A DNA stretch of 64,000 nucleotides from Candidatus Sulfotelmatobacter sp. (lineage in GTDB: Bacteria; Acidobacteriota; Terriglobia; Terriglobales; Acidobacteriaceae), in NCBI GenBank assembly GCA_035264195.1, contig DATFQQ010000217.1, positions 2,028 to 66,027 of the forward strand, in the 5' to 3' direction. Both the position numbers and the translations under genes were made by a program. The notes beneath the pieces were generated by a model. It searched no databases. It was not told the DNA's origin and worked only from the letters and a program-made list of their open reading frames with translations. Shown here in pieces: positions 1 through 64,000 of this stretch. The stretch's first letter is position 1, and the number at the start of each line of letters is the position of its first letter.

Positions 1-207
1 AACCAAGACCAGACCGGCAAAGAAAATCAGCGGAAGGATAAGGAAAGCGAGAATTCCAATGTACGGATTACTGGCATGACCGCGAATCTGAAGAGGCAGG
101 ACAAACAGCCAGGAGATCAGTGCCGTCGCGAGCAACCCGAGACCCAGGAGACTTAGCCAATGTTGCGTCAGGAGGAACCAGGACGGCCTGTTACTTGCGA
201 CACTCAT
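1..207 (-). CDS. membrane protein, N-terminal fragment (gene runs off the window start)
   Basis: Read by hand; not in the ORF track. Reverse-strand ATG at 205-207. The translation MSVASNRPSWFLLTQHWLSLLGLGLLATALISWLFVLPLQIRGHASNPYIGILAFLILPLIFFAGLVLV stays open to position 1 and contains two hydrophobic helices. Function unknown. Confidence 0.4.
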   Translation of the reverse strand, partial: MSVASNRPSWFLLTQHWLSLLGLGLLATALISWLFVLPLQIRGHASNPYIGILAFLILPLIFFAGLVLV

Positions 208-417
208 GCGTAACCGCTGCACTCACGCGCAGGGTTAGGCTAGGGTAGACGGGACAATCACAGAGATGGACTGGCAAAAGTACTAATTGTGGAGGTATTC
301 GTTCTTGCTCAGGTGCACCCCAATCGAGAGGACGCCGCATGTACCTTGGTCTCGACCGAGTGTTGGCGAGCCAGGCGATTGAGTAAACCTTTTCTCATTT
401 CACCGTCACGCGAGATA

Positions 418-1911
418 ATGGCTGGGATGCGATGTCTCTTTCGGGTTGCGGTGGCTGGAGGCTTGCTCTTTGCCGCCATTGCATTACCAGCTCAATCGAG
501 TCGGGATCAAGTCAACGCGGTCACAGCAGCTTTGCGATCAGGCAAGTTTGTTGACGCGTTGCAGCTGCTGCAGCCGCTGGTACGCCAATTTCCGTCAAAC
601 TCTCAATTATTGACCCTGCAAGGCTTGGCGTATTCGGGAGATGGCCACAAGCAAGAGGCGCTCGTGTCTTTTCAAAGTGCATTGAAGAGTTCCCCAGACT
701 ACTTGCCGGCCCTGGAAGGGGCTGCGCAGATCGAGTATGAAAAGAACGGTCCGGAAGCCGCCGCGCTTCTACGGCGGGTTTTAAAAATTGCTCCGGAAGA
801 TCCAACGGCGAATGCAATGCTTGCCTCTTTGGCTTACAAAAGCCACAACTGTGCTGAGGCTGTATCTCATTTTGAAAAGAGTGGAGCGGCACTGCAGTCA
901 GAACCGGCTGCACTTCGGCAGTATGGAACGTGCCTGGCAAGACTGAAACGCTACGATCCGGCGATAGGAGTCTTTCAGAAGTTAATTGAACTGCAGGGCA
1001 ACGACCGGGAAGACCGACTCCGATTAGCCTCGTTGCAGATGTCTATCGGTAAACCTGGAGATGCGATTGAGATTCTTGAGCCCGCGCTGCAGGATCATCC
1101 CGATGCGGCCGTGCTGTCGTTGGCTGCGGCGGCGTATGAGGAGCAGAAAGACACTCCGCAAGCAGTGAAGTTACTGCATCAGGCTATTGTGGAGAACCCG
1201 CGGGATACCGGTCTCTATGTGCAGTTTGCGGATCTCTCGTTTGTGCATCAGTCGTTTCAGGTTGGTGTGGATATGATGAGCGCTGGCTTGAAACTGCAAC
1301 CCAATGCGGCTCCGCTGTACTTGGCGCGTGGGGTTCTGTACGTGCAATTGGCTGACTACGATCACGCCGAAGCTGATTTCGAGAAGGCTGAGGAATTGGA
1401 TCCGCAGCTTTCGGTAAGCGGTGCGGCCCGGGGAATGGTCGCCCAACAGAAGGACGATTTGGACAAGGCATTGGCTGTCGTTCGGGCCAAGCTGAGCAAG
1501 AAACCCGACGATGCGCTGCTGCTCTATGTACAGGCCGACATTCTTGTGCAGAAGAATCCTGATGTAGACAGTCCCGAGTTTAATCAGGCCATTGCTTCCG
1601 CTCAACGAGCCGTTAAGCTGCAGCCTGGACTGGTGGCAGCGCGCGACACCCTGGCGAAGTTATATCTGCAGGCCGACAAAGATCAGCTTGCAGTGGAACA
1701 GTCTCGGGAGTCGCTCCGGTACGACCCAAATGATCAAGTTGGGCTGTATCACTTGATTGTGGGATTGAGAAAGACCGGACAAAAAGAGGAGTTGCCCGCT
1801 CTATTGAAAAGACTCGCGGAATTGCGCCAGAAAGCTACTCGCGAGGAAGGCGAGCACAATCGTTACAAATTGATTGAGCAGACGGATGCGAGCGTGCCTG
1901 GCAAAGACTGA
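418..1911 (+). CDS. secreted tetratricopeptide-repeat (TPR) protein, paralog A
   Basis: ORF 289..1911. The internal ATG at 418 gives the Sec-type signal MAGMRCLFRVAVAGGLLFAAIALPAQS. The rest is helical TPR-like repeats. It is collinear over its full length with the ORF at 7534..8991. Confidence 0.85.
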   Translation: MAGMRCLFRVAVAGGLLFAAIALPAQSSRDQVNAVTAALRSGKFVDALQLLQPLVRQFPSNSQLLTLQGLAYSGDGHKQEALVSFQSALKSSPDYLPALEGAAQIEYEKNGPEAAALLRRVLKIAPEDPTANAMLASLAYKSHNCAEAVSHFEKSGAALQSEPAALRQYGTCLARLKRYDPAIGVFQKLIELQGNDREDRLRLASLQMSIGKPGDAIEILEPALQDHPDAAVLSLAAAAYEEQKDTPQAVKLLHQAIVENPRDTGLYVQFADLSFVHQSFQVGVDMMSAGLKLQPNAAPLYLARGVLYVQLADYDHAEADFEKAEELDPQLSVSGAARGMVAQQKDDLDKALAVVRAKLSKKPDDALLLYVQADILVQKNPDVDSPEFNQAIASAQRAVKLQPGLVAARDTLAKLYLQADKDQLAVEQSRESLRYDPNDQVGLYHLIVGLRKTGQKEELPALLKRLAELRQKATREEGEHNRYKLIEQTDASVPGKD

Positions 1912-1966
1912 ACTGTAATGTCGACGCAAAGTACAGAATCTACTTTCATTCAACACATTATTTCTT

Positions 1967-3742
1967 ATGAACAATACTTCACGCCGTTCCTTCATAAAGG
2001 GCACATTGGGTATGTTCGTGGCAGGTCATGGCATGGTCTCTTTAGCGCAGCAGGAAGGCATTGCATCGCGCGGAGTAAAAGCCCAGGCTCGTCCAGCAAG
2101 TTCGGGGCGGCCATTTAACGCGCATTTCGTGGACGTCGCCAAGGCAGCCGGATTGAATCAACCCACAATTTATGGAGGCGTGGAATCCAAGAAGTACATT
2201 TTGGAAGCGAACGGCTGCGGTTGCGCCTTTATCGACTACGACAATGACGGGTGGATCGACATCTTCCTGCTTTGTGGAACGCGACTTGAGGGCGCTCCGC
2301 CAGAAGCTACCAATCGCCTTTACAAAAACAACCGCGACGGGACGTTTACAGATGTGACAGAACGCGCAGGCCTGCACGCTACTGGCTGGGCGAACGGCGT
2401 ATGCATTGGCGATTACAACAACGATGGGTTCGAGGACATCTTCGTCACGTATTTCGGCCGGAATCGCCTCTACCGGAACAACGGCGACGGTACGTTCACG
2501 GATGTTACCAAGGCTGCTGGGCTGCTGAATTCGGAGACTCGCTGGGGAGCCGGGTGCAGCTTTGTCGACTACAACCGGGATGGGCATCTCGATCTTTTTG
2601 TCTCCAACTACATTCGATTCGACCTGGAAAAGGCGCCGGTGCCCGGCGAGGCTTCGACCTGCAACTGGAAGGGAGTCCCGGTCAACTGTGGTCCTCGCGG
2701 CTTACCCACGGGCCGGCACTTTCTATATCGAAACAATGGCGACGGGACATTCACCGATGTCAGCAAGGAAGCCGGCATTGCCGGCGCCACAGAAAGTTAC
2801 GGAATGACCGTGGTCGCAGCGGACTTTGACGAAGATGGATGGACCGATATCCTGGTGGCATGCGACTCGACGCCCAGTCTGCTTTTCATGAATAACCACG
2901 ATGGCACTTTCCGCGAAGAGGGCGTGGTGCGTGGTGTGGCATTGAGCGACGATGGCATGGAGCAAGCGGGAATGGGCGTGGGCATCGGAGACTACGATCT
3001 TGACGGTCATCTTGATCTGTTCAAGACGCACTTCATGGGCGACACATGCGGCATCTACCGCAATGACGGCAAGGGCAACTTCGATGATCGAACCAGAGCT
3101 GCCAAGATCGGCGTAGAGACTCGGTTTGTGAGTTGGGGCACCGGCGTGGCTGACTTCGATAACGATGGCTATCCGGATATTTTCATCGTAACCGGAAGTG
3201 TGTATCCGGAGGTTGAGCGCAAGTTGCCCGACTATCCGTATAAGACACCACGCATTTTGTTCCGAAATCTCGGAAACGGGACTTTTGAAGAGCTCGGGGT
3301 GGAGGTGGGGCCGGGAATCACGGAACCGCACTCCGGACGAGGGTGCGCTTTCGGAGACTTCGACAACGATGGCGACGTGGACATATTAGTCGTGAACATG
3401 AACGAACCGCCTTTGTTGTTGCGAAACGATCTCACTGGTAAGCAGGACTGGATCAAGATCAGACTGGAAGGTGTGAAATCAAACCGAAGCGCGATCGGCG
3501 CGCGCGTGCTGGTCCACTACGGCAACAAGGTGCAGGCACAAGCCAGGGTGAGCCAATCTAGTTACTACTCCTCAAATGATCCCCGCCTGCACTTTGGACT
3601 CGGAGACTGCAAGGTCGTGGATGTTGACGTTTACTGGCCCAATGGTCTGCATGAACGTTATAAAGGAATTTCTGCAAATCAAGTCCTTACTTTGCGCGAG
3701 GGAGCCAGTGCGCCAACCGGCAAAGGCATAACTCGCGACTGA
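1967..3742 (+). CDS. CRTAC1-family (FG-GAP/VCBS beta-propeller + ASPIC/UnbV C-terminal domain) protein, Tat-exported
   Basis: Twin-arginine signal MNNTSRRSFIKGTL. Seven DxDxDG-type Ca-binding loops (DYDNDGWIDIF, DYNNDGFEDIF, DYNRDGHLDLF, DFDEDGWTDIL, DYDLDGHLDLF, DFDNDGYPDIF, DFDNDGDVDIL). Six [10 protein letters not shown]-like strands. UnbV/ASPIC-like tail (RSAIGARVLV...NDPRLHFGLG). Confidence 0.9.
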   Translation: MNNTSRRSFIKGTLGMFVAGHGMVSLAQQEGIASRGVKAQARPASSGRPFNAHFVDVAKAAGLNQPTIYGGVESKKYILEANGCGCAFIDYDNDGWIDIFLLCGTRLEGAPPEATNRLYKNNRDGTFTDVTERAGLHATGWANGVCIGDYNNDGFEDIFVTYFGRNRLYRNNGDGTFTDVTKAAGLLNSETRWGAGCSFVDYNRDGHLDLFVSNYIRFDLEKAPVPGEASTCNWKGVPVNCGPRGLPTGRHFLYRNNGDGTFTDVSKEAGIAGATESYGMTVVAADFDEDGWTDILVACDSTPSLLFMNNHDGTFREEGVVRGVALSDDGMEQAGMGVGIGDYDLDGHLDLFKTHFMGDTCGIYRNDGKGNFDDRTRAAKIGVETRFVSWGTGVADFDNDGYPDIFIVTGSVYPEVERKLPDYPYKTPRILFRNLGNGTFEELGVEVGPGITEPHSGRGCAFGDFDNDGDVDILVVNMNEPPLLLRNDLTGKQDWIKIRLEGVKSNRSAIGARVLVHYGNKVQAQARVSQSSYYSSNDPRLHFGLGDCKVVDVDVYWPNGLHERYKGISANQVLTLREGASAPTGKGITRD

Positions 3743-3835
3743 GACTGCGGCCTGTCTTAACGATCAGTAAAGGCAGGGTGTTGTGTTCCGGTGCGTCGCC
3801 CTCCCCCGGTTAAGGGCCCATCCGAGAAAAAGCTC

Positions 3836-3863
3836 TTGACATCGAGCGGGCATACTATATACA
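3836..3863 (+). promoter_or_regulatory. sigma70-like promoter TTGACA-N16-TATACA upstream of TBDR gene
   Basis: TTGACA at 3836-3841 and TATACA at 3858-3863. The same hexamers and spacing occur at 37373-37400 upstream of the second TBDR. Confidence 0.5.
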
Positions 3864-3876
3864 TATTATCCGTTCC

Positions 3877-3890
3877 AGTAAACGTTTTCT
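3877..3890. promoter_or_regulatory. LacI-type palindromic operator AGTAAACGTTTTCT
   Basis: Inverted repeat centred on CG at 3883-3884, about 20 nt downstream of the -10 element and 65 nt upstream of the TBDR start. One of nine related sites in the window. Confidence 0.6.
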
Positions 3891-3954
3891 CGCTGGAGCG
3901 AGTCCCTGACGTCCGGCCTTTTTAATTAAGACGCGCAATATTTGGGAGGCACCC

Positions 3955-6900
3955 ATGCCAGGATGCATGTTGTCCCGCCGATCTGTTGGAGTACTTTCCG
4001 CGATTCTGTTGTTCGCAGCTACTGCCTTTGCACAATTCACCGCCAGCATTCAAGGCGTTATTCAAGATCAGAGTGGTGCCGGAGTCGGCAAAGCTACCGT
4101 GCAATTGTCGAACGTTGCGACGGGTGTGACGACCCTGACTACCTCAGACACGGATGGGAACTATCGCTTCGTCAGCCTCGCACCCGGCAAGTACAAAGTC
4201 ACTGCCGAGGCAGCCGGGTTTGCCAAGTCCGAGGCAGATGTCACCCTGCTCACCGAACAGAACCTGAACCTGCCGATAGCTCTAAAGGTCGGCTCGGTGA
4301 GTGAGTCGGTGGTGGTGAGCACTGAAGCTCCAGTGGTTGACACCGCGGATAGCCGTACCCACCTGACCATCGAGAATCAGGCAGTCGCGCAGTTGCCGAT
4401 CATTGGCCGGAACCTGGTCACGCTGGTTACGATGGCGCCGGGGGTTTCAGGTCTCGGAACCAGCACCTCGGGCAGCCCTGCTTCAGGCGTCGACAACTAC
4501 TCGACCGAAGAGCAGGTGGACGCGAGTGCAAACGGTCAAGGCCAGAACAACAATCAGTACGTCGTAGATGGCCTTGATGTGACGAGCGGAATCCGGCAGG
4601 GTGTTCTGAATCTGACTCCGCAACCGGAATCGATTCAGGAAACCAGCATTCAGGTGAATACATTCTCTACGGAGCACAGTCGCGCTGCGGGCCTGCAGAC
4701 TATATTCACAACGAGATCGGGGACGGATTCGTTTCACGGCTCTGCGTCGGATTGGTTCAATTACCAGGGGATGTACGCGAACCAGCACTTCGTCAGTTCG
4801 GCAGAAAGCAAGTACAAACCTTTCCACTCGAATAATATGGATTTCGCGATCGGCGGACCGATTATTCCGCACCACAACAGCTTTTTCTATTTTGCCGTGG
4901 AGCCGCTACGGTCATCGGCGAGCGCGGGCGGGCTAGTTACGTTTGCCGCTCCGGAATTTATCTCGTGGGCGCAAGCTCATCATGCGGGCACGGTGGGAAC
5001 ACACGTGCTCAGCACGTATCTTCCTACTGGCGTCGGGAATGTCAGTGCCGAAACGGCTGATGCTTACTTCGGGCAAGATGCGAGTGGCAACCCGATTTGC
5101 GGCACCGCTGCAGTGGACAACATTCCCTGCAACCTGCCGATGCAGGACACGGGTTCATTTGGCGCCACTCAAATCCGTAACGGCACACAATATTTTGCCC
5201 GAATCGATCAAGGTTTCAAGAGGGATCGAGTCTATGTCAGTTTGTTCCGGACGCTCTTGCAGACGGGTGCCGCATCTCCTATGCCACAGTTCTCAGCCTT
5301 GAACAATACGTGGCAAGTGGCGGGGCAGGCGTCGTGGACGCACACTTTCTCAGCGAATACGTTGAACGAGTTCACGGCCGGACAAAGCAGGGTCGAGGGC
5401 GTATTGGGCAGTGGCGCTAAAGATTACACAATACCATCGATCTCGGTGAATGGAATCAACGCTGACGGAGGCCAAGCCTACGGCGTAGGATTCGCCCAAG
5501 GTGACTTCATCCAGCATAACTATCACTGGCGTGATGTGCTCACCCACGTTAAAGGTACGCACACCTTAAAGTTCGGGTATGAAGGCTGGTATGGCGATGA
5601 CGTTGAGCCGTTCCAGGGCCCGTGGTCACAGCCAAAGTTTGCCTTCGACAACTTGCTCAAGCTAGCTCAGGATGCCCCTACCAACGAGAACGGGATTATG
5701 TACAACCCGGCCACCGGCCAACAGCAATTGTGGAATTGGGACGCGGCGGCGAGGACCTTCGGGCTCTTTGTGGAAGACACATGGAAAGCAAGGAGGAATC
5801 TGACGGTAACGTTGGGTTTGCGCTATGACGACAGCGGCAATCCCTGGTCAAAGAGCGATTCAACCGTGTTCGGAAACTTCTATCTGGGAACGGGCACCAC
5901 GACGGAGCAGCAAATCGCGAATGGATATGCCAAAGGCACGCACAATGCTCTGCTCCATTCTGTGAACAACCTGTTTAGTCCGCGTATTGGGGTTGCATGG
6001 GATCCTACAGGCAACGGAGACTGGGTAGTCCGCGGAGGTTTTGGTATCTACAACAATTGGCTGACTTCGGCCAATGTGCAGGAGGAATTCCGTGGAAGTC
6101 CGCCGGGCCTGGTGCTGCCTACATTTTTCGCGGGCGGTACGGCAACAGCAGATGCCCCGATCTTTGTCCTCGGCAACAGCGGCAAACCGCCTTTTGGTTT
6201 TACCTTCCCGACCTTCCAGGGTGGATTGAATGCTCAAGGAGGAGTCGTAGGAGCGAGTTTCGGAATCGGCGGCATCAATCCGTTGCTGAAATCGCCAACA
6301 GCCGATATCTGGTCGATTAGTGTCCAACGCAAGATCAGCCGGGTCTTTGCGGCGAGTGTTGGATACAGCGGATCACACTCGTACAACATTGTTGGCAACG
6401 GCAATTCGATCGGCAACGTGTCGTACGGCGTGGACATCAACGTGCTGCCCGGAGACTTGATCACACACCAGAGCAAGGTCCCAACTCGTCTGAATCCGAG
6501 TTTCGGGGGCATTCTCTATGCCGATAACAATCGGTACGGGAATTACAATGGGGTCTTCTTCGATATTAAGGGCCGATTCTCGCGTGGGTTCCTCGATTTC
6601 TCTTACACGCGCTCCAGTTCGAAGGATGATGGATTGGCATATCCTACGCCGACGAATCCGGCGCAGTACTATGCACCGTCGACTTTCGATGTACCGAACC
6701 GCTTTTCTTTGAGCTTCAATTATTCGCTTAGAGGATTGAACGACGGCAAAGGAGCAGTCGGATACCTCACCAGCGGGTGGGGGGCGAGTGGTACGACCAT
6801 CTTCCAATCCGGCTATCCGCTGATGGCGCGAAATCTTAATTCCTACAATCCGATTTGCGCTGACACGTCGGCGACCGCTGCCCCATGCCCATCCCAGGCA

Positions 6901-7305
6901 AATCCCGCGGTAGGTTACGCACCGGGGAGCGGTGACTACAACGCCGACGGTAACAACCTTGATTATCCCGACGCGGTCAGCTACCGTCAGTTGACGGACA
7001 ACAAGGCATGGTTGACAGGGGCGATTCCCGCAAGCGATTTTGCCGTGCCCACATTTGGGCAAGGTGGGAATGAGAAGCCATACCAGTTCCGTGCACCAAA
7101 CTTCTTTGAGACAAACGTCAACTTCTACAAAGACACGCGCATCACGGAGCGCGTAGCCTTCCAATTCCGGTTTGAGCTCTTCAACATCTTTAACCGGGCA
7201 AACTACGCGAACGTGGATGACAACTTGCCGGATTCATCGTTCGGATTGGCAACAGCCTCGCATGAGCCGCGATTCTGGCAGCTTGGAGGCAGGATTTCTT
7301 TCTGA
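3955..7305 (+). CDS. TonB-dependent outer-membrane receptor with N-terminal carboxypeptidase-regulatory-like domain
   Basis: GGGAGG RBS 8 nt upstream. Signal peptide ending AFAQ. CarboxypepD_reg-like beta-sandwich (IQGVIQDQSGAGVGKATVQLSNVATG...DGNYRFVSLAPGKYKVTAEAAGF). Long beta-rich body. C-terminal barrel signature ...QLGGRISF ending in Phe. Confidence 0.9.
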   Translation: MPGCMLSRRSVGVLSAILLFAATAFAQFTASIQGVIQDQSGAGVGKATVQLSNVATGVTTLTTSDTDGNYRFVSLAPGKYKVTAEAAGFAKSEADVTLLTEQNLNLPIALKVGSVSESVVVSTEAPVVDTADSRTHLTIENQAVAQLPIIGRNLVTLVTMAPGVSGLGTSTSGSPASGVDNYSTEEQVDASANGQGQNNNQYVVDGLDVTSGIRQGVLNLTPQPESIQETSIQVNTFSTEHSRAAGLQTIFTTRSGTDSFHGSASDWFNYQGMYANQHFVSSAESKYKPFHSNNMDFAIGGPIIPHHNSFFYFAVEPLRSSASAGGLVTFAAPEFISWAQAHHAGTVGTHVLSTYLPTGVGNVSAETADAYFGQDASGNPICGTAAVDNIPCNLPMQDTGSFGATQIRNGTQYFARIDQGFKRDRVYVSLFRTLLQTGAASPMPQFSALNNTWQVAGQASWTHTFSANTLNEFTAGQSRVEGVLGSGAKDYTIPSISVNGINADGGQAYGVGFAQGDFIQHNYHWRDVLTHVKGTHTLKFGYEGWYGDDVEPFQGPWSQPKFAFDNLLKLAQDAPTNENGIMYNPATGQQQLWNWDAAARTFGLFVEDTWKARRNLTVTLGLRYDDSGNPWSKSDSTVFGNFYLGTGTTTEQQIANGYAKGTHNALLHSVNNLFSPRIGVAWDPTGNGDWVVRGGFGIYNNWLTSANVQEEFRGSPPGLVLPTFFAGGTATADAPIFVLGNSGKPPFGFTFPTFQGGLNAQGGVVGASFGIGGINPLLKSPTADIWSISVQRKISRVFAASVGYSGSHSYNIVGNGNSIGNVSYGVDINVLPGDLITHQSKVPTRLNPSFGGILYADNNRYGNYNGVFFDIKGRFSRGFLDFSYTRSSSKDDGLAYPTPTNPAQYYAPSTFDVPNRFSLSFNYSLRGLNDGKGAVGYLTSGWGASGTTIFQSGYPLMARNLNSYNPICADTSATAAPCPSQANPAVGYAPGSGDYNADGNNLDYPDAVSYRQLTDNKAWLTGAIPASDFAVPTFGQGGNEKPYQFRAPNFFETNVNFYKDTRITERVAFQFRFELFNIFNRANYANVDDNLPDSSFGLATASHEPRFWQLGGRISF

Positions 7306-7331
7306 CACAGGGACAACATCAACCAACCAAC

Positions 7332-7367
7332 CCGGCCGCCTCGCCAGAAGCGGCCGGCCCTCTTTTG
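7332..7367 (+). terminator. intrinsic terminator-like hairpin
   Basis: CCGGCCGC (7332-7339) pairs with GCGGCCGG (7350-7357) and is followed by CCCTCTTTTGT. It lies 27 nt after the TBDR stop. Confidence 0.55.
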
Positions 7368-7533
7368 TACGCCGTTGTGAATGCCGCGTTTGATCTCGGT
7401 GACTGGGCCTACGAGTTGGATTGCTTCGATTAGTATGTACGTGGCGCGTTCGAATGTTGTGGAGCATTGGACGCCAACTACAATCTTGGGCCCATACCAT
7501 TCAAAGCGATTTCAATGGTTGCGAAGCTGGCGG

Positions 7534-8991
7534 ATGTTTCTCTGCATCGTCAGTCTGTTGCTTCCTTCTGCCTTCGGCCAGAGTCCGAAAGGCAGAGTCG
7601 ACGAGATTGCGACTGCGCTCCAATCCAAGAACTTTGATCGGGCTCTTGAACTTTTGCACACATCCCTACAGGAGATGCCATCGAACGGCGAACTCTGGGC
7701 GATGCAGGGAGCAGCGTATGCCGGGCAAGGAGATCCGAAACGAGCAGTCGCCTCTTTCCGACGAGCGCTAGAGCTCTCGCCAGACAACATTCCTGCTCTT
7801 CATGGTGCGATCCAAATCGAATACGACAACGGTGATGCGGCTGCGATCCCTCTATTGCAGCATTTGCTGAAGCTCCGGCCCGAAGAATCAATGAGTCATG
7901 CCATGCTGGCCGTCTTGGAATACCAACAGGGGAAATGCTCTTCTGCCATCGTTCATTTCGAGAAGGCTGGTTCGTTGTTCGATCAACAACTGCCCGCCCT
8001 TCATGCCTATGCGACCTGTTTGGTGAGACTTCGCCGGCTGGAAGCCGCAGCGGATGTTTTGCAGCGAGCCCTATCGCTTAACCCAGACGATCAGCGCGAG
8101 CGACAGCTTTTGGCTTGCCTGCAACTCATGATCAAGAAGCCTGAGGACGCACTTACGACTCTAACGCCGCTGCTTGCGGGCGATCATGTGGACTCTGGAA
8201 CGTTGGAACTTGCGTCCGGAGCATATGAGGATACTCACAATACGGAGAAGGCGGTGGATGCCCTGCGGCAGGCGATTTTGCTTGATCCGCAGAATGTGCA
8301 GTTGTATGTGGATTTTGCTGCGTTGTCAGCCGCGCACCAATCGTTTCAAGTTGGAATCAATGTGGTGAACGACGGGATCGGGCTACAGCCAAAAGCGGCT
8401 GCGCTATATTTTGCCCGCGGAATGTTGTATGTGCAGTTGTCCGATTATGAGAAGGCACAAGCCGACTTCGAACGCGCATACGAGCTGGATCCAACTCAAT
8501 CGTTGACCACCGCCGCCCAAGGCCTGTCAGCAGTCCAGCAAAATGATCTGGACGGCGCGCTCACAACCGTTCAGCAAAAGCTGGCGAGCCGGCCGAAGGA
8601 TCCGATATTGCTTTATCTGCAAGCCGATGTTCTTGTGCAGAAGGGAGCAGAGCCCGGCAGCCCAGAATTTCAAACCGCGATGCGTTCAGCCAAGACCGCA
8701 GTTGCGCTGCGCCCAACCCTCGGACCGGCTCGGGCGGTGCTCGCCAAACTTTACATTCAAGCAGGGGACTATCCTGAGGCCGCTGTCCAATGCCGAAAAG
8801 CATTAGAGATTGACCCTAAAGATCAAACCTCGCTTTATCATCTCATTCAGGCGCTGCGAAAGGGCGATAAGCAGAATGAGATTCCTGACCTGCTGAAACG
8901 CCTTGCTGTTCTTCGCCAGGAAGCCAGTAAAGAAGAAAGGGAACAATACCGCTACAAGCTGGTGGAAGGCGACACTCAGTCTCGGCAATGA
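7534..8991 (+). CDS. secreted TPR protein, paralog B of 418..1911
   Basis: ORF 7381..8991. ATG at 7534 gives the signal MFLCIVSLLLPSAFGQ. It aligns without gaps, by eye, to the 418..1911 product (for example QSFQVGINVVNDGIGLQPKAAALYFARGMLYVQLSDYEKAQADFERAYELDP versus QSFQVGVDMMSAGLKLQPNAAPLYLARGVLYVQLADYDHAEADFEKAEELDP). Confidence 0.85.
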   Translation: MFLCIVSLLLPSAFGQSPKGRVDEIATALQSKNFDRALELLHTSLQEMPSNGELWAMQGAAYAGQGDPKRAVASFRRALELSPDNIPALHGAIQIEYDNGDAAAIPLLQHLLKLRPEESMSHAMLAVLEYQQGKCSSAIVHFEKAGSLFDQQLPALHAYATCLVRLRRLEAAADVLQRALSLNPDDQRERQLLACLQLMIKKPEDALTTLTPLLAGDHVDSGTLELASGAYEDTHNTEKAVDALRQAILLDPQNVQLYVDFAALSAAHQSFQVGINVVNDGIGLQPKAAALYFARGMLYVQLSDYEKAQADFERAYELDPTQSLTTAAQGLSAVQQNDLDGALTTVQQKLASRPKDPILLYLQADVLVQKGAEPGSPEFQTAMRSAKTAVALRPTLGPARAVLAKLYIQAGDYPEAAVQCRKALEIDPKDQTSLYHLIQALRKGDKQNEIPDLLKRLAVLRQEASKEEREQYRYKLVEGDTQSRQ

Positions 8992-9088
8992 GTGTTGCCG
9001 ATTCCCTAACAGGCTGCGGAAAAAGTCCATCAGCCAGCCAACTACGACCACTGGGGCTAAAAGCCCGTAGTGAGTTCAAGTCAGTTAC

Positions 9089-9106
9089 GCGGCCCTGAAG
9101 GGCCGC
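9089..9106. terminator. GC-rich hairpin between convergent genes
   Basis: GCGGCCC-TGAA-GGGCCGC, a 7-bp stem. It is preceded by a smaller hairpin GGGCT-AAA-AGCCC at 9054-9066. There is no strong U-tract on either strand. Confidence 0.4.
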
Positions 9107-9165
9107 TCTTCCACGCTACTCCCAGCGTTCTCGACTTTTTTCGCAACCTGCCAAGGAGTCGCGAC

Positions 9166-11031
9166 TTACGACTTTAGCAACAAGTAGGTGCTGTAGTTCT
9201 CCTTATCGATGTTCATGAACGGCCGCATGGTTACACCGCTGCCATCCGCGGCATTGGCCAGCCAATCACCTTTCGCGTTGTTGGCTGGCCTTGCCTGTAA
9301 CAGGGCGTTTCGCTCGACGGTTGGTTGCGAATCGGCGACGGCAAACAAGACAACTGGACCATTCAATAAGGCGACGAGATTCGGGTGGTTGGCGTCGACA
9401 GTCTCAAGACGTAGAGGCATTGGCAGCTCCAGTTCGATCCGATCGCCGTCGCTCCATGTGCGCTTGATCGCCGCGAACGTTCCTGGTTGCACCGACTCGG
9501 AAGCACGTTTGCCGTTGACCGACAGCACTGCGTCGGCAGTCCATCCGGGAATGCGGACATGAATCGTGAAGTCAGACGGTTTCGTCGCTGACACTTGCAT
9601 CTTGACCGTGTTCGCAAGCGGATAATTTGTCTCTTGCGTCAAGCCATAGTGGCCGCCTCCGTCCGTCCACTGGACTTTGGAGGGCGTGAACAGGTTCACG
9701 CACACTCCGTCCGCCGAGCGGAGATAAGTGCTGATGTGGTAGTCGGCCGCCAACTGGGGGAATGTTCCTGAACAGCACGGCCATTTTTGTCCGTACCAGA
9801 CCTTTTTTCCGGTGTTGGCATAGTCGGAATAGTAGAACGAGGTGCCATCGGCTTGAATCGGCCAAGCTCCCAAAATTGTGTTGTAGAGGATGCGCTCCAT
9901 GCTGTCGCCGTATTTCGAATCCTTCGTGACGCGCAACAGATAGCGTGTGATCTTGAAGTGGCCGTAAGCGCCACACGGAGTTTCGAAGCTGGCGTGGGAG
10001 TCAGTCAGGCTGTTTCCGAGTTGTCCGGTTCCGGGCTCGCCGAAGCTCTCGTTGGGACCCCATCCGCCGGTCGCGAAGCTCTGCGTTGTTTGCAGCATTT
10101 CGAAGCCATTCTTGGCTGCGCGCAGGTGCTTCTCGCTTCCCAGAGTAATGTATGCCTGCATGGCGGAGCTGAAAGCATTCACATGGCTATAAGCGTGCTC
10201 GAAGGGCAACACGTTGTTGCCCTGAGACAGCGGGTTGAAGTAGGTATCGTCTTCCAGATATTTCTTGGCCATCTCACGATAAAACACGTTGCCAGTGCGT
10301 TGATACGCGAGGAAGAGATTCTCGGGTAGTGTGTAGGTCTCATCCCACGTGTACGCAGTGTCTTTGTGCGGACGGGATCTCTGCTCCTGGCGCGAGAGAG
10401 CTTTTTCGGGCAGATACGGGATGATTGCGTGCGTGAGTTTGTCGTGAATCTGCATCGCCAATGGATCGCGCGCATATTCGTGGGCATCGATCAGGCCGCA
10501 GGATAGTTTGTCGTAGGTGTAGGCGGGGAGCCGGTAGTCCACGAAGAACTTGGCTTTCGGGTCGAGGGTCTCGCCATAGCCTTTTACCAGGCGGTTGATC
10601 TTCGCGCGAGTCTCCTCAGAACCAGTGACGGCGTACGCTCGTGCCAGTCCGGATACGTATTGCCCGAAACTGTGGCCGGGAATGAAGCCGTGAAAATCGT
10701 TATGTTCAAGACTGAATCCGCCAATGTCGTACCAGCCGCCCATATCTGCGCCGGGCGCGGGCAGTCCAGCCATCTGGCGAAAGACTTTCAGCATGCTGTC
10801 ATCGTCCAGATGAAGGAAGCGAGCATGATTTTCTTCGAACTGGCGCTTCATCGGACCATCGAGCAACTGGACGTCGGAGTAGGGAAAGGTCGCCAACGCC
10901 GGGGTAATTACGACCGAGCCCTTAAGTTCCCGGGAAGAAGCCCAAGCGGGAAGGGAAGTGACAGCGTATGCCGAAGCGGTGATCGCCCCTGCGGACACAA
11001 GAAAACTACGACGCGTAACGGAAGAACTCAT
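9166..11031 (-). CDS. DUF1680/GH127-family glycoside hydrolase (putative beta-L-arabinofuranosidase-like), Tat-exported
   Basis: Twin-arginine signal MSSSVTRRSFLVSAG. GGAGG RBS. Family-typical E..C (FETPCGAY) and Cys-Cys (KWPCCSGTF) motifs. Collinear with the other two GH127-like ORFs. Confidence 0.8.
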   Translation of the reverse strand: MSSSVTRRSFLVSAGAITASAYAVTSLPAWASSRELKGSVVITPALATFPYSDVQLLDGPMKRQFEENHARFLHLDDDSMLKVFRQMAGLPAPGADMGGWYDIGGFSLEHNDFHGFIPGHSFGQYVSGLARAYAVTGSEETRAKINRLVKGYGETLDPKAKFFVDYRLPAYTYDKLSCGLIDAHEYARDPLAMQIHDKLTHAIIPYLPEKALSRQEQRSRPHKDTAYTWDETYTLPENLFLAYQRTGNVFYREMAKKYLEDDTYFNPLSQGNNVLPFEHAYSHVNAFSSAMQAYITLGSEKHLRAAKNGFEMLQTTQSFATGGWGPNESFGEPGTGQLGNSLTDSHASFETPCGAYGHFKITRYLLRVTKDSKYGDSMERILYNTILGAWPIQADGTSFYYSDYANTGKKVWYGQKWPCCSGTFPQLAADYHISTYLRSADGVCVNLFTPSKVQWTDGGGHYGLTQETNYPLANTVKMQVSATKPSDFTIHVRIPGWTADAVLSVNGKRASESVQPGTFAAIKRTWSDGDRIELELPMPLRLETVDANHPNLVALLNGPVVLFAVADSQPTVERNALLQARPANNAKGDWLANAADGSGVTMRPFMNIDKENYSTYLLLKS

Positions 11032-11048
11032 GCGAATCCTCCAGTTCT

Positions 11049-11062
11049 GGGAAACGTTTTCT
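11049..11062. promoter_or_regulatory. LacI-type operator GGGAAACGTTTTCT
   Basis: Centred on CG at 11055-11056. It lies 3 nt downstream of the minus-strand -10 element and 18 nt upstream of the GH127-like start codon. Confidence 0.6.
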
Positions 11063-11064
11063 CA

Positions 11065-11093
11065 ATTTTGGTGGAGCGATCCAGCTTTGTCAA
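11065..11093 (-). promoter_or_regulatory. sigma70-like promoter TTGACA-N17-CAAAAT (minus strand)
   Basis: Reverse complement of 11088-11093 is TTGACA. Reverse complement of 11065-11070 is CAAAAT. The spacer is 17 nt. Confidence 0.45.
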
Positions 11094-11132
11094 TTACCCG
11101 GATCACATTTATGCACAGCAGCGGTGATGCTA

Positions 11133-12095
11133 CTAATGCGCGAGAGCACCCTTGAGTGCGTCTTCAATTTCCTGCAGTTCGGCGGATTGAAGCCGGAACT
11201 GTCCCGCACCGACAATTCCAGCGACCTGCTGTGGGCTGCGGAACCCGACGATCGCACCCGTGACGGCCGGGTGATGCAGAGTCCACGCGATCGCTACTTC
11301 GCCCGGCGTGCGTCCATGTCGCTTACCGATCGCGCGCAGAATTTCGACCGCTTGCAAGTTTTGCGACAAAGCAGGTTCTTTGAAGCCCGGCAGATTGCGC
11401 CGCCAATCCTCGGGCAGGAAGTTGGCGACTCGTTCTCGAGTCATCGATCCGGTGAGCAGTCCGGCGTACATCGGCGAATAGACGATCACTCCGATGTTCT
11501 GGGCGAGGCAGAAGGGAAGAATATCGTGCTCGATGTCTCGCCTCACTACGGCGTACGGGGGCTGTAACGATGTGATTGGAGCGATGGCCTGGGCGCGTTT
11601 CATCTGCGCTACGCTGAAGTTTGAAACGCCGATATATCGAACCTTGCCTTCCTGCTTCAATTTGGCCAGTTCTGACCAACCTTCTTCAATGTCTTCGTCC
11701 GGCTCTGGCCAGTGGATCTGATACAGATCGATAACGTCGGTTTTCAACCGGCGCAGGCTGGCCTCGCACTCGCCACGGATTGAGGCTGCTTTGAGCGATG
11801 CTCCGATCTTTCCTTTCTCGTCCCAAACGCGCTCGCATTTGGTGAAGATGTACGGTCGAGGTGTGCGTCCCTCGAGAGCGCGAGCGACCATTTCCTCGGA
11901 GTGGCCCAGACCATAGAGAGCGGCGGTGTCGATCCAATTCATTCCGTGGTCCAGAGCAGTGTGGATCGCAGGAATCGAGTCGCTGTCGTTCTGCGGACCC
12001 ATGCTTCCGTCCCAACCGCCACCGCCAATCGCCCACGCGCCAATCCCTATGGGAGTGATGTAAAGGCCGCTATTGCCAAGTTGACGCTTTTCCAT
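11133..12095 (-). CDS. aldo/keto reductase
   Basis: MEKRQLGNSGLYITPIGIGAWAIGG...WIDTAALYGLGHSEEMVARAL...LYQIHWPE is the classic AKR (Tas/YhdN-like) layout. Confidence 0.9.
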   Translation of the reverse strand: MEKRQLGNSGLYITPIGIGAWAIGGGGWDGSMGPQNDSDSIPAIHTALDHGMNWIDTAALYGLGHSEEMVARALEGRTPRPYIFTKCERVWDEKGKIGASLKAASIRGECEASLRRLKTDVIDLYQIHWPEPDEDIEEGWSELAKLKQEGKVRYIGVSNFSVAQMKRAQAIAPITSLQPPYAVVRRDIEHDILPFCLAQNIGVIVYSPMYAGLLTGSMTRERVANFLPEDWRRNLPGFKEPALSQNLQAVEILRAIGKRHGRTPGEVAIAWTLHHPAVTGAIVGFRSPQQVAGIVGAGQFRLQSAELQEIEDALKGALAH

Positions 12096-12155
12096 TCCCG
12101 TGTCCTCGTTTCGCTCCGACCAACAAGCTACACGATTTGCCCGTCGGGCGGCCAG

Positions 12156-12169
12156 TGTAATCGCTTACT
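12156..12169. promoter_or_regulatory. LacI-type operator TGTAATCGCTTACT
   Basis: Fits the AAnCGnTT core, centred on CG at 12162-12163. It is about 65 nt upstream of the AKR start, in the divergent AKR/GH51 intergenic region. Confidence 0.45.
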
Positions 12170-12331
12170 TCAAACGAGTTCAATCGTGCGCCGACCGCTA
12201 AAGCAGACGCTGAGGTAATGTCGTTTAGAGTTGAACCTGTGGCCCATCGTCGGGGAGAGAATGATGTTAGCGCTTATGTTTCATGCGGGTGGGAATCCAT
12301 AAGCCTCGCGGTCGTATTGAGCGAAAAATCC

Positions 12332-12360
12332 TTGACAAGGATTTGCCATCAGAATATAAC
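12332..12360 (+). promoter_or_regulatory. sigma70-like promoter TTGACA-N17-TATAAC
   Basis: TTGACA at 12332-12337, a 17-nt spacer, and TATAAC at 12355-12360. It lies upstream of the GH51/GH127 gene pair. Confidence 0.55.
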
Positions 12361-12374
12361 CCGTTTTGTTATAA

Positions 12375-12388
12375 AGAAAGCGTTTACT
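12375..12388. promoter_or_regulatory. LacI-type operator AGAAAGCGTTTACT
   Basis: Centred on CG at 12381-12382, 15 nt downstream of the TATAAC -10 element. Confidence 0.55.
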
Positions 12389-12518
12389 GGAGTGGCCACC
12401 GTCCGGGCTATCTCATCTTTTTTAAAGCACTCGGGAGAATCAGTCTTCGTCCGCGAGTCGAAACTCGATCCTTGTCACCACCTTTCCTTAGTCGGAGGAC
12501 TTCGCAACAGCGCGGCTT

Positions 12519-14165
12519 ATGAATCAATTTTCCAGTACCAGGCGACATTTTCTAAAACAGTCTTTAATTGCCGGCATGGCATGTTCAGCAAACGCGCTGA
12601 TAAGCGGGCCTATGGCGTTCGCGAAGAGCGCTCTTGGGCAGGGTGCAGCTTCGGCAAAGTCTGCGCAGATTTATGTCGACACGCGACGAACGATTTCTCC
12701 AATCGACAAGAATCTTTTCGGATCTTTCCTGGAGCACCTTGGCCGAGCCATCTACGGTGGAATCTACGATCCCGGCTCGAAGCTGGCAGACTCGAATGGC
12801 TTTCGCAAGGATGTGTTCAGCGAAATCCGGCAATTAGGCGTTCCGATCATTCGCTATCCAGGTGGGAACTTTGTCTCTGGCTACAACTGGCTTGACGGCG
12901 TTGGACCGGCGCAGAGTCGTCCGCGAGTGCTGGATAAAGCATGGAATACCATCGAATCCAACCAGTTCGGAACAAATGAATTCCTCGCGTGGTGCAAAGC
13001 TGCCGCTACGAAGCCGTTGATGGGACTGAATCTGGGAACGGGAACTCCCGAGGAAGCCGCCGCTCTGGTGGAGTACTGCAATGTAGATAAAGGAACCCGC
13101 TGGAGTGATCTACGCAGGCAGCACGGCGTAGCCGAACCGTGGAAGGTCCAACACTGGTGTCTGGGAAATGAAATGGACGGTCCCTGGCAGATTGGCCACA
13201 TGACTGCCACGGAGTATGGCATGAAGGCGCAGGATGCAGCGCGTCAGATGCGGAACGTCGATCCAGACCTCAAGTTGATTGCTTGTGGATCCAGCGGTCC
13301 TCTCATGCCCACTTACCTCGAGTGGGATCGGGAAGTGCTCGAGCAGTGCTACGACTATGTCGATGGCCTGTCACTGCACCGCTATTTCGGAAACTGGGAG
13401 CGAGATAGCGGAAATAAGACGGAGAACTATCTGGCCTTGAATTTGAGCATGGAACGTCAGATTGCAGAGACGCTTGCTGTGTGCGATCTGGTTCGCGGTC
13501 ATAAACGATCTCCGAAAAAACTCTGGCTGTCTTTCGATGAGTGGAACGTCTGGTATCGAACTACCGGGGGCGACGACGTTGATGGAAATCGGAAAGAAGC
13601 TCCGCACTTGCTGGAGGAGGTCTACAACCTGGAAGACGCGCTTCTGGTCGGAGGGCTGATTAATTCGCTGCTGCGAAACGCGGATCGAGTGAAACTGGCT
13701 TGCCTGGCGCAGTTGGTCAATGTGATTGCTCCGATCATGACCAATGCCGGCGGATTATTTCAGCAGACGATCTACTACCCATACAGCTGGGGAATTCAAT
13801 ACGCTCGAGGTGCTGTTCTGGATGTCTTAGTCGAATCGTCCACGTACGAGGTTGAGGGGCTCGATCAAGTCGGATACATCGATGTCGCCGGATCGCTGAA
13901 TCGCGATGACGGAAAATTGTCTCTGTTCATTCTGAATCGTGATTTGTCGAAGTCGCACGACGTCGAGATTGTCTGGGAGGACGCTGCGCCCGGACGAGTC
14001 ATTGCTGGATCGTTGTTAACCGGGAATGACCTGAAAGCGTCGAACAGTTTTGGAGCGCCAAAGAAGGTTGCACCGCAGAGCTTCACTGTTCCCGCGGCAA
14101 CCGGTGGACGAACAAAGTTCGAAGTTCCAGCGCGGTCATACACAGTGGTTCAGTGGTCCCTATAA
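12519..14165 (+). CDS. GH51 alpha-L-arabinofuranosidase, Tat-exported
   Basis: Twin-arginine signal STRRHFLKQSL. GH51 hallmarks are present: YPGGNFVSGYNW, the acid/base region WCLGNEMDGPWQ, and the nucleophile region WLSFDEWNVWY. Confidence 0.9.
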   Translation: MNQFSSTRRHFLKQSLIAGMACSANALISGPMAFAKSALGQGAASAKSAQIYVDTRRTISPIDKNLFGSFLEHLGRAIYGGIYDPGSKLADSNGFRKDVFSEIRQLGVPIIRYPGGNFVSGYNWLDGVGPAQSRPRVLDKAWNTIESNQFGTNEFLAWCKAAATKPLMGLNLGTGTPEEAAALVEYCNVDKGTRWSDLRRQHGVAEPWKVQHWCLGNEMDGPWQIGHMTATEYGMKAQDAARQMRNVDPDLKLIACGSSGPLMPTYLEWDREVLEQCYDYVDGLSLHRYFGNWERDSGNKTENYLALNLSMERQIAETLAVCDLVRGHKRSPKKLWLSFDEWNVWYRTTGGDDVDGNRKEAPHLLEEVYNLEDALLVGGLINSLLRNADRVKLACLAQLVNVIAPIMTNAGGLFQQTIYYPYSWGIQYARGAVLDVLVESSTYEVEGLDQVGYIDVAGSLNRDDGKLSLFILNRDLSKSHDVEIVWEDAAPGRVIAGSLLTGNDLKASNSFGAPKKVAPQSFTVPAATGGRTKFEVPARSYTVVQWSL

Positions 14166-14177
14166 AGGAGAGCCTCC

Positions 14178-16244
14178 ATGGCTGATAAAAGGCAAGTCTC
14201 CCGAAGGCAGTTCGTAACATCTGCGGCATCAGTGGCCGCTGCGGCTTCTATACCACTTCGCGCCCTGGGGCGAATTCCGGCGTCGGGAACGCCTGTTCAA
14301 AGCAACGCAAAGTTGACCGACTCACCAGGATGGAAGGATCAGGGCGTCGAGAATCTCGCAAAGTCTCCCCATGCCAAGCTGAGGGATATTCCTGTCCGAG
14401 CCGTAACGATCAACGGTGGATTCTGGGGCCCGCGTCGCGAGATCAACGTAACGAAGAGTATTCCAACGATGCACGACCTGCTGGAAGCCAATGGGCGCAT
14501 GGATAATTTCCGCCGCGTGGTGGGAAAGAGTCAGGCTGCGCAGAAGGGTCCCGTGTTCTCGGATTCTGACGTTTATAAATGGACTGAAGCGGTAGGGTTC
14601 GTGCTGCAGTCAGGCGATCGTCCGGAACTCCGCGCCACCACAGAGAAAATGATCGATGAGGTGGTCGCCGTTCAGGAACCGAGTGGATATCTGAATACCT
14701 ATTATCAGGACGACCGCAAATCACTGCGGATGCTCACTCAGACTCAGACCACCGGGCATGAACTTTACAACATCGGGCATATGCTTCAGGGCGCGATCGC
14801 TTACTATCGCGCTACTGGAGATCGGAAGCTACTCGATGCGGGTATTCGTTTCGTCGACGATTTCTTAATGCCGAATTATGGACCGGCTCCTAAGAAGCCA
14901 ATCGTTTCCGGCCACCCGGAAATCGAAATGGGTCTGATCGAGCTTTATCGGATCACCGGTGACAAACGCCAACTTGATCTTGCTGGGTACATTCTGGGGG
15001 GAGACTCTCGCCTCGATTTGCCGGAGCGGCGGACGATCTACATGTTCAGCGGAACGCCATTTACTGAGCGGACGAAAATGCAAGGCCATGCGGTGCGGGC
15101 GATGTATGCGTGCTGCGGCGCGACCGATTACTACATGGAGACCGGTGACCCGAAGTACTGGCAGACGCTAAATACTCTCTGGAATGACATGACCAGTACG
15201 AAGATGTACATCACCGGCGGAGTCGGTTCGCGGTCTGATGGAGAAGCATTTGGGGACGCGTACGAGTTACCGAACTTCCGTGCCTACGGCGAAAGCTGTG
15301 CTGCCATCGGCAACATGATGTGGAATTGGCGCATGCTGGCGGTTACGGGCGATGCGAAGTTTACGGATGTGATTGAGCGCGCTCTCTACAACGGAATCAA
15401 TTCCGGCATGTCTCTGGACGGCACTCTGTATTGTTATCGAAATCCCTTAGCGTTTGATCCGTCGACAGGCGACAAGATACGTAATCCCTGGTACGACGTG
15501 ACTTGCTGCCCACCGAATCTGGAGCGCACGTTCGGATCGCTTCCTGGTTATTTCTACTCCACGAGTGCCGACGGAATTTATGTGCACCTCTACGACGACT
15601 CCGAGCTTAACTGGCACCTTGAGAATGGAGTGGGGCTCAAAGTGACGCAGAAGACGAACTATCCGTGGGATGGCGCGGTGGACATTGCGGTTGAGCCTGC
15701 GTCATCTTCCGAGTTCACTTTTTATGTGCGGATTCCATCCTGGACTGATCGTGCGCAAGTTTCTGTTAACGGAAAGGAAGTCAGCGGTGCGACTCCAGGA
15801 CAGTATCTGCCGATCAAACGCATATGGTCGGCGGGGGATGTTGTTCAGCTCAAGCTGAATGTAGTGCCGCAGGTTGTGGAAGCGAACCCGCGCGTGGCCG
15901 ATGACACTGGCCGAGTTGCGGTCCAGAGGGGGCCACTCATCTATTGCCTGGAGGAAATCGATCAGCCAAGCGGTATTCCTCTCAGCGAAGTGGCAGTGAA
16001 TCCGGGCCGCCAACCGGCAGAACAATTTCAACCTGAGTTGAGAAAGGACCTACTCGGGGGGATGATTGTGCTGCATCACGACGGCGCAGTCTACGAGCGT
16101 GGTTCGGCGGAGAAACTGCTGTACTCGCAGTACAGAAAGGAATCCGACACGCGCAAGGTTCCGCTCACGTTCATTCCGTATTACGCGTGGGCCAACAGGC
16201 AGGCGACTTTTATGCAGGTCTGGAATTTGTTATTGCAGACCTAG
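14178..16244 (+). CDS. GH127 beta-L-arabinofuranosidase (HypBA1-like), Tat-exported
   Basis: Signal QVSRRQFVTSAAS. Canonical GH127 motifs are present: YGESCAAIGN (Glu-x-Cys) and DVTCCPPNLERT (Cys-Cys at 15504-15509). It starts 12 nt after the GH51 stop. Confidence 0.9.
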   Translation: MADKRQVSRRQFVTSAASVAAAASIPLRALGRIPASGTPVQSNAKLTDSPGWKDQGVENLAKSPHAKLRDIPVRAVTINGGFWGPRREINVTKSIPTMHDLLEANGRMDNFRRVVGKSQAAQKGPVFSDSDVYKWTEAVGFVLQSGDRPELRATTEKMIDEVVAVQEPSGYLNTYYQDDRKSLRMLTQTQTTGHELYNIGHMLQGAIAYYRATGDRKLLDAGIRFVDDFLMPNYGPAPKKPIVSGHPEIEMGLIELYRITGDKRQLDLAGYILGGDSRLDLPERRTIYMFSGTPFTERTKMQGHAVRAMYACCGATDYYMETGDPKYWQTLNTLWNDMTSTKMYITGGVGSRSDGEAFGDAYELPNFRAYGESCAAIGNMMWNWRMLAVTGDAKFTDVIERALYNGINSGMSLDGTLYCYRNPLAFDPSTGDKIRNPWYDVTCCPPNLERTFGSLPGYFYSTSADGIYVHLYDDSELNWHLENGVGLKVTQKTNYPWDGAVDIAVEPASSSEFTFYVRIPSWTDRAQVSVNGKEVSGATPGQYLPIKRIWSAGDVVQLKLNVVPQVVEANPRVADDTGRVAVQRGPLIYCLEEIDQPSGIPLSEVAVNPGRQPAEQFQPELRKDLLGGMIVLHHDGAVYERGSAEKLLYSQYRKESDTRKVPLTFIPYYAWANRQATFMQVWNLLLQT

Positions 16245-16255
16245 AGTAACGAGCT

Positions 16256-17986
16256 TCACCAGGAGAGACTGAGCAGGGACAGGCCTTGCCGGGGCAGGTC
16301 AAATTCTATTTTGAGAATCCCTTGTTTGATCGAGACCCGTTCGGGCGCGGTCAGCAGCTGAAGCTGTCCTGCTTTCTGCAGTTCGTCTCTTTGACCTGTG
16401 GACAGGGCCTCCGGCGATCCCAGAGATTGCCACACTGCAAACGCATTGCTGTGGTGGGAATCCACACGGTAGTGTTTGAGGAGTCCATGCTTCACTTCAG
16501 ACGGTAAGCTTTCGATCTCCAGGTCGATTGCCGTAGTTGGAGAAGAAATGTCGTCGTCATGGTAGTTCCACACCAGAACTTCAACTTCGTGTTCTTTGCG
16601 TGTAGCGATGGCGCTGACGTCGGGATTCTTACGGACTCCGCTCGTCACAACGTCGTCGCTGCGTAGTGCTCCGGAACTGCTTACGTCCACTCGCTCATTC
16701 CCGAGCAGATCTAACATCCGAAACGCGTTCAGCACCGGCTTATCGATGCCATTGGTGGCGAGTTCCCGGAACCCTGCAAAGGGTGGTTGATCCTCAAACT
16801 CAAAGGCCCAGGTAACTGCTCCCATGAAATTGATATGTTCCCGACGCGCGAGCTCGAGGATATGGTTCAGGACTTCGACTGTGTAAGCTCCATACAGGGG
16901 CCCATTGCGATAGAGGTTCTGCGGGTTTTGCTTCGCGGAGCAGGCGGCACAACCTTCCGGATCGGACTCGCCCAAAATAATAGGAGTGTGCTGCCATTCC
17001 GGAAATGACGCCACGATTCGAAATCCTTCCTGTATGGCGCCGAGTTGACGGCTGATTCCCATCTGCACGTGGTCGTCCAGCCATTTAGGCGATCCTTTGG
17101 GGTGAAAACTGATGAAGTCCAGACGCGCTGCATTCTTGCCGGTCGCGTAGTTTTTATCGTGCGCGCAGTGCTGTAGGAAAGCGCGCAGAAAGTCGGCAGC
17201 TTTCGCATTGCCGGGGCCAGTTGTGTCGGGTCCTCCGATTCGCGCTTCCGGGAGCGCACGAAGGACCGACTCCACTGTGTAGTCGTAAAGCTTGAAAAAC
17301 TCATCCCGCGTTCCTTGCCAGTAACCAATGTCAGGTTCGTTCCATACTTCCCACAGCCACGTCTTTACTTCGGCATCACCGTAGCGCTGGCGAAGATGTT
17401 GAGCAAACTGAAAGACGAGATCTGCCCACTTCTGATAGTCCTTGGGCGGATAGGCCCATCCGGTAAAGATCCCGCCGACTGAGTTACTAGGGAAGGTGTG
17501 ACGATATGGTTCCGGATGCACGGAGAGCGCTTCCGGCATGAAGCCAATTTCAATCAGAGGCTTCACTCCAGTCTGATGAAATGTGTCGAAGATGTGGTTG
17601 AGGATCGTCCAATTGTAGACAGGGTGTCCAGATGCATCCTCTGTGTAGACATTGGTCGAACCCCATTTCAGCGAAGCTGAGCCGTCTCCTGAAGTGAAGA
17701 GGTTGTGAACACGTACGTATGTCGGGGATGAGTCGAGAGCGGCCAGTTCGCCAAGCAACTTCTTTCCGTTTGGAGCGTAGGTATAGTTCGGCTCGTCGTA
17801 GCCAAAGTAGCTCCACACGTTGCGCCATGGAGTACCAGACCCGTTGAACTGAACACGGATGTCAACTCTGTCGCTTTGTTGTGCTGCGCACAGACACGTT
17901 GTGCCAAAGACTAGAAGAAGGGATGCTGCCGGAAACAGCAACGCTGTGGCGAGATGTCGACGGCACCTTGAGATCCAGTTGTTCAT
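16256..17986 (-). CDS. GH39-like glycoside hydrolase (beta-xylosidase family), secreted
   Basis: ORF 16256..18142, trimmed to the ATG at 17986 to avoid overlap with the upstream gene and to give the signal MNNWISRCRRHLATALLFPAASLLLVFGTTCLCAAQ. WLWEVWNEPDIGYW is the GH39/clan GH-A acid/base NEP motif. Confidence 0.75.
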   Translation of the reverse strand: MNNWISRCRRHLATALLFPAASLLLVFGTTCLCAAQQSDRVDIRVQFNGSGTPWRNVWSYFGYDEPNYTYAPNGKKLLGELAALDSSPTYVRVHNLFTSGDGSASLKWGSTNVYTEDASGHPVYNWTILNHIFDTFHQTGVKPLIEIGFMPEALSVHPEPYRHTFPSNSVGGIFTGWAYPPKDYQKWADLVFQFAQHLRQRYGDAEVKTWLWEVWNEPDIGYWQGTRDEFFKLYDYTVESVLRALPEARIGGPDTTGPGNAKAADFLRAFLQHCAHDKNYATGKNAARLDFISFHPKGSPKWLDDHVQMGISRQLGAIQEGFRIVASFPEWQHTPIILGESDPEGCAACSAKQNPQNLYRNGPLYGAYTVEVLNHILELARREHINFMGAVTWAFEFEDQPPFAGFRELATNGIDKPVLNAFRMLDLLGNERVDVSSSGALRSDDVVTSGVRKNPDVSAIATRKEHEVEVLVWNYHDDDISSPTTAIDLEIESLPSEVKHGLLKHYRVDSHHSNAFAVWQSLGSPEALSTGQRDELQKAGQLQLLTAPERVSIKQGILKIEFDLPRQGLSLLSLSW

Positions 17987-18024
17987 CACGGATAGAGTTG
18001 TCTCCACTCTTGCGATCCGGCGTT

Positions 18025-19152
18025 CTAGCGTGTGGAGAATTTGAAAACCGTTACGGTGTGATAGCGCTGGCCCGGCTTTAACTCCGCGGTAGGAAAGTCC
18101 GGATGGTTCGGCGAGTCCGGGAAGTGCTGCGTCTCGAGACATAGTCCCGCATGCAACTCATAAGCTCTTCCGCCCTTGCCCTTGATCGAACCATCGAGAA
18201 AGTTTCCACTGTAAAACTGGATGCCGGGCTGATCCGTTAGCACTTTCATTACGCGCCCCGTCGAAGGGTCGTACAATTCTGCGGCTTCTGCCAACTGTCC
18301 TTCAGGATGGTCAAGCACCCAGTTGTGATCGTAGCCGTGGCCGAGATGAAGTTGCTCATCGTTTTCGTTGATGCGGGATCCGATCGCCTTCGCTTGGCGA
18401 AAATCGAAAGGCGTGGACTGGACGGCTTTCAGTTCTCCGGTCGGGATCAGTCCCGCATCGACTGGAGTGAAGCGGGAGGCATGAAGTGTGAGTTCATGAT
18501 TCAGGATGTCGCCCTGCTCAGCGAGATTGAAGTAGGAATGATTGGTCAAATTAATGACCGTGGGTTTGTCTGTCGTAGCAGAGTATTCGATGCGTAGATT
18601 GCCACCGCTGAGAGTGTATCGAACATGCGCGCTGAGATTTCCGGGAAAACCCTCCTCGCCGTCTTTACTGAAATAACTCAGCTCCACGCCGTTGCTGATG
18701 GGTTTCGCGTTCCACACGACGTTGTTGAAACCATGGGGTCCGCCATGAAGGGTATTCTCACCGTTGTTTTTTGGAAGAGAATAGTTCTTACCTCCCAAGG
18801 TAAACGTGCCGTGCGCAATACGATTTGCGTAACGGCCGATCAGCGCCCCAAAGAACGCATCCGAAGGACCGTTGAAGTTGCTCACATAACCGTCGACATC
18901 GTCAAATCCCAGAACGACATCTGCTACTTTACCGCTGCGATCCGGGGTTTTGAACGAGACCAGCACTCCGCCGTAGGTTGCGATGCGGGCTTCATGAGTT
19001 CCGTTACTCAACGTGAAGATTTCCACCGGCGTTCCATCTGGCGTCTTGCCGAATGGTTGCCGCGTGACCTTGGTTGCGGCTCTAACCAGCGGAGCGAAAA
19101 GAATGATGCCCAGAATTAATGCGAACAGTCGTGCAGCGGGCAGCTTGAGCAT
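18025..19152 (-). CDS. aldose 1-epimerase (galactose mutarotase family) with Sec signal peptide
   Basis: Signal MLKLPAARLFALILGIILFAPLVRA. Mutarotase motifs are present: IGRYANRI, LHGGPHGFNNVVW, TNHSYFNL. Confidence 0.85.
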   Translation of the reverse strand: MLKLPAARLFALILGIILFAPLVRAATKVTRQPFGKTPDGTPVEIFTLSNGTHEARIATYGGVLVSFKTPDRSGKVADVVLGFDDVDGYVSNFNGPSDAFFGALIGRYANRIAHGTFTLGGKNYSLPKNNGENTLHGGPHGFNNVVWNAKPISNGVELSYFSKDGEEGFPGNLSAHVRYTLSGGNLRIEYSATTDKPTVINLTNHSYFNLAEQGDILNHELTLHASRFTPVDAGLIPTGELKAVQSTPFDFRQAKAIGSRINENDEQLHLGHGYDHNWVLDHPEGQLAEAAELYDPSTGRVMKVLTDQPGIQFYSGNFLDGSIKGKGGRAYELHAGLCLETQHFPDSPNHPDFPTAELKPGQRYHTVTVFKFSTR

Positions 19153-19156
19153 AGGG

Positions 19157-20746
19157 TCATTTACCTCCGCTTGGAGAGTTGTGCACCGACTCTGCTACCG
19201 CGATCAGAGCGGGCAAGACATTTCCGAGAGCATTTCCATTCCGTTGTCCCAACGTGAAATAGAGCTCTTTATATAGAGGGTAGAGTTTTCCATACGTCCG
19301 GGATTCGGATTCGTTGGGCATGAAAGTTCGATTTGGTGGACAGATTCTGTCTTGTGCTTCTTCAACGGTCTTGAACGTTCCAGCGGCCAGAAAAGCGAAA
19401 ATGGCCGAGCCGAGGCTGACCACGCTCTTACTTGGCACCAGAACTGGACGTCCAAGCACGTTCGCATACACCTGGTTCAGAACGTCGTTCTTTTGCGGGA
19501 TGCCACCAGCATTGATGACCCGCTTAATTTGCACTCCATGATCGGCCATCCGATCAAGGATTACTCTGGTGTGGAACGCGGTCCCTTCGATTGCCGCGAA
19601 GAGTTCGTCTTGAGCAGTGCTTTGCAGATTCCACCCCAGCGTAACTCCACGCAAATTGGGATTCACGAGGACAGTGCGGTCTCCGTTATCCCAGGTCATG
19701 CGTAACAACCCGGTTTGTCCTGCGCGATATCTCTTGAGCCCACTCGTCAATGTGCCGACGTCCGTTCCTGCGCGCACCGCGATCGAACTAAAGATGTCTC
19801 CCACGGCGGAGAGGCCGGCTTCAATTCCGGTGCGCAGTGGATGTACGCTGCCGTGGACAACTCCGCACACTCCTGGAACTAAATTCACTGACGGAGTAAT
19901 ACCAATGATGCAGGTCGACGTTCCGATCACATTGACCATGTCATCGGTTCGGCAACCTGCGCCGATCGCATCCCAATGAGCGTCGAAGGCGCCGACCGGA
20001 ATCGGGATTCCTGCAGAAAGGCCGAGTTGTTCCGCCCAATGAGCGGAGAGTTTGCCAGCAATCTGATCAGAAGTGGCGTACTGACCATCGAGTTTAGCCC
20101 GGATCCCTTGAAAGAGAGGATCTACTTTGACGAGAAAGCTCTCGGGAGGGAGACCTCCGAGTTGCGCATTCCAGAGCCACTTGTGGCCCATGGCGCAGAT
20201 GCTTCGCTTCACCTGCTTTGCATCAGTTATGCCGCTCAGGGTCGCGGCTACCATGTCGCAATGCTCAAAGGCTGAGACAAAGTCTGAGCGTTTGTCCGGG
20301 TTGTGGCGAAGCCAATGCAGGAGCTTGGAAAATCCCCACTCGGATGAATAGATTCCACCGCACCAATCAATCGCTTGCAGCTTCTCTCGGTGGGCTATTT
20401 CCGTGATCTCGGCAGCTTCACCCTTGGCGCGATGGTCGCACCACAGGTAATACTCACCGAGGGGCTGCAGATTCTGCCCCACGGGAATGACCGATGAGCC
20501 GGTGGTATCGAGCGCGATAGCCAGTACTTGATCGCCGCGAACGCCGCTCTTCTTCAGGACGTCACGGGTCGCCAGAGCGAGCGACTGCATATGGTCCTGA
20601 TGCGATTGAGTGGCATACTCAGGATCCTCGCGCTTTCTGTGCAGTGGATATTCCGCAGTTGCAGACTCGATCAATCCCCGGTCGCTGTCGACGAGGGAAA
20701 CACGAACGCTTAGAGTTCCAAAATCTACTCCAGCAACGATCGCCAT
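19157..20746 (-). CDS. araB: ribulokinase (FGGY family)
   Basis: Collinear by eye with E. coli AraB: MAIVAGVDFGTLSVRV, GGIYSSEWGFSKLLH, GAFDAHWDAIGAG, VIGTSTC, GGIPQKN. No signal peptide. Confidence 0.85.
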   Translation of the reverse strand: MAIVAGVDFGTLSVRVSLVDSDRGLIESATAEYPLHRKREDPEYATQSHQDHMQSLALATRDVLKKSGVRGDQVLAIALDTTGSSVIPVGQNLQPLGEYYLWCDHRAKGEAAEITEIAHREKLQAIDWCGGIYSSEWGFSKLLHWLRHNPDKRSDFVSAFEHCDMVAATLSGITDAKQVKRSICAMGHKWLWNAQLGGLPPESFLVKVDPLFQGIRAKLDGQYATSDQIAGKLSAHWAEQLGLSAGIPIPVGAFDAHWDAIGAGCRTDDMVNVIGTSTCIIGITPSVNLVPGVCGVVHGSVHPLRTGIEAGLSAVGDIFSSIAVRAGTDVGTLTSGLKRYRAGQTGLLRMTWDNGDRTVLVNPNLRGVTLGWNLQSTAQDELFAAIEGTAFHTRVILDRMADHGVQIKRVINAGGIPQKNDVLNQVYANVLGRPVLVPSKSVVSLGSAIFAFLAAGTFKTVEEAQDRICPPNRTFMPNESESRTYGKLYPLYKELYFTLGQRNGNALGNVLPALIAVAESVHNSPSGGK

Positions 20747-20847
20747 CAGCAGGCTCCGTGGGTACAGTTGGTGAAAAAGCGTGCAAAGTCCCGGGTCGCT
20801 ATATATTTCGAGTCATTTCTCATCAAGGGATCCGCAAGGGCACTGTG

Positions 20848-20861
20848 AGTAATCGTTTTCC
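20848..20861. promoter_or_regulatory. LacI-type operator AGTAATCGTTTTCC
   Basis: Centred on CG at 20854-20855, 11 nt downstream of the minus-strand -10 candidate and about 100 nt upstream of the araB start. Confidence 0.55.
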
Positions 20862-20871
20862 TGAAGCACCT

Positions 20872-20900
20872 ACATTAGTCCGCCGCCTTGTGAAATGCAA
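20872..20900 (-). promoter_or_regulatory. sigma70-like promoter TTGCAT-N17-TAATGT (minus strand)
   Basis: Reverse complement of 20895-20900 is TTGCAT. Reverse complement of 20872-20877 is TAATGT. The spacer is 17 nt. It would drive the araB-mutarotase-GH39 operon. Confidence 0.45.
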
Positions 20901-20972
20901 CCATTTCAAAGCACATGCCGAAGGCGTCTGAGAGCTGATATTTCAGTCAACGGCTGGTCTAGTGAGAACAAG

Positions 20973-22043
20973 TCAGCGGGCGGGTGTGCCGGGAATCCTC
21001 CGCGGGGGGATGCGGTTGGCTTTCGATTGCGTGGCTGCGCCATTTCCACTAGCAGCAAGAGCGGTAGACCGGCGGAGCACCAGATTCGTCATCAACTCGT
21101 ACTTATGGTGCTCGTCGGATCGAGGTTCGTCGACTTCGTTCAACAATGCTTTGAATGCGATCTTTGCCAGTTCATGCTGCGACATTTGCACGGTCGTTAA
21201 TGGTGGGATCGTGAACTCAGCCAGGTGAATGTCGTCGAATCCAACCACGGACAACTCGTCGGGAACTTTGACGTTCAGCTCATACGCTTCACGCATCACG
21301 CCGATGGCCGTCATATCGTTTGAACAGAGAACAGCGGTTGGTGGCTGATCGAGAGCATGAAGTTCCCGGAAGGCTTTCATTCCGCCTTCCATCTTGTGAT
21401 CCCCGACGGCGATCAGGTCCGCGGAAAGTCCAATTTCCGTCATCGCAGTCTTGAATGCATCACGGCGGGCAGCAGCGGACTTCAGGTGTTGTGGTCCCGA
21501 GATAAACGCAATTCGCGCATGGCGCAAGGCCGCCAGGTGCTGCACGGCCTGCCGGATTCCGTTCAGGTAGTTGATTCGGATATTGGCGATTCCAGGGACA
21601 TCGGGACCGACGTCTACGAACACGAGAGGGACCTTCCTATCCCGAAGGTGCTCAATGAGAGACTCCTCCATACCGAAGGTTAAGATCGCCACGCCATCGA
21701 CCCGGCGTTCAATCATTCTTCTAACAGAGGATTCCATCCGCTTCGGGTCGTGCACGGTGGACGTCAGCAGGATCTCGTAATTGTTTTCGACGGCTAGATT
21801 CTCGAAGGTTTGAACAATCTCGGGGAAGAAGGGGTTCGTGATTTCGGAAACGATCAATCCAAAGATGCGGCTTCGGCCCAGGACAAGGGCACGAGCTTGG
21901 GTATTGGGATAGTAGCCGAGTTCGTCCACAACTCTCCAGACACGCTTTGCGAGTTGCGGATCCACCGTCGGGACACGGTTTATTGCCCTGGATACAGTTG
22001 CGGTGGAGACTTTGGCCCTCCGGGCGATCTCACGAATGTCCAT
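20973..22043 (-). CDS. LacI-family transcriptional regulator
   Basis: N-terminal HTH MDIREIARRAKVSTATVSRAINRVPTV followed by a periplasmic-binding-protein-like sugar-binding core. Confidence 0.9.
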   Translation of the reverse strand: MDIREIARRAKVSTATVSRAINRVPTVDPQLAKRVWRVVDELGYYPNTQARALVLGRSRIFGLIVSEITNPFFPEIVQTFENLAVENNYEILLTSTVHDPKRMESSVRRMIERRVDGVAILTFGMEESLIEHLRDRKVPLVFVDVGPDVPGIANIRINYLNGIRQAVQHLAALRHARIAFISGPQHLKSAAARRDAFKTAMTEIGLSADLIAVGDHKMEGGMKAFRELHALDQPPTAVLCSNDMTAIGVMREAYELNVKVPDELSVVGFDDIHLAEFTIPPLTTVQMSQHELAKIAFKALLNEVDEPRSDEHHKYELMTNLVLRRSTALAASGNGAATQSKANRIPPRRIPGTPAR

Positions 22044-22099
22044 GGGGTTACGGGGAAGGACTTACGCGCGATCATATTACCACAGGTTTTGTTCACTGC

Positions 22100-22113
22100 G
22101 GAAAACGTTTTCC
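22100..22113. promoter_or_regulatory. LacI-type operator, perfect palindrome GGAAAACGTTTTCC
   Basis: A perfect 14-bp inverted repeat, 57 nt upstream of the LacI-family gene start and 21 nt after the stop of the 933-aa gene. It suggests autoregulation. Confidence 0.65.
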
Positions 22114-22133
22114 ATGCATCCCGCCCCGGCGCG

Positions 22134-24935
22134 TCACTGACCTGCGGCGAGTTGTAGCCAGGTCGTTCCAGTACCGAGCGGGACTCCATAGGAGCCTCTC
22201 TCGGAATTCAACCGAGACTTCGGGAGATAAGTACCCACACCACTAAGCTTTGCCGGTTGCTCGATTCGTAACCTAGCCTCGCGTGTGGACTCGTTTGATC
22301 TGGAGAGTCCGACACGCACAATGCCCGTATTGGGATCCAACTCGAGAGCATCGAAAGTGCCTGCCTCCAAAGTCAGCCACAAACCAAGTGGGGCCACAAA
22401 AATTCGCTGGCGCGACGAGTCGCGTGGTGTGACCGACACCGCTCCGTCCCGCATTTTCACGTTTCCGCCAAACGCTACCCATCCGTATTCGGGATGATTT
22501 ACGAGATACGTGGCCGTATTCCAGGCGTGGCCAAAGAAATTTGGACCGTAATCTCCGGTGTAAGGATCGGGCTTTAGCATGTCGGGGAAGGAGTGGAAGG
22601 CGGCCGCTGCGAATCCTTCTTCGTCAATGTCGGTGAGGGCTCCCATCGTTCCGCCGTACCCAACTCGCAGGAGATAGAAGTCGTCGGGATGCTCGCGGAA
22701 CTCCGAGAGCAGCGGAATTGCGTTGAGGCCTGAACCATAGTGGTGAAGTTGGCGCTCGAGCCGGCGATCTTTCGCGGCAAAGATGAAGTCCCAGTAGCGC
22801 CGCGCGCTGCCGTTGTAGCCCCAATGCGGGATTGCCGGATCATAGCCGAGGATCGCGTTCAGGGTTACCTCAGCCTTATCGTTGTAGCCGAAATATTTCG
22901 TCCACGCATATACCTCTTCTTGCCCAGTGGAATCCCATGGCATCTCGCTTCCGAAGGGATACGCCTCGCTCTTCCAGCGATCAGCGCGGGATCGCATTTT
23001 GCTTTCGAGCGCATCCGCCTGCTCCTTCATGTTTTCGCGCTTCAGGTCTTCCTGGATCGCGACAAAGATCGAGCCTTCCATCTGTCCGAATACAGAAAGG
23101 TCCTCGGCGTACTTGGTCATCGCCATCGATGTCTCATATGCCTGATTGAGGTACCAATCCCAACTATGATTCGTGACCAGCCCTTGATGGTTACGAGCCA
23201 GGCGATAGAGGACCCAATACGCTGCGGCTACATGTGGGTAATCGTACGAACGGTCAACGGCTTCCGACGCTTGCTTGTTCCAACTAGTCCAGGACTTCCA
23301 ATCGAAGTTGCTGTTGTAATAGTTGGGGGGCATCTGGTCGGGCTGATAGTAAAAAAGGCTCTTGCGGACTCCGTAGCCGTGTGGACCCTCCTTCGACTGC
23401 AATACTCCCCAAAGGACGTTGTCTACGAACTGCTGGATCTTGATCAATTCATCCTTGTCCGGTTGGACGAACTCTTTCATCAACGCGGCCAGCCAGGATC
23501 CCGCACCGCCTTCATCGCTCAGACCAGCAATCCAGACTCGACTATCTTGCAACACCACCTGATTGACTTCTCGATCGTACGTGATCGCGGAAGGCGCACG
23601 ATGGAATGGATCATTCGAGTCAGTGATCCATTGGCGGGTTGTGAGAAAGCGACCCATGTCATCGACAGCTTGCGTCGAGGGCTTGATCACGAAGTATTGA
23701 ATGACTTGTTTTGTGCCGTCAGTGTACGTGACCGTCAGGCGAGAGCGTCCCCAGGTTTTCCCGCGGAGTGTGTAAGCTTTCTGTCCATCCCGCGTGGGTG
23801 AATCTTCGTGAATCTCGATCGCTGACGCTGGTTCGACCTTCAGCGAGGAAACAGGCTCGCTGTACTTGAGGAACAAGCGGCCTTCGATGTCCTCGGGAAG
23901 CACATATCCAGGAATTCCAACCGCAACGGGCCTGTGATTTTCCGCTAGAGTTGATTCGATGTGGCGAATGGAGTCAGACAGTACGAACTGGAGTCCATAT
24001 GTTTTCGATTCACCCGGCTTTAGCGTGACGCTGGTTGGAGGGTTCCACGGCTGAGCGTTGCGCCATTCATTTTCAGCGTAGGCCTGACTGTGCACCATCC
24101 ATTCGTAGAAGCCTTCGAACGTGATGCCTCGGGGAGTGGGATCGGTGAAGACAGGCTTAGCTCCCCACGGTGGTCCTTTGTGATCGAGGATTGGGTTATA
24201 CGCTTCGAACGGGGTCTTGCCTTCTGGAATCACAAGCAGTGCTGGACCGTGACCATTCAGCCTTGTGACCTGGAGGTAGCCAGCGTCTTCACCGATGTAG
24301 GGATCATAAAACGAGCAGATCGCGTGGGCTTGTTCCAGAGTTCTGTCGTTGAGAACGTTGTTGAAGATCATCGGGATCCCGAGCGCCCCGATCTGCACCA
24401 GCTTTTCGGATTTGTTCTTGAGCAGGAAGCGCAGGGTGAGTTTTCCATTTTCAACGCTCCAAGTCCTCGTAATCTGAAGCGGAATGTCTGCTGGTAGTGT
24501 TGGTGCCAGATCTGAACTGGCCAGCACGCTTCCTGAAGATGGCAACTCGCGAACTGGGGTTCGTGCCGCCGCACTCGAATAGTGGGCCCAATCTCCCGAA
24601 CCCTGTGTCCGCAGACGCAGCGTGAGATCACCTAAGTGAAAGTATCCGTTTTGTGAGCGGGCAACCAGCAAATCTCCAGGAGTAAAGTCGAAGCCGTCGG
24701 CGCCTTTGGGCTTTAGGACAGCGACCGTTTGCGATGACCGCACCAGGCTAAGGGTGAAATCAGGAGTTTCATAGTTAGCGATCCCTTGCTCCAGCATCGG
24801 CCCCGGCACAGGAGGTTTCTTCTCCTCCGGCTTTTGAGCCGAAGCAGTTGCAACCACGGCTGGCAGAGCAAATATAAGGACGGAGAACAAAATATTTTGC
24901 AACGATCGGCTACGCCTCACCTGATCATTCCTCAT
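22134..24935 (-). CDS. large exported protein of unknown function (933 aa), candidate novel glycan-active enzyme
   Basis: Long uninterrupted ORF with protein-like composition. Sec signal SLQNILFSVLIFALPAVVATASAQ followed by a Pro/Lys-rich linker. I recognise no catalytic motif. It starts 11 nt after the upstream dehydrogenase stop. Confidence 0.8.
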   Translation of the reverse strand: MRNDQVRRSRSLQNILFSVLIFALPAVVATASAQKPEEKKPPVPGPMLEQGIANYETPDFTLSLVRSSQTVAVLKPKGADGFDFTPGDLLVARSQNGYFHLGDLTLRLRTQGSGDWAHYSSAAARTPVRELPSSGSVLASSDLAPTLPADIPLQITRTWSVENGKLTLRFLLKNKSEKLVQIGALGIPMIFNNVLNDRTLEQAHAICSFYDPYIGEDAGYLQVTRLNGHGPALLVIPEGKTPFEAYNPILDHKGPPWGAKPVFTDPTPRGITFEGFYEWMVHSQAYAENEWRNAQPWNPPTSVTLKPGESKTYGLQFVLSDSIRHIESTLAENHRPVAVGIPGYVLPEDIEGRLFLKYSEPVSSLKVEPASAIEIHEDSPTRDGQKAYTLRGKTWGRSRLTVTYTDGTKQVIQYFVIKPSTQAVDDMGRFLTTRQWITDSNDPFHRAPSAITYDREVNQVVLQDSRVWIAGLSDEGGAGSWLAALMKEFVQPDKDELIKIQQFVDNVLWGVLQSKEGPHGYGVRKSLFYYQPDQMPPNYYNSNFDWKSWTSWNKQASEAVDRSYDYPHVAAAYWVLYRLARNHQGLVTNHSWDWYLNQAYETSMAMTKYAEDLSVFGQMEGSIFVAIQEDLKRENMKEQADALESKMRSRADRWKSEAYPFGSEMPWDSTGQEEVYAWTKYFGYNDKAEVTLNAILGYDPAIPHWGYNGSARRYWDFIFAAKDRRLERQLHHYGSGLNAIPLLSEFREHPDDFYLLRVGYGGTMGALTDIDEEGFAAAAFHSFPDMLKPDPYTGDYGPNFFGHAWNTATYLVNHPEYGWVAFGGNVKMRDGAVSVTPRDSSRQRIFVAPLGLWLTLEAGTFDALELDPNTGIVRVGLSRSNESTREARLRIEQPAKLSGVGTYLPKSRLNSERGSYGVPLGTGTTWLQLAAGQ

Positions 24936-24946
24936 TTCTTGCAGAA

Positions 24947-25825
24947 TTATTGGTTCGAGCGCGATGAAAACTTGCTGACGGCGGAGAAATCTTCATCGCC
25001 ATAGCCTTCATCAACGGCGGTCTCAAAAATCGAACGCGCCGCCGTAACCGTCGTCAGCGCGACGTCTCTCGCGGATGCCTCTTGCAGAGCGTAGGACAAG
25101 TCTTTAGCCATCCAACGCAATGCGAAATTAGGGGCGAAATCGTTGTTAACCACGCGATCGGCCACGCGCTTGACGATACCGCTTCCTGGTGCACCGCTAG
25201 TCAAGATCGATAGGGCTTTCACGCGGTCCAGATCGCTGGCTTCTATGAAGCGCAACGCCTCAGCCAGTGATGCGGCCTGTACACCGCAAACAAAATTGTT
25301 CACGAGTTTCATCAGCGCCCCGCTGCCATTCGGGCCGAGGTGAATCGTCTCTCGTCCCATCACGGAAAAGACCGGTTGTGCTGCCACGACGTCAGCGGCA
25401 GATCCGCCCACAAGAAACGTCAATTCGCCGGAGGCGGCATGGGGCCTGGTGCCGGTCACGGGAGCATCCAGAAACCGGCAGCGATGCCGAGCTGCATTTG
25501 AAGCAAGTTCGTGAATCCAGCCAGCGCTGAGGGTGCTGCATTCGATCAGAAGGGAATTTACTGTTGTTCCGGCAAGTGCGCCCTGCTCCCCGAGCCAAAT
25601 GCTATGAGAGGCTTCATCGTTGGCGACCATGCTGATGATGATTTCCGAACGCGCCGCGGCCTCTCGTGGCGTAGTGACGGCTGTTGCGCCTTGTTTGACG
25701 AGAGGAGCGCATTTCTCCCGGTTGCGGTTGTAGACAGTTAAAGGGAAACCGGCGGAAACCAAGCGCCCGGCCATGCCAGACCCCATGATGCCCAGTCCGA
25801 GGATTGCAACAGATGGTTTCGACAT
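24947..25825 (-). CDS. NAD(P)-dependent beta-hydroxyacid dehydrogenase (3-hydroxyisobutyrate/6-phosphogluconate dehydrogenase-like)
   Basis: ORF 24947..25975, trimmed to the ATG at 25825, giving MSKPSVAILGLGIMGSGMAGRL (a GxGxxG Rossmann start). Confidence 0.85.
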   Translation of the reverse strand: MSKPSVAILGLGIMGSGMAGRLVSAGFPLTVYNRNREKCAPLVKQGATAVTTPREAAARSEIIISMVANDEASHSIWLGEQGALAGTTVNSLLIECSTLSAGWIHELASNAARHRCRFLDAPVTGTRPHAASGELTFLVGGSAADVVAAQPVFSVMGRETIHLGPNGSGALMKLVNNFVCGVQAASLAEALRFIEASDLDRVKALSILTSGAPGSGIVKRVADRVVNNDFAPNFALRWMAKDLSYALQEASARDVALTTVTAARSIFETAVDEGYGDEDFSAVSKFSSRSNQ

Positions 25826-25830
25826 GTTTC

Positions 25831-26832
25831 TTATCCAAGTGGTACTACGTTCATGATTGCAGGCGTTGCTCTGTCGATGCACACAGGATTTCGTAGAGGC
25901 CTGCCATAGCCCTCGACAGCGACCTGCATCATGTCGCCGTCCGCTAGACGAATGTTGTCGCTGAAGCTCAGGCAATCCGTTCCAAAGAAGTGCACATGCA
26001 CGTCACCTCTTCTACGGTGCGCCTGGTACTTGAAATGGTGATGCTCGATGTTCGCGAGGCTGTGACACATTTCGGAGTCACCGCTGCGGAAAGTTTTGGT
26101 CCAGAGGGCCTTCCCGTCACGCTCGATTGTCACAACAACTGGTACCGATTCAAACTCCGGGTCGAGCACTAACTCCGGCCCGAGTGCACAAGAGCGAAGT
26201 TTGGAGCCGGCCAAATTAAGGTAATTCTTCTTTTCGAATTGATGATCTGAAAATTCATTTCCTGCGGCGAGGCCAAGACGGTAAGGCTGACTGTTCGGCC
26301 CGATCAGATACACGCCTGCGATCTCGCCCTCTTCTCCGCCATCTTCGGCGTAGCAGGGGATGTCGAGCGGTTCGCCGTGAGCGCGCAAGATGCAGCCGCT
26401 TCCTTTATAAAACCACTCTGGAGGGGTACCGATATGGCCCGCCACGGGGCGACCGCCTTCCACGCCCCAGCGAAACATCTTCATGCTGTCGGTGAGGCTT
26501 TCTTCTTTTGTGGCGTGCATCGACTGCCGGTTCCGGGCGCTGCCAAGATGGGTGAGTCCAGTTCCTGAAATGAGGCATCGGGCGGGTTCCTCCGGTTGAT
26601 CGATTGCCGGAAGCAACTTCCATTCCGACTCGCCGCGATAGATCGGGTCGTAGTCGATCGCGTCGTGCCTCGCACGTTGTCGCGCGATGTCACTCAACTT
26701 TTCTCCAGCCTCGATCGCGATGTGTGCCAGTTCATAAATCGAGCGGCAGGAATCCAACAGGCGAACTCCGGGCTCTTCGACTAGAGCAACTCGCCGATCC
26801 TGGTCCTTTTTGATTTGAATCAGTCGTGTCAT
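25831..26832 (-). CDS. fumarylacetoacetate-hydrolase-superfamily protein (GguC/AraD1-like)
   Basis: ORF 25831..26934, trimmed to the ATG at 26832 (MTRLIQIKKDQDRRVALVEE...). The family call comes from overall resemblance to GguC-type FAH-fold proteins and has not been checked by search. Confidence 0.6.
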   Translation of the reverse strand: MTRLIQIKKDQDRRVALVEEPGVRLLDSCRSIYELAHIAIEAGEKLSDIARQRARHDAIDYDPIYRGESEWKLLPAIDQPEEPARCLISGTGLTHLGSARNRQSMHATKEESLTDSMKMFRWGVEGGRPVAGHIGTPPEWFYKGSGCILRAHGEPLDIPCYAEDGGEEGEIAGVYLIGPNSQPYRLGLAAGNEFSDHQFEKKNYLNLAGSKLRSCALGPELVLDPEFESVPVVVTIERDGKALWTKTFRSGDSEMCHSLANIEHHHFKYQAHRRRGDVHVHFFGTDCLSFSDNIRLADGDMMQVAVEGYGRPLRNPVCIDRATPAIMNVVPLG

Positions 26833-26845
26833 TCCGTTGCCGGCA

Positions 26846-28018
26846 TTACTCGATGATCTCGAATTGCTTGAGCCCAGATTCATTGATCGTGAGTCCGAGG
26901 CCGGGCGTGTGGTCATCGAGATCGATGCTTCCATTTACAGCTTTCGGCTCGCCGTCGAAGATGTACCAGAACAGCTCGTTTCCGACTTCAACGTCGACCA
27001 CAGGGAAATACTCCGCCATCGGCGAATTAAAGCTGGACATCACCAGATGGTAGTTGTGCATTTGTCCTGCATGCGGAACCACAGGGACGGAGTAAGCCTC
27101 GGCGAGTGCGGCGATCTTCCTCGCCTGCGTCAAGCCGCCCACGCGGTTGGTATCAAATTGGATGTAGTCCAGGGCATGTGCTGCCAGCAGTTCTCTGAAG
27201 CCGTAGACAGTGAACTCGTGTTCGCCGCCGGCAATCGGGATTCGTCCGTAAGACTTCAGTTCGGCGTAACCATGGATATCGTCTGGTACCACTGGCTCTT
27301 CAAGCCAGCGAAGATGGAACGGTTCAAGTAGCGGTAGCATTCGCTTGGCGTAATCGAGGGTCCATCCCATGTAAGCATCTGCCATTACATCGATTTCATC
27401 GCCCACTGTTTCCCGCACTGTCTGTACCAGTGCAATATTCTTCTGCATGCCCAGAGCGCCATCGGCGGGCCCCCAACCAAAGCGCAGCTTCATCGCTTGA
27501 TAGCCCTCACTCTTGTAGCGACTGGCCTCTGCTGCCAATTCCTTAAGTTCCACGCTATAAAGACGGGACGCGTAAACGGGAATGCGCGCTTTCGTCCTGC
27601 CGCCAAGCAGCCGAAAGACGGGCTGTTTGGCCGATTTTCCAATTAGGTCCCAGAGCGCGAGATCCACGGCGCTGATCGCAACCATGCCGATTCCCTTACG
27701 CCCGAAAGCCATGGTTTTGCGATACATGAGTTGCCAAAGACGTTCAACGTCCCAGGGAGCCTGGCCGATCAGGAGCGGCTTGAGATGCAAGTCGACGACG
27801 TGCTTCGTAACTTGTGGGGAAAGAGCCGCATTGCCGACGCCGACATGTCCGTCGTCGGTGAAAATCTCGACGATCAGCCAATCGTGGAACTTGAACGTTG
27901 GCATCGAGGCATCGGGCAGTTCGAGAAGGTCCATCGGATTCGTGCAGAAGTGCGGCGGGAGCGGGACGGTTTTTCCGCGCCAACGAACGACTCGAGTTCG
28001 AACTTCGTTAACTCTCAA
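26846..28018 (-). CDS. enolase-superfamily sugar-acid dehydratase (L-rhamnonate/L-fuconate dehydratase-like)
   Basis: Resembles E. coli RhmD by eye: ISAVDLALWDLIGKSAKQPVFRLLGG, MADAYMGW, LRWLEEP, IAGGEHE (metal ligands), VPHAG. The TTG start overlaps the MFS stop by 4 nt. Confidence 0.8.
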   Translation of the reverse strand: MRVNEVRTRVVRWRGKTVPLPPHFCTNPMDLLELPDASMPTFKFHDWLIVEIFTDDGHVGVGNAALSPQVTKHVVDLHLKPLLIGQAPWDVERLWQLMYRKTMAFGRKGIGMVAISAVDLALWDLIGKSAKQPVFRLLGGRTKARIPVYASRLYSVELKELAAEASRYKSEGYQAMKLRFGWGPADGALGMQKNIALVQTVRETVGDEIDVMADAYMGWTLDYAKRMLPLLEPFHLRWLEEPVVPDDIHGYAELKSYGRIPIAGGEHEFTVYGFRELLAAHALDYIQFDTNRVGGLTQARKIAALAEAYSVPVVPHAGQMHNYHLVMSSFNSPMAEYFPVVDVEVGNELFWYIFDGEPKAVNGSIDLDDHTPGLGLTINESGLKQFEIIE

Positions 28019-29250
28019 TGCGCAGCCTCGTAGTCGAGCGACTTCAAGTTCAGGGGATCAACTGCAGGAACGCAGACGAGAATGATCAGAAATGCAATCA
28101 CATGAAGCATTCCGGCGAGAGCGAACACTGTGCCGTAACCCATTCCATGATCCAGCAAGTAACCGACCAGTTCCCCAAAAGCGATTCCTCCCATCGCACC
28201 ACCGAATCCAACCAAACCCGCGACGGAGCCCACGACCTCCTGCGGAAACAGGTCGGCCGGCAAGACCATCACGAGAGTGGACCAGGACTGCTGCCCGAAA
28301 TACGCAACGCAGAAGAGCGCGATTGCCCAGGAAACGTCGACGTGCGGAATCAAAATGACGAAAGGCATTAGCGCAGCGCTGAGCCCGAGTGCAGTTTTTC
28401 GTGCTGCGCCGAGCGAAAACTGACGACCTACCAGGTAGCTGGAGAAACTCCCTCCTAACAAACAGCCGATGCCAGCAGCCGCGCTTGGCATCCATGCAAA
28501 AGCGCCTACCGCCTTAACATCAAAGCCGCGCGCGTCGTACAAATACTTCGGGAGCCAGAAAAGGTAGAAGAACCACGCTGCGTCGCTCAGGAATTTGGCT
28601 GTGATCAATCCCCAGGTCTCACGAATGGTGAACAAGTAAGTCCACGGCAAAGCTTGTGTTTTGGCGTTGGGCTGCCCAAAAGAAGGATGGTCGACCGCAG
28701 GCTTTTGAGGGAAATGTAATAATGTCCAGCCGATCGTCCAAAGCAAGCCAAAACTACCTGTCACTACGAAGATCCATCTCCAATTTGCGTAGAGGATGAT
28801 TGCCGCGATCAGAGGCGGAGCAATTACTGCTCCCACGGAAGTGCCGGCATTGATGATTCCCATCGCCGTGGCGCGTTCTCCCGCGCGAAAGAATTCCGCG
28901 ACTGCGCGTGTTGCAGCAGGGAAGCCACCACCCTCGCCCATCCCAAGCAGAAAACGGCTAACCATCAAGAGAGCGAAACTAGTAGCCAGAGCATGGCTCG
29001 CACAAGCGAGCGACCAGAACAGCATGATTACAGTGAAGCCGCGACGTGTGCCCAACAGGTCAACCAACTTGCCTCCACCCGCATACATTAGCGCGTAAGC
29101 AAACAAGAATGCAGACTGGAGGGCAGAGAACTGAGCGTTGCTCAGCGGTATGTCCCGACTGATCGAGTGAACGGCGACAGGCAAGGTCTGGCGATCGAGA
29201 TAGCTTATGGCGATGGCGAGGCTGATCAGGATCGCGAGTTGCCACCGCAC
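28015..29250 (-). CDS. MFS transporter (anionic sugar / sugar-acid type)
   Basis: About 12 hydrophobic segments. Typical MFS loop GKLVDLLGTRRG. First gene of the minus-strand operon. Confidence 0.85.
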   Translation of the reverse strand: MRWQLAILISLAIAISYLDRQTLPVAVHSISRDIPLSNAQFSALQSAFLFAYALMYAGGGKLVDLLGTRRGFTVIMLFWSLACASHALATSFALLMVSRFLLGMGEGGGFPAATRAVAEFFRAGERATAMGIINAGTSVGAVIAPPLIAAIILYANWRWIFVVTGSFGLLWTIGWTLLHFPQKPAVDHPSFGQPNAKTQALPWTYLFTIRETWGLITAKFLSDAAWFFYLFWLPKYLYDARGFDVKAVGAFAWMPSAAAGIGCLLGGSFSSYLVGRQFSLGAARKTALGLSAALMPFVILIPHVDVSWAIALFCVAYFGQQSWSTLVMVLPADLFPQEVVGSVAGLVGFGGAMGGIAFGELVGYLLDHGMGYGTVFALAGMLHVIAFLIILVCVPAVDPLNLKSLDYEAAH

Positions 29251-29312
29251 TGTCTCGTCCGCCCTTTCTCCGAAAATCTAAATCGAAATCGAGGCATTAT
29301 AGCGCTTATTCG

Positions 29313-29326
29313 GGTAAGCGTTTACT
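29313..29326. promoter_or_regulatory. LacI-type operator GGTAAGCGTTTACT
   Basis: Centred on CG at 29319-29320, in the 148-bp divergent region between the MFS operon and the GH31 gene. A minus-strand TATAAT lies at 29296-29301 and a plus-strand TACAAT at 29345-29350. Confidence 0.55.
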
Positions 29327-29398
29327 CGCCTGCCCGCCTTCCGCTACAATCCGATGCATTTCCAGGAATTCGACCCCAATGAACGAGAGCTGCTGTAA

Positions 29399-31624
29399 AT
29401 GACCTCCCAATGGAACCGTCGAGACGTACTTCGAGGACTATCAGCAATGTCCGCTGCTGCATGCGTTCCGCTGAGCAAGGCTGCAGCTACAGACCAAGTA
29501 AATCCTCAGATTGAAATCCTAGTTACATCCGTGAGTGAACATACTCTGAGGCTGAGCCTTGTTCCGACAGTCAGCGCCGCCTCGAAGGCGATTCCAGCCA
29601 ATGGAGCGCTCATCAAAGAGTCTTGGGGTACTCCGATTCGAGCAAGTCAGAACGGAGGGCATGACATTGGAGTTGGTAAGTTCCGGCTCAAGATTTTATG
29701 GAGTCCGATTAACATCGCGATTGCCGACGCGCACGACAAGCTGATTCAACAATTTGAGTGGGACGCGAATACCGGGGCGCTTTCGTTTCTGACGGGAACA
29801 GGCCCTCTCCTCGGCTTGGGCGAAGGCGGACCGCAATTCGATCGACGCGGGTCGATCGATGCGATGCGCAGTGGGCAAGGTGGATACAAGCTCGCGACCC
29901 ATGGCGGGCGGGTTCCCATCCCATGGATCATCAGCACATCAGGGTGGGCAATCTTCGTCCATCAGCCATTCGGTACGTTCGACTTCACCGGGCCCCAAAG
30001 CAAATTTCTGCCGAAAAGTCACGATGCTGCACTTCCGCTCGATCTTTTTCTGGTCGCTTCTACTGAGCCAGCCACGCTCATGAGTGAGTATGCAAGGCTC
30101 ACCGGGCTCCCGGAGATGCCGCCGCTGTGGAGTTTTGGTTATCAGCAGTCGCACCGCACGTTGGCCAGCCGTGAAGAAGTCATTGCCGAAGCGAAGCTAT
30201 TCCGCGAAAAGAAGCTGCCATGCGATGCCATGATCTATTTAGGTACTGGATTCTGCCCTTCCGGATGGAATACAGAAAACGGGGCGTTCGACTGGAATCC
30301 ACGCGTTTTTCCCGATCCCAAAGAAGTGCTGGATGAGTTACATAAGGAGCACTTTCGTGCCGCAGTCCATGTTGTCATTCTCTCCGATTCGCTCCGCGGT
30401 ACCGTGCACGACAAATGTGAGTTGCTGCGGTTTGATGAGTCCCAGGCGAGCTGTTACTGGGATGCACATCGAAAAGACTTCGCGATGGGAATCGATGGGT
30501 GGTGGCCCGACGAAGGAGATCCGCTCGACATGGCGTCACGTTTAGTTCGCAATCGTATGTACTGGGAAGGACCGCAAATTGATCGTCCGAATGAGCGCCC
30601 CTACGCCCTGCATCGGAACGGATACGCCGGCATGCAGCGATACGCATCGTTCTTGTGGTCAGGCGACGTCTATTCCACGTGGGAGACTTTGAAGACTCAC
30701 ATTCCCATCGCTCTGAACACTGCTCTCAGCGGGATTCCATATTGGGGAACCGACATCGGAGGCTTTGTTCCCACGCCAGAATTCACGGCAGAGCTTTACG
30801 TTCGATGGTTCCAGTTCGGAGCATTCTGCCCACTTTTTCGTTGTCATGGTCGTACATGGAAACTCAGGCTGCCATGGGGATGGAACACGGGAGATCCGGG
30901 GCCGGTGGAGATCAGGAGCTACGACGGCGCCGCGATCCCTGACGCGAGCCAGCTTCACGACACCCGCGTCGAACCTATTTGCAGGAAATATCTCGAACTT
31001 CGCTACCGGATGTTGCCCTATCTGTACAGCACTGTGCGCGAAAGCGCCCTCACCGGAATGCCAATCATGCGAGCACTGTGGCTGCACTTTCCAGACGATC
31101 CGAAATCGGTCGAATGCCAGGATCAATACATGTGGGGCAAGAACCTGTTAGTGGCTCCGGTTGTCGAAAAGGGAGCGACCACGCGCCGCGTCTACCTTCC
31201 GCCAGGGAGTTGGTACGATTTCTGGACCGGCGAGCGCATTGACGGTGGCCATGAGATCAGCCGTCCGGTCGATTTGGAGACGATGCCTCTATACGTTCGC
31301 GCAGGATCGGTTCTGCCACTTGGTCCAGTCAGACAGTTCGTCGATGAGAAAGTTGACGGCCCACTGACGATTTCAATCTATCCCGGGGCAGACGCTTCGT
31401 TCCTGCTTTATGAAGACGATGGCATTTCATTCAACTATCGCAAAGGTGAGTGGATGGGCATTCAGATGACCTGGAACGATTCGAGCAAAATGTTGAATTT
31501 GGGGCTTGCCTCGGGCTCGCGGTTGATGCCTCCAGCGAAACGAACGATTGAGCTCCAGATGGGTGAAATCAAGAAGACGCTGAATTTTGATGGGAAGCCT
31601 GTTTCGATGTCGTCTGGACAATAA
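29399..31624 (+). CDS. GH31 alpha-glycosidase (alpha-xylosidase/alpha-glucosidase type)
   Basis: Signal-like N-terminus NRRDVLRGLSAMSAAACVPL. GH31 motifs are present: GIDGWWPDEGDP (nucleophile region), FLWSGDVYSTWETL, YWGTDIGGF. Confidence 0.9.
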   Translation: MTSQWNRRDVLRGLSAMSAAACVPLSKAAATDQVNPQIEILVTSVSEHTLRLSLVPTVSAASKAIPANGALIKESWGTPIRASQNGGHDIGVGKFRLKILWSPINIAIADAHDKLIQQFEWDANTGALSFLTGTGPLLGLGEGGPQFDRRGSIDAMRSGQGGYKLATHGGRVPIPWIISTSGWAIFVHQPFGTFDFTGPQSKFLPKSHDAALPLDLFLVASTEPATLMSEYARLTGLPEMPPLWSFGYQQSHRTLASREEVIAEAKLFREKKLPCDAMIYLGTGFCPSGWNTENGAFDWNPRVFPDPKEVLDELHKEHFRAAVHVVILSDSLRGTVHDKCELLRFDESQASCYWDAHRKDFAMGIDGWWPDEGDPLDMASRLVRNRMYWEGPQIDRPNERPYALHRNGYAGMQRYASFLWSGDVYSTWETLKTHIPIALNTALSGIPYWGTDIGGFVPTPEFTAELYVRWFQFGAFCPLFRCHGRTWKLRLPWGWNTGDPGPVEIRSYDGAAIPDASQLHDTRVEPICRKYLELRYRMLPYLYSTVRESALTGMPIMRALWLHFPDDPKSVECQDQYMWGKNLLVAPVVEKGATTRRVYLPPGSWYDFWTGERIDGGHEISRPVDLETMPLYVRAGSVLPLGPVRQFVDEKVDGPLTISIYPGADASFLLYEDDGISFNYRKGEWMGIQMTWNDSSKMLNLGLASGSRLMPPAKRTIELQMGEIKKTLNFDGKPVSMSSGQ

Positions 31625-31695
31625 GCGTGCGTTGCGGTTTCGGTGTCGGGGCCATGAGCGATATACTTCGTCACACAGTGCCTTTACCTTTCCTC

Positions 31696-32634
31696 ATGCG
31701 CGAACGGTCCCACGTTCTTAAACTTGTTATCGCTGTTACCTGCATTGCTCCTTTGATCGCCCACGGCCAGGTTGCGTCGAAAGCGACTTCCACTGGCGGT
31801 GGGGAAACAGCAGAACGCGGCATCGCCCTGGCATCCAAGGGACTGTGCAAGGAAGCGCTGCCGCTTCTCAAGAAGTCGGCACAGACTACCGACAAGAATC
31901 TGAGGTACGACGTGCTGATGGCGACGGCCCGGTGCGCGATGAGTCTCGATCAAACGGATACCGCGGTGAGGACTTTGCTCGAACTGAACCGTCTGTTTCC
32001 ACGGGATCCAGAAGTCCTTTTCAACACGACTCACTACTATTCAGACTTAGCATCAAGAGCGTCGCAAGAGCTGGCAGCGTCGGCGCCGACCTCGGCACAA
32101 GCGGAGCAACTTGAGGCAGAGTCTCTCGAGTCTCAAGGTGACCTGGATAAAGCTTCGACGGAATATCGAAAGATCCTTGAGCAATATCCTCAGCGCCGCG
32201 GAATTCATTATCGCCTGGGACGCCTTCTACTCTCCAAGAATCCTCCCGACGTAGAGAACGCAAAGAAAGAACTGAACGCGGAACTGAAGGCGGATCCAAA
32301 TAATGCCGCCGCGGAGTTCGTGCTCGGTGAGACCGCGCGCCAGGCGGGAGAGTGGGACGAGGCTGTTGGACATTTCTCCAGAGCATCTAAGATTGATGCA
32401 GGTTTTCAGGAAGCGTATCTCGCGATGGGAATGTCACTGAATTCTGCCGGACGATTTGGTGATGCGGTTGCGCCGCTCGAGACGTATGTGAAGATGCAGC
32501 CCGGAGATCCGGCGGGACACTATCAGCTCGGAACTGCGTACGCCCGCACCGGACACAAACAAGAGGCCCAGCGCGAAATGGCTCTCCAACAGCAGACCGC
32601 AGCTAAGAGCCCCGGCGCACCTCCGCAACCCTGA
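31696..32634 (+). CDS. secreted TPR protein
   Basis: ORF 31627..32634. ATG at 31696 gives [27 protein letters not shown]-like repeats follow. Its stop overlaps the next start (TGATG at 32632-32636). Confidence 0.8.
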
Positions 32635-34376
32635 TGAAATCCATGGTCCGGGGCCTGCCAAGATTTTTCCAACGTACTCTCTCTCGTCGTTCCTTCTTGC
32701 AATTGTTAGGTTCCGCCGGAGGGTTCGCTCTTGTTCCATCACTCCGTCCTGAATCCCTTCTGCCGAGCGCTGTACCTTCAGCGCCGTTCGAAGAAGTCCT
32801 CTCGTCCGCATCGGGAGTCACATGGGCCCACGTCAGCGGGCGCTCACCTATGGCCCACTTGCCGGAAACGGTGGGCGCAGGCTGCGCATTCTTTGACTAC
32901 GACAACGACGGCTGGATGGATATCTACCTGGTGAACAGCGGGCCGTGTGACTTCTATCAGCCATCGCCACCGCTACGCAACGCTCTCTACCGCAACAACC
33001 GCGACGGCACTTTCACCGACGTGACCCAACATGCAGGCGTACAGGGTAACGCGTATGGAATGGGCGTTGGAGTGGGTGATTATGACCGTGATGGTTTTCC
33101 GGACTTGTATGTCACGCAGTATCCCACCAGCATTCTGTACCATAACAACGGAGATGGAACTTTCACTGACGTCACTGCGAAGGCAGGCGTTGCCGCGCCA
33201 GGCTGGGCTACCAGCGCAGTATGGTTCGATTACGACAACGATGGCCGGCTCGACTTATTCGTAGGCCGCTTTGTCGATTACAGCAAAGAAAAGCTGAAAT
33301 TCTGCGGTGACTTGATCACCAAAGAACGGCACTATTGCATTCCCAGCATCTATGACCCGATGCCGTGTTGGCTCTTTCACAACAACGGAGATGGAACATT
33401 CACAGACGTGAGCAAAGAGTCTGGGATCGCGCAGGTTCGCGCCAAGGCTTGGGGCGTCGTTGCCGCCGACCTGAACAACGATGGCCGCATGGATCTGTAT
33501 GTCACGAACGATACGGTTCCGAATTTTCTCTTCGCCAATCGAGGCAAGGGAAAGTTCGAAGAGATCGGAATGGTAGCCGGTGTAGGTGTGAGCACATTCG
33601 GCAAGCCGCGGTCTGGAATGGGAGTAGACGCAGCCGACTACGATCAGGATGGCTGGATCGATCTGTTTGAGGCCAATGTCGATCAAGAAATGTATTCGCT
33701 CTACCACAACGATAAGGACGAGATCTTCACCGATGTTTCGAACCCGAACGGCATCGGCTTGGCCACGCGGTTGATGAGCGGGTGGGGATTGAAGTTTATC
33801 GACTACGACAATGACGGTGAAGTCGACTTGCTTTTGTGTAACGGGCATCCCGACGACTTAGTTGAAAAACGAACCGATCTTGTGAAGTTTCGGGAACCTA
33901 TGCTGCTTTTTCGGAATACCGGCAAGGGATTTGAAAACGTCAGCCAACAGAGTGGTCCTCTTTTTACGAGACCACTCGCCGCTCGAGGTTTGGCGCTAGG
34001 AGATTTCGACAACGATGGCGCGGTCGATCTGCTTATTTCTCAGAACAACGGTCCGCCTGTTCTTCTGCGAAACGTTGCTGGACGCGAGAATCACTGGCTT
34101 GGTCTTCGCTTGATCGGAACGAAGGCCAACATTGATGCAGTCGGTGCCAAGATCACCTATCAATCGGGCGATTGGCAGCGACACAAATACAAAGTCGGCG
34201 GAGGTAGTTATCTCTCGTCGCATGATTCTCGGGTCGTCTTGGGACTCGGTAAACACTCCAAGATCGATTGGCTGGAGGTTGACTGGCCACATCCAAGTGG
34301 CAAGAAGGAACGTGTTTCGGATCTTCCAATCGACCGGTACATCACGATCGTGGAAGGAGAAGGGAAGTGGAAGTAA
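32634..34376 (+). CDS. CRTAC1-family beta-propeller protein, Tat-exported
   Basis: Signal [14 protein letters not shown]. Same DxDxDG and [10 protein letters not shown] repeat architecture and UnbV/ASPIC tail ([11 protein letters not shown]...[10 protein letters not shown]) as 1967..3742. Confidence 0.9.
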
Positions 34377-34383
34377 GCTCCTA

Positions 34384-35568
34384 ATGGCTTTTGGAGAAGT
34401 TGCGATGAAGGTCGCATCCACAAATCGGCTGAGACTTCTGACGGTCCTATGTGTTTTGTGTCTCCCCTGCCAAACTCAAACCTCACTGCAAAGGCCACTT
34501 GGTTCTGGATCTGACCGCACACAGCAGCCAACTTACCCGAGCCAGCCTCAAGTGACGCAGGCAAGAGAAGAGCTGCAGAAGGGAACGGCTCTTACTCGAC
34601 AAGGTCGATTCAATGAAGCGATTCCGCATCTGTTGGCGGCTCAGAAGATCCTGCAAAACGAGTATGCCCTGCAGTTCAATCTCAGCCTCTGTTACGTGGG
34701 CGTGGGCGACTACAGCAGAGCAATCTCCGCATTGGATGGATTGCGCCGTCGTGGACACGATAATGCCAACGTGGAAAACTTGCTTGCACAGGCATACGTC
34801 GGAAACGGGCAGGATGCGGAAGCCCTCGCTGCTGTCGAACGCGCTGCATCGATTTCACCACAGGATGAGAAGCTGTTCACGTTCGTCGCCGATGCTTGCA
34901 TGGATCGCCAGGATTTTGAATTCGGTCTCAAAGTAATCGACTTGGGACTGGCAAAGTTTCCGCAATCGGCGCGGCTTCACTACGCGCGCGCAATGCTTTT
35001 GTCAGAGTTGGATCAGTTGGATCGGGCAAAAGAGGATTTTGCGCGGGCGAGCAAGCTTGGGCAGGGAAGTGAAGTCGGATATCTCGCGGCAGCCCAGCAA
35101 AAGATGTTTGAGGGCAGCATCAACGACGCGATTCAAATTGCCCGCGAAGGAATGAATAATGGAATCGAGGACTCAGCTCTACTCGAGATTCTGGGGAAAG
35201 CATTACTGCGTTCCGGAGTGATGCCGGGCCAAACAGAATTCAACGAGGCCCAGAGTGCATTGGAGAAATCGGTATCAGAACATCCAAACGATGCTGGCGC
35301 GCAAATCGCACTGGCCCAAGTCTATCTTCAGGCAGGTCGTTTCGACGATGCCATTGCACATCTGGACGTGGCGCAGCGGATGAGGCCCAACCAGCCTTCG
35401 ATCTATGCGAGCCTGGCGAAGGCTTATCAGCGGAAAGGCGACTCGCAGAGAGCCCAGGAAGCGCTTCAGAAACTTGAAGCTCTGAATCAGACGCAAGCCG
35501 AGCGAATTCGATCGGCACCAGGAGAGCGCAAGATGAGCTATGGAGGGAGTTCACCGGCTCCGCAGTGA
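34384..35568 (+). CDS. secreted TPR protein
   Basis: ORF 34132..35568, trimmed to the ATG at 34384 (or 34405), just after the CRTAC1 stop. Signal NRLRLLTVLCVLCLPCQTQ. TPR repeats follow. Confidence 0.8.
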   Translation: MAFGEVAMKVASTNRLRLLTVLCVLCLPCQTQTSLQRPLGSGSDRTQQPTYPSQPQVTQAREELQKGTALTRQGRFNEAIPHLLAAQKILQNEYALQFNLSLCYVGVGDYSRAISALDGLRRRGHDNANVENLLAQAYVGNGQDAEALAAVERAASISPQDEKLFTFVADACMDRQDFEFGLKVIDLGLAKFPQSARLHYARAMLLSELDQLDRAKEDFARASKLGQGSEVGYLAAAQQKMFEGSINDAIQIAREGMNNGIEDSALLEILGKALLRSGVMPGQTEFNEAQSALEKSVSEHPNDAGAQIALAQVYLQAGRFDDAIAHLDVAQRMRPNQPSIYASLAKAYQRKGDSQRAQEALQKLEALNQTQAERIRSAPGERKMSYGGSSPAPQ

Positions 35569-35571
35569 CTG

Positions 35572-37305
35572 TTAGCGGACCGTTGAAACTCTTGGGAACG
35601 GCCGGTCGATAATCCCGGTTCCTTCTTTGATCGCAACAATCTGGTCAGACTTGATGTGCTCAAGTTTCGTGTTCGCTCCGCTGGGCCAGATTATCTCAAG
35701 CAAATCAATCGATGAATGTTGGCCCAACCCGAAATGCAAGCGGGGATCCTGGGCCGATTGATAGCTCATCCCGCCCTTGCGCTGATCGTAGAGCACAAGA
35801 TCGCCGACAGTGACTTTGACTCGTGCTCCTACGCCGTCGCGATTCGACTTTGTTCCGATCAGGAAAATCTCCAGCCAATGGTTCTTATTGCCGCCATCAT
35901 TACGGAGCAGTTGTGGCGCCTGACCGCAGTTGTTGACGAGAATATCGAGATCGCCGTCGTTGTCGAAGTCTCCGACAGCCGCTCCTCGGCTGACCCGAGG
36001 TAGTTGAAAATCCGGGCCCAGATCGTCGCTGACGTTTTCGAAGATCCCGCGCCCCGCGTTACGGAACATCAGTTTGGGCTCGGCATACTTGACGTCCGCG
36101 TGATACCGCTCGACGTTATCGAGCACGTGGCCATTCGCCATGAATAGATCACGCCAGCCGTCATTGTCGTAATCCATAAAGCGTGCGCCGAACGTGCTGA
36201 TGTGATAAGTCGCATAGGAAAGCTTGGATCGGAATGTCGCATCTTCGAAGGTACCGTCGCCAAGGTTCTGATAGATGCGAGCCAGTTGCATATCGAGGTG
36301 CGCCACAATCAAATCCATGCGACCACTGCCTGTAGTATCAGCAGCATCTGTACCCATGCCTGCCTCGAACTGCCCGTCTGCGCTCACAGACACTCCCGCC
36401 GTGTAGCCCACTTCCCGGAATGTTCCGTCGTGATTGTTGTGGAAGAGGTAATTGGGCATGTGGTCGTTGGCGATGAAGATGTCTTGCCACCCGTCGTTGT
36501 CGTAGTCGAAGGTCACCACGCCGAGTCCGTTTCCACCCTTGAGTCCAAGTCCGGAAGTTTTGCTGACGTCGGTGAAAGTGCCGTCTCCATTGTTGTGGTA
36601 CAGAGTTGGTGGCTGACCGTGAAAATCGTCCGGATGACAGTAGCTGCGCATGCCCGGGCCACGATCCCCACAATAGAAATTGTGCTCCGGGGACCAGTCG
36701 ACGTAGTTGGCGATGATGAGATCGAGTTTGCCGTCGTTATCGTAGTCAAACCAGGCGGCGCTCGAAGCCCACAAGCCGGTGTTCTGCACACCTGCTCGCG
36801 CGGTCACGTCGGTAAAGGTGCCGTCTCCGTTGTTGTGGTAGAGAATGCATCGGCCGTACCCCAAGACCAGTAGGTCGGGGAACCCATCGTTGTCATAGTC
36901 TCCAACTGCCACTCCCATGCCGAAAAGTCCTTCGGCCCACACTCCAGCCTTCACCGTTACATCGGTGAAGGTGCCGTCTCCGTTGTTGCGATAAAGCGCG
37001 CTTCGAACCGGCTGTTGGGGGGTATAAACGCGGGTTGCGGCCCCGTTCACCAGGTAGAGATCGAGCAGACCGTTCTGGTCATAGTCAATCCACCCGCAGC
37101 CGGATCCCATGGTTTCAATCAGGTATTTCTCTGGGGATGCGGCATTGTCGTGATGAAAGGTGATGCCTGCAGACGAGGCGATGTCGGTGAACGTGACGCC
37201 CCTCTCGATCTTGGAATTGAACCAGGGCTGCGGAACAGCGACCACGAGCGAGGCGAATCCCATCTGTTTCAACAACTTACGTCGAGAAACCTTGGCCGTG
37301 TTCAC
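35572..37305 (-). CDS. CRTAC1-family beta-propeller protein, Tat-exported
   Basis: Signal MNTAKVSRRKLLKQMGFASLVVAV. Same repeat architecture and UnbV/ASPIC tail (RDGVGARVKV...QDPRLHFGLG) as the other two. Its stop is 3 nt from the convergent TPR stop. Confidence 0.9.
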   Translation of the reverse strand: MNTAKVSRRKLLKQMGFASLVVAVPQPWFNSKIERGVTFTDIASSAGITFHHDNAASPEKYLIETMGSGCGWIDYDQNGLLDLYLVNGAATRVYTPQQPVRSALYRNNGDGTFTDVTVKAGVWAEGLFGMGVAVGDYDNDGFPDLLVLGYGRCILYHNNGDGTFTDVTARAGVQNTGLWASSAAWFDYDNDGKLDLIIANYVDWSPEHNFYCGDRGPGMRSYCHPDDFHGQPPTLYHNNGDGTFTDVSKTSGLGLKGGNGLGVVTFDYDNDGWQDIFIANDHMPNYLFHNNHDGTFREVGYTAGVSVSADGQFEAGMGTDAADTTGSGRMDLIVAHLDMQLARIYQNLGDGTFEDATFRSKLSYATYHISTFGARFMDYDNDGWRDLFMANGHVLDNVERYHADVKYAEPKLMFRNAGRGIFENVSDDLGPDFQLPRVSRGAAVGDFDNDGDLDILVNNCGQAPQLLRNDGGNKNHWLEIFLIGTKSNRDGVGARVKVTVGDLVLYDQRKGGMSYQSAQDPRLHFGLGQHSSIDLLEIIWPSGANTKLEHIKSDQIVAIKEGTGIIDRPFPRVSTVR

Positions 37306-37372
37306 GAGTGCCTTCCAACGGGGCTGCTAAAGAGGGGTAACACATCTTGGAATGAGGGGCAAAATTTCATGG

Positions 37373-37400
37373 TTGACAACGGGACGGAATAAAGTATACA
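37373..37400 (+). promoter_or_regulatory. sigma70-like promoter TTGACA-N16-TATACA upstream of second TBDR
   Basis: TTGACA at 37373-37378 and TATACA at 37395-37400. Hexamers and spacing are identical to 3836-3863. Confidence 0.5.
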
Positions 37401-37414
37401 AAATCCCGCACTAG

Positions 37415-37428
37415 GGAAAACGTTTTCT
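37415..37428. promoter_or_regulatory. LacI-type operator GGAAAACGTTTTCT
   Basis: Centred on CG at 37421-37422, 21 nt after the -10 element, in the divergent CRTAC1/TBDR intergenic region. Confidence 0.6.
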
Positions 37429-37490
37429 GGCCGCCTCTGTTGGCGTATGCCGAGTCGGCTTGCAATTTCGCGACGTTGCAAGGAGGAGCT

Positions 37491-40400
37491 ATGACCTACC
37501 GTTTCGAAAAGACCTTTACCGTTACCGTCTGTCTGGAGATGGCTCTCGTTGCATTTCTGACTATGGTAGCGCCAAAGCTTTATGCGCAGCACGGCTCCGA
37601 GGGAACCGTCGCGGTTACGGTCTTGGACGCGAGTGGAAGCGTCGTTCCCGGCGCAGAGCTGGAATTGCAAGACCTAACCACGAACGACATCCGCAAGGCC
37701 GAAACCCAGGAAAATGGCACCTACGCGTTTGTCAACCTCGATCTGGGGAAGTACAAGCTTACGGTGAGTAAGACAGGCTTCAAGAGCAAGATATTCTCCG
37801 ACGTTTTAGTGCAAGCCGCAAAAACGACCGACATTAAGGCTCCACTTACGATTGGAGCAGTAGCCGAAACAGTGGAAGTCACGGCCGGTTCGGCACCTCT
37901 GGTTGAAACCACCACGAACGCTATAAGCACGACTGTGGATTTGAAGCAGATCGAGCAGTTGCCGATCCAAGGTCGAGATTTGACGCAACTGGCGAATATA
38001 GTCCCGGGATACACGGGAACTTGGGATGGCCTGCCATCCATTGCGCAAGGCAACAACATAGACGGCGTGATCGGGAGTACAAGCCGTATGAAGTTCGGTG
38101 GAAATGCAGAACCCAACGTGATGCCGCGTTTGGAAAACATCCAGGAGATGACGGTACAGACCGAGCAGTTGAATTTGGACCAGGGCTTTGGTCAGTCCAA
38201 CATGCAGATTAACTTCGTCACCCGCCGCGGCGGAAACGCGTTTCACGGCCGCGTATACGAAGACTTCCGCAACGCGGCGCTGAACGCAAACAGCTGGCTC
38301 AACGACAACGCAGGCTTAAGCAAGAACCCACTCATCCTCAACGAATTTGGCGGAAGCGTGGGCGGACCGATCATCAAGGACAAATTGTTCTTCTTTGGTA
38401 CTTTCGCCATGGGCAAACAACCCGGCTCGATTAATGCGCACAACTACGTCTTCACTCAGGCAGCGCAGAGCGGATTGTTTTCGTACAGTGGTGGCACACT
38501 AAATCTTTTTGCCTTGGCGGCCGCCTGTAATGCAGATCCTATTAACTGCTCCAAAGGGCAGACCTTGCCCACCGCGGTGTTGTCGGATGGAAGCGGCAAC
38601 ACTGCCCCGAACGGCTCAAATTCCCCCGCTGAGGTGTTAGCCTCAATCAACGCCTCGGTCAAATACGGAGCCCTCACACCCAATGCCAACGGTGACGCGA
38701 ACATTCAGCAACTGAACTGGCTGGTAAATGCGCCGATCACCCACTACTGGCCGACCGTTCGCGTGGACTACGATGCGACTGCAAAGTTGCGATTCAATTT
38801 CGCCTGGAATATGACGAAAGACAACTTCGTCAACCAGAACACTCCGGATTTCCCCGGGCCAGCTTGGGCCAAGACAGGAGCCGGAAACAGGGACAAGAAT
38901 TACACCGCCGCGTTCGGGTTTGATTGGACTCTTTCTCCGACAATGGTCAACGAATTTCGCGGCGGCTTTCTCTATAACTCGAACGTTGGAGCTTACAACG
39001 CTCCGCCGTTGCAGCAGAACCAGCCTCAGCTTGGATGGAATTACACCTCCGTGGGGTATCCCTATGGTGCTGAGCAGTCAGGCACTGTCTTCTACACCGG
39101 GATCAACACATACTATCCAGTGTTCAATGCGTCAGACACGGTGACGTGGCAGCACCGCGCCCACACTATGAACTTCGGCTTCTCCTGGTGGCGCGAGCAG
39201 GATCACTACTACAATCCGGTGCTGGGATATCCAGTCGTCAACTTCGGGTTGGCAGGTGGCGATCCCGCTCAAAATGCCTTTCCACTTTCCGCATTTGGCG
39301 GGGACTCTGGGGCCCAAGCTGCCGCTCAGCAGCTTTATGCCATCTTGACCGGGCGGATCCAGGGCGTGAATGGGAGTTACTCGTTTAGCCCTTCGCAAAA
39401 TCAATATGTGCCGGCAATTGGCCGCTATAACCTCAACGAGTTGGAGAAGGCCTGGGGAGTATTTTTTCAGGATTCCTTCCGCGTCCGGCCAAACCTGACG
39501 GTCAATTATGGGCTGCGCTGGGACTTCACAAGCGCTGATAAGGATCTGAGCAAGCTGTATCACTCCGCCAGCGCGTCGTCGGTCTGGGGTCCTTCAGGCG
39601 TCAACAACCTGTTCAATCCTGGTTCGCTGAAGGGTAACATGGATCCGCAAATCGCCCAGATCAGCCAAGCGTACAACGACTGGAACGTGTCTCCGCAGCC
39701 GGCACTGGGAATTGCATGGAACCCTAAGTTCGAGAGTGGCTTTCTGAGTAAGCTGACGGGAGTTGACAAGACGGTCATTCGTGCGGGCTACTCCCTACGC
39801 AAGTTTACTGAGCCGCAGCAATATGTATGGAATCAGGCATCCGATTTCGCGTCGTTCTACTATCAAAGCTTTTTCCTGAACGCCAATACCGCCGCAGGGG
39901 CGGGAAGTTTCGCTCCGGGAAGCCTGACCATCGCCAACTTTGACTCCAGTCTGACGGGAGCCGCGGCAGTGAATGCTTTTGGTACTCCGTATGGACTTTC
40001 ACCCAAGAGTTTCCTTAAGACTGAATCAGCGTCAGACTTTACGTTCTTGGGAGGGCCGGGGCTGAATGGAATCCCATACAACATTCAGCAGCCCTATACC
40101 CAGTCATGGAACCTGGGCATTCAGCGAGCGCTGGGCGATACCCGAGCCCTGGAGATTCGGTACGTTGGGAGTCGCACCTTGCGGCAGTGGATTCAGACTG
40201 ATCCCAATGAGGTCAACATCTTCGAAAATGGATTTCTGACGCAGTTCAAACAGGCGCAGGCGAATCTCAACGCCAACAACGCGAGTGGGAACCCAAGTTA
40301 CGCGGGGAACTTTGCCAACCATGGCCTGCCGGGCCAGGGTGCACTTCCCATCTTTGCCGCCGCTTTCGTGGGAGGAAGCGAGTTCGCGCCGGCGTGCGCC

Positions 40401-41528
40401 GATGGAAGTGCCGCCGACTATTGCAATGGCCAATTCATCAGTCAATTGCAGAACGGCGCTGCTGGCGGGATGGCGGAGACGTTAGCAAATATTCAAGGCG
40501 CGGCCCCGTATTTCTGCAATCTGGTGGGATCGTCTTTCGCTCCCTGTGCCAACAACATCGGCTTTACCGGAGCGGGAGCTGGATACCCGATCAATTTCTT
40601 CCAGGCGAACCCGTACGCAGCTCAGACGGGCTTCACCAATGCAGTAAGCACCACGCTCTCGCAAGCCGAGGGATATTCGAATTACAACGCGCTCCAGGTG
40701 GATTTTCGTCAGCGCTCATGGCACGGGCTTCAGTTCGATGCCAACTACACGTGGAGCCATACCCTCGGCATCGCCAGTCAAAACAATTGGGTGGCGTCGT
40801 CAAATATCTTTACCTTGCGGAATATGCACTTGACTTACGGTCCTGCGCTCTTCGATCTACGCCATGTGGTCAACATCAATGGCACTTATGACCTGCCCTT
40901 TGGCAAAGGAAAAATGTTTGCCAATCGCGGTGGTGTCGTAAATCAGATCGTTGGCGGTTGGACGGTAGGGACGATCTTTACATTCCAGAGTGGAACGCCA
41001 TTTCTTCTGGGGTCCAATGTGCAATACAACCCCAATCTCACGTTTAACGATTACGGAGACGCCGGCGTTGTCCTGAACGGTGTCAGTCGCTCCCAACTGC
41101 AAAGCGCAGTAGGCAAATATTCCATTGCCGGAACCCCCTCTGTAGCATTCATCAATCCGAAGTACCTGTCTCCGGGCGGTGGGGCAAATTCCACGTACAT
41201 CACGCAGAACACGACTCCGGGCACCATTGGCCAAAGAGTCTGGCTCTACGGACCGCACGCCACCTATGACGACATATCCATCTCCAAGAACTTCCCAATT
41301 ACCGAAAGAGTACGTTTCCTCTTTCAGACGGAGTTGCTAAACGCCTTCAACCATCCGGTGTTTGGACCTGGGGCAGGCAATGGCGGGACGTACGGGAATT
41401 TTCAGAATGGGTTCAGCTCAAATGTGAACTCCAGTGGCTTTGGAATTGGGACTGGACCTCTCAATCCCAATTTCTTGCCAACAGGTGGTGCTCGCCTGAT
41501 CGAACTCCGGGGCAACATCGAGTTCTGA
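37491..41528 (+). CDS. TonB-dependent outer-membrane receptor with carboxypeptidase-regulatory-like domain (1345 aa)
   Basis: ORF 37440..41528. The ATG at 37491 is preceded by AAGGAGG. Signal ...MVAPKLYAQ. CarboxypepD_reg-like domain (VAVTVLDASGSVVPGAELELQDLTTN...NGTYAFVNLDLGKYKLTVSKTGF). C-terminal ...ELRGNIEF. Confidence 0.9.
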   Translation: MTYRFEKTFTVTVCLEMALVAFLTMVAPKLYAQHGSEGTVAVTVLDASGSVVPGAELELQDLTTNDIRKAETQENGTYAFVNLDLGKYKLTVSKTGFKSKIFSDVLVQAAKTTDIKAPLTIGAVAETVEVTAGSAPLVETTTNAISTTVDLKQIEQLPIQGRDLTQLANIVPGYTGTWDGLPSIAQGNNIDGVIGSTSRMKFGGNAEPNVMPRLENIQEMTVQTEQLNLDQGFGQSNMQINFVTRRGGNAFHGRVYEDFRNAALNANSWLNDNAGLSKNPLILNEFGGSVGGPIIKDKLFFFGTFAMGKQPGSINAHNYVFTQAAQSGLFSYSGGTLNLFALAAACNADPINCSKGQTLPTAVLSDGSGNTAPNGSNSPAEVLASINASVKYGALTPNANGDANIQQLNWLVNAPITHYWPTVRVDYDATAKLRFNFAWNMTKDNFVNQNTPDFPGPAWAKTGAGNRDKNYTAAFGFDWTLSPTMVNEFRGGFLYNSNVGAYNAPPLQQNQPQLGWNYTSVGYPYGAEQSGTVFYTGINTYYPVFNASDTVTWQHRAHTMNFGFSWWREQDHYYNPVLGYPVVNFGLAGGDPAQNAFPLSAFGGDSGAQAAAQQLYAILTGRIQGVNGSYSFSPSQNQYVPAIGRYNLNELEKAWGVFFQDSFRVRPNLTVNYGLRWDFTSADKDLSKLYHSASASSVWGPSGVNNLFNPGSLKGNMDPQIAQISQAYNDWNVSPQPALGIAWNPKFESGFLSKLTGVDKTVIRAGYSLRKFTEPQQYVWNQASDFASFYYQSFFLNANTAAGAGSFAPGSLTIANFDSSLTGAAAVNAFGTPYGLSPKSFLKTESASDFTFLGGPGLNGIPYNIQQPYTQSWNLGIQRALGDTRALEIRYVGSRTLRQWIQTDPNEVNIFENGFLTQFKQAQANLNANNASGNPSYAGNFANHGLPGQGALPIFAAAFVGGSEFAPACADGSAADYCNGQFISQLQNGAAGGMAETLANIQGAAPYFCNLVGSSFAPCANNIGFTGAGAGYPINFFQANPYAAQTGFTNAVSTTLSQAEGYSNYNALQVDFRQRSWHGLQFDANYTWSHTLGIASQNNWVASSNIFTLRNMHLTYGPALFDLRHVVNINGTYDLPFGKGKMFANRGGVVNQIVGGWTVGTIFTFQSGTPFLLGSNVQYNPNLTFNDYGDAGVVLNGVSRSQLQSAVGKYSIAGTPSVAFINPKYLSPGGGANSTYITQNTTPGTIGQRVWLYGPHATYDDISISKNFPITERVRFLFQTELLNAFNHPVFGPGAGNGGTYGNFQNGFSSNVNSSGFGIGTGPLNPNFLPTGGARLIELRGNIEF

Positions 41529-41856
41529 CACGTCAGTGAATCAACTCACTTCGCAGATGCATTCCTGGGACCAGCGCATGATGCTTGGAATCGGGAATGC
41601 ATTCTTTTTCTTGTTTCCGACTGAGAAGTGCTGCTCAAGCATCCAGGCGCAGGGTCGGATGGCCCAGTGTGCACCACTTCTGGCAGTCATCTTGAGGCAC
41701 TTGTCGCTTTTGTCGAGTGTAGGACCTGTAAATTAACCCTAAACTAGCCGTTTCTTTCATGCCAAACGTTAAATACCTTTCTCGATCGCAAAGCAAAGGG
41801 ACACGAAAGAAAAAGCGGAATCACGAGGCAGGACCACAGCAGCTTTCAACCGCTCC

Positions 41857-44166
41857 ATGAACTCCAGCATCCGCTTCCTGATCGCCGCTTGCGTTCTTGC
41901 GCTGCTCGCGTCGCCTCGTTTACCCGCCCAAGGCACGCTCCAGGACTATCAGCGAGCGCAGCAATTTCTTCCTGGCAATCTTCGCCATATCGTCCACCTT
42001 GCGGAGGTCAATCCTCGCTGGATCGAGAAATCCAGCCGCTTCTGGTATCGCAAGTCTGCGCCCAGCGGTTCTGAATTCATTCTCGTGGACGCCGAGCATA
42101 ACACCAGTGGTCCGGCGTTCGATCACTCTCGTTTGGCAGATGCCCTCTCCCATGCCGCTAAGCAGGAATACCCGCCATCGGATTTGCCCTTCCGGGAGTT
42201 CGACTTCGTGGATGACGGCAAGGGAATTCGGTTTTCGATCGACGGTGCCGAGTGGACTTGTTCCATCGTCAACTATGACTGCAAGAAAAATTCCTCTGAA
42301 TCCAAACGCCCGAATGAAGAACTCTCCCCAAACAAGCGGTGGGCTGCTTTTGTAAGAGACCACAACTTGTTCTTGAGGGATACTTCTACCGGCACCGAGT
42401 TGCAGCTTACGCAGGACGGAGTTGCGGGATGGGACTACGCCACTCCTCTGCCATCGTTGCGCCTGATGGTGGATCAGGGCACAGAAGATGTTAAGCAGCC
42501 CGCCGCGGTCTTCTGGGCGCCTGACTCTTCAAAGCTGGTCACGTATCGGATCGATTCCCGAAACTCGGGACGCTTCACCAGTCTGCAATTCGTTCCTCCA
42601 AATCAGTTGCGGCCCAAAGCATTCACTTACGTTTACCCTCTTCCAGGTGAGGTGTTGGCTAAGGCCGAGCCGATCATATTTGACATTCAATCTGGCCGTC
42701 GGATCGATGTGAAAGACGCCTCGATCGAATTGCCATTTCAAGATGGCCCAGGCTTCGAGTGGTTTCCTGACAGCAAGAGCTTTTACTACGACTACGACGA
42801 GCGCGGCTACAAGGCCAAAGAACTCCGCATTGTGGATGCTTCAACCGGTGAACAAAAACTTGTGATTCGCGAGCAGGCGGATACCTACGTGGATCCCGGC
42901 GAGACGTTCTATCGATTTGTGAAGGGAACAGGTGAGGTTCTGTGGGGTTCAGAGCGAGATGGTTGGGATCACCTCTACCTTTACGGCAAAACCGGGCAAC
43001 TCGAAAACCAGCTCACGCAGGGCGACTGGGTGGTCCGGCAGATTGAGCATGTAGACGAAGCAAATCGACGTGTGTATTTCTCTGCCAGTGGGCGCGAAAA
43101 GGGCGAGGATCCTTATCAAGCGCATCTTTACAGAGTTGGGTTTGATGGTAAGGGGCTGCAGTTGCTCACGGCCGAGAATGCGAACCACTCCATCGACTTC
43201 TCGCCCGACGGTTCGTACTTCATCGATGGATATTCTCGTCCTGATTTGCCCGACAAAATCGTCCTTCGCCGCGCCAAGGACGGTTCAGAGGTTCGCATGC
43301 TGGAAGAGTCAGATCCCAGCCCGTTAACCAAAATGGGATGGAAAGCGCCCGAACCTTTCCGGGGAAAAGCCTCCGATGGTACGACCGATTTATACGGGCT
43401 CGTCTGGCGTCCGTCGAACCTCGATACGTCGAAAAAATATCCGATCGTCGAGTTTGTCTATACAGGGCCACAATCGTTCTTTGTCCCAAAGACGTTTAGC
43501 ACTTTCTGGCTGCAGTCGATGTCCGAGCTGGGATTTGTCGTCGTGATGGTTGACGGCCGGGGCACAGCTGGGCGCTCACGAGCTTTTCACCAGTTCTCCT
43601 ATAGAAATCTGGGAGGCGCATTCGAAGATCACGTTGCCATGATCAAGCAGATGGCGGCCAAGTATCCATACATGGATATTGAACGCGTGGGAATCTTCGG
43701 AACCTCGGCGGGCGGTTATGGCGCAGCACATGCCATGCTCGCGTTCCCAGACTTCTACAAAGTCGGTGTCACTACTTCAGGGGATCACGACGCGCGTCTC
43801 GATAAGGCTTGGTGGAACGAACTGTACCAGGGATATCCGGTGCAAGATGACTACGTGCAGCAGTCCAATGTCACGATGGCCAGTCGTTTGAAAGGACATC
43901 TGCTCATCGAGCACGGCGATATCGACGATAACGTTCATCCGGTCGAGACAATGCGGTTGGTTGATGCTCTGATGAAGGCCAATAAAGATTTCGACATGCT
44001 GTTTGTGCCCAATATGTTTCACGGAGAGAGTGGGGAACACGCTCCTTACCTAGTCCGTCGGCGGTGGGATTACTTCGTAAAGTATTTGCTTGGCGTTACA
44101 CCGCCGGCCAACTTCGAAGTCAAAGAAGACCGGGAAGGGCGTAATCCTCGAAGGCGTCGTCGTTAG
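41857..44166 (+). CDS. S9 family serine peptidase, dipeptidyl-peptidase IV type (prolyl-specific)
   Basis: Sec signal MNSSIRFLIAACVLALLASPRLPAQG. DPP-IV-like N-terminal propeller. C-terminal alpha/beta hydrolase domain with nucleophile elbow GIFGTSAGGYG, then GDHD and EHGDIDDNVH. Confidence 0.9.
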   Translation: MNSSIRFLIAACVLALLASPRLPAQGTLQDYQRAQQFLPGNLRHIVHLAEVNPRWIEKSSRFWYRKSAPSGSEFILVDAEHNTSGPAFDHSRLADALSHAAKQEYPPSDLPFREFDFVDDGKGIRFSIDGAEWTCSIVNYDCKKNSSESKRPNEELSPNKRWAAFVRDHNLFLRDTSTGTELQLTQDGVAGWDYATPLPSLRLMVDQGTEDVKQPAAVFWAPDSSKLVTYRIDSRNSGRFTSLQFVPPNQLRPKAFTYVYPLPGEVLAKAEPIIFDIQSGRRIDVKDASIELPFQDGPGFEWFPDSKSFYYDYDERGYKAKELRIVDASTGEQKLVIREQADTYVDPGETFYRFVKGTGEVLWGSERDGWDHLYLYGKTGQLENQLTQGDWVVRQIEHVDEANRRVYFSASGREKGEDPYQAHLYRVGFDGKGLQLLTAENANHSIDFSPDGSYFIDGYSRPDLPDKIVLRRAKDGSEVRMLEESDPSPLTKMGWKAPEPFRGKASDGTTDLYGLVWRPSNLDTSKKYPIVEFVYTGPQSFFVPKTFSTFWLQSMSELGFVVVMVDGRGTAGRSRAFHQFSYRNLGGAFEDHVAMIKQMAAKYPYMDIERVGIFGTSAGGYGAAHAMLAFPDFYKVGVTTSGDHDARLDKAWWNELYQGYPVQDDYVQQSNVTMASRLKGHLLIEHGDIDDNVHPVETMRLVDALMKANKDFDMLFVPNMFHGESGEHAPYLVRRRWDYFVKYLLGVTPPANFEVKEDREGRNPRRRRR

Positions 44167-44206
44167 TTGTTGTCTGTGGTGGCCTGAAACTTAGAGAGAG
44201 TCTCGG

Positions 44207-46558
44207 ATGGACCGAAGAACATTTCTGCACGGCATGGCGGTTAGCGCCGCTGGTCTGGAGCTGCTGGACCATCAGTTAGTTTCCACAGCCGAGGCCCGAC
44301 CGCATCCATCCCCGAGTGGAGTCCCAACTCCCGTTGTCTCGGTCGACGGTTACACGGTCATTTCCGAATTCAAAGCCAAGGACATCCATTGGAAAGTCTA
44401 TGAGGATCTGCGCACCCGCGATGGAGCGATGGTCTTCTTGTCTTCGGCCGGGAGCACCGTATCTTTGCCGAAGAGCGCCGAAGCCTCTTTTGCGGAAGGA
44501 ACACCCTATTTGGGCCTCGCACTGAAAGACATCGGAGTATCATCCGCTGACCTGCTGGCTGACCGACTCCTCACGAACGGCGATCCCGATCCGGAAGCGG
44601 TTAGGACAGCCGCGCCGCCGATGGCCTCGGCGGAGAAGAATCCACGAAGCTGGACGACTTTCGTGGGAACGAAAGAAGCCTACGACGTCACTCCTGTTTA
44701 CCGCGGCGGCGGCACGCGCACCTATCATCCCGGTCAGTACTCCGCAGGATTCCGCGAAGCGATCAAATCAGGACAGATTTACGACGGGCTCGTTGGCGGA
44801 TGGATGCCCGCGGTCCGCAAAGTAATTACTGGCTCTGGAAACGGTTATTGGGAGGTCATCCTCTTCGGTGATGTACGCCCGAACAAGAACAAGTACATTG
44901 TGCACACGTGGCATCGAACCGCGCGTATCGAGAATGGGCAGATCGCTGAAGTTATTTACGGAAACAGTTATCCCGCGTATCCTCCTGCGCGCCGGGATCC
45001 CAAGCCCGAGGAGTTTTATCGCGCATTGTTAGAATTCGCTGACTACTGGCAAGGCCGTGTTGACGATTTCGCTCCCACTTCGTTGCCTGACAAAGATTGG
45101 ATCGACCTTTCGAAACACTCTTTTGCCAAAGAGTTGATGACGCGTCCTGCCGGCCTTTATCCGAAGTACGGCGCGGTCGATCGGGATTATGCCGGATCAG
45201 AGTACGACGCCTTCCAGGACATATTCACCAGCGCTATCTATACCAATATGGAGTGGGGCAGGTTGGAGACAGCGCGCCTGTTCATCGATAACTATTTTTC
45301 GGAATATGTCGACGACAAGGGAATGATCGACATGCGGGGCCCGGAGACTGCGCAGTTTGGTCTAACGCTGTCTCTTCTGGCACGTTATTTCAACTACACG
45401 CGTGACAGCCAATTACTCCTCAAGTACAAAAGCAAAATCGAAGCAACGGCGAGAATGCTGGCCGAGATGCACAACGAGAGTCTTCGATTGCCTGAGCAGA
45501 ATCCAGGCTACGGTCTGATCCGCGGGTGGAGCGAATCCGACTCGTGCTTGCATGAAGATCCGTCATTGTATTGGCAGGCTTATTACGCGAACAGCGCATT
45601 TGCCGCGCGCGGATTCAAAGACATTGCGAAGACTTGGACGCAGTTAGCTCATTCAACTTCAACACCGGCCATGCAATCTCTGGCCGATCAATGGGTCAGC
45701 CGCAGCAAGAGGTTGCAGGATCAGACGGTCAAGAGTGTCACCAGGTACATACAAAGGGATAAAACGCCTCCGTATATAGGAATCTTCCCGGGAACCACCC
45801 TTACATTCCGTGAGTCTCTCGAGAAAGAGCGGCCGAGTCCGCAGCAGTGGCCGCATCGGCCGTACGCGGAACTGCTCCAGGCGGACATCTTGCCGCGTGA
45901 TGTCGCAAACCTCGTCATCGACTGCATGCGAGCATACGGAGCCACTACACTCGGGGTCGTCGCAAACGTCTGGCGTTTCACTCCTGAGGGACGCGAGATT
46001 CTGGGCTTCATCTCATATGGATATGCACAAGCGCTCCTGCGCCTCGACCGCATTGAAGAGTTCTTGTTATTTCTATACGCTCATCGCTATCACGCTCATA
46101 CGCGCGGGAGTTGGACAGCAGGTGAGGTGACCGGTATCACCGGCGATTCGGGAACCTACTGCGTTCCGGCTCAGCAGACGATTCCGCTGCTAGTTCGCTG
46201 GATGTTGGTGTTGGAAGACTCTGACCAAGACATTTTGTATCTTGCAAAGGGGTTGCCGCGAGATTGGGTTGGTTCTGGAAAGCCTATCCAGGTTCAGAAC
46301 GTCCCTACACGCTGGGGAAGAGTTAGTTTTGATCTGCTCACCAAGAATGACAACAAATCTGTCGTTGCGAACGTAGACCTGACCGGAGCCACCTTGCCAA
46401 GCGAATTGCATTTCAAGGTTCGACTCCCATCCCGAATGGCGCTTCAACATGTAACCGTAAACGGCAAATCCGCAGCCTTGGCAGGTCTTCATCGCGATAC
46501 AGTGGTGATTGCAACAGAGAACAAGAAACAGTTTGAAATTATCGGACAGATGGCGTGA
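44207..46558 (+). CDS. Tat-exported protein of unknown function (783 aa), candidate novel glycan-active enzyme
   Basis: Twin-arginine signal MDRRTFLHGMAVSAAGL. Long clean ORF. The C-terminal two thirds are rich in helical-repeat-like sequence. I recognise no family motif. Confidence 0.8.
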   Translation: MDRRTFLHGMAVSAAGLELLDHQLVSTAEARPHPSPSGVPTPVVSVDGYTVISEFKAKDIHWKVYEDLRTRDGAMVFLSSAGSTVSLPKSAEASFAEGTPYLGLALKDIGVSSADLLADRLLTNGDPDPEAVRTAAPPMASAEKNPRSWTTFVGTKEAYDVTPVYRGGGTRTYHPGQYSAGFREAIKSGQIYDGLVGGWMPAVRKVITGSGNGYWEVILFGDVRPNKNKYIVHTWHRTARIENGQIAEVIYGNSYPAYPPARRDPKPEEFYRALLEFADYWQGRVDDFAPTSLPDKDWIDLSKHSFAKELMTRPAGLYPKYGAVDRDYAGSEYDAFQDIFTSAIYTNMEWGRLETARLFIDNYFSEYVDDKGMIDMRGPETAQFGLTLSLLARYFNYTRDSQLLLKYKSKIEATARMLAEMHNESLRLPEQNPGYGLIRGWSESDSCLHEDPSLYWQAYYANSAFAARGFKDIAKTWTQLAHSTSTPAMQSLADQWVSRSKRLQDQTVKSVTRYIQRDKTPPYIGIFPGTTLTFRESLEKERPSPQQWPHRPYAELLQADILPRDVANLVIDCMRAYGATTLGVVANVWRFTPEGREILGFISYGYAQALLRLDRIEEFLLFLYAHRYHAHTRGSWTAGEVTGITGDSGTYCVPAQQTIPLLVRWMLVLEDSDQDILYLAKGLPRDWVGSGKPIQVQNVPTRWGRVSFDLLTKNDNKSVVANVDLTGATLPSELHFKVRLPSRMALQHVTVNGKSAALAGLHRDTVVIATENKKQFEIIGQMA

Positions 46559-46601
46559 ATTAGGGCTGTATTGTGTACATGTAAAGAAGGGGTGGTCGAC
46601 G

Positions 46602-47741
46602 ATGAAATCCAGATTCTTGATCGTCTTTTTATTGACAATAGCATGCAGCGCGATGGCTGCCGATTCCACGTTAGCCGCGACTCCGCCAATGGGCTGGAAC
46701 AGCTGGAACCACTTTGCCTGCAAAGTGGCGGCCGACGATGTTCGCGCAGCCGCCGATGCTATCGCCAGTAACGGGATGAAGGACGCCGGCTATGTTTACG
46801 TCAATATCGACGACTGCTGGCAGGGAGATCGCGACGTGCAGGGCAGGATTCGACCCAACGCAAGGTTTCCCGACATGAAAGGCTTGGTGGACTACATTCA
46901 CAGCAAAGGATTGAAAGCTGGTATTTACTCTTCGCCGGGACCGAAAACGTGCGCCAAATACGAAGGCAGCTATCAGCACGAAGAGCTAGACGCGCAGCAA
47001 TACGCCGAGTGGGGATTCGACTACCTTAAATACGACTGGTGCAGCGCAGAGAGGGTCTATCAGCACAGTGACATGATCGCGGTGTACAAGAAAATGCATG
47101 ACGCGCTCGTCCGTACTGGACGGCCGATCGTTTTCAGTTTGTGTCAGTACGGCTATGAACGAGTGTGGCGCTGGGGGGCATCAGTCGGGGGCAACTTATG
47201 GCGCACGACAGAAGACATCAACGATCACTACGACCGGATGTCGGTCATTGGATTCGACCAGAATGGGTTAGAGTCATTCGCTGGAGCGGGACACTGGAAT
47301 GACCCCGACATGCTTGAAGTGGGAAACGGCGGGATGAATCACGACGAATATATTACCCACATGAGTCTTTGGGTCTTGCTCGCTGCGCCGCTGTTGGCAG
47401 GGAATGATCTGTCAAAAATGAGCCAGGAGACATTGGACATCCTCACCAATAAGGAGGTGGTTGCGGTCGATCAGGATTTGAAAGGGCAGCAAGGACGCCG
47501 CGTCGCACAAGAAGGTCCGCTGGAGGTGTGGGCGAAACCTCTCGCTGACGGCTCGGTTGCGGTTGGCCTGTTCAATCGTGGCGAATCAGTGAATCCAATT
47601 ACGGTCAATTTGAAAGATATCGGATTTCGGAAGCAAGTCCAGGTTCGTGACCTGTGGCAGCACAAGAGCTTGGGATCTTTTGAGGGAAGTTTTACGGCGC
47701 AAGTTCCGCGTCACGGTGCCGTTCTCGTGAAGGTGCAGTAG
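46602..47741 (+). CDS. GH27 alpha-galactosidase, secreted
   Basis: ORF 46509..47741, trimmed to the ATG at 46602 (signal MKSRFLIVFLLTIACSAMA). GH27 motifs are present: PPMGWNSWNHF, VNIDDCWQ, YLKYDWC (nucleophile Asp), WNDPDMLEVGN. Confidence 0.9.
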   Translation: MKSRFLIVFLLTIACSAMAADSTLAATPPMGWNSWNHFACKVAADDVRAAADAIASNGMKDAGYVYVNIDDCWQGDRDVQGRIRPNARFPDMKGLVDYIHSKGLKAGIYSSPGPKTCAKYEGSYQHEELDAQQYAEWGFDYLKYDWCSAERVYQHSDMIAVYKKMHDALVRTGRPIVFSLCQYGYERVWRWGASVGGNLWRTTEDINDHYDRMSVIGFDQNGLESFAGAGHWNDPDMLEVGNGGMNHDEYITHMSLWVLLAAPLLAGNDLSKMSQETLDILTNKEVVAVDQDLKGQQGRRVAQEGPLEVWAKPLADGSVAVGLFNRGESVNPITVNLKDIGFRKQVQVRDLWQHKSLGSFEGSFTAQVPRHGAVLVKVQ

Positions 47742-47771
47742 GGAAGTGAGATTCGGGGCGAGACTAGATAT

Positions 47772-48500
47772 TTATGATTTGGAACGTCGACCCGCGTTTT
47801 CCGGCTCGATCTGAGATTCCTTGCGCTTTTGTTCGAGCACTTCCTTGAGAGAGTCGCCCGCGTGCAGGATGTGGACGCGCAGAAGTTCGCAGGCCGCGGT
47901 AACGTCGCGCTGACGACAAAATTCAAGGATCTGGTGATGCTCTTCATTCGCGCGCTGCACACCATGGGTCAAGTACAACTGCAGCCGCGTATAGCGTTCG
48001 CCGCTGTTGTTGACGTTGCGGATGATGGCCATGAAGCGGGGTTGATTGGCTCGAGAATAAAGAATGGAATGAAATTGCCAGTTCAGGCGTCCCCAGGCTG
48101 AAAGATGTTCAGGCCGGCGGAGTTCGCTGACGTACTTTCGTAGCACTGCATCCGCTTCAGAGAAGTCCTCTTCAGTCAGATGAGGTATCGACAACTTCAG
48201 GACTTCTGGCTCGAGCAGGGCACGGATTGAGAACAGTTCTCCGATATCACTCGGCGATAGTGCCGGAACGATCGCACCACGGTTGGGAACGATGGCAATG
48301 AGACCTTCAGCGTCGAGCTGGCGAAGCGCCTCACGGACCGGGATGCGGCTCACCTGATATTGGGTAGCAATCGCGTCCTGGCGGAGTTGAGCTCCTTCGG
48401 GGATTTCGCCCCGGATGATTTGCTCCCGCAGCTTGTCGGCTACCGCAGAGGGCAGCGACTGGCGAGGAATGCCGGAGTAGGATTGGTTCTCGAGGTCCAT
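47772..48500 (-). CDS. GntR-family transcriptional regulator (FadR/FCD subfamily)
   Basis: Winged HTH LREQIIRGEIPEGAQLRQDAIATQYQVSRIPVREALRQLDAEGLI, followed by a helical FCD-like C-terminal domain. Confidence 0.9.
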   Translation of the reverse strand: MDLENQSYSGIPRQSLPSAVADKLREQIIRGEIPEGAQLRQDAIATQYQVSRIPVREALRQLDAEGLIAIVPNRGAIVPALSPSDIGELFSIRALLEPEVLKLSIPHLTEEDFSEADAVLRKYVSELRRPEHLSAWGRLNWQFHSILYSRANQPRFMAIIRNVNNSGERYTRLQLYLTHGVQRANEEHHQILEFCRQRDVTAACELLRVHILHAGDSLKEVLEQKRKESQIEPENAGRRSKS

Positions 48501-48658
48501 TCGGCGATCTGGCTACGACTCCGAATTGCGCGAATCGAGTATATCGCAGGTTGTATCCAGGAAGATGTTTTGGGGGTATCGGAACGCTTAACAAATGTCC
48601 TTTTTTCATGCGCTTGGAAACCATTTCCGGCGCGGCATAACGGGGATGGGAGAAAGGT

Positions 48659-48691
48659 TTGACGATTGCATATTGTATCCATAATATGGAT
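48659..48691 (+). promoter_or_regulatory. promoter TTGACG-N17-TAATAT overlapped by 15-bp palindrome ATCCATA-A-TATGGAT (candidate GntR operator)
   Basis: TTGACG at 48659-48664 and TAATAT at 48682-48687. The perfect 7-1-7 inverted repeat at 48677-48691 overlaps the -10 element. TTGTATCCA occurs twice, at 48551-48559 and 48673-48681. Confidence 0.55.
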
Positions 48692-48734
48692 CAGAGGTTT
48701 TGTTGAGAGAGTAGTTCGTTAGGCAAATTTTTGG

Positions 48735-49688
48735 ATGATACGCAACGAGTGGCAAAGAGTTAAGGTGATCGACTCCCATACCGGAGGGGAGCCGACCCGT
48801 CTCGTGATCAGCGGTGGTCCTGACCTGGGTAACGGTGATTTGGCAACGAGGTTAGAGCGCTTTCGCCGGGACTACGATACCTTCAGGTCCGCTGTGGTCA
48901 ACGAGCCCAGAGGATCCGATGTGGTGGTCGGCGGACTGCTGTGCAAACCCTTAGATCCGGAATGCGCCTCTGGCGTCATCTTCTTTAATAATGTCGGCTA
49001 CCTCGGGATGTGTGGCCACGGAACTATCGGGCTGGTCGCAACGCTCTGCCATATGAACAGGATTGCTCCAGGCAAACATAAGATCGAGACACCAGTCGGT
49101 GTCGTATCGGCGGTGCTACACGAGAGCGGTGACGTGACAGTAAATAATGTCGCCAGCTACCGCAGCGCGGAGAACGTGAAAGTAACGGTTCCGAATTATG
49201 GGGATGTCTATGGTGACGTCGCTTGGGGTGGAAACTGGTTTTTTCTGGTGCGCCATCATGAGAGGGAACTTAGCCTCAAGAACGTCGATGAACTAACGGC
49301 TTTCACCTGGGCCATTCGCGTGGCGTTACGAGAAAACCGGATTACTGGTGACCACGGGAAAGAAATCGACCATGTGGAGTTATTCGCCGCATCCCAAAAA
49401 ACAGGGGTCGACAGCAAGAATTTCGTACTTTGTCCTGGCAAGGCTTATGACCGCTCTCCTTGCGGAACTGGCACCAGCGCAAAGTTGGCTTGCCTCTATG
49501 CAGACGGGAAAATCAAAGAAGGACAGACTTGGCGGCAAGAGAGCATTGTTGGCAGCGTTTTTGAAGGAAGCATAAGGGTGGAAGGCGGCAAGGTATATCC
49601 GAGCATCAAGGGCTCTGCTTTCGTGAATGCGGAAGCAGATCTGTTGCTGAACCCGAAAGATCCGCTCTGCATGGGCATTCGCGTCTGA
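48735..49688 (+). CDS. 4-hydroxyproline 2-epimerase (proline racemase family)
   Basis: VIDSHTGGEPTRLV. Both catalytic Cys motifs are present (GYLGMCGHGTIG and DRSPCGTGTSA), which indicates an epimerase/racemase rather than a dehydratase member of the family. Confidence 0.85.
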   Translation: MIRNEWQRVKVIDSHTGGEPTRLVISGGPDLGNGDLATRLERFRRDYDTFRSAVVNEPRGSDVVVGGLLCKPLDPECASGVIFFNNVGYLGMCGHGTIGLVATLCHMNRIAPGKHKIETPVGVVSAVLHESGDVTVNNVASYRSAENVKVTVPNYGDVYGDVAWGGNWFFLVRHHERELSLKNVDELTAFTWAIRVALRENRITGDHGKEIDHVELFAASQKTGVDSKNFVLCPGKAYDRSPCGTGTSAKLACLYADGKIKEGQTWRQESIVGSVFEGSIRVEGGKVYPSIKGSAFVNAEADLLLNPKDPLCMGIRV

Positions 49689-49695
49689 CTTGGAT

Positions 49696-50826
49696 ATGAG
49701 CAAACCTGCATACGACATCGTGATCGTGGGCGCTGGAATAGTCGGTGCGGCGTGCGCCGACGCTTTCACCGAGCGCGGTCTGAGAGTTGTCGTTGTCGAT
49801 CGTGATGTTGTTGGCAGCGGAGCAACGGCCGCCGGTATGGGCCACATTGTCGTCATGGACGACTCCGATGCTCAGTTTGCTTTGACGAATTACTCGCAGC
49901 GATTGTGGCAGCAACTGAAACCGGAACTTCCAAACAACGTCGAGTACGAGCAACCCGGAACGATTTGGGTGGCTGCCGATGACGAAGAGATGGCCGAGGT
50001 CTTTCGCAAGCGCGACTACTACCAAAAACGTGGAGTTGCGGTTGACGTTTTAGATCATCAGCAGCTCCAAGAAGTCGAGCCGAACCTGCGGGAGGGACTC
50101 GCGGGAGGATTGCTGGTTACTAGCGATGGCGTTCTATACCCACCGTGTGCCGCACGATTTCTCATGACACGCGCACAACAACGCGGAGCCAAGCTCAGGC
50201 TGGGCGCTTCCGTAACTCAGATTGCGGAGCAAAAAGTCCGGCTTAGCGACCATCAGGAAATCTCAGCTGGAATTATTGTGAATGCTGCTGGCGCGAGCGC
50301 TGCCGACCTTACGCCGGCCATCGCCATCAAGAAGCGCAAGGGTCATCTCGTGATTACCGACCGCTATCCTGGTTTTCTGCGTCATCAACTCGTCGAGCTT
50401 GGATATCTGAAGAGTGCGCACTCGGTGTCGAGCGATTCAGTAGCATTCAACGTGCAGCCTCGCAGTACCGGCCAAATCTTGATTGGGTCGTCACGGCAAT
50501 ATGGGGCCGAGCACAAGGAAGTAGACCATTCGATGCTGGCAAAGATGATCCGTCGAGCTGAAGAGTACATGCCCGCGCTCGGGATGATGTCAGCGGTGCG
50601 CGTGTGGACCGGTTTTCGCGCAGCCACACCTGACAAGTTGCCGCTTGTCGGTCCCTGTCCGGGATATCGATCTTTGTGGCTGGCAACGGGGCATGAAGGC
50701 TTGGGAATTACGACTTCGCTCGGAACCGCACGACTCCTGGTAGATCAGGTGACCGGGTCCAAAACGGAGATTGCAGCCGAACCATATTTGCCGTCGCGTG
50801 CTGTCACTGAATATGCACATGCCTAA
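49696..50826 (+). CDS. FAD-dependent oxidoreductase, D-hydroxyproline dehydrogenase beta-subunit-like
   Basis: ATG at 49696. Dinucleotide-binding start YDIVIVGAGIVGAACA. DAO-family length. Confidence 0.8.
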   Translation: MSKPAYDIVIVGAGIVGAACADAFTERGLRVVVVDRDVVGSGATAAGMGHIVVMDDSDAQFALTNYSQRLWQQLKPELPNNVEYEQPGTIWVAADDEEMAEVFRKRDYYQKRGVAVDVLDHQQLQEVEPNLREGLAGGLLVTSDGVLYPPCAARFLMTRAQQRGAKLRLGASVTQIAEQKVRLSDHQEISAGIIVNAAGASAADLTPAIAIKKRKGHLVITDRYPGFLRHQLVELGYLKSAHSVSSDSVAFNVQPRSTGQILIGSSRQYGAEHKEVDHSMLAKMIRRAEEYMPALGMMSAVRVWTGFRAATPDKLPLVGPCPGYRSLWLATGHEGLGITTSLGTARLLVDQVTGSKTEIAAEPYLPSRAVTEYAHA

Positions 50827-51064
50827 TGAGTTCACAGTCACGGTAAATGGAACACCCGTTTCGGTGTCGCAAGGTGCAACGGTTGCCGTTGCCCTCATGA
50901 TGGCAGGACGGCCATGCAGGAAGTCGACGACGGGAGAGCCGCGTGGACCGTTATGTGGTATGGGGATCTGCTTCGAATGCCGCGCGGTCGTCAATGGCAT
51001 TCCACATTCTCGCAGCTGTCAACTGTTATGCGAACCCGGCATGGAAGTAAGAACGGATGAATAG
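50819..51064 (+). CDS. small (2Fe-2S)-binding subunit, D-hydroxyproline dehydrogenase gamma-like
   Basis: ORF 50771..51064. The ATG at 50819 (or 50813) overlaps the upstream stop. Cys cluster CRKS...CGMGICFECR, typical of HcnA/opine-oxidase-type small subunits. Confidence 0.7.
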   Translation: MPNEFTVTVNGTPVSVSQGATVAVALMMAGRPCRKSTTGEPRGPLCGMGICFECRAVVNGIPHSRSCQLLCEPGMEVRTDE

Positions 51065-52364
51065 TTACTCTCAGCAACGGTTCGATGTCCTCATCGTCGG
51101 TGGAGGTCCCGCTGGCATGGCGGCAGCCGTATCCGCAGCTAAGAGCGGCGTGCGGGTCGGTATCGTCGACGAGAACCCGAGTCTAGGAGGTCAAATCTGG
51201 CGTGGCGAGACGTCAAGCGGTTCGCACTCCGTGGAAGCCTCCAGTTGGCTGAATCAAGTAAAGACTTCTAGCGTGACACACCTCCAGGGAAAAAGAGTCT
51301 TCCATCAACCCGAACCCGGGGTTCTTTTGGCAGAAGGCCTTGACGATGTGGCTGAACTGAGCTACCGCACGCTAGTGTTGGCGACCGGCGCTCGAGAAAG
51401 GTTCCTGCCTTTTCCGGGCTGGACGCTGCCGAACGTAACTGGCGCCGGTGGGTTGCAAGCGCTCGTGAAGTCGGGTCTGCCAATTAAGGGCAAACGCGTC
51501 GTTGTAGCCGGGACCGGTCCGCTCCTGCTTGCTGTTGCCGCCTATCTTCGCAAGCATGGCGCAGAGATCCCAATGATTTGCGAACAAGCATCATGGAGCA
51601 GGCTGGCGAAATTCGGCCTAACCCTTTTGAGTCAGCCCGGCAAGGTCGCCCAAAGTCTGCACCTGAAGAAAGACATTGCCGGCATTTCGTTCGTTGCGAA
51701 TAGTTGGCCGCTTGCGGCTCACGGAAAAAATGCACTGGAAGCCGTGACGATCTCGCGTAGTGGCAAGTCTGAGGTTGTTAAGTGCGACTATCTCGCCTGC
51801 GGATTCCATCTGGTGCCCAATGTCGAACTGCCTGTTTTGATGGGATGTCAAACTCGCTGTGGCTATGTGCAGGTCAACGACCTTCAGCAAACCACAGTCA
51901 AAGATATCTTCTGTGCTGGTGAGCCGACTGGCGTTGGCGGAGTAGAGATAGCCCTCATGGAAGGGCAGATCGCCGGGCTAGCCGCTACGGGGCAGGTGTG
52001 CGAAGCGAAGACTCTCTTTCGTAAACGGGATAAGCTTCGCCGCTTTGCGCACGCATTGGACGAATCATTTTGCCTGCGTTCCGAACTTAGAAGTCTGCCC
52101 GCGTCCGACACTCTCGTGTGCCGATGTGAAGACGTTCCATACTCTCACCTGCGCGAGCACACCTGCTGGCGTTCCGCCAAACTGCACACGCGGTGCGGAA
52201 TGGGACCTTGTCAGGGAAGAATTTGTGGACCCGCCACGCAGTTCCTTTTCAAGTGGAATCCGGATTCGGTTCGGCCCCCGGTATTTCCAGCACGTGTTGA
52301 AAATCTGGCAGTCACCCCAGCATCCCAGCAGTCGATCCCAGCGGTTACAGGAGGGCTTCAATGA
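51057..52364 (+). CDS. FAD/NAD(P)-binding oxidoreductase, D-hydroxyproline dehydrogenase alpha-subunit-like
   Basis: FDVLIVGGGPAGMAAA plus a second dinucleotide fold RVVVAGTGPLLLAVAA. C-terminal Cys-rich tail CRCEDV...CGMGPCQGRIC. The start overlaps the upstream stop. Confidence 0.8.
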   Translation: MNSYSQQRFDVLIVGGGPAGMAAAVSAAKSGVRVGIVDENPSLGGQIWRGETSSGSHSVEASSWLNQVKTSSVTHLQGKRVFHQPEPGVLLAEGLDDVAELSYRTLVLATGARERFLPFPGWTLPNVTGAGGLQALVKSGLPIKGKRVVVAGTGPLLLAVAAYLRKHGAEIPMICEQASWSRLAKFGLTLLSQPGKVAQSLHLKKDIAGISFVANSWPLAAHGKNALEAVTISRSGKSEVVKCDYLACGFHLVPNVELPVLMGCQTRCGYVQVNDLQQTTVKDIFCAGEPTGVGGVEIALMEGQIAGLAATGQVCEAKTLFRKRDKLRRFAHALDESFCLRSELRSLPASDTLVCRCEDVPYSHLREHTCWRSAKLHTRCGMGPCQGRICGPATQFLFKWNPDSVRPPVFPARVENLAVTPASQQSIPAVTGGLQ

Positions 52365-53284
52365 ACTGGAAAGGCGTTACGCCGGCAATTACCACCCCTT
52401 TCAACGGGAATCTTACCGTCGATCACGGATTCCTGGCAGAACACTGCCGCTGGCTGCTGGATAACGGATGCGCCGGTGTAGTCGCGTTGGGGTCGCTCGG
52501 TGAGGGCGCAACTCTTACGTTCGACGAGAAAACAGAAATTCTTCGCACGCTCGGGAAGGCCACTCATGGAAAAGGTACTCTTGTGGCTTCGATTTCCTCG
52601 TTGACTACTTCAGAGTCTGTGGAACTTGCGAAAGCCGCGACCGATCTGGGATGTTCGGGGCTCATGGTTTTGCCGCCGTATGTCTACCTCGGAGATTGGC
52701 GTGAAATGAAAGCCCATGTCGCTGCGGTATTTCGCGCGACACCGCTTTCCTGCATGCTGTACAACAACCCGGTGGCGTACGGAACCGATTTCGTGCCTGA
52801 GCAGATTCAGGAACTGGCCTTGGAATTCGAAAACTTCAAAGCTGTGAAAGAATCCAGTACGGATGCGCGTCGTGTCTCAGCAATCCGTGCCCTCGTTGAC
52901 CAGCGACTTGAAATCTCCGTTGGAGTGGACGACGCCGTTCTCGAGGCAATCGGGGTCGGAGCGACCGGATGGGTTGCCGGCCTGGCAAATGCTCTCCCGC
53001 GCGAATCTGTAGATCTGTTCAACTACGGAATTCAAGGGGAAAGCGCCAGGGCATTTGAGTTATACCGCTGGTTCCTACCATTGCTCAGAATGGATACCGT
53101 CCCAAAATTTGTTCAACTGATCAAGCTGGTACAAGCCGAAGTTGGGATGGGAAATACTCGTGTCAGGCCTCCGCGGCTTGAGATTGTGGGAGCCGAACTC
53201 GATCAGACCAATGCAATCATCCGCGACGCATTGCGAACTCGCCCAGAGTTGGTGAGTTCGTATGCAGTTCCAGTCAGGAAGTGA
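52361..53284 (+). CDS. dihydrodipicolinate-synthase-family lyase, likely delta1-pyrroline-4-hydroxy-2-carboxylate deaminase
   Basis: DHDPS/NAL-family N-terminus GVTPAITTPF and the FKAVKESS Schiff-base Lys region. ATGA overlap with the upstream gene. The specific function is inferred from operon context. Confidence 0.75.
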   Translation: MNWKGVTPAITTPFNGNLTVDHGFLAEHCRWLLDNGCAGVVALGSLGEGATLTFDEKTEILRTLGKATHGKGTLVASISSLTTSESVELAKAATDLGCSGLMVLPPYVYLGDWREMKAHVAAVFRATPLSCMLYNNPVAYGTDFVPEQIQELALEFENFKAVKESSTDARRVSAIRALVDQRLEISVGVDDAVLEAIGVGATGWVAGLANALPRESVDLFNYGIQGESARAFELYRWFLPLLRMDTVPKFVQLIKLVQAEVGMGNTRVRPPRLEIVGAELDQTNAIIRDALRTRPELVSSYAVPVRK

Positions 53285-53288
53285 ACTT

Positions 53289-54881
53289 ATGTTAAGTGTA
53301 ATGGAAAAACTTTCGGGGCACTCGCTCATCGGTTTCCAAGAGGGCAGGGGGACCGGTGTTCCTCTGTACGCGCGAGATCCCACGACCGGTCAGCAGTTGC
53401 AGCCAGGTTTCATTCCCGCGACTGCGGAGGAAGTCGATCGCGCGGTCCAACTCGCGGCAGATGCTTTCAAAATCTACAGTCGGACATCCGGACGTGAACG
53501 CGGTGCATTCCTGCGGAAAATCGCGGCGAGCATCGAAGCCATTGCCGCTGACATTATAGAAAGGGCCGCTCAGGAGACCGCGCTTCCAGTCGCTCGTCTG
53601 CAAGGCGAGACCGCCCGTACCTGTAATCAACTTCGATTGTTCGCTCAGGTTGCGGAAGAGGGATCGTGGGTCAACGCTCGAATCGATCATGCCGAGCCTG
53701 ACCGCAAGCCAGCGCCGAAACCAGATATTCGCTCGCTGATGCGGCCGCTCGGTCCGGTGGTCGTGTTTGGCGCAAGCAATTTCCCACTCGCCTTTTCGGT
53801 CGCCGGTGGAGATACCGCATCGGCGTTGGCCGGTGGAAACACCGTGATCGTCAAGGCGCACGCGGCTCACCCAGGCACCGGTGAATTGGTGGGTCGTGCC
53901 TTGCAAGAGAGTGCTCGTGAATGTGGCATGCCAGAAGGGGTCTTCTCACTGCTGTTCGGGCACGGCTCAGAGATTGGAACGGCGCTCATGAAGCACCCAC
54001 TGGTGCGCGCCGGTGGCTTCACAGGCTCTCGCACGGCGGGCCGAATCCTGATGGACATCGCTGCCTCTCGCCCGGAGCCGATGCCTTTCTATGCAGAGAT
54101 GAGCAGCACGAATCCGGTCTTCATTCTGCCGGGAGCCTTGCGCGAGCGTGGCGCGAGTATTGCGTCCGGGCTGCACACGTCGTTCACCCTGGGGGCTGGA
54201 CAATTCTGCACCAAGCCCGGGATGGTTTTTCTTGAGAAGAGTCCAGAGGCCGACCGATTTGCCCGCAAGCTAAGCGAATTGGTCACAGGATCGTCAGGCT
54301 TCCACCTTCTCACCGAAGCGATCCACTCGTCATATGGCTCCTCGATCGCCAAGCGGAAAGCCGATCCCATTGTAACCACGCTGGTGGAAAGACAAGGTCC
54401 TGAGGCGAAAGGTTTCTGCGCCGATCCCATGGTGTTCGAGACCGATGCCGATTCATTTCTTGGCTCCGAACTGGACGCCGAGATCTTCGGCCCAACCACG
54501 CTGTTGGTGCGCCATTCGAGCCGCGAGCAGATTATTAAGATCGCAAATTCTCTTGAAGGCCATCTGACTGCAACAATTCATGGGACGGAGCAAGACCTTC
54601 GCGACTTTTCCGATCTCGTTGCCATTCTCGAAACGAAGGTGGGACGGTTGATCTTCAACGGTTTCCCCACAGGAGTCGAAGTCACACACGCCATGGTCCA
54701 CGGCGGTCCGTATCCTTCGACATCCGATGGGCGCTCAACTTCAGTCGGAACTCAGGCGATCTTTCGCTTCGCACGGTTAGTCTGCTACCAGGGATTTCCC
54801 GACGCCGCTCTGCCTGATGAACTGAAAGAGGCCAACCCATTGGGGATCTGGCGAATGGTCGACGGAAATTTCCGCAACTAG
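53289..54881 (+). CDS. aldehyde dehydrogenase, alpha-ketoglutarate-semialdehyde dehydrogenase-like
   Basis: ORF 53262..54881, trimmed to the ATG at 53289. ALDH motifs are present: FYAEMSSTNPVF and the catalytic Cys in GAGQFCTKPG. Confidence 0.85.
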   Translation: MLSVMEKLSGHSLIGFQEGRGTGVPLYARDPTTGQQLQPGFIPATAEEVDRAVQLAADAFKIYSRTSGRERGAFLRKIAASIEAIAADIIERAAQETALPVARLQGETARTCNQLRLFAQVAEEGSWVNARIDHAEPDRKPAPKPDIRSLMRPLGPVVVFGASNFPLAFSVAGGDTASALAGGNTVIVKAHAAHPGTGELVGRALQESARECGMPEGVFSLLFGHGSEIGTALMKHPLVRAGGFTGSRTAGRILMDIAASRPEPMPFYAEMSSTNPVFILPGALRERGASIASGLHTSFTLGAGQFCTKPGMVFLEKSPEADRFARKLSELVTGSSGFHLLTEAIHSSYGSSIAKRKADPIVTTLVERQGPEAKGFCADPMVFETDADSFLGSELDAEIFGPTTLLVRHSSREQIIKIANSLEGHLTATIHGTEQDLRDFSDLVAILETKVGRLIFNGFPTGVEVTHAMVHGGPYPSTSDGRSTSVGTQAIFRFARLVCYQGFPDAALPDELKEANPLGIWRMVDGNFRN

Positions 54882-54893
54882 TTTAAGAAAGCA

Positions 54894-54915
54894 AGCCCGG
54901 CTGAAGAGCCGGGCT
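54894..54915 (+). terminator. terminator-like hairpin AGCCCGGCT-GAAG-AGCCGGGCT
   Basis: A perfect 9-bp stem starting 13 nt after the ALDH stop. The downstream T-tract is weak (GTTCA). Confidence 0.45.
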
Positions 54916-54925
54916 GTTCAGCGAA

Positions 54926-54939
54926 AGTAAACGTTTGCC
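54926..54939. promoter_or_regulatory. LacI-type operator AGTAAACGTTTGCC
   Basis: Centred on CG at 54932-54933. It ends only 12 nt before the GH127-like start codon and begins 11 nt after the hairpin. Confidence 0.5.
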
Positions 54940-54951
54940 AAGGTGTCATAA

Positions 54952-57390
54952 ATGCCAAATGTCACTCCGCGATACCCTCATGCACGTCTTCTAAGAAGAG
55001 TTCTTCTGGTGGGCTCATTGATCTGCGCCCCGCTGCCAGTGTCGTCCGTGGCGCAGAACCAGAGTTTCGCCGCGGAGCAAGGCAATAAGACGATCAAATT
55101 GCATCCGCTCCCGCTGAACCATCTCAGGCTCACGGGGGGACCGCTCAAAGCCGCTCAAGACGCCGACGCGAAATACTTGCTCGAACTTCAGCCAGATCGC
55201 ATGCTTGCTTTTCTTCGCCAACGCGCCGGGCTGAAAGCCAAGGCGGAAGGCTATGGCGGCTGGGATGGTCCAGGGCGCAATCTCACAGGACACATTGCAG
55301 GCCACTACCTCTCCGCAGTTAGCCTGATGTGGGCTGCGACTGGAGACGCTCGCTTCAAAGAGCGCTCCGACTACATCGTCGAACAGTTGAAAGAGATTCA
55401 GGATGCTCAAGGCGATGGCTATATCGGCGCTTTGGAAGACAACCAGGGTGTTGACGGTAAACAGCGCTTCGTTGACTTAAGCAATGGCGTCATCAAATCC
55501 GGGGGGTTCGATCTGAACGGCCTCTGGTCTCCTTGGTATGTCGAGCATAAACTTTTTGCTGGCCTGAGGGACGCCTATCGATACACAGGCAATCAAACTG
55601 CGTTGCAGGTGGAAATCAAGTTTGCAGGGTGGGTTGAGAAAATTCTGTCTCGACTAAGCGACGATCAATTGCAACGCATGTTGGGCACCGAATTCGGAGG
55701 AATGAACGAAGTCCTTGCCGAACTGTACGCCGATACCGGTGACGAGCGGTGGCTAATTCTCACTGACAAATTCCATCAGAAGGCAATTCTCGATCCTCTC
55801 TCGCAAGATCACGACGTAATAGCGCACACGCATGGCAACACCCAAATCCCCAAGGTGTATGGGGCGCTCATGCGCTACGTCTATACGGGCAATCAGGCTG
55901 ATGAAGAAACAGCCAAGTTTTTCTGGAATCAAGTCGTCGATCACTACAGCTTCGCCACGGGAGGCGACGGCAAGAACGAATACTTTGGCGCTCCCGACAA
56001 GCTGAACGATATGGTCGACGGCCGCACGGCTGAGACGTGCAATGTGTACAACATGCTGAAGATGACGCGCACGCTCTTCTCCGTCGAGCCCGATATTCGC
56101 TATGCCGATTTCCATGAGCGCGCATTGTTTAACCACATTCTTTCTTCGCAGGATCCACGCGATGGAACTGTCACCTACATGCTTCCCGTTGGCCGCGGAG
56201 TTCAACACGAATATCAACGCATGTTCGAGGACTTTACCTGCTGCGTCGGTTCCAGCATGGAAAGCCACGCGCTGCACGGTGCCGGAATCTATTACTACAA
56301 GAACTCCGAGGAGTTCTGGATTAGCCTCTACGCACCTTCCACCGCTCGCTGGGACTCGGCTGGCGTTGAACTGGAGACGGCGACCGACTTTCCGATCGGC
56401 TCATCTGCTTCGGTGAAAATCCAAACTAAAATTCCAAAGACATTCACGCTCGCTCTGCGGCGGCCGTATTGGGCCGGCGACGGGTTCAGCGTGAAAGTAA
56501 ACGGCCGTCCGTTGAAGGATCTCCCTGCTGCGGATTCGTACGTCAAGATCAACCGCGTCTGGAAGCAAGGTGATAAGGTGGATCTCGTTCTCCCGAAAGT
56601 CCTACATGAAGACCCATTGCCAGACAATCCCAGCCGAATGGCGTTAATGTGGGGACCACTCGTTCTGGCTGGCGATCTTGGACCGGACATTCCCCAGCGC
56701 GAAGGCGACGAAGAAACTCCGAAGGGACCAACCGCGCCTCCACTCGTCGCTGATAAACCACTCGAGCAGTGGCTCAAGCCAGAGTCCGAGAAGCCAGGCT
56801 GGTTCAAGACGGCCGGAGTTGGACTAACCAATGACATCGAATTCGCTCCTCTTTACGAACTGCCACGCCGGAGATATGCAGTCTACTGGGATGTATTTAC
56901 TCCCGAAGAATGGAGCAAGCGATCAGCCGAGTACAAGGCTGAGCAGGAAAAGCAGCAGAAACTCCAGGCTGCGACGATCGCTTTTGCCCAGCCCGGCGAA
57001 ATGCAATCAGAGCGCGACTTCAACGAACAAGGAGAAGAGTCTAAGCCACTGGTCTGGAGAGGACATCATGGCCGCGGCGGAAAAGGTTGGTTCTCGTTCG
57101 ATCTGCCGGTAGACAACGCGCACCCGGTTGCGCTCTGGGTGACCTACGGCGGCGAGTCGTGGCGAAAGAGCAGTTTCGACATCTTTGTCGACGGCCAAAA
57201 AATCGCTGATCGTGACGAGCCTACACGCAGCCCTGATCAGGAATTGCAGTTAACTGATGTCCGCTACGCGATTCCGCCCGAGTTGCTCACCGGTAAGAAC
57301 AAGATAACCGTACGATTCGCGGCGACGAATGGAAATGATATCCGCGGAGTATTTGGACTGCGCACCATACGCGCCGACGAGGCACGCTGA
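54952..57390 (+). CDS. DUF1680/GH127-family glycoside hydrolase with extra C-terminal domain, secreted
   Basis: Sec-type signal LLRRVLLVGSLICAPLPVSSVAQ. Family motifs AETCNVYNM (Glu-x-Cys) and FTCCVGSSMESH (Cys-Cys). About 150 to 200 aa longer than the other two paralogs at the C-terminus. Confidence 0.8.
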   Translation: MPNVTPRYPHARLLRRVLLVGSLICAPLPVSSVAQNQSFAAEQGNKTIKLHPLPLNHLRLTGGPLKAAQDADAKYLLELQPDRMLAFLRQRAGLKAKAEGYGGWDGPGRNLTGHIAGHYLSAVSLMWAATGDARFKERSDYIVEQLKEIQDAQGDGYIGALEDNQGVDGKQRFVDLSNGVIKSGGFDLNGLWSPWYVEHKLFAGLRDAYRYTGNQTALQVEIKFAGWVEKILSRLSDDQLQRMLGTEFGGMNEVLAELYADTGDERWLILTDKFHQKAILDPLSQDHDVIAHTHGNTQIPKVYGALMRYVYTGNQADEETAKFFWNQVVDHYSFATGGDGKNEYFGAPDKLNDMVDGRTAETCNVYNMLKMTRTLFSVEPDIRYADFHERALFNHILSSQDPRDGTVTYMLPVGRGVQHEYQRMFEDFTCCVGSSMESHALHGAGIYYYKNSEEFWISLYAPSTARWDSAGVELETATDFPIGSSASVKIQTKIPKTFTLALRRPYWAGDGFSVKVNGRPLKDLPAADSYVKINRVWKQGDKVDLVLPKVLHEDPLPDNPSRMALMWGPLVLAGDLGPDIPQREGDEETPKGPTAPPLVADKPLEQWLKPESEKPGWFKTAGVGLTNDIEFAPLYELPRRRYAVYWDVFTPEEWSKRSAEYKAEQEKQQKLQAATIAFAQPGEMQSERDFNEQGEESKPLVWRGHHGRGGKGWFSFDLPVDNAHPVALWVTYGGESWRKSSFDIFVDGQKIADRDEPTRSPDQELQLTDVRYAIPPELLTGKNKITVRFAATNGNDIRGVFGLRTIRADEAR

Positions 57391-57456
57391 GTACGGAGGT
57401 GGTCGGCACGAGCAGATGCCTCGGCGCTTTTCGCGCCTCGGAATGACAAGGGAAAA

Positions 57457-58218
57457 TTAGAACAGAATGGCCAAAAGCTGGTCACTCATCTGCCCGACTT
57501 TCTTTCGGCATGTGCTGTGCTTGCGGAAAGAATGAAAGAAGTTGCCGCGTCGACAACATACTCGTTTCGGTACGTTGACCTGCATACTCGATCGCGTAGA
57601 TTCCAGGCTCTCGCACTTCCAAGAAATCGAAAGTGTCGAGTATGCGTAACGCAACCACTTGCCCCATGGCCGAACCTGACCCGTAAACGCCTCTCGCCAA
57701 TCACCCTCGGCTGACAGTCGCACCACGTTGCGACCATCAAGGAGCAAGATCGAGCCCGATTCAGAATTGATAGTGACTCGTGACAACGGATCTTCGGGGG
57801 AGAGGACGATCCTATCGCTCTGGCTAGAGGCATCGGTTCTGGAGAGCAGATGCCTTTTCCGTCGGACTGCCGGAGTGACACGTAAATATTCCGGCCATTC
57901 CTCCTGTAACAAGTGACTTGCCGAGTAGAGGTCGGGTGCAAATTCCAGATTGAACCCCGCTTTACCAACTTGCGCTGACGGAAGTGCATCGTCGAGCTGG
58001 ACGGCAATTCGAAAGCCTTCACTCTCCGGACGGACATCCACGCGATCCTTCAAGCCGCGATCGGTAGGCCTCGCGACAATAAATTCGATGACGCACGAGT
58101 CTTTTTTCCCTGTGGGAGTGTTTTGGCGTACATTGGCGCATCCATGGAGCGTAAGCGCTTGGTAGGCTGAACTGAGAGTTGTTAAATCATGAGTCTTTAC
58201 CCTACGTCGCGTAACGTC
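57457..58218 (-). pseudogene. possible decayed gene remnant (frameshifted, no ATG/GTG start)
   Basis: The minus-strand frame is open from about 58218 but contains no ATG or GTG, only a TTG at 58053. The sequence is protein-like as far as ...LSAEGDWREAFTG, then reads as junk. Protein-like sequence resumes in another frame (57482..57700: VVALRILDTFDFLEVREPGIYAIEYAGQ), consistent with a 1-nt indel near 57660-57700. Confidence 0.3.
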
Positions 58219-58509
58219 GACAACTTTTCACACTTAACGAAGCCGCAGGAACGATCGGGACTGAGGCAGCAAATTGAGAGTTTTTTCAAATCGGCTGCCG
58301 CACAATCCACCCAACCGCATTTATGCTCCCGTTGTGGCGCAGAGTTGAGGTACATCGATACGACCTTCTCGCTGCTGGGAACAAGTTCCGCATGGAATAT
58401 AAAAGTTCCCACGTGCGGTTGCACCGTAGAAAACGGTGCTAGCGCTGGCAGCAAGCAGACGGAGCGGGTCCCGTTGGATGGGGACACGAAGAAAGCAAGT
58501 GCCGCTTAA
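58189..58509 (+). CDS. hypothetical small protein with CxxC...CxC zinc-ribbon-like motif
   Basis: 106-aa ORF. CSRCGAELRYIDTTFSLLGTSSAWNIKVPTCGC carries four Cys arranged like a zinc ribbon. The RBS is weak. I recognise no family. Confidence 0.3.
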   Translation: MSLYPTSRNVDNFSHLTKPQERSGLRQQIESFFKSAAAQSTQPHLCSRCGAELRYIDTTFSLLGTSSAWNIKVPTCGCTVENGASAGSKQTERVPLDGDTKKASAA

Positions 58510-58533
58510 AGTACGCAGCGTCACTGTTCTACG

Positions 58534-59658
58534 TCAGGCCACCTGGCGAGATGGCGGACCTGCATGAATGACTCCAGGTTTGCCGTGCGCCGGACGATGG
58601 ATGTCCTGACGATCGCTAGGTCCCTTGCGAACCGGGACGCCCCGAACCGGCACAGTCCTTCTGGTGCGGATCGATTCGTAAATCGCTTCAATAATACGAA
58701 CATCCGCGAGTCCTTCGAAGCCGTCCGGCTCCGGGTCCCTATTTTTGAGGATGCAGTCTGAGAAATACGTCAGCTCTGCGGCAAACTGATCCCGCTTACC
58801 GAAGACTCTTGTTTTCCTCTTTTCAGCGATTGTTGTCTCGAGTTTGATCCCTTCTGCGTACTGATAAGCTGGGTCGACACGAAGTGCTCCCTTGCTGCCG
58901 GTAAGCGTATATCGACTCACGTCGTGGCCGCCGAAGCTGGAGGTAAAAGTCGCTAGGCGCTCTCCGGGAAAGCGCATGGCCACGGATACCATTTCTTCGG
59001 TCTGAGTAAACCGGGTATCACCTTTTTTCGACTCGGCTAATGCGGTAACTTCGACTGGCTCCGACCGGAAAAGATACCGTGCCGCATTGATACAGTACAC
59101 GCCCATATCGTAAAGAGGACCGCCACCATGGGTGACAGGTTCTTTCACGCGAACATTGCTCTCAATAACTTGCTGGGCGAATTCCGAGGTGAAAAAGCGA
59201 GGATTTCCGATTCTGCCGGAGTTTGCCAGTTTGATCGCCTCCAAATTACCTGCCTCGAAGTGAAGCCGATAAGCAATCATCAGCTTTGTATAGTTTTGCT
59301 CAGACGCATTAATCATGGCCAGGCAGTCTTCAGCTGTCGGCGCCATCGGTTTCTCGCACAGCACATGGACTCCGGCAGCCGCAGCACGCACCGCATATTC
59401 GCGGTGCAGGTGATTTGGCAATGTAATAAATACCGCGTCAACGTTAGAGAGTGCACGACTGAAGTCGTTGTAAGAATACAGATGTTCAAGCTTGTACTTC
59501 TTGCCCAGTGTCCCAAGTTTCTCAGGATCGTCGGACACCAGTGCCAGTAACTCCGAATTGCGTGCATTTTCAAAGGCGGGCAGCACGGCGACCTGTGCGA
59601 TATGACCTAAGCCCACCACTGCATAGCGAACTCGACTTCTGGATGTGCGCTGATTCAT
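58534..59658 (-). CDS. Gfo/Idh/MocA-family NAD(P)-dependent sugar oxidoreductase
   Basis: VRYAVVGLGHIAQVAVLPAF Rossmann start and the EKPMA motif. Glucose-fructose-oxidoreductase-like length. Confidence 0.9.
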   Translation of the reverse strand: MNQRTSRSRVRYAVVGLGHIAQVAVLPAFENARNSELLALVSDDPEKLGTLGKKYKLEHLYSYNDFSRALSNVDAVFITLPNHLHREYAVRAAAAGVHVLCEKPMAPTAEDCLAMINASEQNYTKLMIAYRLHFEAGNLEAIKLANSGRIGNPRFFTSEFAQQVIESNVRVKEPVTHGGGPLYDMGVYCINAARYLFRSEPVEVTALAESKKGDTRFTQTEEMVSVAMRFPGERLATFTSSFGGHDVSRYTLTGSKGALRVDPAYQYAEGIKLETTIAEKRKTRVFGKRDQFAAELTYFSDCILKNRDPEPDGFEGLADVRIIEAIYESIRTRRTVPVRGVPVRKGPSDRQDIHRPAHGKPGVIHAGPPSRQVA

Positions 59659-59696
59659 ATCTTCCTCTAAGCGGTTGAAGTCACAAGGAAAAAGCG

Positions 59697-59933
59697 TTAG
59701 GCGGCGCGGTCTGCCACATTAGACTTGCCCGCAGCCTTGGCACAGTGTGCGCAGCAAAAGATCTGATCGCCGACCTCGATTCCGTGGCCGATAATGCGAC
59801 ATGAGCAATGACTGCAGGATGGCGCGACAGCAGCGATGGCGCACTCAAAACTGTCAAAGGTGCGACGCCTACCGCCGATGATGACGTCAAAGCACTTGTC
59901 GTATTGGTTTCCGCAGATTTCGCAAGTTGCCAT
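59697..59933 (-). CDS. small cysteine-rich putative metal-binding protein (78 aa, 10 Cys)
   Basis: MATCEICGNQYDKCFDVIIGGRRRTFDSFECAIAAVAPSCSHCSCRIIGHGIEVGDQIFCCAHCAKAAG. GAGGG RBS 9 nt upstream. The ordered Cys pairs are CxxC, CxxC, CxC, CCxxC. Confidence 0.65.
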   Translation of the reverse strand: MATCEICGNQYDKCFDVIIGGRRRTFDSFECAIAAVAPSCSHCSCRIIGHGIEVGDQIFCCAHCAKAAGKSNVADRAA

Positions 59934-60078
59934 GAACGTACCCTCAAACTGTGGTGTTTTGGCAGGGTTAGGTGCCTTAGACTTGCCGAAAGTTGCAGCC
60001 TATGAGAAGAGAAAGCAATCAAATTCAACTGAGCACTAAACCACGAGTAGTGACTCCGCCAGGTGGTCCTCCTCAGCG

Positions 60079-61461
60079 TTAGTGAGAGGGTGTATTGAAA
60101 TCAGCCGTTCCAACTCTGACAATGGTGCCCGTCCGCTGTGGTTTGCCTTCGTTGGTCTCCTCTTTAGCCTCTGTCGCTGGCAGGGGCGTAGGCTTCTCGG
60201 TCCAGACCCCGTACACGCGTCCCCCATATGCCGCGAGCCCGCTGTAATCGCCAAAGAACACTCCTCCGGCTTCGAATGGGTCCTCCGTCCATGCGTAATT
60301 CTTGAATGACGATCCGCCATCGGTGGAACGCGCCAGCACTACGCTCTGCTTACGGTTCTGCGGGTCCTGCCTTCGATCGTAGAAAACCACGTTGACGGAA
60401 CTATCGGTGGGATCCACCGCAAGCCATTGAAAGAACTGCTCAGCGGCATTGTGAGCCGGATCGTTGTTCACGCGAACTGGTGCGGTCCAGTGCTTGCCTC
60501 GATCGCTCGAACTCGAAAGAAAAACATCCAGATCGCCGTTCCGATAATCGCTCCAAGTCACATACAGACGGTCGCTCTTGGGATCGATGGCGATCTGCGG
60601 AAATCCGTTGGCCCGATCGAGGGTATTGATGGCGAACATGATAGGAGCTGTGTGGAGGATCGAGCGGGCATGAGAAAAGCTCTTACCGCCATCTCGCGAC
60701 GAGGTAAACATGATGTCATTGTCCTGGCTCCAAGTAGCGTAGAGCGTGCCATCGGAGCCGACCGTGCCGTCGAATCCTTCAGCGGCGCCGTTGTCATCGC
60801 GAGGTAATCCAGGGTGGGCGTCGATCTCGATCGGCTGGGACCACGTTTTGCCGTCATCCGTTGAGCGCGAAAGTAGCATCTGCGAGTCGGTCAACCGCCA
60901 GCGCGTCCACCCCACGTAGAGATTCCCCGCGAATTTACTCTTGCTGTTGTCAGCTACGATGTATGGCTTATCCTCAAAGGGAATTCCTGCAGCTGTGGGC
61001 TGCTCGGCAACTGGATAGTGTTCTGCCTCCCAAGTCTTCCCACCGTCAAGCGAGCGCCTTACGAAAATGCCATTGCGCGTTGCGCCATGCGCCCAATAGT
61101 TAAAGGTGCCAAGCTTGTCGAATGCGATGTAACAGACGAAGGCATGACCCTGGTTGTCGAAAACAGTCGAAACGTCGCCCGAAACCCTGTAGTTTTTCGG
61201 ATCCACGCCTTCTGCTGACTGCCAGTTATGACCGGCATCTTCCGAGTAAGACGCATGAACATTGTCTTGAAAAACCGCGACCACCTGTTTCGGGTTCGAC
61301 GGATTCACGGCGATGGCCGGCTCAGTGAAATACCCGGGCTGCTGAACGAGCGTGAAAACCTCCGCTTGAGGAGCCTTCGGGAGATCCTGCGCATGAACAG
61401 GTGCCGAAACCACAACAATGGCGGCTAGAGCACGGAAAATTAACCTTCGTAATGATTCCAT
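60079..61461 (-). CDS. BNR/Asp-box repeat beta-propeller protein (sialidase-fold glycosidase-like), secreted
   Basis: Sec signal MESLRRLIFRALAAIVVVSAPVHAQ. Six Asp-boxes: SEDAGHNW, SLDGGKTW, STDDGKTW, SRDGGKSF, SSDRGKHW, STDGGSSF. No FRIP motif seen. Confidence 0.8.
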   Translation of the reverse strand: MESLRRLIFRALAAIVVVSAPVHAQDLPKAPQAEVFTLVQQPGYFTEPAIAVNPSNPKQVVAVFQDNVHASYSEDAGHNWQSAEGVDPKNYRVSGDVSTVFDNQGHAFVCYIAFDKLGTFNYWAHGATRNGIFVRRSLDGGKTWEAEHYPVAEQPTAAGIPFEDKPYIVADNSKSKFAGNLYVGWTRWRLTDSQMLLSRSTDDGKTWSQPIEIDAHPGLPRDDNGAAEGFDGTVGSDGTLYATWSQDNDIMFTSSRDGGKSFSHARSILHTAPIMFAINTLDRANGFPQIAIDPKSDRLYVTWSDYRNGDLDVFLSSSSDRGKHWTAPVRVNNDPAHNAAEQFFQWLAVDPTDSSVNVVFYDRRQDPQNRKQSVVLARSTDGGSSFKNYAWTEDPFEAGGVFFGDYSGLAAYGGRVYGVWTEKPTPLPATEAKEETNEGKPQRTGTIVRVGTADFNTPSH

Positions 61462-61504
61462 TTATAGTCCTCGGGTCGCTTCACGGCAGAATCAATCTCC
61501 GAAC

Positions 61505-62473
61505 TTAACTTGCGCAAAGAGCCGCGCCTCCGGCGATACCAGCGTCGGCCCCGTAATGCGCCATTCGCAACGGGATCTCATTTGCTTTTGGATTGACGCA
61601 CCACTCCGGTAGCTTAAGCTGAATCTGCTCAAAAAACGGCTTCAGCATCGCCGCAACGCCTCCACCGATAACGATCACATCGGGATCGAGCAAATCCACA
61701 ATACTTCCCAGCCATGGGGTCAGAAGTTCGACCGTCTCCGTGAGGACCTCTTGTGCCATTGGATCCCCGACAGCATATGCCCGCGCGACAGTTTGGCTCG
61801 TGACCGACGCAACGTCGCCACTAGCGAGGCCGAGCATTGCGGAATCGCGCGACCGATCCGCAGTGAGCTTGGTCCGCGCCCGTGCCCCAATCGCTGTGCC
61901 ACTCGCTAGCACCTCGATGCATCCGCGCTTACCACAGCCACAGACCGGCCCTCGATAGTCGATGCTTACGTGACCTCCCTCGCCAGCTGAGCCTGTCTTG
62001 CCGTGATAAATCGCGCCGTCGAAGACTATGCCAGTTCCGATTCCGGTACCGATCGTGGCGTAAAACACGTAGCGAAAACCGCGCGCCACGCCCCACCGGG
62101 TTTCGGCGAGTGCTGCGGCATTGGCGTCGTTGTCTACCTTGACCGGGATTCGATAGAGCGCCCTGACTCTTTCCGCGAGCGGAAAGTTCCGCCAGCAGGG
62201 AACGTTCGGTGGATTCAGAACCACTCCGGTGCGCGGATCGAGCGGCCCCGGCGCACAGATTCCGATACCCTGTATTGCGTTCCCCGCATCGGTTGCGATT
62301 ACTGACCGGATTGCCTTATCAACCGCGTCGAAACCGGCTTCCGCTGTTCCATTCGCGGCCATCGGTGTCCGCGTCTGGGAAAGAATCTTGCCGTAGTCGT
62401 CGACAACCCCAACGGCAACCTTGGTTCCTCCGATGTCGACACCGAGATATGGGCCTCTTTCTTTCTCTGTCAT
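61505..62473 (-). CDS. ROK-family sugar kinase (glucokinase-like)
   Basis: LGVDIGGTKVAVGVVD ATP-binding start and the ROK zinc motif CGCGKRGCIE. The start overlaps the GH38 stop by 4 nt. Confidence 0.9.
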   Translation of the reverse strand: MTEKERGPYLGVDIGGTKVAVGVVDDYGKILSQTRTPMAANGTAEAGFDAVDKAIRSVIATDAGNAIQGIGICAPGPLDPRTGVVLNPPNVPCWRNFPLAERVRALYRIPVKVDNDANAAALAETRWGVARGFRYVFYATIGTGIGTGIVFDGAIYHGKTGSAGEGGHVSIDYRGPVCGCGKRGCIEVLASGTAIGARARTKLTADRSRDSAMLGLASGDVASVTSQTVARAYAVGDPMAQEVLTETVELLTPWLGSIVDLLDPDVIVIGGGVAAMLKPFFEQIQLKLPEWCVNPKANEIPLRMAHYGADAGIAGGAALCAS

Positions 62474-64000
62474 TGTTGGGCCGACTCGGCGAGGGCTGGC
62501 ATCTTAGCGAACTTGATTTCTACCGTCTTAATCTCATACGGCTTTATTGGAACCGTGAGTTCCGAGTCTGTGACCGGCAAGTCTCCGATCGGCTTTTCCA
62601 TCAGATTCGTTTCACGTGCCGACTCAGCCCCCGGAGGAAGATGAAAAGTTACGTTCCCCTCTTTCCCCGCCCATTCGTAGAACCGCAGGATCAGCGCCTT
62701 TTCGTCCTCTGCTTTCTTCATTGCGCTCACGATAACGTTGTCCGATTTGACCTGCACAAACGAATGCTCGGCCGGAAGACTGCCCTGATGCTTCCCAAAG
62801 GGGAGGGCGATCAGTTTGTAATTCAATTCGTATCCCTGTCGAATCGTGAGCGCATCCTTCCATCCGCCACCGTGAGGATAGAGCGAGTACGTAAACTCGT
62901 GGTGGCCTTCGTCTGCATGTGGATCGGGCCATTCAGGAGAGCGTAAGAGTGACAGTCGCAAGACATTTCCTTTCGCGTCGTATCCGTACTTACTGTCGTT
63001 CAGCAGGCTGAGTCCGTGCTTCCCGTCAGAAATGTCAGCCCAACGCTGAGCCGGCACTTCAAACTGTGCCTGCTCCGCCGGAGTACTCCGTGTAGTTGGA
63101 CGTTCCACCGATCCAAATGGTATTTCGTAGGTTGCTTCGTTGCTGTGAGCGCTGACCGGAAAGGCGACCTTCAGCAGGATGTGCTTTTCGTGCCATTCGG
63201 TTTGCATTTTGACATCAACACGTGGAGTGCCAGCGTAGAGAGTAATGTCGCGAGTGAATGTCGAGTTCTGAAAATGGTTGTTAATCCGGATCACCGCCCG
63301 TAGTGGGCCGCTCTCCACCAGTTTTACCTCATCTGCCTTATCGAGATCCCAATGCTGCTTCTCGAAGTCGGCGTCGATGTTCCATGCATCCCACTGTTTC
63401 GGCTTATCGACGAATGTCTGCAGGAGATTGCCGCAGGTTGCGGACGTTGGTCCTCCTGTATCGGTTGCTGCAGGCGCCAGAGACTCCGTACCGCTGCGCT
63501 TGTCGAACAAACTGGTCATGCATCCGGTGTGCGGATCAATGTTTACCCGGACAAATTCGTTTTCGAGTGTATCCAGCGAAGCCTTCAACATGGAATGCAC
63601 TGGGGTGGCCTTTGCCGCGGCTCGAACGAAGTAGGTCTGATATCCGAGAGACGGAGTGCTTGCCAAGAGCAGAAAGTGCGCTCGATGCGTCCCTGCATCC
63701 ATGGAAAGTAATTGGGTTTCGGCTGGCTTCCCATTAGAGTCGACAACCTCAACCTGGCTCGCGGCCGCAGGCAGTTGTGCCTCAAGTTCCGTCACGCCAA
63801 TCCGCGGCCATGACAGGGCATTGAAAAGAATGATCGGTGCGCCGTCCCGCTGCGTGTCGATGTGAGCCGCAAGTTCGTTCAGTGACCCTTGTGTAATCTC
63901 ATTCGCGGCGCGGTCCACATCCTCCAGGTTCCGTTTTGCATCAAGATAATTCACCGCAATCCCCGAGCCCGGCATAATGTCGTGGAAGTGGTCAAAAAGA
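62470..64000 (-). CDS. GH38 alpha-mannosidase, C-terminal two thirds (gene continues past the window end)
   Basis: The frame stays open upstream of the listed Met to position 64000 (LFDHFHDIMPGSGI, a GH38 FHD-type motif). Typical GH38 middle and C-terminal beta-domains follow. Confidence 0.85.
   Translation of the reverse strand, partial: LFDHFHDIMPGSGIAVNYLDAKRNLEDVDRAANEITQGSLNELAAHIDTQRDGAPIILFNALSWPRIGVTELEAQLPAAASQVEVVDSNGKPAETQLLSMDAGTHRAHFLLLASTPSLGYQTYFVRAAAKATPVHSMLKASLDTLENEFVRVNIDPHTGCMTSLFDKRSGTESLAPAATDTGGPTSATCGNLLQTFVDKPKQWDAWNIDADFEKQHWDLDKADEVKLVESGPLRAVIRINNHFQNSTFTRDITLYAGTPRVDVKMQTEWHEKHILLKVAFPVSAHSNEATYEIPFGSVERPTTRSTPAEQAQFEVPAQRWADISDGKHGLSLLNDSKYGYDAKGNVLRLSLLRSPEWPDPHADEGHHEFTYSLYPHGGGWKDALTIRQGYELNYKLIALPFGKHQGSLPAEHSFVQVKSDNVIVSAMKKAEDEKALILRFYEWAGKEGNVTFHLPPGAESARETNLMEKPIGDLPVTDSELTVPIKPYEIKTVEIKFAKMPALAESAQQ

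Follow-up and report, generated by a model that had tools for sequence, protein, structure and literature searches.

The PULs of Bacteroidota combine a TonB-type transporter that carries a carboxypeptidase-regulatory-like N-domain with a helical-repeat partner gene and binding proteins behind it; this core lies among glycosidases, comes with a sugar-responsive regulator, and recurs with different sets of enzymes. The locus described here shares that layout but is without SusD/SusC signatures and belongs to a different phylum. Its partners are canonical Sec-signal TPR proteins rather than lipoproteins and its propeller is TAT-exported, which makes a periplasmic location likelier than the surface. 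The CUT loci of Xanthomonas and Caulobacter, reportedly described by Blanvillain and co-workers in 2007, are said to be carbohydrate utilisation loci with TonB-dependent transporters. They resemble our locus in having a TonB-type receptor, glycosidases, an MFS transporter in the inner membrane, and a LacI-type repressor whose operator precedes the units. A TPR/CRTAC1 pair is, however, not known to be part of their definition, whereas here that pair is the best conserved of the receptor's partners.

Individual components also have described relatives. Vertebrate CRTAC1 (cartilage acidic protein 1; murine structure 9etn) and proteins annotated as UnbV or 'enediyne biosynthesis protein E4' have the same architecture of FG-GAP propeller plus UnbV_ASPIC domain as the bacterial proteins, with about 20% identity and a full-length Foldseek match. 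Vertebrate CRTAC1 carries an EGF domain, for which the bacterial proteins had no Pfam match; unlike it, they are exported by TAT and occur in pairs or fusions with TPR proteins, and it supplies no known transferable function. The fungal lectins PVL and AAL2, the PL11 lyase YesW, and aldos-2-ulose dehydratase are likewise integrin-like, Ca-binding, carbohydrate-acting beta-propellers but reach TM scores of only 0.35-0.47 against the CRTAC1 query, are without UnbV_ASPIC, and give no ground for assigning specificity or catalysis to CRTAC1. The hypBA system of Bifidobacterium longum (GH127 HypBA1, GH121 HypBA2) acts on hydroxyproline-linked beta-L-arabinooligosaccharides. Our locus recalls it in three GH127 genes under a common operator, in GH27, a post-proline-type peptidase and hydroxyproline catabolic genes, and in a 783-aa protein whose predicted model resembles GH127, GH146, and GH121-type barrels. 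It differs in being Gram-negative with receptor-based uptake, and no GH121 was identified in the window.

Gene content and regulation of the locus

The window, i.e., the whole stretch of 64,000 nucleotides analysed, carries a sugar-regulated nutrient-uptake locus of an uncultured soil Terriglobia acidobacterium close to Ca. Sulfotelmatobacter, and the module 2 region forms the core of this LacI-controlled carbohydrate-utilisation locus around a TonB-type receptor. The window holds three GH127 genes, GH51, GH39, GH31, GH27, DUF5695, and an MFS transporter, together with sugar and hydroxyproline catabolic genes. All genes that an earlier note on this DNA had placed in a "module 2" were found in the ORF list and by Pfam. 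The GH31 glycoside hydrolase (29399-31624, plus strand; Glyco_hydro_31_2nd, E = 3e-61) has a twin-arginine-type N-terminus and, among solved structures, alpha-xylosidases as its nearest relatives. It is followed on the plus strand by TPR_c (31696-32634, 312 aa; ATG at 31696 in an ORF that opens at 31627), CRTAC1_b (32634-34376, 580 aa), and TPR_d (34384-35568, 394 aa; ATG at 34384). Both TPR proteins match Pfam TPR families, and TPR_c has a Sec-type signal peptide with no lipobox. CRTAC1_b (Pfam FG-GAP_3 and UnbV_ASPIC) consists of a TAT signal, a beta-propeller with seven DxDxDG-type motifs, and the UnbV_ASPIC domain. The TGATG overlap reported for TPR_c and CRTAC1_b (TGA 32632-32634, ATG 32634-32636) and the 7-nt gap between CRTAC1_b and TPR_d were both borne out in the sequence. 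CRTAC1_c (35572-37305, minus strand, 577 aa; CRTAC1-type by Pfam, with a TAT signal) converges on TPR_d, with the stops at 35568 and 35572 being 3 nt apart, and diverges from receptor_b (37491-41528, plus strand, 1345 aa), whose ATG at 37491 has AAGGAGG immediately 5'.

Receptor_b matches Pfam CarboxypepD_reg and OMP_b-brl_4 (E = 4.5e-126) but not the Pfam Plug model. It has a TonB-box-like ETVEV, a plug-start LPIQGRDL..PGY, and a C-terminal F, while a profile of 27 relatives found only weak PDB matches (YncD/PqqU, E about 0.003). From OMP_b-brl_4 and these short motifs, we assign it as a predicted TonB-dependent-receptor-like outer-membrane protein. Behind it on the plus strand lie an S9 peptidase of the DPP-IV type that has a signal peptide (41857-44166; Pfam DPPIV_N and Peptidase_S9), the 783-aa TAT-signal protein (44207-46558), and a GH27 alpha-galactosidase-family enzyme (46509-47741; Melibiase_2, E = 1e-67) whose true start is probably downstream of 46509. 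The 783-aa protein had no Pfam or NCBIfam match but has 1648 homologues; its AF2 model (pLDDT 63) gave GH78, GH146, GH127, and GH121-type enzymes as best Foldseek matches at low TM, and it is probably an uncharacterised (alpha/alpha)6-barrel glycosidase.

Module 1 (289-8991, plus strand) contains the same four Pfam families as TPR_a (289-1911, with a probable start near 421), CRTAC1_a (1967-3742), receptor_a (3955-7305), and TPR_b (7381-8991), all on the plus strand. Pfam and the motif search agree with the earlier claim that these families recur in both modules under a common operator. The reading of module 2 as a second copy, in the sense of a duplicated module, did not hold, given low identities between modules (CRTAC1 39-43%, within 39-48% for these paralogs overall; TPR about 25%; receptors 20-27%) and nearest paralogs that are intra-module (TPR_a/TPR_b and CRTAC1_b/CRTAC1_c, each 48%). 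With only 20-43% identity from one module to the other, a recent duplication is excluded.

The operator was sought on both strands of the window as GGWAARCGTTTWCT, allowing at most 2 mismatches. There were 14 strand matches at 9 distinct sites, where 1.87 strand matches were expected and 0 of 100 shuffles reached 14; all nine sites fall in intergenic sequence, which makes up 6.6% of the window. The two copies named for module 2 are present, one at 29313-29326 (GGTAAGCGTTTACT) between the divergent MFS and GH31 genes, 73 nt ahead of where GH31 starts and overlapping a weak, non-significant -35-like hexamer. The other, at 37415-37428 (GGAAAACGTTTTCT), separates CRTAC1_c from receptor_b and is a perfect 12-nt palindrome. 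The remaining copies lie in module 1 (382-395 and 3877-3890), upstream of GH127_a past the AKR stop (11049), at AKR/GH51 (12375), at the FGGY kinase (20848), upstream of the window's own LacI gene (22100-22113, GGAAAACGTTTTCC), and before GH127_c (54926-54939). This palindrome, common to both modules and to GH127, GH51, and arabinose-catabolic genes, is a LacI-type operator marking a LacI-type regulon. The LacI-family regulator at 20973-22043 (minus strand; Pfam LacI and Peripla_BP_3, NCBIfam RbsR/PurR-like) is the candidate repressor.

Conservation of module 2 in relatives

The unit TPR_c-CRTAC1_b-TPR_d / CRTAC1_c / receptor_b-S9 peptidase-783-aa protein is conserved in relatives of Ca. Sulfotelmatobacter. 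Ca. S. kueseliae and related MAGs have the same arrangement at about 80% protein identity, with the receptor_b-S9 peptidase-783-aa string divergent from CRTAC1_c and CRTAC1_c convergent on the TPR string. TPR_c orthologues (46-71% identity) lie directly upstream of CRTAC1_b orthologues, TPR_d orthologues (43-55%) keep their position in loci L001, L005-L009, and L060, and CRTAC1_c orthologues (73-84%) are unchanged in position. The S9 peptidase comes after the receptor in L001-L006 and L009, and the 783-aa protein is kept after it. The TPR, CRTAC1, and receptor genes of module 2 stood as first outlined, but its end at 41528 omitted the conserved S9 peptidase and 783-aa protein, with which the unit reaches at least 46558.

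GH31, by contrast with its earlier placement in the recurring set, is a neighbour of variable position and not part of the conserved core. In L001/L005, L006, L007, L009, and L057 it is no more than 10 kb away from the cassette; it is absent in Ca. S. kueseliae and stands beside the TPR string in this genome only, where other loci have GH127 or DUF885. Sites of the GTAAACGTTTnC type are kept in the CRTAC1_c/receptor intergenic region of L001, L002, L005, L006, L009, and L060; in L008, L055, and L057 such sites are kept 5' of the receptor. The operator upstream of the TPR string is missing from the orthologous loci. TPR_c orthologues also occur in receptor>TPR>CRTAC1 triads (L017, L021). Module 2 derives from this triad by rearrangement and is itself conserved in its rearranged form in related genera.

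The TPR-CRTAC1 pair across genomes

TPR and CRTAC1 form a conserved pair that is often translationally coupled and sometimes fused. Across 80 genomes, surveyed with crude gene calls (longest ORFs, BLAST or phmmer labels) and with orthologous loci counting as non-independent observations, a co-directional TPR gene lay immediately 5' of CRTAC1 in 35/108 cases, 14 of these 35 pairs overlapped by 1 or 4 nt, and a TonB-type receptor was directly 5' of TPR in 17/30. A TPR gene adjoined CRTAC1 on either side in 60 of 110 cases and a receptor lay within 3 genes in 51 of 110 (background per family 3.9%; binomial p about 1e-22); about 45% of CRTAC1 genes had no adjoining TPR and about half no nearby receptor. 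In Acidobacteriota the pair very often comes directly after a receptor gene, which gives receptor > TPR > CRTAC1. Overlapping TPR/CRTAC1 pairs were also seen in distant genomes, and in distant genomes the pair occurs without a receptor. In view of these exceptions, the tie to the receptor may be wiring particular to some lineages and not an obligate partnership.

The earlier note had named co-evolution of the partners as a test, and Mantel tests found co-divergence for CRTAC1 with TPR (r = 0.61), CRTAC1 with receptor (r = 0.53), and TPR with receptor (r = 0.84), with 0 of 2000 permutations reaching the observed r. Fusions of TPR with CRTAC1 are common: the loci contain five such ORFs, seven of ten long family representatives have TPR repeats, at either end, and further fusions were seen. 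The enrichment, co-divergence, and natural fusions uphold functional coupling over chance adjacency, and recurrence across the phylum together with the fusions argues that the pairing is a real, uncharacterised functional unit, for which no published description was found in the literature. The recurrent overlaps and fusions fit a physical complex, and a stoichiometric one is plausible.

The CRTAC1 twin-arginine motif SRRxFL is nearly invariant in the alignment and its N-terminus has no lipobox; the TPR partners have AxA-type Sec signals, with a lipobox-like string in 2 of about 36 N-termini. CRTAC1 paralogs and homologues share two invariant cysteines, and most invariant residues fall in the repeated DxDxDG and NNxDGTF motifs. 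CRTAC1_b matched CRTAC1 9etn among PDB sequences (E = 8e-19), and its AF2 model (pLDDT 84) had the same murine structure as top Foldseek match (E = 8e-30, TM 0.69-0.73), followed by GlcNAc-binding propeller lectins, aldos-2-ulose dehydratase, integrin alpha, and PL11 lyase YesW; binding and catalysis are not separable on fold among these neighbours.

Possible roles of the pair

Our preferred explanation, in which we have little better than even confidence, is that an exported TPR-CRTAC1 pair acts with a TonB-type receptor in a locus under LacI control whose targets are arabinosylated plant glycans, possibly hydroxyproline-rich glycoproteins. As to the biochemical role of the pair, we infer that the TPR protein, exported by Sec, and the CRTAC1 propeller, rich in Ca motifs and exported by TAT, would assemble in the periplasm, where the complex would bind, and perhaps process, oligosaccharide or glycopeptide imported by the receptor and pass it on to periplasmic glycosidases, peptidase, and MFS transporter. 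Gene content suggests that the substrate is likely a beta-L-arabinofuranosylated plant glycan, possibly hydroxyproline-rich glycoprotein fragments. There is a real but clearly smaller chance that the CRTAC1 propellers are themselves periplasmic enzymes (Ca-dependent lyases/dehydratases or redox-linked glycan modifiers), with TPR as a specificity or scaffolding subunit and the receptor only supplying substrate. The presence of aldos-2-ulose dehydratase and the rhamnogalacturonan lyase YesW among the Foldseek neighbours, TAT export shared with the GH31, GH127, and 783-aa enzymes of the locus, the invariant cysteines, and redoxin, FGE-sulfatase, cytochrome c, and PQQ dehydrogenase domains fused or nearby all point that way, and several paralogs per locus would be expected of enzymes with differing specificity. 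However, the family has no recognised catalytic motif and no CAZy-type match in Pfam or NCBIfam, lectins are the best structural matches besides CRTAC1, and the invariant residues lie mostly in the DxDxDG/NNxDGTF repeats.

Propeller-plus-TPR pairs such as BamB/BamD and TolB/CpoB have envelope roles in Gram-negatives, and by analogy the pair, instead of serving the substrate, could help the receptor to fold or insert, take part in TonB-related energy coupling, or maintain the envelope. Weak sub-threshold similarity of TPR_c to YbgF, PilW, and BepA-type models, PpiC-type rotamase domains fused to one family member, and genomes with the pair but no receptor are consistent with such a role, which we nevertheless consider unlikely: the pair is under a LacI operator, and each genome has many divergent pairs, in sugar-regulated loci with varying glycosidase sets, which fits a substrate-specific rather than a housekeeping role. 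SusD is a TPR-like helical protein, and the receptor > TPR order parallels susC > susD, the receptor has a SusC-like CarboxypepD_reg N-domain, and TPR and receptor co-diverge strongly. That TPR covers the receptor at the cell surface as a SusD-like lid, with CRTAC1 as a surface glycan-binding protein, in a Sus-like PUL core, is still improbable and disfavoured, since no TPR protein matched SusD_RagB or SusD-like Pfam models, no receptor matched SusC/RagA in NCBIfam, the TPR signals are of the Sec signal-peptidase-I type with the rare lipobox-like exceptions given above, and CRTAC1, a TAT substrate, has no lipobox. Least credible of all is chance adjacency of expanded families, or a recent duplicate in module 2. 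The families are large (13,528 clusters at 50% identity, E <= 1e-30), and the paralog families listed as expanded in Ca. Solibacter usitatus include ASPIC/UnbV and TonB receptors (PMC3174227). Adjacency of 32-55% against a 3.9% background per gene, the recurring start/stop overlaps, and partner co-divergence speak against chance, and the low identity between modules and conservation of the module 2 unit across genera against duplication; the enrichment statistics and fusions refute this explanation.

If the preferred explanation of a periplasmic TPR-CRTAC1 complex is true, the pair is the periplasmic counterpart of accessory proteins in other TonB-dependent uptake systems.

The genes around other triads include Glycoamylase, GH20, GH3, GH116, glucokinase, ROK, and GntR/UTRA regulators. 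Some CRTAC1 fusions or neighbours are of redox type (redoxin, FGE-sulfatase, cytochrome, PQQ dehydrogenase) and hint at different chemistry.

Module 2, its conserved flank and its relation to module 1

The genes that an earlier note had assigned to module 2 were all reproduced by our ORF table and Pfam scans. A GH31 gene (29399-31624; Pfam E = 3e-61 and 1e-31) is followed by genes for a TPR protein (TPR_c, 31696-32634), a CRTAC1-type protein with FG-GAP_3 and UnbV_ASPIC domains (CRTAC1_b, 32634-34376) and another TPR protein (TPR_d, 34384-35568). A second CRTAC1-type gene (CRTAC1_c, 35572-37305) lies on the minus strand, and a 1345-aa CarboxypepD_reg/OMP_b-brl_4 outer-membrane protein (receptor_b) is encoded at 37491-41528. 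Reading the sequence likewise bore out the TGATG overlap between TPR_c and CRTAC1_b and the 7-nt gap between CRTAC1_b and TPR_d. The GH31 product has the TIM-barrel catalytic and C-terminal domains by Pfam, and its closest solved relatives by sequence match are alpha-xylosidases (E = 4e-83). TPR_d and CRTAC1_c converge, with stop codons at 35568 and 35572 and 3 nt between them; since our terminator scan found no terminator-like structure here, the opposite-strand transcripts would overlap. Signal from the promoter and terminator scans was not above shuffled background, and an Rfam scan of the entire window returned no RNA family.

Two genes missing from the earlier note, encoding a DPP-IV-type S9 peptidase (41857-44166) and a 783-aa TAT-signal protein (44207-46558), belong to the conserved module 2 unit. 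Orthologues of CRTAC1_b at about 80% identity carry Candidatus Sulfotelmatobacter names (Terriglobia, Acidobacteriota). In Ca. S. kueseliae and several MAGs, TPR-CRTAC1-TPR is followed by a convergent CRTAC1 gene and a divergent receptor gene, and 3' of the receptor come a DPP-IV-type S9 peptidase and a protein of ~787 aa. GH127 or DUF885, on the opposite strand, replaces GH31 5' of the TPR gene in these genomes, and GH31 lies at most 10 kb away in several loci (L001/L005, L006, L007, L009, L057). Because its placement differs among loci, GH31 is a recurrent neighbour of variable position: the proposed GH31-TPR-CRTAC1-TPR set describes the order in this genome, but GH31 does not sit directly 5' of TPR in relatives. 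The gap between receptor_b and the S9 peptidase (41529-41856) is unusually long at 328 nt, compared with 41-122 nt in orthologues, and holds only a degenerate AAACGTT core (GCCAAACGTTAAAT) with no full operator.

The same protein types do recur in module 1, where Pfam identified TPR (TPR_a, 289-1911), CRTAC1 (CRTAC1_a, 1967-3742), receptor (receptor_a, 3955-7305) and TPR (TPR_b, 7381-8991) families. Describing module 2 as a second copy was correct as to families but not as to a duplicated module, given identities between modules of 20-43% and nearest paralogs inside each module. Identity between modules is 39-43% for CRTAC1, about 25% for TPR and 20-27% for receptor_a and receptor_b, and these low values rule out module 2 as a recent duplicate of module 1. 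The closest paralogs are TPR_a/TPR_b and CRTAC1_b/CRTAC1_c (48% each), and TPR_c and TPR_d have separate orthologue series (46-71% and 43-55% identity, respectively). In other genera (L010, L012-L014, L017, L021), CRTAC1_b-type pairs occupy the canonical triad of receptor, TPR and CRTAC1 genes, from which module 2 is therefore derived by rearrangement.

The TPR-CRTAC1 pair across genomes

Scanning a single genome for each species yielded 597 CRTAC1-encoding stretches, from which the best 80 of 597 loci were kept. These came mostly from Terriglobia, Blastocatellia, Vicinamibacteria, Bryobacteraceae and Pyrinomonadaceae, together with Poribacteria; the 'Clostridia' assignment of one locus (L038) probably reflects mis-binning. 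Among these best 80 of 597, a TPR gene adjoined the CRTAC1 gene on either side in 60/110 cases and a receptor lay within three genes in 51/110, against a background of 3.9% for each of the two families (binomial p ~1e-22), where orthologous loci are non-independent observations and gene calls are approximate (longest ORFs with over-extended starts, labelled by BLAST or phmmer). A co-directional TPR gene stood directly upstream of 35 of 108 CRTAC1 genes in the same best 80 of 597 loci, and 14 of these 35 pairs shared a stop/start overlap of 4 or 1 nt. The receptor was directly upstream of the TPR gene(s) in 17 of the 30 pairs not cut by a contig end, making receptor, TPR, CRTAC1 the commonest layout. 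We rejected the idea that the unlabelled genes 5' of CRTAC1 are cryptic TPR proteins; they encode GH3, GH29, GH16, FGE-sulfatase, PQQ dehydrogenase and others.

Pairwise distances between CRTAC1 proteins correlated with those between adjacent TPR proteins (r = 0.61, 37 pairs) and, across 13 triads, with those between receptors (r = 0.53); TPR and receptor distances correlated at r = 0.84 in the same triads. None of 2000 permutations reached the observed value in any comparison. The partner proteins co-diverge. Shared species history adds to these correlations, which in these sequence comparisons speak for inheritance as units rather than for contact.

Fusions are stronger evidence. TPR repeats and FG-GAP/UnbV_ASPIC domains were joined in five ORFs among the 80 loci, TPR repeats occurred in 7 of 10 extended CRTAC1 family representatives (six N-terminal, one C-terminal), and further TPR-CRTAC1 fusions were found among homologues of a distant representative. 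With the adjacency counts, they uphold functional coupling over chance adjacency. In three distant large genomes CRTAC1 genes were again flanked by TPR genes, with 4-nt overlaps in two of the three and a receptor-like gene nearby in only one. On this evidence the older unit is the TPR-CRTAC1 pair, and the receptor link is frequent in Acidobacteriota, not universal. Genome comparison thus shows a conserved pair, often with predicted translational coupling, sometimes fused, and often wired behind a putative TonB-type receptor. TPR_c and CRTAC1_b, through conserved overlaps and fusions, qualify as a Rosetta-stone pair, for which complex formation is a prediction from sequence.

A predicted LacI-type regulon and its probable substrate

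The operator is a palindrome with consensus GGWAAACGTTTWCY, of about 14 bp with a central CG, and is placed before transcription units and a regulator gene in the manner of LacI-family sites. Searching both strands of the whole window with GGWAARCGTTTWCT at up to two mismatches gave 14 strand matches (9 distinct sites) where 1.87 were expected; no shuffle out of 100 reached 14. All nine sites are intergenic, in a window of which intergenic sequence makes up 6.6%. They lie before TPR_a (382), before receptor_a (3877), upstream of GH127_a after the AKR stop (11049), between divergent AKR and GH51 genes (12375), before an FGGY kinase gene (20848), before the LacI gene (22100), between the MFS transporter gene and GH31 (29313), between CRTAC1_c and receptor_b (37415) and before GH127_c (54926). 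The two module 2 copies are where they had been reported, and the operator shared by both modules (382 and 3877; 29313 and 37415) is real. The only LacI-family gene in the window (20973-22043) has its site 57 nt upstream of its own start. We conclude that the operator defines a predicted LacI-type regulon, in which the TPR-CRTAC1 pair and receptor are, by predicted operator sites, co-regulated with glycosidases.

At nine loci (L001, L002, L005, L006, L008, L009, L055, L057, L060), sites of the GTAAACGTTTnC type are conserved in the region between orthologues of CRTAC1_c and the receptor or immediately 5' of the receptor. No such site was found 5' of the TPR_c orthologues in L001, L002, L006, L009 and L060, so an operator ahead of the TPR string was rejected as an orthologue-wide feature, and the 29313 copy belongs to the GH31/MFS arrangement of this genome.

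Through the operator, both modules are linked with three GH127 genes, GH51 and the FGGY kinase; the window also encodes GH39, an aldose epimerase, DUF5695, an MFS transporter and GH27. At 47772-54881, a GntR regulator and a complete-looking hydroxyproline catabolic set (Pro_racemase-type epimerase, DAO, Pyr_redox, DHDPS-type enzyme, aldehyde dehydrogenase) are followed by an operator-preceded GH127. The full hydroxyproline set also stands beside the module 2 orthologue in L008; in L017 only DAO and the epimerase adjoin the cassette, that is, the TPR-CRTAC1 pair with its receptor. GH127 and GH121 enzymes such as HypBA1 and HypBA2 are the known basis for assigning beta-L-arabinofuranosylated glycans, and together with this knowledge the gene content points to such glycans as the probable substrate. 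As a candidate, hydroxyproline-rich glycoproteins are attractive but unproven. Other glycan genes (Glycoamylase, GH20, GH3, GH116, glucokinase, ROK and GntR/UTRA regulators) surround 17 triads outside the module 2 orthologue group. Because these genes differ, the cassette looks like a reusable uptake core joined to substrate-specific enzymes.

The 783-aa protein matched no Pfam or NCBIfam family and has 1648 homologues. Its predicted structure (AF2, pLDDT 63) comprises a beta-sandwich, an (alpha/alpha)6-like barrel and a second beta-sandwich, with best matches, at low TM, to GH78, GH146, GH127 and GH121-type enzymes, and on this model it is a candidate for a new glycoside hydrolase family. It is not a DUF5695 relative, having no similarity to that family. 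It co-occurs with GH31, DUF5695 and TPR/CRTAC1 genes in L007, L015 and L057. A 49,991-bp JGI metagenome contig encodes a protein (P0121) that is 100% identical to it; in essence, then, public metagenome data already contain the window.

Other parts of the window are also of note. The DUF5695 protein (933 aa, E = 0; 22134-24935) is encoded directly upstream of the LacI gene, and DUF5695 genes recur near GH127, GH27, GH31 and the cassette in L015, L055 and L057. A minus-strand string at 24947-29250 (MFS, MR_MLE-type dehydratase, FAH-like protein, HIBADH-type dehydrogenase) runs divergently from GH31, with which it has the 29313 operator in common, and resembles a non-phosphorylative route for a sugar acid, possibly L-arabinonate. 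At the right end (58534-63975), a GFO/IDH/MocA oxidoreductase, a BNR-repeat protein, a ROK kinase and the C-terminal part of a GH38 mannosidase-family protein appear to form a separate glycan locus without the operator.

Protein features and possible roles

The products of 32634-34376, 35572-37305 and 1967-3742 have the CRTAC1/ASPIC-UnbV architecture, an N-terminal FG-GAP/VCBS beta-propeller followed by UnbV_ASPIC (Pfam FG-GAP_3 E = 3e-56, 3e-54 and 7e-58; UnbV_ASPIC E = 2e-15, 3e-20 and 2e-19, respectively), and an NCBIfam scan of these proteins gave no match. They carry SRRxFL twin-arginine signals, and their invariant residues are mostly seven DxDxDG-type motifs and a repeated 11-letter motif. 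By sequence, the PDB match is 9etn, murine CRTAC1 (E = 8e-19), and the CRTAC1_b model (pLDDT 84, pTM 0.86) matches it over its full length (E = 8e-30, TM 0.69-0.73). The next structural matches are GlcNAc-binding fungal propeller lectins, ITFG2 and aldos-2-ulose dehydratase, then integrin alpha, the PL11 lyase YesW and Bap1. The TPR partners have Sec-type signals ending in AxA-Q (signal-peptidase-I type).

Our proposal is that the TPR and CRTAC1 proteins are exported separately, by Sec and TAT, and then join as a periplasmic complex, which would bind, and perhaps process, an incoming oligosaccharide or glycopeptide and pass it to periplasmic enzymes and the MFS transporter. We lean slightly towards this proposal as a whole. 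Lectins and enzymes both appear among the structural matches, and the reading of CRTAC1 as an enzyme with a TPR subunit, to which the dehydratase and lyase matches would be relevant, is in our judgement unlikely. A role of the pair in envelope or receptor maintenance is quite improbable. Chance adjacency or recent duplication can be given almost no weight beside the adjacency counts, the fusions and the identities between modules.

A SusD-like surface lid is very improbable. None of the four window TPR proteins matched SusD_RagB or SusD-like Pfam models and lipobox-like strings occurred in only 2 of ~36 TPR partners, and SusD homology was rejected on both counts. The receptors (37491-41528 and 3955-7305) match Pfam OMP_b-brl_4 (E = 4.5e-126 and 7e-100) and show TonB-box-like ETVEV and ESVVV, a plug-start LPIxGR[DN]L...PG and a terminal F. 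Neither receptor matched the Pfam Plug model at E < 0.01, and phmmer of both against PDB gave no match; a profile of 27 receptor relatives had only weak PDB matches, to the TonB-dependent receptors YncD and PqqU (E ~0.003). By sequence comparison, both lie far from any solved transporter. An NCBIfam scan found no SusC/RagA (TIGR04056-type) model on either receptor, and the CarboxypepD_reg N-domain is all they share with that family. The locus works like a PUL, yet it has neither the SusD/RagB lipoprotein nor the SusC/RagA signature of Sus-like PULs. It agrees instead with a TBDT-containing CUT-type locus in combining receptors (3955 and 37491), an inner-membrane MFS transporter (28015-29250), a LacI sugar regulator (20973-22043) with operators at nine sites, and enzymes (GH31, three GH127, GH51, GH39, GH27). 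Bacteroidota may place ASPIC/UnbV proteins beside SusC/SusD; among the homologues retrieved with a tandem-propeller representative, none could be identified as a Bacteroidota protein.

A fuller version of the periplasmic-complex proposal, which we regard as possible and hold tentatively, is that TPR-CRTAC1 forms a Ca-dependent glycan-binding/processing module, a signature accessory of acidobacterial TonB-dependent glycan/glycopeptide uptake and counterpart of SusD plus surface glycan-binding protein, here importing hydroxyproline-rich, beta-L-arabinofuranosylated cell-wall glycoprotein fragments. If true, it would be a previously unrecognised two-protein unit and provide the first function for the very large bacterial CRTAC1/ASPIC-UnbV family (13,528 clusters at 50% identity, E <= 1e-30). 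Acidobacteriota rank with the most abundant bacteria of soil, and their capture of plant polymers is poorly understood; to our knowledge no SusD-type partners accompany their many TonB-type receptors. We likewise know of no bacterial function for the CRTAC1 family, which includes the vertebrate CRTAC1 homologue. A conserved, co-regulated, co-diverging and sometimes fused pair would mark acidobacterial glycan-uptake loci in genomes and open a family of more than 13,000 clusters to experiment. The surrounding regulon (GH127, GH51, GH27, GH31, DPP-IV-type peptidase, hydroxyproline catabolism and the glycosidase-like 783-aa protein) would offer a compact candidate system, open to testing, for the breakdown of extensin/AGP-type glycoproteins in peat and soil.

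In the literature searched, with subscription literature outside its scope, no publication that we found describes a TPR-CRTAC1(-receptor) cassette, and there was no functional description linking CRTAC1/ASPIC/UnbV with TonB, SusD, polysaccharide or Acidobacteria. For Ca. Solibacter, ASPIC/UnbV is listed as one of the paralog families that have expanded (PMC3174227), and a neighbourhood note (PMC12758564) was unrelated.

CRTAC1-type propellers were also seen fused to AhpC/TSA-redoxin, FGE-sulfatase, a CXXCH cytochrome motif region and PpiC rotamase domains (L056:3578-7402; proteins P0350, P0328 and P0430), and FGE-sulfatase and PQQ dehydrogenase genes were also seen upstream of CRTAC1. Two cysteines are also invariant in CRTAC1, and together with these fusions and neighbours they hint at a redox-linked role in some CRTAC1 subfamilies.
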